Source: a bacterium
GTDB taxonomy: Bacteria > SZUA-182 > DTGQ01
Length of the DNA: 44,148 nucleotides
Reading direction: 5' to 3'
Assembly (NCBI GenBank): GCA_040752695.1
Contig: JBFMGO010000001.1
Location: 1-44,148, forward strand
Numbering within the stretch: the first letter of the stretch is position 1; every line of letters begins with the position of its first letter. The notes below the pieces were generated by a model that did no database searches, was not told the origin of the DNA, and saw nothing but the letters and a program-made list of their open reading frames with translations. Made by a program: the position numbers and the translations under genes. This document shows positions 1 to 44,148 of the stretch, piece after piece.

Positions 1-406
1 CATACTGCCTGCCCATAAAATTACGTACCGCCAATTTGCACATATGGTAGGCTCCTGAAAGATTTACATCAATGACTGCTTTCCAGTCAGATTCCTTCAT
101 CATGCCCAAGACTGCATCTTTGCGAATTCCAGCATTGTTAACCAAAATATGAAAGCCCTGATACCTGGCCTCCAGGTATTGATAAAATTTCTCCACCTGA
201 TGGTAATCCGCCACATCCACTGATTGAAAATCCATTTCGGAGGAGAATTCCCGGTTCTCATACAAAAATTGTTCGGTCGCAGCTTTGTTGGTATGATAGA
301 TTCCCACGATGCGTGCTCCGGAATGCAGGAAAGCCTCAGCTATGCTTTTGCCGATTCCTCTGCTGGCCCCGGATATTACGGCAACCTGTCCTGAAAAATC
401 AAACAT
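1..406 (-). CDS. fabG: 3-oxoacyl-ACP reductase FabG-like SDR (partial, runs off the left edge)
   Basis: Manual translation from ATG at 406 gives MFDFSGQVAVISGASRGIGK...ILVNNAGIRKDAVLGMMKESDWKAVIDVNLSG, with the SDR GxxxGIG and NNAG motifs. RBS TAAGGAG lies upstream. Not in the ORF track because it is truncated. Confidence 0.85.
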   Translation of the reverse strand, partial: MFDFSGQVAVISGASRGIGKSIAEAFLHSGARIVGIYHTNKAATEQFLYENREFSSEMDFQSVDVADYHQVEKFYQYLEARYQGFHILVNNAGIRKDAVLGMMKESDWKAVIDVNLSGAYHMCKLAVRNFMGRQY

Positions 407-440
407 TCATCACTCCTTAGTAATCGCTTGGGGACTCTCA

Positions 441-554
441 CTGATTGCTCGTTACTAGCAACTGGTTCCTGGCAATTGGCAATTAGCAATCAGATACTGG
501 CAATTGACAATTGGATACTGGCAACTGGTTATTGGTAACCGGTCACCCGCCACA
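441..554. repeat. Degenerate heptamer tandem repeat, consensus (C/T)TGGCAA, about 15 units
   Basis: ctagcaa ctggttc ctggcaa ttggcaa ttagcaa tcagata ctggcaa ttgacaa ttggata ctggcaa ctggtta ttggtaa ccggtca. Confidence 0.75.
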
Positions 555-563
555 CAGGGGCAC

Positions 564-2000
564 TCACCCACTCACGGCCACGCATCCACCTATGTATCTA
601 TCCACGTCATGAGCTGCAATCACGCCGTAATTGGCAGCCCCTAACCAGCCGGACATGATAATACCTACGGAACCGGTGTGGAACAGCCCTCCGATTTGTT
701 TTGGAAGGTCCATACTCACTTTCAATCCCTCGAATTTTGTTCCAAAGGATGCGCCCTTCACATGCAGAGCATACCGCCGGAAGGTCCTGGGAGTGGCCGC
801 CTCCGTATAATCAATCTTTTCCCGGACTCCTGGCAGGTATTTCTCAAGGCACTGAATCGTGACTTCTATCAATTTCTTTTTGGAAGCCTGATAGTCCACG
901 GGGGAAAGATGAGCCCAATCTTCATACAGGGCATTGGTTGAAGCCACAATCGTAAATCGATCGGACCCTGGCCGAATAGATGGATAATAGAAGGAAAAAG
1001 TCCTGCTTGTCGTAGCCTTGCTTCTGAGCTCTTTGGGATCAAATCTTGCCGCCTCCGAGGAAAAGAGCAGATCCCCTGCATAGTCGATCGTCTCCCCTTT
1101 TCGGATTCCCAGGTAGACCTGGCAACTGCTGTTATTCACCCGTACCTGCCTTGCACTTTCGAGAAACCCTTCGGGAAAATGCTCATCCCCCACCAGGTCA
1201 TGGATTGTTGACAAGAGGTTGGCATTGGACAAGACAGCCTTGCAGCGAATGGTTCGGCCATTCACGAGCACTGCGCATACCTTTTGATCCCTGATCAGGA
1301 TCTTTTCCACCAGACACTTTACCCCGATATCGGCTCCATTTTTCTCCAGTTCCGCCTGCATCTTGCGGATCAGTTGATCCGTGCCGCCCTGAAAAGTGAA
1401 CACTCCTTTACTCATAAAATTCGAAAACACAATGCCGTAGGTGATGGCAGGATCATCCAGATCCGAACCATTGGCATAGGTTATCGGCTCCATCAGCATG
1501 CGCATCACATCATCCCGGCCAGGGAAGAACTTTTCGAACAATTCCCTGGCGGTCATGGTCTGATCATCGAAAAAATCCATTTTCTGTACGGTTTGAAAAA
1601 AACCGGCAATCGCCTCCTTGGGGACGCCGAATCTTTCTTTGAGAATGCGGGTAAAGTCCTCGGTATCAAAGGTGGTAGAGAGAGAAAACTGAGGATTATC
1701 AAACCGGATTTCTTTCAATTGAACAATGGATTGGGCAATTTCCGGCGACCAGTATTTCCGGCAGGTTTTTATCATGCCTACGGGAAATCCGTGGAGAGAG
1801 ACATCGAAGATGTGCCCTCCTTTTCTGGCAAACCAGGTGGCCAATCCTCCCAGCTTGTCGTGCTGCTCAAGAAGCAGCACGGAGTATCCGCACCTGGCCA
1901 GACGGTTGGCCCCGGTTAGTCCGGCCAGACCGCTGCCGATGACGATGATATCGTACTCCGCCTTCTTATGCCGAATATCGTGAAGAGGATCTATAGTCAT
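564..2000 (-). CDS. FAD-dependent oxidoreductase, phytoene desaturase/all-trans-retinol reductase-like
   Basis: N-terminal [11 protein letters not shown]...[10 protein letters not shown] dinucleotide-binding motif and C-terminal ATPRTFRRY...GLFHTGS motif; co-oriented upstream of fabG. Confidence 0.8.
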
Positions 2001-2228
2001 ACCCTTTCATGCTAATGCCGCTCATGAGCAATGTCCACGTATATACACTGCCTTACCTATCGCGGCCTTGTATAGCCCCTGCCTTTTTGTATAATCATTC
2101 CTTCGCCCCTCCCCTTTTTACAGCTTACCCTTTTAAAAAGGATTCATCCTTGATGAGGCAGATCTTTAAAGAGAGAGGAACAATTATAGTATATCCGGTA
2201 TAGCAAATCAAATAATTTCCTGTCCATA

Positions 2229-2257
2229 TTGACATATTTATCATATTCTTATACAGT
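2229..2257 (+). promoter_or_regulatory. Putative sigma-70 promoter for the TPR gene
   Basis: TTGACA-17 nt-TACAGT, 28 nt upstream of ATG 2286. Confidence 0.5.
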
Positions 2258-2285
2258 TAGAGACACGATGTAAAAAAGTCCAATA

Positions 2286-3440
2286 ATGAAAGAGGTTTTT
2301 TCGTTGAGCAAAAATGGATACCTGTTCGTTAAATCCAAAATCAGCATTGCCCGTGAGCTGCAGCGAAAGAGAAAGTATGCGGAAGCTGAAAGGGAAATAC
2401 AGGAGGCTCTTCAGGAATATCCGGATAATGGACTTTTGCTGAACTGTCTGGCTGAAATCTATGTGCGGCAAAAAAAATTCCAGGAGGCCGATCTTATCCT
2501 GGAAAGACAACTGCGGTCGAATCCGAACGACAGTTACACTCTGGGCCTTTTGGGTGAGCTTATGGCTCTGAAAGGGCTATACCAGGAGTCTTTGCCCTAT
2601 TTCGAGCAATCCTTAAGCCTCAAGGAAAGCAGTTACCTGTACTCCCGGTTTATCCGGGCCCTGCACCAGGCGGGGCAGGAAGAAAAGGCCCTGAACGTGG
2701 TCAATACCGCATTGGAATCCTACCCCCAGGACTCATACCTCCTGGAAGAGAAGGGAAAGGTCTTGAGAAAACTGAAAAAATTCCCCGAGGCTGCTCAAGT
2801 TTACGAAAAGGTTCTTAAGACCGCATCTGATGATTCCTTTGCCTACAAGGAATATATCAGAATCAAGACCTCAGGCAAGAATAATGAGGAACTCATCCGG
2901 GAACTGAAAGCTATCCTGAAAGTTTCCTCCAGAGCCGGCAATCCCCACCTGCATACCCTGCTCGGCGATACCTACAAGGCAGAGCGAAAGTACGAAGAGG
3001 CCATCCACGCCTATGAGCAGGCCCTGCGTCTTGCCCCTGACAACAACTACGTGCTCGGCCACCTGGGCTTTTGTTACTCAAAGCTGCAAAGATACGACGA
3101 GGCTCAAAAAGCCCTGCGCATCCCTTTTATGCATAACCCCACCAATGAATACCTGCGATCCGCCCTTATCTCGGCCTACAAGCGCACGGGCAATACTCCC
3201 GGCCTGATCGAAACCATCGAGGAGGCACTCCAGAAAAACCCCAAGGCTTACTCGTTGATCGGCATCCTGCGCAAGATCCAGAAGGAACAGGATGCTGCCA
3301 GGGAGCAGGAGAAAGAAAATGAGGATAAAGAGGAGGAGGAGGAAGAAGAAAAGATGCGCAAGAACAAGACCAGGAAGCAAGAAGGTGAGAAGAATGAGGA
3401 TGAGGAAAAAGAGCGGAACAAGAACGAGGGGCCTGGATGA
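2286..3440 (+). CDS. Tetratricopeptide repeat protein with charged (E/K-rich) C-terminal tail
   Basis: Repeated TPR patterns such as LGDTYKAERKYEEAIHAYEQALRLAPDN, and a poly-E tail. Confidence 0.85.
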   Translation: MKEVFSLSKNGYLFVKSKISIARELQRKRKYAEAEREIQEALQEYPDNGLLLNCLAEIYVRQKKFQEADLILERQLRSNPNDSYTLGLLGELMALKGLYQESLPYFEQSLSLKESSYLYSRFIRALHQAGQEEKALNVVNTALESYPQDSYLLEEKGKVLRKLKKFPEAAQVYEKVLKTASDDSFAYKEYIRIKTSGKNNEELIRELKAILKVSSRAGNPHLHTLLGDTYKAERKYEEAIHAYEQALRLAPDNNYVLGHLGFCYSKLQRYDEAQKALRIPFMHNPTNEYLRSALISAYKRTGNTPGLIETIEEALQKNPKAYSLIGILRKIQKEQDAAREQEKENEDKEEEEEEEKMRKNKTRKQEGEKNEDEEKERNKNEGPG

Positions 3441-3534
3441 GAAACCCAGGGCAGGGACATTTCCGTGACGAGAACCCCGGCTGATGAGAAACCCGGGGCA
3501 GGTACATTATCAGGTACATTGTAATGAGAAACCT
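3436..3534 (+). repeat. Short imperfect direct repeats in the intergenic region
   Basis: gatgagaaacccagggcagggacatt (3436) and gatgagaaacccggggcaggtacatt (3483); caggtacatt recurs at 3511 and atgagaaacc recurs at 3524. Confidence 0.7.
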
Positions 3535-4045
3535 CCTATTCGAAGATATCGAGTATAAGATCGATGAAACCCCTTTCGGTACATGGCGGCGGTTTGTCTA
3601 TCCCGATGGGCACCTTTTTGAAGAATTTACCTCCCACCGAAAAATGCTCGGCCTGCCTCTTGTGCACTACACCCGCGGCAAGTGTCCTGAGACAGGGAAA
3701 CGTATCGTTGCCAAAGGTATTATTGCCATAGGCAGGTTGGCCATGGGGGGGCTGGCTGTCGGCCATGCCTCAGGAGGGATTATTGCCATCGGGCAGTTGG
3801 GTTTGGGAATCCTGATCGGGATCGGGCAGGGCTCTACGGGTTTCTATGCAATCGGGCAACTGGCCATCGGAGTCCTTTTCGGACTCGGCCAGGTAGCGAC
3901 AGGATATATAGCGATCGGCCAGTTCGGCTTTGGCAGGTATGTATTAGCTCAGTTGGGGTACGGCCGCCATGTATGGGATGCGCGAGGAGCAACGCCGGCA
4001 GCCAGACGTTTTTTTCAACCACTGATGAACCGGCTTTTCAGATAA
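3524..4045 (+). CDS. Hypothetical protein with Gly-rich hydrophobic repeats (GxxAIG), probably membrane-associated
   Basis: 173-aa ORF with repeated AKGIIAIG, GGIIAIGQ, GFYAIGQ and GYIAIGQ units. Confidence 0.7.
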   Translation: MRNLLFEDIEYKIDETPFGTWRRFVYPDGHLFEEFTSHRKMLGLPLVHYTRGKCPETGKRIVAKGIIAIGRLAMGGLAVGHASGGIIAIGQLGLGILIGIGQGSTGFYAIGQLAIGVLFGLGQVATGYIAIGQFGFGRYVLAQLGYGRHVWDARGATPAARRFFQPLMNRLFR

Positions 4046-4213
4046 GAAACGGGTAAAAATATTCCTTAGTACAGGTCACTATAAACACGCGGCCAGATAG
4101 AACCATCAAGTAATTATGTTATGATTATGTAGGGATGGGGCTCTTTGCCCTGCCCCACCACAATACCATAACCACAGGATAAGGCGTAACTTCGGCAACG
4201 CGAGGCGCCCGCA

Positions 4214-4885
4214 TCACTTTAGCTCCCCGCCGTTAGGCCGGTCCAGAAGCAATCCCCTTACTTCCGTCACGGAACCGAGGACAAAATCTGCCTGACGGAG
4301 GTATTCTTTCGGCAGGGAGGTAGCTACGGCTATGCAGAGCATGCCTGCTTCCTTGGCTGACTGAATTCCATAGGGAGCGTTTTCGATCACTATGGCCTCA
4401 TCGGCCTTGAGGTTCAGACTCTCGATCGCCCTGAGGTAAGGGTCCGGTGCGGGTTTGCCCCGGCTTACGCTGTCTCCGGTGATGATCACCTCAAAAAGAC
4501 TGCTCAGCCGGGAAGGCAGGACGGATTCCACTTCGTTTTTGGAGGTTCCCGTAACCAGTCCTAACCGGTAGCCTTGCTGTTTAACCTCTTCGATCAGATT
4601 TTCAATTCCGTGAAACAGGCTGGGAGAGGCAATTTCTTTGAACAGGCTTTCTTTTTGCTGCAAAAGGTGTTGCCTCTCCTCAAGGGTCAGTTCTTTCCCA
4701 TATTGGGCCAAAAGTTCCAGCAAGGTCACCATGCCCGGCTCTCCCTCACGGCGGTAGATTTCGAATTCCTCCACCTCAATGCCTACGGATCGGAGGACCT
4801 GTTGCCAGGCGCGAAAGTGGTCAGGCATGGTATGCACAATGACCCCGTCCATATCGAATAAAACAGCCTTAGTTTTCCGAAACAC
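4214..4885 (-). CDS. HAD-family phosphatase (beta-phosphoglucomutase-like)
   Basis: Motif I FDMDGV, motif II LVTGT, motif III GKPAPDPY and motif IV IENAPYG. Confidence 0.9.
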   Translation of the reverse strand: MFRKTKAVLFDMDGVIVHTMPDHFRAWQQVLRSVGIEVEEFEIYRREGEPGMVTLLELLAQYGKELTLEERQHLLQQKESLFKEIASPSLFHGIENLIEEVKQQGYRLGLVTGTSKNEVESVLPSRLSSLFEVIITGDSVSRGKPAPDPYLRAIESLNLKADEAIVIENAPYGIQSAKEAGMLCIAVATSLPKEYLRQADFVLGSVTEVRGLLLDRPNGGELK

Positions 4886-4927
4886 CAGTCTTTACTCCTA
4901 ACCTTATATTTTTTAAGCGCATACTCT

Positions 4928-7900
4928 TTACCCTTTACTCCTTGTTCGCAACTGCCCTGGAACGGCACCGATTCTCACCCGCGTCTCCTCGCGTAAGGAA
5001 ACGGTGACCTTGCTCCTGTGCCGCCTTAAGAACCATTTTCTGCTCTCTTCCATGACCAGGATAATCGGGCCGAAGGTGAACAGGAGCATCCAGTCCTTCA
5101 GGCCGATAGGGGCCAGGCCGAAGACATTCTGGAAGAAAGGTACATACACGAAAATGAAAATAAGGGCGATTTCAGAGATGATACCGGCCAGAACGAGTTT
5201 ATTGCTGAAAAGTCCCACTTTAAAGACCGATTCCCGTTCGGTCCGGCAGCAAAAGACATTTCCGATCTGTACCGTGACAATTCCGGCCAGGCACATGGTA
5301 GTAGCCATAATGTACACCGGGCCGCTGGAAGCCATGGGCATCCCCCATTTCCATCCGTGAGTCCAGTAGAGAAAGTAGTAGGCCACCATACACAGGGTAG
5401 CCTGGATCAGTCCCAGGAACCCATAGGCTCTCAGGAAGAGCTTGCCATTGATCAGCCGCTCGCTCTGGGGCCGGGGAGGGCGCTTCATGGTGCCCGGCTC
5501 CGGTGCTTCCACTCCAAGGCCGAGGGCGGGAACAAGGTCCGTGCCAAGGTCTATGGCCAGGATCTGCATGACCGTCAGGGGAAGAGGGATTTTGAACATG
5601 ACGAAGAGGATAAAGGGAATAATCTCCGGCACATTGCTGGCGAAAATATAGGTTACAAACCGCTTGATATTGGCATAGACAGCCCGGCCTTCTTCGATGC
5701 CGGCCACGATACTGGCAAAATTATCGTCCGTGATAATCATGTTGGCCGCTTCCTTGGCCACATCGTTGGCATGCATCCCCAGGGCCACGCCGATGTCGGC
5801 TTTTTTCAGGGCCGGAGCGTCATTGACACCGTCTCCGGTCACGGCCACGATGAACCCTTCCTCTTTCAGGCAGGAAACAATCCGCATTTTCTGGTCCGGT
5901 GACATACGGGCGAAAATCACCGGCTCCTTGAGAATGGCCTTCAATTTCTTGTCATCCATATCGGCCAGGTCCTGACCGGTAACGACGTTGACTTTTTCCG
6001 GATCATCGATCATGCCGATCTTATGGGCAATGGATTTGGCGGTCAGGCCATAGTCTCCAGTGATCATGATTATTTTTATACCTGCCGTATGGCAGTCTTT
6101 GATAGCCTTGGGCACTTCAGGCCGGGGAGGATCGATCATGGCTGTGAGGCCAAGAAAGGTGAGGGATTTTTCCACGGTGTCGTTGCTGTACTGAGGCAGG
6201 GCCGATAAATCCTGGTCCTCGCGGCAGGCAACGGCCAGCACCCTGAGTCCTTCCCGTGCAAAAAGGTCATTCTGCTTGACAATCGACTTGCGTAGTTCCG
6301 GCGTCAGCTTCTTTTTCTGGCCATCGATCAGAATAGAATCGCACTGGGCCAGAGTCTCAAGGGGTGCTCCCTTGGTAAAGGCGATGGTTTTGCCATCTTC
6401 GGTTCTGTTGATTGTGGACATTCGTTTGCGGATCGATTCGAAAGGAAGGTGCCCGATCCTTTCATATTCCCGGGCCAGGGATTCGGTATCCACTCCTGCC
6501 TTTCTGGCCAGTACGATCAGGGAGCCTTCGGTGGGGTCGCCCATGATTTTCCAGTACTTTGTTTCCGAATCGGGGGAGGCAAGGTGAGCGTTATTGCACA
6601 GCACCGACGAGGTAAAAAACAGCCGGCAGGCGGGGTCCTGCAAAAGGTCCGAGGGTGCAATGAGCTGCCCTTTCTGGTCGCGGAATTCTCCTTTCGGCTC
6701 ATAGGAGATGCCGCTGACGCTGATCAGTTCCTGGTTGATGAACACCTTGCAGACACTGATCTGGTTCGTGGTCAGGGTCCCTGTTTTATCCGTGCAGATC
6801 ACATTGGTGCACCCCAGGGTTTCCACCGAGGAAAGCTGCTTGATCAAAACATGGCGCTTGGCCATTCTTTGCACGCCCATGGCCAGGGCCAGAGAGACCG
6901 TAGGCAGTAAACCTTCCGGAATATTGGCTACGATGATTCCTATGGTGAAAATGAAAGCTCCGACAACGGAAAGCCCTCCCAGGCCCTTTCCCAGGAAGAA
7001 AAAGAGAATGCCCATGCCGACAGCCAGACAGGAAATGATATTGACCATTTTATGCATTTCTTTTTGGAGCGGACTCAATTCTTTCTCTACGGACTGGGTC
7101 AGTTTGGCAATTTTACCGATTTCCGTATTCATCCCTGTTCCGATTACGACACCTTTACCATTCCCCGAGATAACCGAAGTTCCGGCGAAGATTACGTTCG
7201 GCAACTCGGTCCACAAAAGGACCGCTCCATCCTCGATGGGCTCGGACATTTTATAGATCGGCCTGGACTCTCCGGTCAGGGCCGCATTGTTGACCCGCAT
7301 TTCATGAGATCCAATCAGCCGCGCATCGACCGGGATGCTGTCCCCTTCCTCGAGAAAGATAATGTCGCCTGGTACCAGTTGTGAAGCGAGAACTTCGACC
7401 TTCTGGCCATTGCGGAGAATGGTGGATTTTGGGGGGAGGAGCTTTTGCAGTGCCTCGATGGCCTTTTCTGCCTTAAATTCCTGCCAGAAGGAAAATACCG
7501 CATTGATTATGATAACACAAAAAATTGCCCATCCCAATTGCGGCATGTCCACGCCTGGAATAAAGCACAATCCACCGCCAATCCAGAGGAGGATGGCAAA
7601 CAGAGAGGTAAAGTTTTTCAGGAATTTCACGTAGGTTGGAGTCTGCTTTATCCTTTTCAGAATATTGTAACCATAAATATCAAGCCGCCTTTGCGCCTCT
7701 TCCTGTGTCAGCCCGTCTTCCGAAGTCTGCAACTCCTGAAAAATACTGCCCTTGTCGAGATTTATATACCCATGTTTCCCCTTGTCCTCCTCGCTCACCA
7801 GGATCTGGTAAATCTTGTCCGGCGAGTCCGCCTTTTCAAGACGGGAGCGGAGCCGTTCATTTCCCAGTAAATTGGACACCTTGGCCAGAATCTGCAAGTG

Positions 7901-8242
7901 CGTGGTCGTCTGGTCGCTGGGCGTAATAAAGAGAAAGAATATCTTGCAGGGCTTTTCATCTATGGCCTTGCAGTCGAGTCCCTCTTTAACGACAGCCAGT
8001 CTGACCATAGGCTCCTTAAGGCCATCGAGCCGGATGTGGGGAATGGCGATGCCATTTCCTATTCCTGTGGACGAAACCGCTTCTCTTTCGAGAAGCTGTT
8101 GTATTATCTGCGGCTTGGCGATCGTTCCATTGCCGTTCAGGCTCAGCGATGGGGGGACGACCCGGGATAAAAGCTCCGGGAGATCTTTCACTTGAGAAAG
8201 ACAAAAGATTTTTTCTGAGCTTACTAACTCGTAAATTTTCAT
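4928..8242 (-). CDS. Cation-transporting P-type ATPase (P2C/Na,K-ATPase-like) with N-terminal PTS EIIA domain
   Basis: EIIA motif LLEREAVSSTGIGNGIAIPH; P-type motifs TGES, DKTGT, KGAP, MITGD and TGDGVND; membrane motifs VANIPEGL, SNVPEI and IDLGTD. Confidence 0.92.
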   Translation of the reverse strand: MKIYELVSSEKIFCLSQVKDLPELLSRVVPPSLSLNGNGTIAKPQIIQQLLEREAVSSTGIGNGIAIPHIRLDGLKEPMVRLAVVKEGLDCKAIDEKPCKIFFLFITPSDQTTTHLQILAKVSNLLGNERLRSRLEKADSPDKIYQILVSEEDKGKHGYINLDKGSIFQELQTSEDGLTQEEAQRRLDIYGYNILKRIKQTPTYVKFLKNFTSLFAILLWIGGGLCFIPGVDMPQLGWAIFCVIIINAVFSFWQEFKAEKAIEALQKLLPPKSTILRNGQKVEVLASQLVPGDIIFLEEGDSIPVDARLIGSHEMRVNNAALTGESRPIYKMSEPIEDGAVLLWTELPNVIFAGTSVISGNGKGVVIGTGMNTEIGKIAKLTQSVEKELSPLQKEMHKMVNIISCLAVGMGILFFFLGKGLGGLSVVGAFIFTIGIIVANIPEGLLPTVSLALAMGVQRMAKRHVLIKQLSSVETLGCTNVICTDKTGTLTTNQISVCKVFINQELISVSGISYEPKGEFRDQKGQLIAPSDLLQDPACRLFFTSSVLCNNAHLASPDSETKYWKIMGDPTEGSLIVLARKAGVDTESLAREYERIGHLPFESIRKRMSTINRTEDGKTIAFTKGAPLETLAQCDSILIDGQKKKLTPELRKSIVKQNDLFAREGLRVLAVACREDQDLSALPQYSNDTVEKSLTFLGLTAMIDPPRPEVPKAIKDCHTAGIKIIMITGDYGLTAKSIAHKIGMIDDPEKVNVVTGQDLADMDDKKLKAILKEPVIFARMSPDQKMRIVSCLKEEGFIVAVTGDGVNDAPALKKADIGVALGMHANDVAKEAANMIITDDNFASIVAGIEEGRAVYANIKRFVTYIFASNVPEIIPFILFVMFKIPLPLTVMQILAIDLGTDLVPALGLGVEAPEPGTMKRPPRPQSERLINGKLFLRAYGFLGLIQATLCMVAYYFLYWTHGWKWGMPMASSGPVYIMATTMCLAGIVTVQIGNVFCCRTERESVFKVGLFSNKLVLAGIISEIALIFIFVYVPFFQNVFGLAPIGLKDWMLLFTFGPIILVMEESRKWFLRRHRSKVTVSLREETRVRIGAVPGQLRTRSKG

Positions 8243-8490
8243 AATACCTGCCTTCCTTCAGATTTGCAGCGGCTCAAGATGAAAATCAAGCTGCAAACAG
8301 AAAGTAAAATTATAGCACAGATGTCATATGTTTTGAACAGGGTCTTTATCTATTATGTATCGCATACTTGAGGCGCTTCCTCCTCCATAATTGTCAAAAA
8401 ATCTTCTCTCGATGGCCTTTTTATCACGAGAGGCCGGTTCTTATCCTTAATTTTGAGGAAAGATAGGATTTTTTAATAGGTAAGAATAAA

Positions 8491-8506
8491 AGCAAGAAAT
8501 GTGCCA
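8491..8506 (-). promoter_or_regulatory. Sigma-54 (-24/-12) promoter upstream of the EIIA-ATPase/HAD genes
   Basis: The minus strand reads TGGCAC-ATTTC-TTGCT, a full match to TGGCAC-N5-TTGCW, about 250 nt upstream of ATG 8242 and in the same orientation. Confidence 0.7.
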
Positions 8507-9062
8507 TCTTTTAAATATTCAAAAAATCAGGCAAAAGAATTCGTTATTTTGTGAACAACCAAAGGATCGGGAACACCCGCTTCACTCTTGTTAACTCCCA
8601 CCTCCGAACTTTGACTTCTCCGGTATGGAAAAAGAGTGGATGTTGGCATCCGTCAGGTCGAATTCTCGTTGATATATACTACGGATACTTTGATAAACAA
8701 TGAGTTATGAAGGGTGTCAGCCTTTTATCATCTGCCTGATTTTTGGCAGGGATGACAACATATCCAGTGCCAGGGGCGTAAGGACTGAATCAGAAAGTCG
8801 TCTAAAAAATTAGAGTGTTTTCAGTACAGATCATAGCATACTATATCTTTAATTATTGTACTATTTATGAGGTCATAAGATGAGCACAGTAAATGTAATT
8901 CGATTAAAATCGCGTATGGATCGGGAGATCAGCCGGTGCATAGCCTCATCTATTATCAGCAATGTAGTCTACGCTTCTCTCAAAAGAGAGCAGATTTCAC
9001 AGCGATACCTGAGGCTTATGCAGGCAGCTATGCGGAAAAGGTAGCCCTTGAATTACCAGCCT

Positions 9063-9157
9063 TTTTCGAAAACCCGCCCCTTTTCGAAAACCCGCAAAAA
9101 ACTCACCCTCTTGCCCAAGTGTGGGCAAGAGGCTGCCGACCGAACAAAAGGCAGCCA
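9063..9157. repeat. Cluster of direct and inverted repeats in the intergenic region
   Basis: ttttcgaaaacccgc occurs twice (from about 9063 and 9081); 11-bp hairpin cctcttgccca-agtg-tgggcaagagg (9107-9132); overlapping hairpin ggctgcc...ggcagcc. Confidence 0.65.
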
Positions 9158-9392
9158 CTCCTCATCATCAAGCCCGCAGTCACTCATGAGTGGTGACACC
9201 TCCCGGAAAGAGCAGTAATTATCCTCTTTTCTTCCTCCAATTTTAAGTATTTTAAATGCTTAAATTCAGTTGGATGGTTTATTGAAAACCTGCCGATTAT
9301 TTTATATCATTACATCAATATATCGTTATAACGATGTCCACTTATCGTATTCGGTTATCAACCGAGCATTTAAAAGGAGGTGCTTGCGAGGA

Positions 9393-11993
9393 ATGAGACA
9401 GATGAGGAGAAAATTTTTTTGTCTGCTGTTTGCTCTCGGCATGGCCGCAGTGCAGGCGGGGGGTGTTCAGGCAGCCGGTGTTTCCTTCACATTCGCTGCT
9501 GATTATGCAGTCGGGCATGAACCCCGGTCAGCCACACATACGGATTTTAACGGTGATGGGAAGGTGGATTTAGCGGTAGCCAATAAGGAAGACGGTACTA
9601 TCTCTATCCTTCTTGGCAATGGTAACGGCACCTTTGCCGAAGCCGTAAGTTACGCTGCGGGTGGGAAGGAGCCGTGCTCGATTGCGTCAGGGGATTTCAA
9701 TGGGGACCAGAAAGCGGATCTGGCCGTAGCCAATAGTAAATCTGAACCTGACAATATTTTTATTCTCCTTGGGAATGGTGATGGCACATTTGCAGCCTCC
9801 TTTGGTCTTGCGGCGGGGTATGAGCCTCGATCGGTCATATCGGCTGATTTTAACAAGGACGGCAAGGCTGATCTGGCTGTAGCCAGCGAGGTGTCCAACA
9901 GTGTCTTTATCCTTCTTGGCAGCGGTGATGGCAGATTTGCCCCGGCCGTTTCTTATGCAACGGGGAATAATCCCTACTGTGTCACCTCGGCGGATCTGAA
10001 CGGGGATAACAAGCCTGATCTGGCAGTAGCCAATGCGGGTTCGGCCACTGTCTCGGTGCTCTTTGGCGCAGGCGACGGCACTTTTGGCAAAGCGGCCAAT
10101 TATGCGACAGGAGGCGGCTGCCTGGCAGTCGTATCAGGAGATTTCAACAAGGATGGCAAAACAGATCTGGCTTCAGTCAACGAGGCAACTGACAGCGTTT
10201 CCATTCTCCTTGGGGCTGGCAGCGGCACCTTCGGCCCGGCAGTCAACTACACGGTGGGGGATGAACCACAGGCGATTACGGTAGGGAATTTCGATAAAGA
10301 CGGCCATCCGGATCTGGCAGTGGCCAACGGGTATTCGGCCACTGTCTCCATTCTCTCCGGTGCCGGTGACGGCACCTTTACAATGGCCGCTAACTATGCA
10401 ACCGGAGGTTCTCCGAAGGCGATCGTCTCGGAAGACTTCAACCGGGATGGCCAGGCGGATCTGGCCGTAGCCAATGAGAAGTATGATTGCGTTTCTGTGC
10501 TTTATGGGGCTGGTGATGGCACGTTTAACACGGCTATCAGCTATGAGGCGGGGCTTGAGCCTCAGTCGATCACGGCAGGGGATTTTAACGGGGATGGAAA
10601 AGTGGACCTGGCCGTGGCCAATGAAAAATCCTCTAACCTGTGCGTTTTCCTTGGCAATGGCAATGGTACCTATGGCGCTGCCGCTTATTATGAGGCAGGG
10701 CTTGAGCCTCATTCGGTCACGACAGGGGATTTCAATGGAGATGATAAGGAAGATCTGGCTGTGGCCAACAGCAAGTCCGATGACGTGTCCGTTTTCTTTG
10801 GCCATGGCGATGGCACTTTTGCCGCAGCGGTCAATTACGCGATCGGGTACGGGCCCCGGTCTGTCGTTTCGGGATATTTCAATGCAGATGGAAAGGCGGA
10901 TCTGGCCATAGCAAACGAGGGTTCCGACGATGTCGCCATTCTCCTGAGCGACAGCAACAGCAGCACGTCATTCCGGCCGGTTGCCCACTATAGGGCAGGA
11001 AACAATCCCGTGGCGATCACCAGTGGAGACTTTAACGGGGATGGCAAAAAAGATCTGGCCGTTGCGAACGCAAGTCCTCCAGCCGAAGGAGCATCAGCCG
11101 ATGTTTCTATTCTTATGGGGGCAGGTGATGGCACCTTTGCCGCAGCCAGGCACTATGCAGTGGGGAAAGATCCCCGATCGATTGCGGCAGGGGATTTTAA
11201 CGGGGACGGGAGGGACGATCTGGCCGTGGCCAATGAAGCCTCGAATGACGTCTCTGTTCTCCTTGGGACAGGTGATGGCACCTTCAAGCCGGCAGTCAAT
11301 TATGGTGCGGGAGATGATCCTCTGGCGATCACGGTGGCGGATCTTAACGGGGATGAAAGAGAGGATCTGGCCGTAGCCAATGAGGACTCGGATGATATTT
11401 CAATCTTTCTTGGCCGTTTGGACGGCACTTTTAGCGAAGCCGTGAGCTACAGGGCAGGGGCAGATCCCCAGGCGATAGTGGCAGGGGATTTTAATGGGGA
11501 CGGCAAGCAGGATCTGGCTGTAGCCAACGAGAAGTCCGGCAATGTCTTTGTTCTCATAAACAGCACGGTAAGCATTATCGTGACCCCGACCGCCGGCTTG
11601 ATAACGACTGAGGATGGCGGCGCTGTCGTTTTCACCATTGTTTTAACGGCCAAGCCCTCAGCCAACGTGATCATCGGGATTTCAACCAGTGACGAGACTG
11701 AAGGCAGAGTATCGCCCTCAAGCCTGACCTTCACACCCGGGAACTGGAACGACGCCCAGACGGTAATTGTAAGCGGCATTGATGATACTGCCGTTGATGG
11801 AGATATGGCCTATACGGTTATCACCGGCCCGGCAACGTCGGCTGACCAGAACTACAACGGCCTGGACCCTGATGATGTGTCAGTGATCAACCAGGATAAT
11901 GAAAAGGCCGACAAAACCGATGACGATGATAACGATAAGGATGATTCGACCGGTAATTGCTTCATAAGCACATTGCTTCACACCTGGAGGTAA
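9393..11993 (+). CDS. Secreted FG-GAP/VCBS repeat protein (14 repeats) with an Ig/Calx-beta-like domain and a CFI-box-like C-terminal tail
   Basis: 14 copies of DFNGDGKxDLAVAN; signal peptide [22 protein letters not shown]; acidic linker then [13 protein letters not shown]. Start moved from 9270 to ATG 9393 (or 9402) because of the AGGAGG RBS near 9375 and the signal peptide. Confidence 0.88.
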
Positions 11994-12097
11994 AGAGAAG
12001 GAGTGAAGGGAAATCCGGAAAAAGAGCCGGAGAAACAAGGAAAGAGGGGTGGAAAAAATGCAGGCACACGAGAATGCACCCATGGAAAAACGAATGA

Positions 12098-12179
12098 TGC
12101 CGAAGGCGGGACTCGAACCCGCACGGAGTTACCCACTGCCCCCTCAAGACAGCGTGTCTGCCAGTTCCACCACTTCGGC
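12098..12179 (-). tRNA. tRNA-Leu (anticodon GAG); CCA end not encoded
   Basis: Reverse complement GCCGAAGTGGTGGAACTGGCAGACACGCTGTCTTGAGGGGGCAGTGGGTAACTCCGTGCGGGTTCGAGTCCCGCCTTCGGCA. Acceptor stem GCCGAAG/CTTCGGC, long variable arm and GTTCGA T-loop; followed by TCA rather than CCA. Confidence 0.95.
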
Positions 12180-12201
12180 TTATTGTACTCACTGATTGGG
12201 A

Positions 12202-12231
12202 ATTATTACCATACTATTACCTCCTTGTCAA
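12202..12231 (-). promoter_or_regulatory. Putative sigma-70 promoter for tRNA-Leu
   Basis: Minus strand TTGACA-17 nt-TAATAAT, just upstream of the tRNA 5' end. Confidence 0.55.
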
Positions 12232-12355
12232 GGAGATTTGAAGGGAAGGTCAGCCGAAAAAGGGGAGGCTCAAGGGAAAGTCAAAGAGTCAATGATGCGG
12301 GGGCACTCATACGGGTTGCCCCCTTACGACCTCTGCATCCAGGTCCAGTTATCGA

Positions 12356-12384
12356 TTGACAGGTACGGGAAAGCTTCGTATAAT
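12356..12384 (+). promoter_or_regulatory. Consensus sigma-70 promoter
   Basis: TTGACA-ggtacgggaaagcttcg (17 nt)-TATAAT, a perfect consensus ending 9 nt before ATG 12394. Confidence 0.8.
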
Positions 12385-12393
12385 AAGACCGTA

Positions 12394-12849
12394 ATGATGA
12401 CCAAAGAAGGATTCGATCACCTGATTATCCGTTGTCCCTCGCTGGGAGGGGAGGTGCCCTTTTCCTACTGCCGCAAGCAGGGGGAGGGGACCCCGTGTCC
12501 CCGGCTACCCGGCTGCTGGATTGATCGGGTAGATATTGAAGCCTATGTGGCATCTTTTTTTTCGCCCGAACACAGGAGTGCTTTTTTCGGACAGCCCCTT
12601 AAGGGGCGGATCGATACCCTTTTAGAAAATCTGGAAAGAGTAAGCAGCATGCAAAAAGAGCAAAAAATGCAAAAAGAGCAAAAGGAAAAACTGGTTGCCG
12701 CCATTCAAAAAGCGGTATCTGAAGGAAAGATTACGTGCGAGCGTGCCATGCAACTGGCTGATGAGCATCAGTTTCCCCGGCGGGAGATGGGGAGCCTTTT
12801 GGATGAAATGAAAATCAAGATCAGGGGCTGTCAGCTCGGCTGTTTTTAG
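12394..12849 (+). CDS. Small Cys-rich hypothetical protein, apparent two-domain fusion ending in CQLGCF
   Basis: N-domain RCPSLGGEVPFSYC...PCPRLPGCW; linker MQKEQK twice; C-domain ITCERA...KIRGCQLGCF. Start set at 12394, downstream of the promoter. Confidence 0.7.
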   Translation: MMTKEGFDHLIIRCPSLGGEVPFSYCRKQGEGTPCPRLPGCWIDRVDIEAYVASFFSPEHRSAFFGQPLKGRIDTLLENLERVSSMQKEQKMQKEQKEKLVAAIQKAVSEGKITCERAMQLADEHQFPRREMGSLLDEMKIKIRGCQLGCF

Positions 12850-12859
12850 GGAAAAACAC

Positions 12860-13792
12860 ATGAGTATACTCTTCGGTCCGGTTCCCTCCAGAAGGCTTGG
12901 CAGGTCTTTGGGTGTCGACATGGTCCCCTATAAAACCTGCTCCTTTAATTGCGTATACTGTGAATTAGGCCTGACAACCTGTCAAACCCTCCAGAGAACG
13001 TCCTTTTTGGATCTCGATCTTGCCATCCATGAATTGAAAGACCGGCTTAGTCAGTTATGCGGTGAGGTAGATTATATCACTCTGGCCGGATCGGGCGAAC
13101 CTACGCTCAATAGCGGCCTTGGAGAGCTGGTTTCGAGAATCAAGGGCCTGACGCATACCCCTGTTGCTGTTCTTACCAACAGCTCTTTGCTCTCCGATCC
13201 TGAGGTCAGGAAGGAATTGCTGGAAGTTGACCTCATCGTGCCTTCCCTGGATGCAGTGAGCCAAAAGGTCTTCGAACGGATAAACCTGCCGGTAGAAGGC
13301 ACAAGAGCGCAGGAGATTCTGGAAAGCCTGATTGCCCTGCGCAGGGAGTTTTCTGGCCAGATCTGGCTGGAGATTCTGTTTTGTCAGGGCATAAACGATC
13401 ATCCGTCCGAAGTGGAACTCCTGCGTCAGGCAGTGCAGAGCATTCGGCCGGATCAGGTTCAGCTTAATACGGTAGTCCGGCCCCCGGCTGTAAAGGGGAT
13501 TTTACCCTGCACGCCGGAAAAGATGCAGCAGCTTGCCGCTGTCCTGGACCAGGGAGCCGAGGTGGTAGGGCAGCGCTCTATCGGCTCAAGAGAGGTCTTT
13601 TTGTCCCGCTCTCTGCGAAAGCGGATCATCGAGATGCTCAAGCGAAGGCCCTGCACGCTGGAGGATATCGTTCAATCGGTAGGATTGGGCCGACTCGAAT
13701 TGCTCAAGGTGCTGGATGAACTGGTTCAGTCCAGGGTGCTCAAGGTGCACTCGTATGGCGGAAATACTTACTACCAGGCCCCCGGTAAGTAG
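12860..13792 (+). CDS. Radical SAM protein (TYW1-like Fe-S oxidoreductase group) with C-terminal HTH-like region
   Basis: FGPVPSRRLGRSLGVD, CSFNCVYC (CxxxCxxC) and GSGEPTL. Confidence 0.9.
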   Translation: MSILFGPVPSRRLGRSLGVDMVPYKTCSFNCVYCELGLTTCQTLQRTSFLDLDLAIHELKDRLSQLCGEVDYITLAGSGEPTLNSGLGELVSRIKGLTHTPVAVLTNSSLLSDPEVRKELLEVDLIVPSLDAVSQKVFERINLPVEGTRAQEILESLIALRREFSGQIWLEILFCQGINDHPSEVELLRQAVQSIRPDQVQLNTVVRPPAVKGILPCTPEKMQQLAAVLDQGAEVVGQRSIGSREVFLSRSLRKRIIEMLKRRPCTLEDIVQSVGLGRLELLKVLDELVQSRVLKVHSYGGNTYYQAPGK

Positions 13793-13802
13793 AGCCGCAA
13801 AG

Positions 13803-15713
13803 GTGAAAGCCAAAGGCCGTATTCTGAAGGTTCTTTTCATCTTTTTTTTGTCCTTGACGCTGTGGAGTGTCCTGCCCTCTGATCCCTGTCTGTGTCTTCC
13901 TGTCACGATCATCAGACAGGTCATTTCTCCCGGTATTCTGGCAGCAAGAAAAAAGGAAAATGACCGTATTCCGGAATTACCTACCTTTCGCGCCCCAATT
14001 CTTCAGGAAAAGCGCAAGATCATTCCCGTGGCGGATGTTCCATACAACTCAAGGCTGTCGAGGGCCAGACAATGTGTAATACAAAACCTGGCCGAATCAG
14101 GGATTTTAAAGACACTGATCGAAGTCATGCGGAAAGTGCCCAACCTTCCCTACCTGCAAAATGGCCGGGCGAATAAGGAGCTTCTGGAAGAAATCGGCCT
14201 GCCGGTCAGACTGCTGAGCTGCTTCTTTTGTGACGATCCACCGGTAGCCGGCCTTGATCAGGTTGTGGCCGCCCTTGAGAGGCAGGCTCTTTCGAAAAAT
14301 CAAAGGAGTTTGAAATCCCCAAAGTGGAAATTCAACTATGTTCCCTCCCTGCCCGGCTTCAAGCTGATGCCCGAAAACGGCGTTTGCCGGATCGAGGCCC
14401 TAAGGATGCAGCTTTATCCCCTGGAGTACATAAAGGGGCCGGGAGATGGCTGCATTACGGATATCGTGCGCCAGATGCTCCTTTGCACTTCTCGTGAAAA
14501 GTTTCTTATCTCGGTTTCTCCCGAAGAGCTCACCCCCCTGACCGGTTTGCTTCAGGAATGGAATGTACCACGGCCTGAGCGGATTATCCTGCTTGAGGAT
14601 GAAAGTGTATCTTCCCAGTGGGCTCAGGACAATTGCAAAACAGGTGTTCTTTACAACCACTGGGGAAGGGGTCGGGAATACATTACCCTGGTGCCCAGGT
14701 TTGCCAGCGCCGGGGAAGATTACAGCGAGTACAGGCCTGCGGAATCTTTTGTCTTTGACCAGGTCCAGCGGGCCGGATGGCGGGTTGTGCAATCTCCGTT
14801 GCTGTTTCAGGGAGGAAACGTATTGCCGGTCAAGAACCCGAAAACCGGAGAACTGACTGTGTTCGCAGGCCAGGCCGAACTCGTCCGCAACATCAGGCTC
14901 GGCCTTAAGGAGGACGAAGTGCAAGAGGCCCTGGCTAGGGAATGGGGAGCTGACCGGATCGAGATTTTACCACCCCTTTCCTTCCACATCGACCTTGAGG
15001 TGTCTTTCCGCTGGCACCGGGGAAGGATGATCGCTTTCATCAATGACTCCATGGCTGCCGCCCGGCTGATTGTCAAATGCGGAATTCAGGGGTTGTTTTC
15101 CTGCTCCGTGCTCACCGAATCCGAGGCCCGGAAATTGACCTTCTGGCTGGAACATGCGGAGCAGGAGGACCGGCTTTTGCAGATTCTGTGGCATAAAGTC
15201 AATGAGTTTCGCGACGAGGAGGGACAGTTTGCCTCAAATAAGGATGATTTTTTCGTGATTTCAGCCGAGGAGTCCGGAAGAACCAACCTGTCTCGTTTTC
15301 TCCTGGGACTGGACCTTTTGAGTGCAGCCCACCGGGAGAAAGAGAAATTCTGGGCAAAACTGGCGGATCAGGATGCCCGCGAGGACCTTTTCGATTACTA
15401 CCGGCTTCTCCTGGAGCGGGAGGAGCAGCGGGATCAGTTAAAAAAACGGCTCTTGTCTTTAGGGATTGAAGTCATTCCTCTTCCCAGTACCAGCGATGAT
15501 GATGTGAGTTTGAATTACCTCAATGCGGTACACGATCTGGACGCCATCTATTTACCGGCTCTGGGGGGCATGTTTCAGGAGATGGATCGAAAGGTTCTTG
15601 AGATGGTAAAGGGCTCGATCGGGAACAGCGTGAAGATCCATCTGATTCGAAATTCCTCAACACAGTCCCAATGCGGGGGAGTTCACTGCTCGGTGTCCGT
15701 GTACGGTCGCTAG
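13803..15713 (+). CDS. Exported pentein-superfamily protein (agmatine/peptidylarginine deiminase-like)
   Basis: Ordered motifs WAQD, QGGN, FHID, NYLN and C-terminal GGVHC; hydrophobic N-terminal segment. Start GTG 13803 chosen to avoid overlap with the radical SAM gene. Confidence 0.65.
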   Translation: MKAKGRILKVLFIFFLSLTLWSVLPSDPCLCLPVTIIRQVISPGILAARKKENDRIPELPTFRAPILQEKRKIIPVADVPYNSRLSRARQCVIQNLAESGILKTLIEVMRKVPNLPYLQNGRANKELLEEIGLPVRLLSCFFCDDPPVAGLDQVVAALERQALSKNQRSLKSPKWKFNYVPSLPGFKLMPENGVCRIEALRMQLYPLEYIKGPGDGCITDIVRQMLLCTSREKFLISVSPEELTPLTGLLQEWNVPRPERIILLEDESVSSQWAQDNCKTGVLYNHWGRGREYITLVPRFASAGEDYSEYRPAESFVFDQVQRAGWRVVQSPLLFQGGNVLPVKNPKTGELTVFAGQAELVRNIRLGLKEDEVQEALAREWGADRIEILPPLSFHIDLEVSFRWHRGRMIAFINDSMAAARLIVKCGIQGLFSCSVLTESEARKLTFWLEHAEQEDRLLQILWHKVNEFRDEEGQFASNKDDFFVISAEESGRTNLSRFLLGLDLLSAAHREKEKFWAKLADQDAREDLFDYYRLLLEREEQRDQLKKRLLSLGIEVIPLPSTSDDDVSLNYLNAVHDLDAIYLPALGGMFQEMDRKVLEMVKGSIGNSVKIHLIRNSSTQSQCGGVHCSVSVYGR

Positions 15714-15942
15714 ATGACGGGGATGTCTGGCGATAGGTGGATCGAAAGCGGCCCCTGCGCAGCCGTTTTTGGATAATGGCTTGAAAACCCTGGTCCGGGG
15801 ACGATGAAGACGAATACCCGGACCGAAGACCGTTATACGAATATTCCGCCAAAGAAGCCCTTGGACGAGATCCGCTGCAAAAGAAGATGGCGGCCATGAG
15901 CCCAAGGGCCAATCCATACCTCTCTAAAAAGTACCTGACCAT
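15520..15942 (-). CDS. Possible small exported protein or truncated gene
   Basis: Signal-like N-terminus, purine-rich RBS region (AAGGAGAAAGAAGG) and an upstream promoter, but it overlaps the 3' end of the opposite-strand gene by 194 nt. Confidence 0.3.
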   Translation of the reverse strand: MVRYFLERYGLALGLMAAIFFCSGSRPRASLAEYSYNGLRSGYSSSSSPDQGFQAIIQKRLRRGRFRSTYRQTSPSSSDRTRTPSSELPRIGTVLRNFESDGSSRCSRSSPLPSQEPFDPSPETCPPEPVNRWRPDRVPH

Positions 15943-16058
15943 AGGTGTTTTTACCTTCTTTCTCCTTATTAATTTTGCGTCTTGCGCCTTATCCTTTCAT
16001 GGTATGCATTATTTCTCTGTATACGTTGTTTCTCTATTTCCTTTACGCATAATGTAAA

Positions 16059-16087
16059 ATAGTAGTGAGATTGTCTATTTTTGTCAA
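16059..16087 (-). promoter_or_regulatory. Putative sigma-70 promoter (leftward)
   Basis: Minus strand TTGACA-17 nt-TACTAT. Confidence 0.55.
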
Positions 16088-16190
16088 GATATAACAGTGG
16101 GCATAGATATTCCCTTTTTGCCCGGATTAAAGTACCCTCAAAGAGAATATCGGAAGATAATCCCGATGAAGGTCTCGCGCTCTTTCATAT

Positions 16191-16220
16191 TTGACAGGGA
16201 GAGTTTTTATTCGGTATATT
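16191..16220 (+). promoter_or_regulatory. Putative sigma-70 promoter for the large cytochrome gene
   Basis: TTGACA-18 nt-TATATT. Confidence 0.45.
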
Positions 16221-16329
16221 GTTTATATATGATTATACTAAATTACACCGTTTGAATGCCAAAGGTCAGGCTCAAGATGTATGTTCCTCTGCCTTTATGC
16301 TTCATTATGGTCAGCATGTGGAGAAAAAG

Positions 16330-16401
16330 ATGAACGGAAAAGAAAACGGTTTTACTCTCATAAAGCTAAGAGAGAGGATTTATGATGAAAAAGATAAATG
16401 A
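16330..16401 (+). pseudogene. Possible type IV prepilin N-terminal remnant
   Basis: GGAG RBS then MNGKENGFTLIKL, one base change (GAG to AAG) from GFTLIEL; no hydrophobic helix follows. Confidence 0.4.
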
Positions 16402-19400
16402 CCTCGTAAGGGATTTGCTACTCTCAGGAAATTTGAAACATGAAACGAGAAACTGGTTTGCTGCTGACAGCCGAAAGCTGAAAACTGAGGGCAGTTTTTA
16501 CTGGAAGCCTGAAACTCGAAACTTGAAACTGTTGTTATTGGTGTTTGCCGTCTTTTTGTTTGCTGCCTTGCCGTCTTTGTCTTTTGCTGCCTGGACGATT
16601 GAGTCGGTAGATGCGCCAAAGTATTTTGAACAAATGTCTCCGCGGTCAATCGCGATTGAAAAGACCACCAACCGCCCACATATTGCTTATGGTGGAGATC
16701 ACTTATATCATGCTTATTATGACGGAACCCAGTGGCGGTATGAAATCATCGATAACTCCCCAAGTGTAGGAAAATATGCATCAATAGCCATAGATTCAAA
16801 CAATAAGGTACATATTAGTTATTACGATTACGTAAATAGAAGCCTCAAATATGCAACAAATCTTTCCGGTTCATGGGTGATATCAGAAATAGACAGCTAT
16901 GCTGATGCGGGGCTGGGATGCTCTATCGCTCTTGATTCGAACGATAAAGTACACATAAGCTACATGAATTGGGTTATACGTTCCTTAAAATATGCCACAA
17001 ATGCCTCGGGGGCGTGGATTACTGCAACTGTTGATAGTTCAGTGCAGGTTGGGGATACCACCTCGCTAGCTATAGATTCAAGTAATGGAATTCATATAAG
17101 TTATCATGACTCTACCAACCAACACCTCAAGTATGCCACAAATACTTCCGGGTCGTGGGTTACTTCTACCGTTGACTCGGCTTATTTAGTCGGAGGTTGG
17201 TCTTCAATAGCTATAGATTCAAACAAGAAGATTCATATCAGTTGCCGTGATTACGGCAACGATGATCTTAAATATGTCACAAATACTTCAGGCGCTTGGG
17301 TTGCGACAACCCTGGATAGTATGGGACAAGTGGGGATATATACCTCTTTAGCAATAGATTCAACCAATAAGGTGCATATTGGTTATTACGATTTCACCAA
17401 CGGGGATCTAAAATATATTACAAATGTGACTGGCGCGTGGGTCAGGTCCATTATTGATAGCGCAGGCAATGTTGGAGTCTATCCCTCAATTATTATCGAT
17501 TCAAGCAATAAGGTACACATAAGCTATGGCGGCCAATATAGCGGCGATCTCAAGTATACCACAAATGTATCGGGCTCATGGGTTATTTCTACCGTTGACC
17601 ATGGGAGTAATGAGGGTCGTTATAATTCTATTGCTGTTGATTCTAATAACAAAATTCATATCAGCTATTCTGGTAACAACAATCTTAGATATGCAACGGA
17701 TGCCTCTGGCGCATGGGTCACTTCCACCATAGATTCGGGAGACGATGGAAGTTATGTGGGTTTATTTAGTTCCATAGCTGTTGACTCAAACAACAAGGTA
17801 TATATCAGCTATCAAGATTACCCCAACAGGGGCCTCAAATATGCCACGAATGCCTCAGACTCGTGGACGACTTCTACAATATACCCCAATGGGGGCTCAT
17901 ATACATCCATAGCCCTTGACTCAAACAACAAGGTACATATTAGTTTCGAAAATAACGGCCTGAAATATATTACAAATATATCAGGTGCGTGGACCGTAAC
18001 AAGCATTGATAGCCCACAAATAGGGGCAACGTCCATCGCCATAGATTCCAATAACAAAGTGCATATTAGCTACTATGACAGAACTAATCTCGATCTCAAG
18101 TATGCCACAAACGTTTCTGGTTCATGGGTAAATTATGTGATAGACAGCTCAGAAGATAAAGGAGAAGGATGTGCCATCGCTCTTGATTCGAACGATAAAG
18201 TGCACATAAGCTACCGTGATCGAAGCAGTCATAAACTTAGATATGCCACCAATATGTCCGGATCTTGGGTTACGTCCATCATTGAAAGTATCGAAGCCTT
18301 GCAAACGTCAATTGCTGTCGATGAAAACAATAAGGTACACATCGGTTATCTCAATTATGTAAACGGTGATCTTAAGTATGCTACGAATGTTTCGGGATTG
18401 TGGACTACGTCAACAGTTGATTCAATAGGTATCGTAGGCTGGTATCCATCCATAGTCCTTGATAAAAATAATATTGTACATATTAGCTATTATGATTATG
18501 GCAACGAAGATCTAAAACATGCCTTCGCTGATACGATCCCGCCCATTACTACTGCATTACCGCAAGGAGGAATATATAATTCTGCTCAGAGTGTTACACT
18601 GAGCTGTAATGATGACACCGGCTCAGGGTGTAACGCGACATATTACTGCTACGGGTCAGACTGCACGCCTACAACGGCATATAGTGGTGTGATTACCATA
18701 TCCAGTTCAACCAGTTTGCGATTCTATTCTCTTGACATAGCGGGCAATAGTGAACAAACAAAGACGGAAATCTATACCATAGCTTATGCAGTCACCCCAT
18801 CGGCTGGAGCAGGTGGCAGTATTAGCCCATCAACCCCGCAAACAGTGAATCATGGATCAACTACATCATTCACAATAACACCGGATGCTGGTTATCACAT
18901 CGTTTCGGTCGCTGGCTGTGGAGGGACGTTATCGGGTAATACCTACACAACAGGCCCAATCACAGCGGATTGTTCCGTGTCGGCAATCTTTGCGATCGAT
19001 ACCTATACGGTGACCCCATCGGCTGGAGCAGGTGGCAGTATCAGCCCATCAACCCCGCAAACAGTGAATCATGGATCAGCCACATCATTCACAGTAACAC
19101 CGGATGCTGGTTATCACATCGTTTCGGTAACTGGCTGTGGAGGGACGCTATCGGGTAATACCTACACAACAGGCCCAATCACAGCGGATTGTTCCGTGTC
19201 GGCAATCTTTGCGATCGATACCTATACGGTGACCCCATCGGCTGGAGCAGGTGGCAGTATCAGCCCATCAACCCCGCAAACAGTGGAATACAATTCAACT
19301 ATATCCTTTACCATAATCCCTGATCCAGGCTATCACATAGCAGATGTTATCGTAGATGGTTCATCGATAGGGGCAGTAACTACCTATACATTTACGAATA

Positions 19401-21919
19401 TAATATCTAGCCATACGATAGCGGCTCAATTTGCAATAGATACCTACACACTCGACATAACTCCATCAGGCACAGGAATAGGAACGGTCACGAGTTCCCC
19501 ATCAGGCATAGACTGCGGCCTTGACTGCACGGAAGACTACCCGCAGGGCACAGTGGTCACCCTCTCAGCCAACCCGGATGCAGGTTCAACCTTTACCGGC
19601 TGGTCAGGCGGAGGGTGCAGCGGCATGGAAACATGCCAAGTAACCATGAATGCGGATATGGTCATAATCGCAACCTTTAATGGATGCATCTTTCAGAATT
19701 GTCAAGACTGCCATGCGAATATGACTGATACCGCAAGCCATGCTCTTCACCTTGGGGCGGATGCTCGCGGAACATCGATGAGCTGTACGGACTGCCACAG
19801 TGGGGATAAGCTGGAGGATCCATGCCTGCCCTGCACCAGGGTATTCGCTGATGACGAGCCCCTGGTCCGGACTGCCGTCTGCGATAGTTGTCACGGCCCG
19901 GATGGGGTTTTTGACGGCTCGGATGATCCTGTGATCGGAGCCAAGGCCAACTGGCCGGGCGGAGTCTATCAACAGCCCGACGGTCTGGAGCTAAAGCCCG
20001 GCCTGGAAAACTGGTGTGCAGGCTGCCACGATAACGGTTCAGCAGCCTGCGCTGGTGTATCCGCTCCCAATGTTATGGGCGATAACTCCACCTATGGCTA
20101 CAACATTACCGGCCACAGGATTACCTGTACAGCCTGCCATAAGGCAAGCATGCCCCATATCGATGGCAGGGCCCGTACGTATTCCCATGATTCCAATCCA
20201 TTCGATCCCGATGATTCGAATAATTACCAGAACGGCTATCGCCTGAGCATTTCCATGACCATTCCATTGGGTGTCGGGCCTCTTGGAGGGAGCGCTCCGG
20301 AGCGGTTTGCCCTCTGCTTTTCCTGCCACAACTACGACCAGATTATGGACACTGCTGCTCCTTTTAGCACCAATTTTCAGGATGACGGGATCAACCGGCA
20401 CAGATCCCATCTCACGGCGGGGCGATATGCCTGGGATTCAGACTGGGATTATCTCAAGGCACCCGATGAAATCATCGTCGACAACGTGCAGGTACTCTTT
20501 ACCGGTGACTGGCCTTCCTCTACGGCAGTGGGAGGATATTATGGAACCGACTATCAGTGGCATACAGCAGGAGATGGTACAGGCTCCGCCACCTGGACTG
20601 CGCTTCTTCCCCAAAGCAGAGACTACAAGGTCTATGCCCGATGGACAGCAGATACTGACAGGGCCAATAACGCCCGCTATGCCATTACCTATGATGGCGG
20701 CACCTTTACTGCCAGCGTGGATCAAAGGACAGGCGGAGGCACCTGGACACTTTTGGGAACCTTCTTCTTTGTCGAGGGAACTTCGGGCTATGTCCAGCTT
20801 TCCGACCTAGCCGATGGGGTAGTCGTGGCCGATGCGGTCAAATTCGGCGACCCTCTGGTTGAATCCCTCATCAGTTGTCCTGCCTGCCACAATGTGCACG
20901 GATCTCCCAATCCGGCCATGATCCGCCACGGAGAACTGATCAGTACCCCCGGAAGCTCCGATAAGGTACCGGCTTTACATTATCGCTGGTATAAGGCGGA
21001 TGGATATACCCCCACGATCTTTGGGCAGGAAAGCGCTTATGCCGATATGCCTCTTCTGGGTGGTGTCGGAGGTGGTACTCTGGAAGAGAGCATGGTCTGT
21101 GACTGCTGCCACAGCGGGCCAAGCCCGATCAAATATGGAAGGACCTATCAGGCCCTGCCTCTGCCCGCAGGCTCCTGGCAAAGACCGGCCCTGCCTCCTT
21201 CGATTCGCCAGTTAAGCCCGCAGGCAGGCAGTCAGGATGTGGCCGCAGATCGCACCTTACGCTTTCTGCTTCTCTCCAACGGTCAGGATGCACTCGACTG
21301 GACCAGCTTTTCCATCTCCCTTCAAGGAGACCTCGGCTATTCGCAAACCTATACAGATGAAGACGCCGGCGCGGTTTCCGTTTCAGGAACCTCTTCCTGC
21401 TATTGGGTAAGTGTTGATCCCGGCATAGATTTCGGTGACCGGGAGCGGATTACCGTGACCGTGTCTATTCAGGATGAGGCCGGACACACCCTGACTCCGC
21501 CATCCTGGGCTTTTACTACCTCTTTGCCGGCTATCTGGAGGACTCCTCAAGGGGTCCTTTCTGATAACCTTTTCTGGATGCCGGAGTGTCTTATCGATGA
21601 TCTGCCTGAGACTGGCAATATGTACACTCCCTTTCCCAGCCACTGGGTGATTTTCGATCTGGGTCAAAGCTGCCAGGTAACCCATGTCCGTCTGCTTCTA
21701 TCTCCAGCTTACTCAGCCAGGTTGTGGACCATCTCTGTCAGCGACGATCCGGATAATTTTGGCCCTGCGGTCAAGACCAATTGGCCGGCTCAGCCCGATC
21801 CGGCAGGAACAGATACTGAGATTACGGCCAAACAGGGACGATACCTTAAACTCTCTGTCGGCATGGGACCCTTGGAGAAAAATATGCTCCTTGAAGTAGA
21901 CTTTGCCGCGGGGAATTAA
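16382..21919 (+). CDS. Large secreted multiheme (8 CxxCH) cytochrome c with beta-propeller repeats, Ig/InlB-B-like repeats, a golvesin/xanthan-lyase CBD-like insert, an Ig-like domain and a discoidin-like C-terminus
   Basis: 14 SIAIDSNNKVHISY-type repeats; YTVTPSAGAGGSISP repeats; CQDCH, CTDCH, CDSCH, CAGCH, CTACH, CFSCH, CPACH and CDCCH; EIIVDN...VVADAVKF; WVIFDLG...GRYLKL. Signal peptide LKLLLLVFAVFLFAALPSLSFA, so the true start may be TTG 16523. Confidence 0.85.
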   Translation: MMKKINDLVRDLLLSGNLKHETRNWFAADSRKLKTEGSFYWKPETRNLKLLLLVFAVFLFAALPSLSFAAWTIESVDAPKYFEQMSPRSIAIEKTTNRPHIAYGGDHLYHAYYDGTQWRYEIIDNSPSVGKYASIAIDSNNKVHISYYDYVNRSLKYATNLSGSWVISEIDSYADAGLGCSIALDSNDKVHISYMNWVIRSLKYATNASGAWITATVDSSVQVGDTTSLAIDSSNGIHISYHDSTNQHLKYATNTSGSWVTSTVDSAYLVGGWSSIAIDSNKKIHISCRDYGNDDLKYVTNTSGAWVATTLDSMGQVGIYTSLAIDSTNKVHIGYYDFTNGDLKYITNVTGAWVRSIIDSAGNVGVYPSIIIDSSNKVHISYGGQYSGDLKYTTNVSGSWVISTVDHGSNEGRYNSIAVDSNNKIHISYSGNNNLRYATDASGAWVTSTIDSGDDGSYVGLFSSIAVDSNNKVYISYQDYPNRGLKYATNASDSWTTSTIYPNGGSYTSIALDSNNKVHISFENNGLKYITNISGAWTVTSIDSPQIGATSIAIDSNNKVHISYYDRTNLDLKYATNVSGSWVNYVIDSSEDKGEGCAIALDSNDKVHISYRDRSSHKLRYATNMSGSWVTSIIESIEALQTSIAVDENNKVHIGYLNYVNGDLKYATNVSGLWTTSTVDSIGIVGWYPSIVLDKNNIVHISYYDYGNEDLKHAFADTIPPITTALPQGGIYNSAQSVTLSCNDDTGSGCNATYYCYGSDCTPTTAYSGVITISSSTSLRFYSLDIAGNSEQTKTEIYTIAYAVTPSAGAGGSISPSTPQTVNHGSTTSFTITPDAGYHIVSVAGCGGTLSGNTYTTGPITADCSVSAIFAIDTYTVTPSAGAGGSISPSTPQTVNHGSATSFTVTPDAGYHIVSVTGCGGTLSGNTYTTGPITADCSVSAIFAIDTYTVTPSAGAGGSISPSTPQTVEYNSTISFTIIPDPGYHIADVIVDGSSIGAVTTYTFTNIISSHTIAAQFAIDTYTLDITPSGTGIGTVTSSPSGIDCGLDCTEDYPQGTVVTLSANPDAGSTFTGWSGGGCSGMETCQVTMNADMVIIATFNGCIFQNCQDCHANMTDTASHALHLGADARGTSMSCTDCHSGDKLEDPCLPCTRVFADDEPLVRTAVCDSCHGPDGVFDGSDDPVIGAKANWPGGVYQQPDGLELKPGLENWCAGCHDNGSAACAGVSAPNVMGDNSTYGYNITGHRITCTACHKASMPHIDGRARTYSHDSNPFDPDDSNNYQNGYRLSISMTIPLGVGPLGGSAPERFALCFSCHNYDQIMDTAAPFSTNFQDDGINRHRSHLTAGRYAWDSDWDYLKAPDEIIVDNVQVLFTGDWPSSTAVGGYYGTDYQWHTAGDGTGSATWTALLPQSRDYKVYARWTADTDRANNARYAITYDGGTFTASVDQRTGGGTWTLLGTFFFVEGTSGYVQLSDLADGVVVADAVKFGDPLVESLISCPACHNVHGSPNPAMIRHGELISTPGSSDKVPALHYRWYKADGYTPTIFGQESAYADMPLLGGVGGGTLEESMVCDCCHSGPSPIKYGRTYQALPLPAGSWQRPALPPSIRQLSPQAGSQDVAADRTLRFLLLSNGQDALDWTSFSISLQGDLGYSQTYTDEDAGAVSVSGTSSCYWVSVDPGIDFGDRERITVTVSIQDEAGHTLTPPSWAFTTSLPAIWRTPQGVLSDNLFWMPECLIDDLPETGNMYTPFPSHWVIFDLGQSCQVTHVRLLLSPAYSARLWTISVSDDPDNFGPAVKTNWPAQPDPAGTDTEITAKQGRYLKLSVGMGPLEKNMLLEVDFAAGN
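18794..19285 (+). repeat. 219-bp (73-aa) near-identical intragenic tandem repeat, about 2.2 copies
   Basis: accccatcggctggagcaggtggcagtat begins at 18794, 19013 and 19232. Confidence 0.9.
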
Positions 21920-22050
21920 CTCCGGGCAAGGTCGATAAAGCGAGTCCGGCAGGTGCCTTTTAGGGTAAGCGAGCCTGACCTCATTGAGAATATGAAGGAG
22001 AATAATGCCATGAAAAAAAGGATCTTCAGTTCATAAGATCCGGCCATACA

Positions 22051-22449
22051 TCACCTGCCGCTCATGAGTATGTATCCCCTCCACAAGCCATGCAGGTTGC
22101 AGTATCCCCTGACCATGACGGGGGCTCCCCGCCGATCGAACAGAGCAGAGGGAGTATCTCCGGGACTGAGAAACTGGCGGCATGTCCTTTCCTCACCAAT
22201 GACCTCGATCCACTCTACATAATGCCTTTGCTCCATGGGATGGCGCTCGCAGATCCCGACCCTTACGGCAAGACCCTGAGGCACCGGTTCAAGCACAGGG
22301 ATATGTTCCGCCCTGATGGCTTCACATCTACTCTCCATACAGTGCTTCATAAATTGGCCGCAGCAGACAAGCTGCCCTGAACCTCCACGGGTTATTTCAA
22401 CAATGGTTTCACAAAATTCACATTTGTAGATCTGGAATCTCTTTGTCAT
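22051..22449 (-). CDS. dfx: Desulfoferrodoxin (2Fe superoxide reductase), variant active-site loop
   Basis: Centre I YKCEFC...LVCCG; centre II HIP, HPM, HY and YCNLHGLW. Start MTKRFQIYKC at 22449 rather than 22620. Confidence 0.85.
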   Translation of the reverse strand: MTKRFQIYKCEFCETIVEITRGGSGQLVCCGQFMKHCMESRCEAIRAEHIPVLEPVPQGLAVRVGICERHPMEQRHYVEWIEVIGEERTCRQFLSPGDTPSALFDRRGAPVMVRGYCNLHGLWRGYILMSGR

Positions 22450-22664
22450 TTTTCGTATCCTTGCAGTATTTTCGGCACCTATCGAAGGCGGAAATGACTT
22501 CCTTGCCGATTTCACGATAAATTGTTCTTGCCAGGCTTTCCCGAAGTTGCTTTTAGAGCCTCCCGATAAATAGATTGTCATATATCCATATGAATCAAAT
22601 TTTCTCCCTGGATATGACAAGGGAAGGAAACGGTGACAATATCTGATGATGAGAGAGTTATTTT

Positions 22665-24176
22665 ATGCCCAAGGCAGCAGGTAGCCGACCCATAAAAAAA
22701 ATTCCATATATAATAGCCACCGGCTTTACAACGGCCTTTCTGGGAGATGAGCGTTCTCTCAGGGAATTTATTGTCGGGGATGCGATAAAGAGCGCCCTTG
22801 AGCGGAAAGGTAAAAATACGCTTCTCTATCTCATCAACGACAGCTACGATCCTTTGAATTACCGTCAGCTCAGGGTGGGGGTTAATAAGGACGAGAATCT
22901 CCTGAGCCGTTTTGAGCCCTATTGCGGCCGCCCCATTTCCGAGGTTCCTGATCCTTTTGGCTGCCATGAGAATTACTCTCAGCATTTTGCCCGGGCACTT
23001 ATCAAGAGGCTGCATTCGCTCGATATTTATCCGGTGCTGCTTGATTCTTATCACACCTACCGCAAAGGGTATTATGCGGATTTTATCTCCACAACCTTCG
23101 AGAACTATGCGAAAATTCAAGAGCTGCTTTCGCAGCGCTTTAAGAATTTTACCATGAAGAATCTGTTTCGGGTTCAGTGCCCGAAATGCTCATGCCTCGA
23201 TGCCACCCATATCCTCAAGGTGAGCGGCCATGAGCTTCGATTCGGATGTGAGCGGTGCGGCAGGTCGGACATGGTGCAGGGGATTGACGAGGTTCGCGGA
23301 AAGTTGAGCTGGAAGCTTGATTGTGCGGCTCGTTGGAATCTCTATGGGATCGACCTGGAGACCTTTTCCAAGGCACACATTGCCGAACTGGGGAGCTTTG
23401 AGATATCCCGCTTTATATCTCAAGAGTTCTACGGAGGGAAAGTACCGACTGTTGCGCGCTATGGTGATGTAAGATTGAGCAGGGAACTTTCCTGCAAACT
23501 TCTTAAAATACTCCCTCCGGAGATTTTCAAGGCGCTTTTCTCTACCAGTCGCATCCGGGATCTGATTCTGACCAAAGATTATGTGGAACATTTTTGCCGG
23601 GGATACATAGTCCGGCCTGGAATGAGCTACATCGATTACGTGCGCAGTGAGCTTCCCAAGCGTGCCATTCATGAGAAGAGCCTGCATGAGCCGGACCTTG
23701 AGCCGCTTATACCTTTCGATGCGCAAGAGGAGCATATCTCGGAGAAGGCTCTTGTAACATACGGAAATCACTTTTCCAAGTTTTACTATGGCAGGGAGTA
23801 TGAGATTCGCCTGCCTGATGCCGATCTTATTGGCTCTGCTGACCAGGCAACGGCAAAGATGGCCCTGGAAGTGATTCGTTATGCCCTTTTTGTGCGCAAG
23901 AGCCGGGGGACAAATGGCCATGAGGATACCCATGACCTGATCAGGTCGTATCTCCATTCAGAGAAACCCTCTCCCCAGCTCTTTCGATACCTGCGGAGAA
24001 TACTTGGTCAGGCCGACGGCCCCAATATCGTAACCTTGCTGGCTATTCTGCCCAGAGATTATCTGAAGGTGATTCAGACCATGCTTGGTTATTATGCCGG
24101 GCAGAGTCATGCTGTCAAGGTTCAGAAGGGAGAAAACGATCCTGAGGAGAGTTTTTCGGCCCTCTATGAAAGTTAA
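22665..24176 (+). CDS. Class I lysyl-tRNA synthetase-like protein lacking HIGH and KMSKS motifs
   Basis: LysRS1 hallmarks LREF, NDSYDPL, GRPISEVPDPFGCHENYSQHF, Zn-ribbon CPKC/CERC, GKLSWKLDCAARW and GIDLE. The HIGH position reads GDERS and no KMS motif is present. Confidence 0.8.
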   Translation: MPKAAGSRPIKKIPYIIATGFTTAFLGDERSLREFIVGDAIKSALERKGKNTLLYLINDSYDPLNYRQLRVGVNKDENLLSRFEPYCGRPISEVPDPFGCHENYSQHFARALIKRLHSLDIYPVLLDSYHTYRKGYYADFISTTFENYAKIQELLSQRFKNFTMKNLFRVQCPKCSCLDATHILKVSGHELRFGCERCGRSDMVQGIDEVRGKLSWKLDCAARWNLYGIDLETFSKAHIAELGSFEISRFISQEFYGGKVPTVARYGDVRLSRELSCKLLKILPPEIFKALFSTSRIRDLILTKDYVEHFCRGYIVRPGMSYIDYVRSELPKRAIHEKSLHEPDLEPLIPFDAQEEHISEKALVTYGNHFSKFYYGREYEIRLPDADLIGSADQATAKMALEVIRYALFVRKSRGTNGHEDTHDLIRSYLHSEKPSPQLFRYLRRILGQADGPNIVTLLAILPRDYLKVIQTMLGYYAGQSHAVKVQKGENDPEESFSALYES

Positions 24177-24200
24177 TTCAAGCATAGCACGGGGGATTTT

Positions 24201-25037
24201 ATGAAAAGACTGCTAGACGTTCTTTGGCCGGTGTTGTTTTTTGTCATCCTTCTGGGATGCCAGAAGGGGAGTGAGGTTACCAGCCCTGGTCGTCAGGGGA
24301 AAGATTCATCTCTTGAGAGGGTGAATAAAGCTGGCGTCCTGCTGTGGGGAGCGGATGTAATCGGCGGAGTTCCCTATGTGTATGAAGATCCTGAACGCCC
24401 GAACACCTATATCGGTTTTGAGGTAGACATAGCCAGGGCCATTGCCCTGCATCTGGGAGTAAAACAGAAATTAGTTATCAAGGCATGGGACACCCTGATT
24501 CCGGAACTTCAAAAAGAAAGTTTTGATATCGCCATGAATGGCATCGAGGATACGCAGGATCGAAGAAAAATGGTTCTTTTTTCAGACCCCTATTATGTTT
24601 ATTCCCAGCAGATCACGGTGAGGAAGGAAACCGAAGGGATCAGCACCCTGGAGGATCTCAAAGGGAAAACGGTGGGCACTCTTTCCGGAACAGCGGCTGA
24701 AGACATTTTACGAAAGGTCGCAGGGATCGAAGTGAGTATCAACCCGGAAATTATTTACAGTTATCGGGATCTGGAGGATGGCCGTGTGGATGCAGTCATC
24801 CTTGATAAGCCTATTGCCGTGGCCTACGGTGCTTCTAATCCTAAGTTGAAAAATGTGGGAGAGTCTTTTGAAGAGGGCACCTATGTAATCGCTCTGCGCA
24901 AAAGTGACAAGGCCCTTTTAGATGCGATCAATGCTGCCTTGAAGGCCATTAAGGATAATGGTGAACTGGCGGATATTTACCGTAAGTGGGGTATTATGGA
25001 CGAGCATCAGAAGCGTATCGGAGTTATGTCACAATGA
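24201..25037 (+). CDS. Polar amino-acid-binding lipoprotein (SBP family 3), no adjacent permease or ATPase
   Basis: Lipobox ILLGC; GFEVDIA, WDTLIPELQ, FSDPYY and GTLSGT. Confidence 0.9.
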   Translation: MKRLLDVLWPVLFFVILLGCQKGSEVTSPGRQGKDSSLERVNKAGVLLWGADVIGGVPYVYEDPERPNTYIGFEVDIARAIALHLGVKQKLVIKAWDTLIPELQKESFDIAMNGIEDTQDRRKMVLFSDPYYVYSQQITVRKETEGISTLEDLKGKTVGTLSGTAAEDILRKVAGIEVSINPEIIYSYRDLEDGRVDAVILDKPIAVAYGASNPKLKNVGESFEEGTYVIALRKSDKALLDAINAALKAIKDNGELADIYRKWGIMDEHQKRIGVMSQ

Positions 25038-26488
25038 ATGGATATGGTAATTTGATTGGTGATGTCATCTCTTATCGGGGAATTCCCCACGAAGTGATCT
25101 CACCGGTAACAGGCTGTTCCATAGGGATCGTACCTCTGGTCACAAAGGAGGATATCGACCAGGCCCTTTTGGATTTTGCCGAGCGCTCGCCGATACTCCC
25201 GCGAAGGACGGTATTTGCCTTTCTCCAGCGGCTAAAGGAGCAACTTGTGGCCAGACGTGATCTTTTTTTTGAAAAAACCTATCTGGAAACCGGATTTGTC
25301 TCAAGGGACAGCAGGGAGATTATAGACAGCTCGATAGAGTTTTTGAATGATTTCGAGATTTACGTTCAGGACAAAGCTTTCAGGGAGCAGATTATTCGGC
25401 ACTCCTATTCATCAGGGTCAGACCGGGATATCCGGATTACGCAGCGCCCCTTTCACTGTGTTGCAGCGGTTGTTCCGCAGAATGCTTCCCTTTCGCTCAG
25501 TATCACCATTATTGCTTCTGCCCTTTACGCCGGTTCACGTGTTATTCTCCGGCCTTCGCTCCAGAACGGACCTACCGGCGCTCTTCTGGCCGAAGCGGTC
25601 ATGAGAAGTGATCCGCCACCAGGCTCTATAATCATTGCCAATTGCCTGGCCCGGGACTTTGTGGATGCCTGCTGCGCTTCTGAATCCGTGGATCTGATTC
25701 ACTATATTGGAAGCAATCAGTATGCCCAATCGGTTTTCACCCAGGCGTTTAGCGCAGGGAAAATCTGCCTTCTCGATGGCCAGGGCAATGGGCTCCTCTA
25801 CCTGGACGATACCTTCCCTCTGGCGGATGCAGTCAGCATTATCACATCAGGAGCAACACGATATAATGGCGAAACCTGTACTTCCATTAATGGTGTTCTG
25901 ATCAAGGACATTATCTACGAGCCGGTTAAAGAGGCCCTGGTGGATTCTTTTCGAAACCTGCACCTGGGTCCCCCACTGGATCAGGGCATCCATGTCGGCC
26001 CCCTTTTCAGTGAGAAGCAGGCACTTTCACTGCAAAGGATCATTCAGGAAACGCTCGGTGCTCAGGTCCTTTGCGGAGGTGAGAGAGAGGGTGCGTATTT
26101 CAAACCAGCGGTAGTGGAAGGGGTCAATCTCGGTGATCCTATTGTCTGCGAGGGAGTATTTGGCCCTGTCATCTGGATCCGAAGCGTGAGTGAGAGCGAT
26201 CTGTGGGCATGGTTCAAGGGAAACCGGTTCCCCTTGAGTGACACGATCTTGAGCACCAACCACAATCTGATCCGTACCTTTGCTGAAAACTCCAGGGCAG
26301 CCAGGATCTGTGTCAATGAGGACCCGTCCGTGGAGTCTATGTTTGAGCCCTGGGGTGGATACCCGCCCAGTGGGCTGAATCCTGTCTCTGTCTGGGTAGA
26401 AAAATACCGGCAGACCTTCCAATTGGACGGCAGATTGAGGGAAATTATGGCTATCCCGTTTCCGGCATGGCAGGGTGAGAGCGGTTGA
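25034..26488 (+). CDS. Aldehyde dehydrogenase family protein with atypical active-site motifs
   Basis: PQN, YIGS, catalytic Cys in NGETCTS, EGVFGPV and PWGG. The ELGG motif reads DGQG. ATG 25034 overlaps the SBP stop (ATGA). Confidence 0.85.
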   Translation: MNGYGNLIGDVISYRGIPHEVISPVTGCSIGIVPLVTKEDIDQALLDFAERSPILPRRTVFAFLQRLKEQLVARRDLFFEKTYLETGFVSRDSREIIDSSIEFLNDFEIYVQDKAFREQIIRHSYSSGSDRDIRITQRPFHCVAAVVPQNASLSLSITIIASALYAGSRVILRPSLQNGPTGALLAEAVMRSDPPPGSIIIANCLARDFVDACCASESVDLIHYIGSNQYAQSVFTQAFSAGKICLLDGQGNGLLYLDDTFPLADAVSIITSGATRYNGETCTSINGVLIKDIIYEPVKEALVDSFRNLHLGPPLDQGIHVGPLFSEKQALSLQRIIQETLGAQVLCGGEREGAYFKPAVVEGVNLGDPIVCEGVFGPVIWIRSVSESDLWAWFKGNRFPLSDTILSTNHNLIRTFAENSRAARICVNEDPSVESMFEPWGGYPPSGLNPVSVWVEKYRQTFQLDGRLREIMAIPFPAWQGESG

Positions 26489-26574
26489 CGATGAAGAGTT
26501 AAGCAACCACTTACGAATACCAAAAAATCTACCAGATCTTATACCGGATCTTTATAGTTGTTGATAGGCAGGCG

Positions 26575-28476
26575 ATGAGAAGAATCACTTCCTTTTCGAT
26601 AAGAGCCAAGATGATCACTATGGTAGCAGGAGCCCTCCTTCTGGCTATCTTATCAGCCGCTTATGTGATGCGGGGCATGGTTTACCAGAATATCGTGGAT
26701 CAAAAGATGACCACGGCAGATATTCTTACAGCCTCACTGGTCCATGATATCAAATATGAATATGATTTTCGGTCCGGGAATCGGGAAAGCATCAAGGATA
26801 TTATCAGTAAATACCTGACCTACTACCGGGTCATCGAATCCATTTCCTTTTACGATGATAGTTACACGAATATTGCGGATTCCAACCCTGAGAAGGTCGG
26901 GGAAATCACTCAGGACAGGGAATTGGTCAGGGCCATCACTCTGGCCAGACCGAGTCTTGAAATTACCCGGTTGAGCAGTTCCAATCTCGGAATCCGGTCC
27001 ATCTTTCCCATCCTTCGAGGTTCCAGGGTTAAGGCTGCCATTGATATGCATATTTCGATCACGGACATCAAGGCAATCATGTCAGCCATCGATCATCGGA
27101 TCGCCACCATTTTAATATTTACAATCCTGATGGCTTGTGCTGCTCTCTTTATCTTGCTTCGCGGGGTGATTCTCCAAAGACTCAGTCGGCTGATGGAGGT
27201 AACTCGTCAGATTGCGGCCGGCAATTATGATATCCAGGTTAAGGATATACGCAAAGATGAGCTGGGGCAACTGGCTCAGGCCTTCGATCAGATGACCTCC
27301 GAGTTGCAGAAATCGAAGCTGGAGATTGAGGACTACAATCAACACCTGGAGGCCAAGGTACAGCAGGCAACTGCCCAACTCAACCAGGCTTACGAGGACC
27401 TCAAGAATACCCAGAGCCAGCTTGTTTTGAACGAGAAAATGGCTTGCCTCGGTGTCCTTATCGCCGGAATTGCTCACGAAATCAATACGCCCGTAGGTGC
27501 AATACACAATGTGGCCAGAAATCTTGAACAAAGGGTCACTTCTCTTCCAAAGACGCTTGAATCCTTCAAAAAAGACCAGGAGGCATGTATGGATAACCTG
27601 GTCGAGTGTTTTCACGACCTGATACAGGCCTCAGCCGGTGATCAGCAGGTTACCTCCTTCAAGGAGATACGCACGGTCGAGAGCATCCTCAGGGCTCAGG
27701 GAATCAATAATTACAGGAAGATAGCAGGTGTCCTGGGTCAGTTTAACTTTATGGACGCCGATAAGATTACACGATTTGCGAATCTTTTCAAGAGTTCATC
27801 TCTCTTTTCTCTTTTTGAATCCATAGGAAGCATTTCTCAGGCTGCCAGAATCGTCCAGACGAGTTCCAGAAAGATAGAAGAAATCGTTCGGGCACTCAAG
27901 TATTACGCCTATACCGATAAGGATAGAATTGAAATGACTCAATTGAACGAGTCTATCAAAACTGCGCTGGTCTTGCTGAGTAACAGACTGAAGCACTCTG
28001 TAGTTGTTACCACTCAATTGGATCCTGAGCTTCCGAAGATTTCCTGCACCAGCGAGGTTCATCAGATCTGGACCAACCTTCTCAACAATGCCTGTGATGC
28101 CGTGGAAGCTATGGGAGATGGCTATCAGGGAGAAATCCTTGTCTCTACCCAACAAAGGGCTGGAAGAAGCCCCTGTGATAACGGTCAGATCGTGGTCACG
28201 GTAACCGATAATGGAATCGGAATCCCGGAGGATAAGATAGGGAGGATTTTTGACCCCTTCTTCACTACCAAAGACATCGGTAAAGGAACCGGCCTTGGAC
28301 TTTCCATTGTCTCTGGCATCATAAAAAAGCATAACGGAACAATCCGTGTGGAAAGCAAACGTGGTCATACGGTTTTCGAAATCACCTTTCCCATAAAGGT
28401 AGAATTGCCCCACGAGGGTGAGCAGCCTACGGTGAAGCAGGAAACGTTAAGGGAGACAGCGATCAATGCCTACTGA
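26575..28476 (+). CDS. Membrane sensor histidine kinase (periplasmic sensor, HAMP, HisKA, HATPase)
   Basis: Two TM segments; HAMP DELGQLAQAFDQM; H-box IAHEINTP; NLLNNACDA, DNGIGI, FDPFFTTK and GTGLGL. Confidence 0.95.
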   Translation: MRRITSFSIRAKMITMVAGALLLAILSAAYVMRGMVYQNIVDQKMTTADILTASLVHDIKYEYDFRSGNRESIKDIISKYLTYYRVIESISFYDDSYTNIADSNPEKVGEITQDRELVRAITLARPSLEITRLSSSNLGIRSIFPILRGSRVKAAIDMHISITDIKAIMSAIDHRIATILIFTILMACAALFILLRGVILQRLSRLMEVTRQIAAGNYDIQVKDIRKDELGQLAQAFDQMTSELQKSKLEIEDYNQHLEAKVQQATAQLNQAYEDLKNTQSQLVLNEKMACLGVLIAGIAHEINTPVGAIHNVARNLEQRVTSLPKTLESFKKDQEACMDNLVECFHDLIQASAGDQQVTSFKEIRTVESILRAQGINNYRKIAGVLGQFNFMDADKITRFANLFKSSSLFSLFESIGSISQAARIVQTSSRKIEEIVRALKYYAYTDKDRIEMTQLNESIKTALVLLSNRLKHSVVVTTQLDPELPKISCTSEVHQIWTNLLNNACDAVEAMGDGYQGEILVSTQQRAGRSPCDNGQIVVTVTDNGIGIPEDKIGRIFDPFFTTKDIGKGTGLGLSIVSGIIKKHNGTIRVESKRGHTVFEITFPIKVELPHEGEQPTVKQETLRETAINAY

Positions 28477-30856
28477 AATCGACCAAGATAATGTATCCAT
28501 ACTACCTTCGCCGGAGCCTGAAGAGCATCTTGTCATTTGTGTGGATGACGACCAGAACTTTCTCAAATCGCTGGAGTTTTTTCTTCCTGAGAAGATCAAT
28601 CAGGAAGGAGATGCCCAGTCGTCGCAAGGGCTCTCTGTCTGGTACCGGTTTCTTTTCTTTGACAATCCCTTACATGCTCTCGACACTCTGAAGGAGCTTA
28701 CGGAAGACCGGGAAATTGTGGCTATGGTCATCAGCGACCAGAAAATGCCCGACATGAAAGGGACAGAATTACTCGCTGAGGCCAAAAAGATTTCCCATCA
28801 GAGCATTCGGGTTCTCCTCACCGGCTACGCAGGTGTGGAATCGGCTATTACAGCCATCAATGAAAACCTGCTGGACAAGTATCTCACCAAGCCAATAGAG
28901 GATGAAAACGACTTCATTGTGAGTATCAGGCATCTGCTTCAAAGATTCCGGATGCAGGGAACTATTATCGCACAGGCCAGGGTTATTCATGAACTGTACC
29001 AATTTTCAAATGTTTTGAATGGGATTGAGGATTTTCAAAAGACACTGGACTCTATTGTTTCTTTCACTGAGGAGATGCTCAGATGCCAGCGCATATCCAT
29101 TATGCTGGATGATGGCGGTCTGCTTCGGATCAAAGCATCCAAGGGCATTCCGAAAGAGGTAGTCGATTCAACGAGCATACCGATTGGAAATCGGATATCA
29201 GGAGAGGTTTTCCAATCCAGGAAAGCGATTTTGGTCAAAGACCTCGATGAGGTACCCTACCTGGACAGCCAGGTCGATGTCAGCGCCCAATCCTTTATCA
29301 GTGTACCAATCCTTCTGGCTGGTCTGTCTTCGGGAGATCATCCTCTGGGGGTGATCAACATCACTCAGAAAGAGGACAATCTGCCCTTTACCGAAAACGA
29401 TCTGGAGATATTGACGTACATCGCCAATACCGCATCCATCGCCATTCATAATCAAATCAATCGCATCCAACTCCAAATGGCCTATGTGGAAACCAGGACT
29501 CAGGCTGCCGCTCTTGAATATCAGGCCATGCACGATGCCCTGACCGGACTGCCGAACCGGAACATGCTCAAGGAGCGAATGCAGGAGGCTATTCTCGTTG
29601 GACATCGTGAAAAGATACCGTTCAGTCTTCTTATTATGGACCTGAATCATTTTAAAGAAATTAATGACACACTCGGACACCACAGTGGGGACCTTCTCCT
29701 TCAGCAGGTCGGGAGAAAACTCCAGGAGGTAGTGCAGGGAATGCCCGGAGCGGACGGAGCCCCTGTGGCGCCGGACCAAGATATGCTGGTCCGTCTGGGA
29801 GGTGACGAATTTGCCGTGCTGCTGCCGGGTGCAGGGATGGAAAGGTCGGTCCAGGTTGCAGCCAGGATCGTGGACGCATTCAGTCATCCATTCAATCTTG
29901 AAGGCTTGTCACTCGAGATCAGTATGGGCATTGGTCTGACCCTCTATCCGGACCATGGAGAGGAGGTCAATCTTCTCATTCAAAGGGCTGACGTGGCCAT
30001 GTATGTGGCCAAGCATTCCGGAATCGGCTACAGTATCTATGACTCCAAAACCGATCAATATAATCATCGCCGCCTGGCCATGGTGAGCGGGCTGCGTCAG
30101 GCTATAGAGGATAATCAGTTGGTCCTTCACTATCAGCCCAAGGTGGATCTTGTGCTTGGCCGCATCTCCGGCGTGGAGGCACTGGTACGATGGCAGCATC
30201 CTCAGTATGGCTTTATGCCGCCGGATCAGTTTATTCAGTTGGCGGAGCAGACCGACCTGATCAAGCCCCTCACCCTTTGGGTATTGAATGAGGCACTGCA
30301 TCAATGCAGCCAGTTATGCCAGGATGGCTTTGAAATCAGCATGGCTGTTAATCTGTCCGCACGAAACCTTCAGGATGAAGGCTTCCCTGATCAGGTGAGG
30401 GAATTGCTTGAGAAGTGGGGTGTGAAGCCAGAGCTCCTGGAACTGGAGATTACCGAGAGCACGGTAATGGCCAATCCGGAACTGGCCATGGTGATTCTTA
30501 AGCGCCTGAGTGATATGGGCATCCAGCTTGCCATTGACGATTTTGGCACCGGTCACTCTTCCTTGGCCTATATCAAGTTGCTGCCCGTTCACGAGATCAA
30601 GATCGATAAATCCTTTGTAATGAGTATGGGAGTGAACACCAATGATGTCATGATCGTAAATACAGCCATAGATCTCGGCCACAATCTCGGACTCTCGGTT
30701 GTGGCCGAAGGAATTGAGAGCAAGGAAATATATGACCGTCTGACTAATCTTGGCTGCAATGTGGGGCAAGGGTATTTCATGAGCCGTCCACTTCCGGCAT
30801 CACAGCTTATGAGCTGGATTATCGATTCACCATGGGGCGTGAAAAGACCCTCTTAA
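28466..30856 (+). CDS. REC-GAF-GGDEF-EAL c-di-GMP response regulator
   Basis: CVDDD, SDQKMP, LLTG and TKP; GAF; HDALTGLPNR and RLGGDEF; EALVRW, LEITE, IDDFGTG and VAEGIE. Confidence 0.95.
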   Translation: MPTEIDQDNVSILPSPEPEEHLVICVDDDQNFLKSLEFFLPEKINQEGDAQSSQGLSVWYRFLFFDNPLHALDTLKELTEDREIVAMVISDQKMPDMKGTELLAEAKKISHQSIRVLLTGYAGVESAITAINENLLDKYLTKPIEDENDFIVSIRHLLQRFRMQGTIIAQARVIHELYQFSNVLNGIEDFQKTLDSIVSFTEEMLRCQRISIMLDDGGLLRIKASKGIPKEVVDSTSIPIGNRISGEVFQSRKAILVKDLDEVPYLDSQVDVSAQSFISVPILLAGLSSGDHPLGVINITQKEDNLPFTENDLEILTYIANTASIAIHNQINRIQLQMAYVETRTQAAALEYQAMHDALTGLPNRNMLKERMQEAILVGHREKIPFSLLIMDLNHFKEINDTLGHHSGDLLLQQVGRKLQEVVQGMPGADGAPVAPDQDMLVRLGGDEFAVLLPGAGMERSVQVAARIVDAFSHPFNLEGLSLEISMGIGLTLYPDHGEEVNLLIQRADVAMYVAKHSGIGYSIYDSKTDQYNHRRLAMVSGLRQAIEDNQLVLHYQPKVDLVLGRISGVEALVRWQHPQYGFMPPDQFIQLAEQTDLIKPLTLWVLNEALHQCSQLCQDGFEISMAVNLSARNLQDEGFPDQVRELLEKWGVKPELLELEITESTVMANPELAMVILKRLSDMGIQLAIDDFGTGHSSLAYIKLLPVHEIKIDKSFVMSMGVNTNDVMIVNTAIDLGHNLGLSVVAEGIESKEIYDRLTNLGCNVGQGYFMSRPLPASQLMSWIIDSPWGVKRPS

Positions 30857-30868
30857 AGGTTTCTCTCA

Positions 30869-32851
30869 ATGGAAAAGACACCCCGGCATGACGTTATCCT
30901 CAAGATGAAAGAGGAATTACCCTCTTTACCTACAGTCGTAACACGAATTCTGAACATTGTCCTGGATGACAAAAGCTCTGTCAAGGATATTTCGGAGGTT
31001 GTCCGTGTAGATCAGGCACTGGCCTCAAAAGTACTGAGGGTAGTCAATTCCGCTGCTTACGGCCTGCGGGAGAAGGTCAGCACGATAGACCACGCCATGA
31101 CTATCCTGGGCTTTGATACTCTCAAGAATCTGTTTTTATGTCTTTCCATTTTTGATAATTTGTCGCAGGAAAATCAGACAGGATATTTATTTCCTAAATC
31201 ACAGTTCTGGTGTCATTCTCTTGCTGTGGCTATCGTGGCCAAAGGTATAGCTGTGCTCAAAGATTACCCCCATCCCAACGAGGCCTATGTGGCAGGTCTC
31301 ATGCATGATATCGGAAAGGTCATCATCGAGCAGATCATGGCTGTCGAATACCGCAACTATTTGAGAAGTCTCAGTATGAATCCAGACATGTCTCTGCGCT
31401 TTGAGGAAGAGAATCTTTCCCTGAATCATGCTTCAGTCGGTAAACTGGCTTTCGAGAAGTGGAACCTGCCGACCGTCTTGCAGAAAGCCGTCGAGTCCCA
31501 TCATGGAGCGCAAAGCAGTCATGGAGAACTTCATGAGCTTGCAGCCATCGTTTCCGTAGCTGATTTCATTTGCTGGACGCAGGCCCTCGGCTCGTTCAAC
31601 TTTTTTTTCCACCCCACACTCGATCCTCGGGTGGAGAAGATCGTCAATCTGAAAGATCTGAAAATTGAAATCCTTCTGGAGGAAATGAATAAGGAAGTAA
31701 CTCAGAATGCGAAGATCTTCAACCTAAAGATAGATGATCTCAAAGGTTTCAGGGAAGCACTCCAGAGAGCAAACTTTGAACTTGGAAGGATCAATTCCCT
31801 TTATGACGATACCAGAAAGCGGCTGGAAAAGCATGTCCATGAACTTAACACCTTGAATACAATCATCTATAAGGCACGTGAAACGCTGGAACCCAGCCAG
31901 GTAATTCAAAATGTCCTTCAGGGAGTAGGGGAAGGTTTTGGCTTTCCCAGAATCATCTGGTTCTCTGTCGATGAAATGGGAAAGAGTATTATCCCCAGAG
32001 CAACCTATGGCGAGTTTCAAGGTAATTTGCCCATCACTACGGTAGGGTGCACCTGGGACGAAGAAATTGGCACCCCGTTATCTACCTGTATTCAAAAGAA
32101 AAAGATCATCTGTCTTAAAAACGATCAGGAGGATGAGGCAGGAGCCTGCCTTTTGAAAAACCTGCAAAGCACTGAATTACTTCTTGTTCCCATCAGCACT
32201 GACCAGGGAGTCAGTCATCTGTTACTCATTGATAACGGGGAAGGAATTGTCGCTATCTCTTCCGATACAGTCAAAGTAATAGATATTTTGTCCTTGAATC
32301 TGGGAATGGCACTGGAAAATGCGGAACTCTTCCAGCGTACTGCTCAAATGGCTGTTCTCGATCCTTTAACCGGCATCTATAACCGCCGTCAACTGGACTC
32401 ATCGTTGAAGAATGAAATTAACAGGTCAGTTCGCTTTCGGCATTCATTTTCAATTGCTCTTTTTGATATCGATCATTTCAAATCAATCAACGATACGTAT
32501 GGCCATCAGGCAGGAGATCTGATCTTAAAGGACGTGTCATCAGTCATTAAAGACAATTCCCGGAATACTGACATTGTCGGAAGGCTCGGAGGGGATGAAT
32601 TCCTGGTCATTTTACCCAATACCGAAGCGAAGGGTTCTTTTACCTTTGCAGAAAGGGTTCGGCTCATCGTGGAGAAATACGGTTTACTCAGGCAGAAGAA
32701 TTTTCCAAATTGCCAGATCACCCTCAGTATCGGACTGGCTGAATTCAATACCTCCCTGGATACTCCCGAAAGGCTTTTGCATAAAGCGGATAAGGCACTC
32801 TATCAATCCAAACAAAAGGGCAGAAACAGGATCAGTGTGTTTAAGGAATAA
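30869..32851 (+). CDS. HDOD-GAF-GGDEF diguanylate cyclase
   Basis: LPSLP, VVNSAAYG and AGLMHDIGK (HDOD); DPLTGIYNRR; RNTD I-site followed by RLGGDEF. Confidence 0.93.
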   Translation: MEKTPRHDVILKMKEELPSLPTVVTRILNIVLDDKSSVKDISEVVRVDQALASKVLRVVNSAAYGLREKVSTIDHAMTILGFDTLKNLFLCLSIFDNLSQENQTGYLFPKSQFWCHSLAVAIVAKGIAVLKDYPHPNEAYVAGLMHDIGKVIIEQIMAVEYRNYLRSLSMNPDMSLRFEEENLSLNHASVGKLAFEKWNLPTVLQKAVESHHGAQSSHGELHELAAIVSVADFICWTQALGSFNFFFHPTLDPRVEKIVNLKDLKIEILLEEMNKEVTQNAKIFNLKIDDLKGFREALQRANFELGRINSLYDDTRKRLEKHVHELNTLNTIIYKARETLEPSQVIQNVLQGVGEGFGFPRIIWFSVDEMGKSIIPRATYGEFQGNLPITTVGCTWDEEIGTPLSTCIQKKKIICLKNDQEDEAGACLLKNLQSTELLLVPISTDQGVSHLLLIDNGEGIVAISSDTVKVIDILSLNLGMALENAELFQRTAQMAVLDPLTGIYNRRQLDSSLKNEINRSVRFRHSFSIALFDIDHFKSINDTYGHQAGDLILKDVSSVIKDNSRNTDIVGRLGGDEFLVILPNTEAKGSFTFAERVRLIVEKYGLLRQKNFPNCQITLSIGLAEFNTSLDTPERLLHKADKALYQSKQKGRNRISVFKE

Positions 32852-32931
32852 TATGAAGGATTCCCCTAAAGAGCCTGGCTATTTCCTCATAAAGCGGGGT
32901 CAGCATGATCTTATGCTTTTTTCACAGTGAC

Positions 32932-34308
32932 TTATCTCGGCGGGTCCGGGGGATCAGGGAGCGTTTTCAGGGTTTCGCGATATGTATTCTCTATATCGGG
33001 AATGATCTCCTTCAGGATGGTATCTTCAGATAGAGGGAGGATGCCCCTATCCGTTTCCTCAAAATCTGTCCCAAAATCCGTTAACCCGACATCGTGTACG
33101 CCTGCATCGCCTTCCATAAGGTCGATGGGGAGCGCAGCATCCGCCTCCGGCGTTTGCGGCTGCTGCTGCAAGATGGCACCATCCTGATGTTCTTCCGGCA
33201 CCTTTTGTTCTTCCAGTCCTTTTGGTCTTTCACTGGGGGGTTGTTCCTGGCCCAATTCCTGGTCCGGCTCCAGAGAAAGTGTCCCCCGGCCTTCCAGGGG
33301 AAATTCACCCCGAGCCGGCTGGTCTACTGCCGGTCCTGATTGCCCTGTTACTGCTGCTGGTCCTGATTGCCCTCCTGCTGTCTGCCCCGTCTGCCCCTCT
33401 TCAGAGGAGAGCTCTTCTCTGGCCGGTAGTCCTGCCTTTTTTTCCTCTGGTGCTTCTTTCTTTTTACTCTCATCCGATTTCGCATCTCCATCTTCCGATT
33501 GGGCAGCATCATTCTTTTGCCTGGCCTGGCCGGCTTGTCCGGCTTGTCCGGCAGGGGCTTTATCCGGGGCTTTCCATTCGGTGTTCATGGTTGTTTCCCT
33601 GATAAGTCCTTCCAATTCCTCCGGGGTAATCTTCATTTTGTCCTGCGGTATCTCGTTTTCCCTTATCCATGACTGCTCCATGGATTCGAGATAAACCTCA
33701 CCGGGAATGTCAGGGTCACTGCTTCGTACCACAAGATGCCCTGACTGGCAGACCACCTGAGTGATATCCTGGCCGGTTTCCGGCTGCTCGCTGGCAGAGA
33801 CGATCTCCTCTGTGCCCACTACACCGGCTACGGCAGTCTTGGTTTCCACCTCGAATTTATCATCAGGGCTGCTGAATTTGTCCACTACTGCCCGGATCTT
33901 CCCGACAGAAAGCTTGAAGAAGGATTGATTCAAGGATTTTTGCGGTGCATACAGAACTGCCTTGACGATCAGGCAAGAGCCACCTCCAAGGTGAATGGTG
34001 GAGCGATTGATAAAGGAGATCTTAACCTTGGCTCCTTTTTCCGTAGTAATTTCGTCGCGGGGATAGACCTTGTCCCCCTGCTGAATTGTATTTGCCGTCT
34101 TTTGGAGGTCATGCCGCACGGAGGCCAACCCCTCGACCATGTCTATGGTGCCGACGGGTATGGATGCGGCCAAAACCGGCAGGGGCAGGCCAGGAAGAAG
34201 AATACCGGCCAGAAAAGCAAGGCCGGCCAGAAAGGTAAGGCCAGCCACCAGGGTCTTTCCGCGAGCTCCTGTGGAAAGGATCTTACTCCGGGTGTCACAT
34301 TTGGCCAT
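32932..34308 (-). CDS. Exported FecR-domain protein with long acidic low-complexity tail
   Basis: Signal/TM segment; GDKVYPRDEITT, GKIRAVV and FEVETKTAVAGVVGT; RBS GAAGGAG 9 nt before ATG 34308 (alternative TTG 34326). Confidence 0.85.
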   Translation of the reverse strand: MAKCDTRSKILSTGARGKTLVAGLTFLAGLAFLAGILLPGLPLPVLAASIPVGTIDMVEGLASVRHDLQKTANTIQQGDKVYPRDEITTEKGAKVKISFINRSTIHLGGGSCLIVKAVLYAPQKSLNQSFFKLSVGKIRAVVDKFSSPDDKFEVETKTAVAGVVGTEEIVSASEQPETGQDITQVVCQSGHLVVRSSDPDIPGEVYLESMEQSWIRENEIPQDKMKITPEELEGLIRETTMNTEWKAPDKAPAGQAGQAGQARQKNDAAQSEDGDAKSDESKKKEAPEEKKAGLPAREELSSEEGQTGQTAGGQSGPAAVTGQSGPAVDQPARGEFPLEGRGTLSLEPDQELGQEQPPSERPKGLEEQKVPEEHQDGAILQQQPQTPEADAALPIDLMEGDAGVHDVGLTDFGTDFEETDRGILPLSEDTILKEIIPDIENTYRETLKTLPDPPDPPR

Positions 34309-34322
34309 AGCCGAAATCTCCT

Positions 34323-37300
34323 TCAAAATTGTTTAAGAATACCCAGGGTATACAGATTTCTCCGGTACTGCCTGTCGAGTTCCGGACGATTGAGGTTGGA
34401 GTGATTGACGATCCTGCTGTATTGCACGGTCAGGCTGTACCCTGCCCCGAGCTTCTTCAGCCAGGTGGTGCTGATGGTTCTCTTATTATCTTCTCTCTCC
34501 CGGCCCCCATAGGCAGGGTCAGGGTGGAGATAATCTCTGATAGTATAAGCCCCCGAAAGATTCAGTTCCGAGTGATAAAGAAAAGGGGTTCTGAAGTCTG
34601 CCGAAAGTTCATGCTCCTGAAAGGAGAAATAATCCGTGTCCACGTCTTCCCGGCTATATGCATAGCCCAGCCGGAACCGCTGCCTGCGGTCTTTGGAAAA
34701 GAAGACCTCTCTGACCCCGATGGCAACCCTTTTTGCATCCCTTCCGTTCAAAGATGGTACATCATCGGCAATCGGGTAGGTTTTCCACTGATAACCGAAG
34801 GGAAACTCCCTTTGCCTGGTCTTCTTCCTGTCCAGGGACAAAAGCAGGCTGACTTCCTCCATTTCGAGGTAGGGACGGTCATCGAGCAAGAAGCGGTTAA
34901 AGGCTGATTTGAATTCTACCCGCAAGGGGCCCTTTTTGTGTTCGAGTGTGAAACTTCCGATATGACCCCTGATATTATAAACCTTCAACTCATGGTAGAG
35001 GCTCTGGTAGAAATCATATCCAAGCAGAAGAAAAGTGTGCTCCTTGCGCCAGGGCCGAACCCGGCTGCTGAGGGTGAAGACATTCTTCCAGTCTGTATTA
35101 CCGGTTGCTTCTGCCTCGGATGTGTATGGAGTCATAAGGACATTATCATCATACTGGAGTGAGACAAGCAGGGAGAGAAAGAATATTTTTTTCTTCCGGC
35201 TGATTAAGTCCTGATATTTATTGGCTACTTCGTCTATCCGTGGATCCTGGCTCAAGGTTGCGGCTTTTTGCAATTCCTCCCGTGCCTCATCCAGCATGTT
35301 CTTTTGATAATAGGTCAATCCCAGATAAAGATGTGCCCTGGCTTCAGTCGGGTCTGATTGAATCGCCTCTTTAAACAGCGAAGCTGCCTCATCGTATTGC
35401 TGGTCCCGGTACCTTTGAATCCCCTGCCGGATGGATTCATATTCTCGGCTTGCAGCAAGGGGCGTGGAACAAAACAGATGGAGGCACAGGCACAGGCAAA
35501 GAATAAGAAAAGAGGAGGGGCGAAAAAGAAGGGGCGAAGGATGAGGCATGAATGACACAAGAGCCGGCAGGAAAGACAAACAGGCCAGCATGAGGGGCAA
35601 AAGAGCCACAGCAGCAAGGCCCAGGCAGATCGAAATTCCCTCCGGGATCGGCACTTCCTGTCCCCAAAAACGATTGCCGGGCGTCGGATTCTCCTGAACA
35701 ACATGAGCCGCACAGGCACTCAAAAAACAGCTTTTGGGTGCTGAATCCCAGTCGTCTTGCAGGGTATTTTGGGAAAAAGCCTGCGGGGGTGGAGGGGGCA
35801 TATCCTGTGGATCATCGGCCTGTAAGGCCAGGGACGCTCCGGATGCCTGTAGTGGAGATGGGGATGCGGATGCCGAAGAGGCAGCCTGAGCGGCAGATGC
35901 AGATACCTTAAGCCGTTCATCGGGGAGTTTTTGCGAGATCGGAGGAATGAGAAGATCTGCTTTTTTCTTCAGAATATTTTGAACCCAGTACCCTTCACCC
36001 GGCACCAGTTCACTGGCCCGGACATAATGAGAAGGGGCTCGTCTGTCATATCGGTAGAGTTGATCTTCCTTGACAATGGCGGTATTCAGCCGGTAGACAT
36101 CTTTCCAGCTTACCGGAAAGTGGAAGGGATTTGCGATCTGATTCCATCCGGGTTTAAGCGGAATCGGGTAATTTTTATCTGCTGATACAGCATAGCCGAA
36201 AAAAGTGACCGTTTTTCCCTCACGGCTGATGATCCAGACAGACTCTCCGGGAGACAGAGTGGAAGTATCCGGAAATTCCAGATATTTTTCCCGCACAGGG
36301 TCATAGCGAAAGAGCCGCCAGTAGCGGGGGTCATACGCTCCCAGTTCATCTTGAAAAAGCGGCTCGATTTCGTTGGTCAGGGATTGTTCGTCATCCGGAT
36401 TTTGTTCTTTGTTCATGGCCTGTTCCCGGGTCATGGTTTTGAGGGGAACTGAAATCATCTGATAGCGATCCTGCGTAATTCCGGTTTCCAGAGGCTTTTG
36501 GAAGGTCAAAAGGCCCGTCGGAGCATGCGTGAAATTCAGGACCGCAGTCGGAATACTCTGGTTTTCGGCCCGGTCACAGGCGGTGAGGGAAAGATACCAG
36601 GTAACATCATCGGTCAGGGTGATGGATGGTGCCGAGTTTTTTAATATCAGCACCTTTTGACATGCCATGGCATTCAGGGCTGTCGTGGAGTAAGTGCCTG
36701 ACGCAGAGTCAAGGACTGTCTCGATCACGTCTTGCCAGGTTCCGTAATAGAGCCAGTGGCCCAGAAGATCAGATTGCCGGGCGGATTCAAAGATGACCTG
36801 TATCCCCCCCCGATCGTCGGACAGCACGGAAAAGCCGCTCGGCGTTTGGGGTACGATGGAATAAAGACTCTCGTCACCTTCCCGGTCGCAGACAGTGACA
36901 GCGTAGCGGTCATCAGGAGATAACGCTCCAAGATCCGCCGATGTTGCTCCCATCATCGTCGGATGGATCATAATAAATGGACTCTCCTGTGTAATTTCAT
37001 CAGTGCCGATGTTCCCTGCATCCAGCACGTAAATCCGGTACCCTTTAATATCCTGAGCAGGATGCGGCTCCCAGTTCAGGATTGTACCGTTTGTGGCAGG
37101 CAGGAAGTGAAGGCCGCAGACAAACGGGACCGGTGCAGCAGAATGCGGTGCCGGCCGGTATGGTTCATAGTCTACCTGTCCATACCGGCCATCGTCCAGC
37201 CTGTCGTAAATCAGATGTGCGATAAGACTGGCAGTACTCATATCATCCTGTGATTGTGCCGTTACTCTCCTGGGGCCGGTGTCCCACCAGTTATCGGTGG

Positions 37301-39749
37301 CAGAAATATTTTCAGAAGAGAGATTTTGCAGGTGATAGGCTGTCTGTGCCTGGAAGCTGTTTTCTATAAGGCTGATATTCTGGTCAGTCTGCTTGATCTT
37401 GATGCCGATTTCGTTTTTGGCGATCAGGTTCTGGCGAAGGCTCAAAAAGTCGACATGCGAGGGATTTTCCACGCAGATGGCAGCTACGGTATTTCCCGTC
37501 AGGGTATTGCGCAGGTACTCTCCGCCGCTGTTTCGAAGAAGCAGGCCGGTGCTGTTTTGGGAAAAACGGTTATTGGCAACAAAAGGAGATGCATTTTGGA
37601 CAGTCAAAGCTGCCTGACCCTCTCCCAGTACTTTTTCAAAGGTGCAGTATTGGATGGAGGTTTCCGAGGAAGCTATGGTGAGCCCTTTCCAGCCCCCCTG
37701 ACCCGAAGAGGTGAACAGTATCCGTTGATCGGGTCTGCCTATGGCATACAGGGTGCCGAGGACAGTCAGGCTGAAGTCACCCAGGAAGCGCACCACGCTC
37801 CCTGGCTGGATGAGCAGTGATTTGCCCTCCGGGATGACGGTATTACCGGAAATATTTTTCTCTCCTGACCAAGTGGTGGAGGCGGAAAGGGGAATGGTTG
37901 AAACCTCTCGGGTAGTCCAGTCAGATTCCCCAGCCGCTAAGGCGGATTCTTTCCCGTCAAGGCCCCTTTTCGGTCCATCGATGGTCAGGGTCACGGTAAA
38001 GATGCCGGCCCTGGTGTAGGTGTGAACCGGGTTCTGGCTCGTACTGGACTCTCCATCCCCGAAATCCCACAGCCAGCTTGTAACCTGGTCACTGCTCTGG
38101 TCAGTGAACTGCACCTTCAAAGGTGCCTGCCCGGCTTCGGGATCTACCGTAAAGGCAGGCAAGAGGGGTGACAGGGTTATATTTTTCAAGCTTTGGGGAC
38201 TTATTATCGAATCCTGGCTGACTGACAAAGCTCCGGTTTGCACCGCAGCACCATCCTGAATAAAAAGAGTTGACTGGCCTTCAAGGGTAATCGATTTGGA
38301 ACTGACTGCACTTCCTTCCTGTATCGACAGGCTGGAGCCTGCCTGCAGCGTAATGTCTCCGGCCACTTCCAGTGCACCGCTGGTCTTGCGGGCACGCCCT
38401 GTGATGCTCTTTTGAGGAGAATAGGAAACCTTGGCTCTATGGTAGAGAAACATGCTGTTCAATGCATGGCCGCCCTGAATGATCAGCTCGCACCCGTTCA
38501 CGATCAGGTTGTGACGATCATAGGTCATATCCTCTGCCGACAGGGTAGTATCACTGGTGATGGTCAAAGTCAGTACAGACGGTTTAACCGTGATAATGGC
38601 CTGTCCTTGAGCGGTATTGCCAGACCGGTCGGTGGCGACAAAGGTCAGCGGTGTTTCTCCTAAGGGAAAAACCTGCGGCAGCGGCTGGGTGGTGCTGACC
38701 GGTACATGGGAATCAGCCAGATCAAAAGCCACCGCCCCTGCCAGGAAGGCAGCTATCCGGGGATTGGTGGCTTTTGTGCCATCGGGCAGATCCTGCTCTA
38801 CCGTAAGATCATCAGGCAGTATGAGATGGGGCGGTATGGTGTCCTGCACCACTACCTGCGACTGGCAGGTGGTTGAGCCTCCTTTTGGGTCTTGAGCCGT
38901 AAAAGTGACGGTGGTGGTGCCGATACCGAACAGGGATGGCGCATCGCTGCTCAGAATGGTTCCCGGCATGCCAAAAACACGAGCGGAACTCAAAAAAAGC
39001 CCTACCTCGCCTCCCCCAGGGGCTTCCTGCTGGCTGGCTGGTACTCCTTCAGGCTGCACTGCCTCTACGGTGATGCTGTCAGGACAGAAAAGGGCAGGGG
39101 GGCTGTCACAGGCGTCACCCACGTTGTCGCTGTCCCAGTCCAATTGTCCGGGATTAAAGACATCGGGGCAGTTGTCTTCGGCGTCGCAGATTGCATCTCC
39201 ATCCGTATCGAAGTATTGGTCGCAGGCATCACCGATGCCGTTTTGGTTCTCGTCGCGTTGATCCCCGTTCGGCTTAAGCAGGCAATTGTCACATGTATCA
39301 CCCACTTTATCCGCGTCGAAATCCCCCTGGACAGGATTAAACCTGTGCGGGCAGTTATCACAGGCATTTCCAACACCATCCCAGTCATCGTCACTCTGGT
39401 CAGGGTTATAAACCATAATACAGGTGTCGCATACGTCCCCGATACCATCCCCGTCCCCGTCCATTTGGTCAGGGTTAAAGAACGATATGCAGTTATCATG
39501 GCTATCCTCGACCCAGTCTCCGTCATTGTCATAATAATTCGGGTCCGATGGATTATTGTCCTCCAAAGCGGGGAGGGAGTATGGCTCCTGAGCCTGGCTT
39601 ACCCTTAAGAGCAGAGGAGATAAGATAATAGAGAAGAAGATAAGGATGGAGAAGATGGATATGAATAGAGCGGGACTTTTGTGCCTTCTTTTTTTTCGCA
39701 TTTCTCTCACAGCGAGTTTCCTTCCCCCTTGGCCGAGTTTTATTCTCAC
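34323..39749 (-). CDS. Giant surface protein: TSP3 repeats, HYR-like, PKD, beta-helix and FN3-like domains, internal CF(L)S motif plus hydrophobic segments, then TPR and outer-membrane beta-barrel
   Basis: DNC..NPDQ.D.DGDGIGDVCD repeats; GTTTVTFTAQD; WLWDFGDG...NPVHTY; GGWKGL; KSCFLSAC; TPR AHLYLGLTYYQ; QYDDNV, alternating beta-strands and terminal Phe. Start may be ATG 39701. Confidence 0.85.
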   Translation of the reverse strand: MRIKLGQGGRKLAVREMRKKRRHKSPALFISIFSILIFFSIILSPLLLRVSQAQEPYSLPALEDNNPSDPNYYDNDGDWVEDSHDNCISFFNPDQMDGDGDGIGDVCDTCIMVYNPDQSDDDWDGVGNACDNCPHRFNPVQGDFDADKVGDTCDNCLLKPNGDQRDENQNGIGDACDQYFDTDGDAICDAEDNCPDVFNPGQLDWDSDNVGDACDSPPALFCPDSITVEAVQPEGVPASQQEAPGGGEVGLFLSSARVFGMPGTILSSDAPSLFGIGTTTVTFTAQDPKGGSTTCQSQVVVQDTIPPHLILPDDLTVEQDLPDGTKATNPRIAAFLAGAVAFDLADSHVPVSTTQPLPQVFPLGETPLTFVATDRSGNTAQGQAIITVKPSVLTLTITSDTTLSAEDMTYDRHNLIVNGCELIIQGGHALNSMFLYHRAKVSYSPQKSITGRARKTSGALEVAGDITLQAGSSLSIQEGSAVSSKSITLEGQSTLFIQDGAAVQTGALSVSQDSIISPQSLKNITLSPLLPAFTVDPEAGQAPLKVQFTDQSSDQVTSWLWDFGDGESSTSQNPVHTYTRAGIFTVTLTIDGPKRGLDGKESALAAGESDWTTREVSTIPLSASTTWSGEKNISGNTVIPEGKSLLIQPGSVVRFLGDFSLTVLGTLYAIGRPDQRILFTSSGQGGWKGLTIASSETSIQYCTFEKVLGEGQAALTVQNASPFVANNRFSQNSTGLLLRNSGGEYLRNTLTGNTVAAICVENPSHVDFLSLRQNLIAKNEIGIKIKQTDQNISLIENSFQAQTAYHLQNLSSENISATDNWWDTGPRRVTAQSQDDMSTASLIAHLIYDRLDDGRYGQVDYEPYRPAPHSAAPVPFVCGLHFLPATNGTILNWEPHPAQDIKGYRIYVLDAGNIGTDEITQESPFIMIHPTMMGATSADLGALSPDDRYAVTVCDREGDESLYSIVPQTPSGFSVLSDDRGGIQVIFESARQSDLLGHWLYYGTWQDVIETVLDSASGTYSTTALNAMACQKVLILKNSAPSITLTDDVTWYLSLTACDRAENQSIPTAVLNFTHAPTGLLTFQKPLETGITQDRYQMISVPLKTMTREQAMNKEQNPDDEQSLTNEIEPLFQDELGAYDPRYWRLFRYDPVREKYLEFPDTSTLSPGESVWIISREGKTVTFFGYAVSADKNYPIPLKPGWNQIANPFHFPVSWKDVYRLNTAIVKEDQLYRYDRRAPSHYVRASELVPGEGYWVQNILKKKADLLIPPISQKLPDERLKVSASAAQAASSASASPSPLQASGASLALQADDPQDMPPPPPQAFSQNTLQDDWDSAPKSCFLSACAAHVVQENPTPGNRFWGQEVPIPEGISICLGLAAVALLPLMLACLSFLPALVSFMPHPSPLLFRPSSFLILCLCLCLHLFCSTPLAASREYESIRQGIQRYRDQQYDEAASLFKEAIQSDPTEARAHLYLGLTYYQKNMLDEAREELQKAATLSQDPRIDEVANKYQDLISRKKKIFFLSLLVSLQYDDNVLMTPYTSEAEATGNTDWKNVFTLSSRVRPWRKEHTFLLLGYDFYQSLYHELKVYNIRGHIGSFTLEHKKGPLRVEFKSAFNRFLLDDRPYLEMEEVSLLLSLDRKKTRQREFPFGYQWKTYPIADDVPSLNGRDAKRVAIGVREVFFSKDRRQRFRLGYAYSREDVDTDYFSFQEHELSADFRTPFLYHSELNLSGAYTIRDYLHPDPAYGGREREDNKRTISTTWLKKLGAGYSLTVQYSRIVNHSNLNRPELDRQYRRNLYTLGILKQF

Positions 39750-39845
39750 TCTTGACCGGATTTCCTTCTCCCCCCTTGGCCGAGTTTTATTCTCACTCTT
39801 GGCCGGGTTTCATGTACGCCCCTGGCCGAGTTCTTTTCTCCCCCT
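39724..39845. repeat. Five roughly 23-bp-period repeats (core TTGGCCGAGTTT) around the start of the giant gene
   Basis: Cores start at 39729, 39752, 39776, 39799 and 39822; the longer unit cccccttggccgagttttattctcactcttg is duplicated. Confidence 0.75.
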
Positions 39846-39873
39846 TTGCTCAAAGGGGGCAGAGGAGGGATTT
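39840..39873. repeat. REP-like short palindrome
   Basis: ccccctttg-ct-caaaggggg followed by gagggattt. Confidence 0.5.
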
Positions 39874-39906
39874 GCAGTATTCCTTGCCCTTCTTCCTTAG
39901 ACTGGA

Positions 39907-41526
39907 TCAATTCAGGATATGGGGGTCGTTCTTCAATCGTTCATGGGGAATAGGCCTGACCTCGATCCCGTTTACTCCCAGGTGATGCCTCATTCCGCCC
40001 AGCTCTTTCTTAACTGGAAAGTTATCACCCGCCCGTGCTCCACCAATAATGGCCATGAGTTGATTGGCCAGGTAATTCATACTTTCGACGTGGGTATTCA
40101 AATCCTCACTGGCCGAGGAGGTTTCCCCGGCGGAAATGGAGCTGGACTGTATCGCCTTATCCATTTCGATTATTGCTTCGCTGATCTGTTCAATCCCCAG
40201 GGCCTGCTCCTGGGATGCCTCTGCTATCTCGGTCACGAGTTCTTTCACCTTTTTGCTGCGGGAGGCCACTTCCCGAAATGCCTGGTTAGTCCTTCTGGCC
40301 AACTCCGACCCGGAAATGACCTTTTGAGCGGAGTCTTTGATCAAAATAGCCGTGTTTCTGGCTGCATCCGCTGTACGTATGGCCAGATTCCGCACTTCTT
40401 CGGCCACTATCGCAAAGCCGGTTCCTGCCTCGCCAGCCCTGGCCGCTTCCACCGCTGCATTGAGGGCCAGGAGATTGGTTTGAAAAGCGACCTCATTGAT
40501 AGTTTTAATAATCTCGGCCATCTGGTCACTGGCCAGGGATATATCATGCATAGCCGCAGTCAGGGAAGCTATGGCCTTTTGAGCCTGCTCGACAGCCCTG
40601 GCAGTCTCTGTCATTATGCTGTTTGCTTCACCGGCATTACCTGAGGTCTGGCTGGTCATCGTGGATATCTCTCCCAGGGATGAAGCAGTCTTTTTCAGGG
40701 AGGTTGCCTGTCTGGAGATACCCTTTGACAACTTCTGGCTGGAGGATACTATCTGACCGGAAGCATAGCCTATGTGACCGCAAACATCACTAAGTCCGCC
40801 GATGACAATCTGAAGCTGCTGGCTGGTGGTTGATATGAGCCAGACCGATAGTGTCACTCCAAGCACAAGAGTCAATCCTATGATCACAAGGATAATGATC
40901 CTGCTCGTGGAAGCCTCGGCCCCGGTCCCCTCCACAATCTGAAGGGCTTCTTCTTTCAAGCTCCCTGCAAGCTCCTCAGCCGCTTCCAGTATCCTTTTAT
41001 CCCTGCCATACATAAGTGCATACGCCTCATCCGCACTTCCTCCGCCTAAAAGGATAGCTCTGGCCTTTTTCCAGGAATCCATGAACTGGCCGTGATTTTG
41101 ATCATACTGATCGAGTTTTTTTTCCTGCTCTTCATTCAGATATCCCTCATCCGAAGCATCTTCCAGTTTTAATCTGTATTCAGTCACTCTGGCCAGAGCT
41201 TCTTCGAAGTCTTTTATCGCCGTTTCGAGATCTTTAGGGTTTTTATTCCGAACGGTGGCATTCTTGGTTGCGTTGATCTCGGCTGCTGTCCATGATCCCA
41301 AATCGAAAGCATTCAGTGCTGCTTCCAGGTTATGGTGAAGAGCCCGACTGTACCTGTCACGGAGTGAGCCTATTTTAGTCACTGAATAAAGCCCGGAAGC
41401 AAGCATCAAAAAGAGAACCACGAAAAAGCCCAGATACAATTTGGTCCCCAGTTTTAATTGAGAGAGCAACCTTTTGCCTCCTTCTTTTCTTGATCGGCAT
41501 CCATTAGATTCATCGGAAAGTTGCAT
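39907..41526 (-). CDS. Methyl-accepting chemotaxis protein with periplasmic four-helix-bundle sensor
   Basis: Two TM segments; hairpin tip [41 protein letters not shown] sequence. Confidence 0.95.
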
Positions 41527-41679
41527 GGTTCACTTTGGGATGTTCCGGGGGCCTGATATTGTATTCCCGTTGGCTGGGTATTGGAAGCTTGAGTGAGTGA
41601 TGCCAGGAGGAATGCCAAGGGGGCTCATCTTTTATCCATTGTACTTTTAAAAGGTATCTTTTCGTCCTCGATGGATAGT

Positions 41680-41820
41680 TATTGTAACTTATTATTAATT
41701 TTATATTTTATAATAATATAAATATATAATAATATTAATTAAACTTTTTATATATTTTTAATCTATATCTATTGACAACACTATATATAATTAGTTATTA
41801 TAAAAATATAATATAATAAA
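41680..41820. promoter_or_regulatory. Extremely AT-rich divergent promoter region
   Basis: Nearly pure A/T tract containing TTGACA at 41772 with a TATTAT-like -10 17-18 nt downstream. Confidence 0.5.
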
Positions 41821-41994
41821 GGAGGTGGTGGAATAGGACAATCAGCTTAGCTACCCTCGGTGTCAAGGAGTATCATAAAGTTAAGCACACGATAAAAAAA
41901 TATAAATTCAGTTTGCTTAAGGATATTCTTCTGTCTTGACAACCGAAGTCCATTACGATTTTTAATCATCATGATCAAAAAGGAGATGCAGTAA

Positions 41995-42543
41995 ATGAAA
42001 CGAGCTATAACTATTTGTTTATTTTTTGTTATCTTTTTAATGTGGGGAACAACTGGCTCGGCTATCCCCTTGGACTTAAGTACATTTACCGCTCAGCCTG
42101 GAGTTTCTGAGAGCGGAGGCGTTATTACCTTTACCGAAGATCCTCTCTTGTCCTCGATCTGGTTTTATAACGATTCCTTTCTTGTTCCGAATGACGCGGT
42201 TTCCTTGTCTTTCGATTATTCACTAACTATCGGTGCCCTTAATAATGATTATTTAGTAGCAGTCATAAATTCCACTGACTATGCTATGGAGATCGGTGGT
42301 CATAACAGTTCCGATACGGATGCTATGACCTTAGCGGGATATTATGAAATAGACTTCAATAGTTATAGAGGGCAGACGATCAGTCTTGCCTTTGGTTTAG
42401 AATCAAACGATTTCTCTCCTCAATCTACGGCCGTGATACAAAACCTGGATCTGGCAGCCGTCCCCGAACCAAGTACCATTATTCTTTTGGGAATAGGTTT
42501 TCTGGGAATAATGGGCATCCAAAGGAGAAAACTATTTTGTTAA
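41995..42543 (+). CDS. PEP-CTERM sorting-domain protein
   Basis: Signal peptide; C-terminus VPEPSTIILLGIGFLGIMGIQRRK; AGGAG RBS. Confidence 0.92.
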   Translation: MKRAITICLFFVIFLMWGTTGSAIPLDLSTFTAQPGVSESGGVITFTEDPLLSSIWFYNDSFLVPNDAVSLSFDYSLTIGALNNDYLVAVINSTDYAMEIGGHNSSDTDAMTLAGYYEIDFNSYRGQTISLAFGLESNDFSPQSTAVIQNLDLAAVPEPSTIILLGIGFLGIMGIQRRKLFC

Positions 42544-42560
42544 TCCTGAGCCCTGTTCCG

Positions 42561-42610
42561 ATGTCATGATCATGGCATGTCATGATCATGACATGCCATG
42601 ATCATGACAT
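42561..42610. repeat. Perfect 50-bp palindrome with no loop
   Basis: atgtcatgatcatggcatgtcatgatcatgacatgccatgatcatgacat equals its own reverse complement. Confidence 0.9.
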
Positions 42611-43004
42611 ATATATCAAAAGGCAGTTGTTGCGAGATGTTCATGTTATGAGATGTTCATGTAACGAGCAGTGTACGGTAACAGCACAGGTCATGGTTAT
42701 TATCCTCCCACCTCTTGTTCTCCCACAATCTGGCAAATGCTCATTGACCAGGTATTTCATGTGCAGTGAAGTGAGCTTTCCTCTTTTATAGCTTTCTCAT
42801 ATTTTATAGCTTTCTCATAAAGAAAGCAGGCAAACTCCTTTTCCAAGAAAATGAATTGCTTAAAAGAGCAGGTGATGTCTTCACACGGGCAATCACCTGG
42901 AACATTCATATGATCAACGAAGCCCTGGATGTTGCGGGGGGGGGATTTTCATTATCGGTGAGGAAGATTCAGGGGGCTTCGTTGAGAAAGGAAGGTCGGT
43001 TAGA

Positions 43005-44148
43005 GTGGAAAATCGATTAAGGATTTACCGGGCAATACTGCTTGCCCTATTTATTCAGTTTCTTCTCATCTGTTCATCTGTTTCATCTGTTTCATTTGCG
43101 TGTAATCCTTTGTTTCCGCAACCAGAGATAACGAGTGATATTCAACTTGTTACATCCCGTTTAATGTATAATCGCAGTACACAAATCAGTTATTTAGATG
43201 TTTCACTCAGGAATATTTCAACGCATACCATTTTGTCCCCGATTCGAGTAGTAATTGAAGATATCAGTTCTCAGGGCGTGACAGTGGCCAATGCGGACGG
43301 CATCATCAGTACTGGAAAGCCGTTTTTATGTTATTCTTTCGTTTCAGGGCAATTATCGCCAGGTGAGACTACCGCAGCAAAAAGATGGGAATTTTATAAT
43401 CCCAACAGAGCAAGGTTCATCTATTCGATCAGTGTATGGGCTGATTTTCAACAAACGAGCAGGCCGCCAATAGCCAATGCAGGGCCTGATCAGACGGTGC
43501 GTGTAACAGACACGGTGACACTCGATGGCACTGGATCGAGTGACGAAGATGGAGACGCCCTGACCTATAGCTGGTCCTTTGTGTCTGTACCAGCCGGAAG
43601 CGGTGCTGCGCTGTCAGATGCGGCAGCGGTTAATCCCGCATTCGTGGTCGATGCTCCCGGCACGTATGTGGCTCAATTGATTGTCAATGATGGCACGGTG
43701 GACAGTGCAGCCGATACCGTGGTGATAGATACCGAAAATACCGCCCCTGTGGCCGATGCGGGGCCTGATCGGACTGCGCATGTCACCGATACGGTGACGC
43801 TCGATGGCACTGGATCGAGCGATGTAGACGGAGACGCCCTGACCTATAGCTGGTCTTTGGTATCCATACCAGCCGGAAGCAGTGCCGTGTTATTCGATCC
43901 GACATCGATTAATCCTGCCTTCGTGGTCGATGTTCCCGGCACGTATGTGGCTCAATTGATTGTCAATGACGGCACGGTGGACAGTGCAGCCGATACCGTG
44001 GTGATAGATACCGAAAATACTGCCCCTGTGGCCGATGCGGGGCCTGATCGGACTGCGCATGTCACCGATACGGTGACGCTCGATGGCAAAGGGTCGAGCG
44101 ATGTAGACGGAGATGCCCTGACCTATAGCTGGTCCTTTGTATCAAGGC
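43005..44148 (+). CDS. Secreted PKD/Ig-like repeat protein (partial, runs off the right edge)
   Basis: Manual translation from GTG 43005: signal peptide MENRLRIYRAILLALFIQFLLICSS, then repeats PIANAGPDQTV..TDTVTLDGTGSSD.DGDALTYSW...PGTYVAQLIVNDG. Not in the ORF track because there is no stop. Confidence 0.85.
   Translation, partial: MENRLRIYRAILLALFIQFLLICSSVSSVSFACNPLFPQPEITSDIQLVTSRLMYNRSTQISYLDVSLRNISTHTILSPIRVVIEDISSQGVTVANADGIISTGKPFLCYSFVSGQLSPGETTAAKRWEFYNPNRARFIYSISVWADFQQTSRPPIANAGPDQTVRVTDTVTLDGTGSSDEDGDALTYSWSFVSVPAGSGAALSDAAAVNPAFVVDAPGTYVAQLIVNDGTVDSAADTVVIDTENTAPVADAGPDRTAHVTDTVTLDGTGSSDVDGDALTYSWSLVSIPAGSSAVLFDPTSINPAFVVDVPGTYVAQLIVNDGTVDSAADTVVIDTENTAPVADAGPDRTAHVTDTVTLDGKGSSDVDGDALTYSWSFVSR
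43470..44148 (+). repeat. 279-bp (93-aa) intragenic tandem repeats, at least 2.4 copies
   Basis: gggcctgatc at 43482, 43761 and 44040, with near-identical following sequence. Confidence 0.9.

Follow-up and report, generated by a model that had tools for sequence, protein, structure and literature searches.

A five-gene cassette encoding a class I lysyl-tRNA synthetase paralogue and a sensor kinase recurs across bacterial phyla

What do six tightly packed genes have to do with one another when the first encodes a protein like lysyl-tRNA synthetase (pLysRS), the next two an amino-acid-binding lipoprotein (SBP) and an atypical aldehyde dehydrogenase (ALDH), and the last three a sensor histidine kinase, a response regulator and an HDOD-GGDEF protein? 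The original prediction for this window, by which we mean the whole stretch of 44,148 nt that was analysed, was a new signalling system in which the two cytoplasmic enzymes make or modify a lysine-derived molecule, which the SBP binds and the kinase relays to c-di-GMP. The layout behind it was confirmed throughout: the ORFs, the junctions read directly, and Pfam and NCBIfam profile searches gave six co-oriented genes with the coordinates, spacings and domains expected (Table 1). In gene order they are joined by a 24-nt gap, an ATGA overlap (25034-25037), an 86-nt gap, an 11-nt overlap between the kinase stop and the response regulator start, and a 12-nt gap. Opposite-strand genes flank the cassette, one for a desulfoferrodoxin upstream and one with a FecR domain downstream. 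A longer ALDH frame is possible from an in-frame upstream GTG at 24986. A consensus promoter scan of the intergenic region before the first gene found 15 matches with 13.2 expected from shuffles, which is no better, so the operon promoter is placed there from the layout only.

Table 1. Position and domain content of the cassette genes and of the region preceding them
Feature	Coordinates	Strand	Description
Intergenic region, presumed operon promoter region	22450..22664	.	about 215 nt, between the divergent desulfoferrodoxin gene and the pLysRS gene
pLysRS (LysRS-like, gene 1)	22665..24176	+	503 aa; tRNA-synt_1f
SBP (gene 2)	24201..25037	+	278 aa; SBP_bac_3 lipoprotein, lipobox Cys20
ALDH (gene 3)	25034..26488	+	484 aa; Aldedh
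Sensor histidine kinase (gene 4)	26575..28476	+	633 aa; HAMP, HisKA, HATPase_c
Response regulator (gene 5)	28466..30856	+	796 aa; REC, GAF, GGDEF, EAL
HDOD-GGDEF protein (gene 6)	30869..32851	+	660 aa; HDOD, GGDEF

The prediction had staked itself on conservation of the neighbourhood, and for genes 1-5 the result is strongly positive in a sample of 23 species-level loci encoding the pLysRS family (contigs, with one genome per species). The ALDH gene adjoins the pLysRS gene in 22 of the 23 loci, and the SBP gene stands between these two in 20. Each of the 19 loci whose DNA extends far enough has the kinase (the contig of L017 ends earlier), and a REC(-GAF) protein follows it in 18/18 (the contig of L031 ends earlier). 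The carriers comprise 10 Eisenbacteria, 4 Nitrospirota, 5 Gammaproteobacteria or other proteobacteria, 1 member of the Krumholzibacteriia and 3 unclassified bacteria, and all are uncultivated. The identical gene order is also found in a second member of the genus and on one metagenome contig. Because this order recurs in other phyla, the arrangement is not due to chance, and the conserved core is five genes (genes 1-5) in fixed order across phyla. The sixth gene, which had been counted as a member of the system, does not belong to this core. Its product has a GGDEF motif and an RxxD site, and an HDOD-GGDEF gene follows the REC gene only in two genomes of the same genus (partial at a contig end in L010; full length, with 75% identity, in L052); it is a lineage-specific addition.

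The predicted output fared similarly. The response regulator has the receiver Asp, Thr and Lys context and both the GGDEF and EAL motifs. Across 16 loci, GGDEF-EAL is the C-terminal output of the REC protein in 6, and in 9 the protein ends in a second histidine-kinase module, so c-di-GMP is not the conserved output. None of the response regulators of the loci examined carries a DNA-binding output, and thus the two enzyme-like genes are not simply the regulon.

Is the first gene then a second lysyl-tRNA synthetase? Its Pfam match covers only residues 12-272, but the likeness extends over the whole length of the protein: profile alignment to the class I LysRS of P. horikoshii (1IRX) gave E = 8.3e-30, and the AF2 model (pLDDT 87) superposes on that structure from residue 10 to 476, on chain residues 17-523 (VIA Z 29.9, rmsd 6.2, 429 aligned). 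The second-best match is BshC (4wbd; Z 19.5, rmsd 3.3, 270 aligned), and MshC, BshC and GluQRS are among the structural neighbours. As modelled, pLysRS is a full-length paralogue of class I lysyl-tRNA synthetase that keeps the whole LysRS1 architecture, and the four-Cys knuckle (C172, C175, C195, C198) is retained. The tRNA-synt_1f match and this fold would suit a working synthetase, but the catalytic signatures do not. We compared 24 pLysRS paralogues with 16 canonical LysRS1 sequences, in which 84 positions are conserved in at least 14 of the 16; pLysRS keeps 36 of these, has switched 7 to another conserved residue and has deleted 5. The switches include the His and Gly of HIGH (now D28 and R30), such that D28-E29-R30 stands at this site, and the deletions include the MSSSKG (KMSKS) loop. 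HIGH and KMSKS are missing in 24/24 paralogues, and the new D-E-R triad is invariant among them. Moreover, pLysRS scores 142 bits on TIGR00467, below the cut-off of 147.55, its family forms a clade apart from the canonical enzymes on one long branch (SH-aLRT 100), a canonical LysRS1 is found elsewhere in the same genome, and with the query used a further class I LysRS-like gene did not turn up in four carrier genomes. That gene 1 encodes a second working synthetase is thus extremely improbable.

The residues that pLysRS has kept are as informative as those it has lost. Its T22, R33, E34, W216, H238 and Y266 are invariant and align with T29, R40, E41, W218, H240 and Y268 of 1IRX, which we take to be the lysine pocket; the lysine theme of the original prediction is consistent with what would be, judged from the alignment, a retained pocket. 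Without HIGH and KMSKS there is no ATP activation of lysine by the known route. Among the 120 pLysRS homologues listed, one is a fusion with an intact EAL domain and is located inside a complete cassette. Together, the fusion and the loss of both ATP-binding signatures point to ligand sensing by pLysRS at least as much as to metabolite-making, and production of a metabolite by the two cytoplasmic proteins is not supported.

Aminoacyl-tRNA synthetase folds have been recruited to other tasks before, whether small-molecule or protein-modifying, as in MshC, BshC, GluQRS and PoxA/EpmA. MshC, GluQRS and PoxA retain ATP-dependent activation, whereas the pLysRS family lacks both class I ATP motifs. 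HisZ, a non-catalytic synthetase paralogue, is coupled to another enzyme, HisG. PoxA/EpmA is a class II LysRS paralogue turned to a new task (stated in part of PMC3950694), and part of PMC11606652 describes the HisRS-like domain of GCN2 as a non-aminoacylating synthetase homologue that is coupled to a kinase and reads amino-acid/tRNA status. However, HisZ and the GCN2 domain are both related to HisRS, a class II synthetase, GCN2 itself being a Ser/Thr kinase of eukaryotes, and the binding of lysine or tRNA by pLysRS is putative.

By Pfam and NCBIfam the SBP belongs with the proteins that bind polar or basic amino acids, and its nearest relatives of known structure are AncQR (4zv1, E = 1.5e-41) and 6svf, an amino-acid-binding protein of the Thermotoga type. 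No other protein of the cassette is as well conserved (63-75% identity across phyla). In alignment A3 of 21 orthologues the mean column identity is 65%, C20 is found in at least 90%, and R121 and D202, the pair that in related proteins holds the alpha-amino-acid end of the ligand, are invariant (21/21). The prediction had called this protein an orphan, and we agree: no ABC permease or ATPase was found among the 14 large ORFs in the rest of the window, and the polar-amino-acid permease model TIGR01726, which matched in 11 of 14 control genomes, had 0 matches in the whole genome (96.57% complete). Because the genome lacks a polar-amino-acid ABC permease, the SBP is a true orphan. It could otherwise have been an ordinary component of an ABC transporter encoded elsewhere, its position beside the kinase being without signalling meaning. 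According to part of PMC11113362, 10 of 11 characterised SBP-kinase couples have neighbouring genes, and such neighbours are not always functionally linked, with two Pseudomonas cases of adjacent genes without interaction. The missing permease, a slot kept in 20/23 loci, the conservation of the protein and the modelling described below make a transport role very unlikely here.

The kinase consists of TM1, a periplasmic alpha/beta domain, TM2, HAMP, a coiled coil, a DHp domain with H301 and a CA domain. The periplasmic domain, about 140 aa, appears PDC/sCache-like in the AF2 model and its secondary structure; its Pfam matches are weak and below the cut-offs (sCache_4, E = 0.003; dCache_3, E = 0.012). 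A helical insertion lies between the two DHp helices (342-406 in the model) and is conserved in 18/18 orthologues (alignment A4). Modelling of the SBP with the periplasmic domain gave a contact score of 0.38 against 0.01 for the best control, on a scale where the mark was reached by 58/80 solved complexes and 2/110 mismatched pairs, and at scores of 0.60 or less by just 7/80 solved complexes and both of the passing mismatches. At least 53% of the contacts agree between runs and the partner pLDDT is at least 85. The predicted contact of SBP and kinase thus finds weak support.

Known systems offer parallels to this pair. Kinases of the BvgS/EvgS type have fused SBP_bac_3 (Venus-flytrap) domains as periplasmic input, so the same SBP family serves there as histidine kinase input, but in those kinases the two are fused and here a separate lipoprotein accompanies a kinase with its own sCache-like domain. 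LuxQ has a periplasmic domain of the PAS/PDC type. As in LuxP-LuxQ and TorT-TorS (part of PMC11113362), the gene of a periplasmic binding protein that lacks a transporter of its own lies beside that of a membrane kinase with a periplasmic domain, with REC output. The present cassette differs from these in its SBP_bac_3 lipoprotein, in the two cytoplasmic enzyme-like proteins fixed in the operon, and in an SBP-kinase contact that modelling suggests only weakly.

The third gene product matches Aldedh (E = 5e-61) and reaches no NCBIfam equivalog. We compared its residues in alignment A2 of 20 orthologues and in a residue-by-residue profile alignment to ALDH 8hap. Similar to the hydrolytic NAD(P)-dependent enzymes (for instance 8hap, lactaldehyde and succinate-semialdehyde dehydrogenases), it retains the Aldedh fold, the catalytic Cys (C282) and the oxyanion Asn (N150), both residues in 20/20, with many invariant active-site residues. 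It departs from them, also in 20/20, in the general-base Glu268, which is Asp (D248), in the Lys192 equivalent, which is Arg (R173), and in the Glu399 column, which is Gly, and it has an extra, conserved C-terminal tail. Hydrolytic ALDHs depend on the general-base Glu, and a change to Asp fits a non-hydrolytic ALDH. With C282, N150 and many other invariant active-site residues, the protein resembles an active enzyme more than a passive sensor.

Our leading proposal is a cytoplasmic lysine co-sensor, a division of labour among the cassette proteins that we hold tentatively, as possible and short of probable. In the periplasm the SBP would bind a basic or polar alpha-amino acid, or a derivative whose alpha-amino-acid end is intact, and the ligand-bound SBP would dock onto the periplasmic domain of the kinase. 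In the cytoplasm, pLysRS would be a non-adenylating lysine receptor that may also bind tRNA-Lys, by analogy with HisZ and the HisRS-like domain of GCN2. Together with its constant partner ALDH it would inform the kinase of the state of lysine or lysine aldehyde inside the cell, plausibly via the DHp insertion, and the kinase would phosphorylate the REC-GAF regulator, leading to c-di-GMP turnover here and to a second kinase in other carriers. An active ALDH counts against the co-sensor, which gives it no defined reaction, and so do two Nitrospiria loci in which the pLysRS-ALDH pair occurs without this SBP and kinase, adjoining a TonB-dependent receptor and an unrelated SBP.

The genes around other cassettes also speak against the co-sensor, since 8 loci have EamA transporters at their flanks (encoded on the cassette strand in L011 and L024), which favours a molecule that is made and exported. 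pLysRS and ALDH would then make or modify a lysine-derived molecule that exits, through EamA where present, and re-enters via a barrel or TonB receptor, and the SBP would report it to the kinase in an autocrine or metallophore-like loop. C282 and N150 of the ALDH and the invariant D-E-R of pLysRS look like catalytic residues, and Glu to Asp suits a non-hydrolytic ALDH. A putative outer-membrane barrel is encoded directly upstream in 12/23 loci (of 3 proteins tested, 2 gave a Gcw_chp match, weak and short of the cut-off), and in L027 the pair has as neighbours a TonB receptor, a different SBP, a PilZ protein and a HAMP-PAS-GGDEF protein. A precedent for the design is found in the Lqs and Cqs systems, with synthase, kinase and regulator in gene clusters. 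Against such a loop, pLysRS lacks HIGH and KMSKS, an EAL fusion would be odd in a biosynthetic enzyme, and the SBP retains the Arg and Asp for the alpha-amino-acid end, so the ligand would still have to be an amino acid. No exporter is universal among the loci and none is present in the window. The EamA and outer-membrane proteins near many cassettes are compatible with a molecule that exits and returns, as in the autoinducer-like circuit of the original prediction; we regard the loop as rather unlikely.

The same neighbours can be read metabolically, with pLysRS and ALDH processing or degrading the sensed compound after uptake, as the Lsr enzymes do with AI-2, without contacting the kinase and co-transcribed for dosage only. 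The ALDH is apparently active, judging by its residues, the arginine-catabolic genes astD and astB lie directly upstream in both Oleiphilaceae loci, and EamA could import. However, there is no conserved importer, the regulators have no DNA-binding output with which to induce a catabolic operon, and both the EAL fusion and the fixed interleaving, in which the SBP gene separates those of the two enzymes, speak for a closer integration. We consider this role improbable.

The co-sensor proposal and its rivals concern the mechanism; the cassette itself is more firmly placed. A literature search found no description of this gene combination. Genes 1-5 are best explained as one laterally spread sensory cassette, with gene 6 as a local addition. 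The retention of the five-gene order in several bacterial phyla implies a real but uncharacterised signalling module, and we consider it highly probable that this module is both conserved and functional.

The cassette is probably a binding-protein-dependent two-component system that has two enzyme-like proteins as constant accessories, and one of the two is the first of a new synthetase-paralogue family. The original prediction described six co-oriented, tightly packed genes, and open reading frames, direct reading, Pfam and NCBIfam agree with it in coordinates, spacings and domains. Direct reading of the junctions shows 24 nt between genes 1 and 2, an ATGA shared by genes 2 and 3, 86 nt between genes 3 and 4, 11 nt shared by genes 4 and 5, and 12 nt between genes 5 and 6. 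Gene 1 is preceded by an intergenic stretch of about 215 nt, and both borders of the block are formed by opposite-strand genes, one for a desulfoferrodoxin upstream and one for a FecR-domain protein downstream. A scan for promoters and terminators gave no excess over shuffled sequences. Rfam at the gathering threshold returned 0 matches between window positions 21000 and 34000, indicating that no lysine or c-di-GMP riboswitch lies there.

Genes of the cassette and other coding features of the window (pLysRS, class I lysyl-tRNA synthetase paralogue; SBP, binding protein)
Feature	Position	Strand	Domains
Gene 1, pLysRS	22665-24176	+	tRNA-synt_1f (Pfam/NCBIfam), residues 12-272 only
Gene 2, SBP	24201-25037	+	SBP_bac_3
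Gene 3, ALDH	25034-26488	+	Aldedh
Gene 4, kinase	26575-28476	+	HAMP-HisKA-HATPase_c
Gene 5, REC protein	28466-30856	+	REC-GAF-GGDEF-EAL
Gene 6	30869-32851	+	HDOD-GGDEF
P-type cation ATPase, 1104 aa	4928-8242	-	N-terminal PTS EIIA-2 (residues 6-148)
Radical SAM protein, 310 aa, overlapping the start of a 665-aa ORF	12860-15713	+	ORF without Pfam match
Giant protein, 1845 aa	16382-21919	+	Golvesin_C, Flg_new_2, CHB_HEX_C_1
Giant protein, 1808 aa	34323-39749	-	TSP_3, PKD, HYR, NosD, TPR

Elsewhere in the window, the fusion of a PTS EIIA-2 domain to a P-type ATPase is unusual and suggests ion pumping regulated by a PtsN-like module. The giant proteins on the two sides of the cassette are presumably secreted, and after the 1808-aa one comes a FecR-domain protein. 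Upstream of the radical SAM gene are a 907-aa FG-GAP-repeat protein and a 217-aa ORF without a match.

Full-length homologues of pLysRS number more than 100, at 43-74% identity. A scan of one genome per species yielded 34 loci, of which 23 (L010-L032, 41-71% identity) carry pLysRS and the remaining 11 an ordinary class I LysRS at 25-33% identity. When the 23 pLysRS loci were searched by tblastn with the six window proteins, ALDH was found downstream of pLysRS in 22 (all except L014), the SBP between these two in 20 (all except L014, L027 and L029), the kinase as the next gene in 19 of 19 loci with enough DNA (L017 stops within the ALDH gene), and the REC protein after the kinase in 18 of 18 (L031 stops within the kinase gene). 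The co-occurrence of pLysRS with ALDH, SBP and kinase is therefore maintained in other phyla, and the window shares with 19 other loci an SBP gene that adjoins the gene of a kinase with a periplasmic domain. Going by record titles, the 23 carriers comprise 10 Eisenbacteria, 4 Nitrospirota, 5 Gammaproteobacteria/proteobacteria, 1 member of the Krumholzibacteriia and 3 unclassified genomes. Identity to the window proteins outside the genus is 63-75% for the SBP, 46-63% for the kinase, 40-64% for ALDH and 41-60% for pLysRS, and a second member of the genus has all six genes at 72-79% identity. Because the flanking genes vary between loci, the five genes move as one unit, and this five-gene cassette is held together through transfer between phyla. 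The six-gene system first proposed is thus kept across lineages in its genes 1-5, whereas the HDOD-GGDEF gene was seen only in the window's genus. A chance neighbourhood was rejected, since the gene order recurs across phyla in the 23-locus survey.

Several irregularities were observed among these loci. In 22 of 24 loci ARAGORN called no tRNA gene in the vicinity of the cassette; its two calls, a tRNA-Trp at L019:15973-16057 in the REC gene and a tRNA-Asp at L030:10936-11026 in the ALDH gene, lie inside cassette coding regions in GC-rich DNA and are probably false positives. The kinase match at L012:4180-6002 and the pLysRS match at L031:10001-11400 are each split into two overlapping pieces, possibly by frameshifts or MAG assembly errors. 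In the second genus member, the pLysRS match (G002:C33:79095-80555) has one TAA inside it; the pLysRS alignment for this organism's locus (L052) spans residues 11-500 without comment, and the TAA may sit at the edge of the match. A gammaproteobacterial MAG carries a lone pLysRS (L014:781-2259) without ALDH, SBP or kinase, and its neighbours are a Crp/Fnr-type regulator and a nitric-oxide-reductase cluster resembling norC-norB-norQ-norD.

By sequence, the sole solved relative of pLysRS is LysRS1 of P. horikoshii (1IRX, E 8.3e-30). The AF2 model of pLysRS (pLDDT 87) matches this structure over its whole length, including the C-terminal helical domain (VIA Z 29.9, rmsd 6.2, 429 aligned residues, model 10-476 on 1IRX chain 17-523; Foldseek E 9.2e-22), with BshC (Z 19.5), CysRS and MshC ranking after it in the structural comparison. 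Pfam gave nothing usable on the C-terminal half, and the match to TIGR00467, confined to residues 13-270, scores 142 bits against a cut-off of 147.55. We aligned 24 paralogues jointly with 16 canonical LysRS1 sequences and took a position as conserved when at least 14 of the 16 canonical sequences share it; of 84 such positions the paralogues have kept 36, switched 7 to another conserved residue and deleted 5, mostly those of the MSSSKG (KMSKS) loop. At the HIGH site, H-x-G-N is present in 16/16 canonical sequences whereas 24/24 paralogues have D-E-R-T/S within the motif L-G-D-E-R, so that D28 and R30 of pLysRS stand where HIGH has its His and Gly. In the KMSKS-type loop, all 24 paralogues have gaps at the conserved G, S and G columns. 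A second working LysRS was rejected on the absence of HIGH and KMSKS throughout the paralogues and on the TIGR00467 score below cut-off. The four-Cys knuckle is kept in the family, and T22, R33, E34, W216, H238 and Y266, which are invariant or nearly so among the paralogues, align with T29, R40, E41, W218, H240 and Y268 of 1IRX, which we take to be residues of the lysine pocket. Judged from these alignments, pLysRS is a putative pseudo-synthetase with an intact amino-acid side.

In a quick tree the pLysRS family comes out as one clade, and one long branch (SH-aLRT 100) divides it from canonical LysRS1. The family comprises about 54 clusters, some of them fragments, at E <= 1e-30 in a library clustered at 50% identity. 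A canonical LysRS1 is encoded on another contig of the window's genome, and four carrier genomes yielded the paralogue only, no second class I LysRS-like gene being found with the query used; both observations argue that pLysRS is no recent copy of a host gene. Where these proteins carry a name, it is 'hypothetical' or 'lysyl-tRNA synthetase class I', and the nearest ESM Atlas cluster, with 76 members labelled 'tRNA synthetases class I (K) domain-containing', gave no functional lead. We found no description of such a class I LysRS paralogue, or of the gene combination of the cassette, in open-access literature text. Two less closely related groups of class I LysRS paralogues were also observed (P0135-P0155 and P0165-P0178), both of which are missing the KMSKS loop; at the HIGH site, G-D-E-R is kept in one (29-35% identity), while A-D-N-Q or a similar sequence stands there in the other (21-27%). 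A search for these sister groups recovered nothing but the known copies from 20 genomes of the window's phylum and no copy from 401 genomes of the phylum of another genome, G044.

Gene 3 encodes a member of the Aldedh family (207 bits against a gathering cut-off of 23) that approaches none of the NCBIfam equivalogs. Cys282 and Asn150, presumably the nucleophile and the oxyanion-hole residue, are invariant in 20/20 orthologues and align with the catalytic Cys and Asn motifs of the ALDH structure 8hap. Asp248, also present in 20/20, lines up with the Glu that 8hap has in its ELGG-type motif and thus occupies what we take to be the general-base site (Glu268 in ALDH2 numbering). In the same profile alignment Arg173 replaces the Lys of the K-P-S motif and the second Glu of the E-E-x-F-G-P motif is a Gly, and the orthologues share a conserved extra C-terminal tail. 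By its residues, this ALDH is atypical yet apparently alive, and since no member lacks the Glu to Asp change, the enzyme has probably not decayed but modified its deacylation step. The preserved nucleophile speaks for the idea of the original prediction that pLysRS and ALDH form an enzyme pair that makes the signal, an autocrine arrangement that we consider somewhat less likely than the co-sensor reading preferred below; the new invariant D-E-R triad of pLysRS also speaks for it.

The SBP is the best-conserved part of the cassette and a true orphan. A lipobox Cys20 is present in at least 90% of its 21 orthologues, its closest relatives are AncQR (4zv1, E 1.5e-41) and arginine- and glutamine-type binding proteins, and every orthologue keeps R121 and D202, whose counterparts in these relatives presumably bind the alpha-carboxylate and alpha-amino groups. 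The rest of the window encodes no ABC permease or ATPase. The polar-amino-acid permease model TIGR01726 has 0 matches in the window's genome, which is 96.57% complete, and 11 of 14 control genomes were positive; we therefore rejected the SBP as part of a distant ABC transporter. In two Oleiphilaceae loci (L025:741-3556 and L026:6905-9732), genes for an ordinary ALDH (astD) and AstB directly precede the cassette on the same strand. AstD and AstB (succinylarginine dihydrolase) belong to the arginine succinyltransferase pathway of arginine catabolism.

An alignment of 18 kinase orthologues together with an AF2 model (pLDDT 75) gives the order TM1, periplasmic domain, TM2, HAMP, coiled coil, DHp helix 1 with H301, an insertion, DHp helix 2 and CA. 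The periplasmic domain, of about 140 aa, is modelled as a long helix followed by an alpha/beta sandwich, and its matches to sCache_4 and dCache_3 are weak and below cut-off. We predicted a complex of this region (residues 33-176) with the mature SBP (residues 21-278), with a separate alignment for each protein, by a procedure in which 58 of 80 solved complexes reach the mark, as do 2 of 110 mismatched pairs. This pair scored 0.38 and the best control 0.01, within a range (<=0.60) that holds 7 of the 80 solved complexes and both passing mismatches; agreement between runs covers at least 53% of contacts, with a partner pLDDT of at least 85. The prediction thus lends weak support to a contact between the SBP and the periplasmic domain of the kinase. 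The literature gives such a contact a fair prior: the genes of characterised SBP-kinase couples are neighbours in 10 of 11 cases, and the study that states this reports two adjacent pairs that do not interact (PMC11113362). On the cytoplasmic side, the insertion (residues 342-406) consists of four to five short helices, is conserved, lies at the tip of the DHp hairpin and gave nothing usable in Pfam; it is plausible as a docking site. A metabolic adaptor that makes no contact with the kinase appears improbable.

The output of the cassette varies. In the REC protein of the window, Pfam and a reading of the translation show that the GGDEF and EAL motifs are intact and that the Asp, Thr and Lys context of a receiver is there. 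Among 16 complete REC proteins scanned, however, 6 end in GGDEF-EAL (L010, L013, L021, L025, L026 and L028), 9 in a kinase module with HATPase_c and, in most cases, HisKA (L011, L015, L016, L018, L019, L022, L024, L030 and L032), and 1 has no named output (L023); a DNA-binding domain is absent from all 16. This implies that c-di-GMP is the output of the window's lineage and no defining feature of the cassette, so the proposed relay of the signal to c-di-GMP could apply to the REC-GAF-GGDEF-EAL protein found here but not to the nine loci with a kinase module instead.

The accessory genes vary as well. In 12 of 23 loci the gene immediately before pLysRS encodes a secreted protein of ~240-370 aa, and three further loci have <700 nt of upstream DNA; two of three proteins tested show a weak Gcw_chp match below cut-off, and the protein looks like an outer-membrane barrel. 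EamA-family transporters lie beside the cassette in 8 loci. In L027, a locus from the Nitrospiria, the order is barrel, pLysRS, ALDH, TonB-dependent receptor and an unrelated SBP (PF04392), with a divergent HAMP-PAS-GGDEF gene and a PilZ gene nearby. The tightest pair is thus pLysRS-ALDH, which recurs in the company of membrane signalling proteins and of envelope proteins for uptake or binding. The autocrine arrangement gains from the EamA, barrel and TonB-receptor associations and from L027, where pLysRS-ALDH stays while SBP and transducer are swapped for non-homologous analogues.

A different role of pLysRS is favoured by a fusion. Among 120 listed homologues, one (P0042) has a C-terminal EAL domain, and its contig (L044) has the order pLysRS-EAL, SBP, ALDH, kinase and a REC-PAS-HisKA-HATPase-REC protein; no fusions longer than 881 aa were found at E <= 1e-30, which is weak evidence. 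Regulated phosphodiesterases are usually built from an N-terminal ligand-binding module and an EAL domain, and by this resemblance the fusion favours a sensing or regulatory role of pLysRS. The reading that we tentatively prefer, at somewhat less than an even chance, is a cytoplasmic co-sensor in which pLysRS would be a pseudo-synthetase receptor acting with ALDH on the kinase. It is favoured by the specific loss of the ATP motifs while the pocket is kept, the pLysRS-EAL fusion, the lack of DNA-binding outputs among the REC proteins, the DHp insertion and an SBP that still resembles an amino-acid binder. Having lost its catalytic motifs but kept its pocket, and with one homologue fused to EAL, pLysRS may work like the pseudo-synthetase sensors GCN2 and HisZ, in which binding of uncharged tRNA or of the cognate amino acid regulates a partner. 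Trivial readings, taken jointly, are very improbable.

It is quite improbable that pLysRS would still bind tRNA-Lys, an idea that rests on its full LysRS1 architecture, in which the C-terminal domain is still present. This tRNA-binding half is usually lost from other synthetase paralogues, and its retention here would fit a tRNA-linked role; paralogues and canonical LysRS1 have similar medians of net charge and pI in both their N- and C-terminal halves, which is uninformative on tRNA binding. In one form of this idea, pLysRS would take lysyl-tRNA from the real LysRS and pass the lysyl group to Cys282 of ALDH, which would release it reductively as lysine aldehyde, a translation-derived signal sensed by the SBP-kinase pair; the chemistry of glutamyl-tRNA reductase would thereby be rebuilt on an ALDH scaffold. 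In the other, pLysRS would read the charging state of tRNA-Lys, similar to the HisRS-like domain of GCN2, and couple translation status to the histidine kinase and c-di-GMP.

The signal is not known for most sensor kinases, and accessory proteins are one cause. Here a protein resembling a synthetase and an ALDH are built firmly into what is probably a binding-protein-dependent two-component system. Known synthetase-like proteins are joined by a family of class I LysRS paralogues without ATP motifs, together with two more distant sister groups. If pLysRS is a receptor for lysine or tRNA-Lys, it would be a bacterial counterpart of the HisZ and GCN2 pseudo-synthetase sensors and would let the state of amino-acid supply or translation act on c-di-GMP and phosphorelays. 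If the pLysRS-ALDH pair is enzymatic, the class I synthetase fold would have a new use that is independent of ATP, and the pair may make a new signal or metallophore. On either reading, the cassette offers a defined five-protein set for in vitro study.
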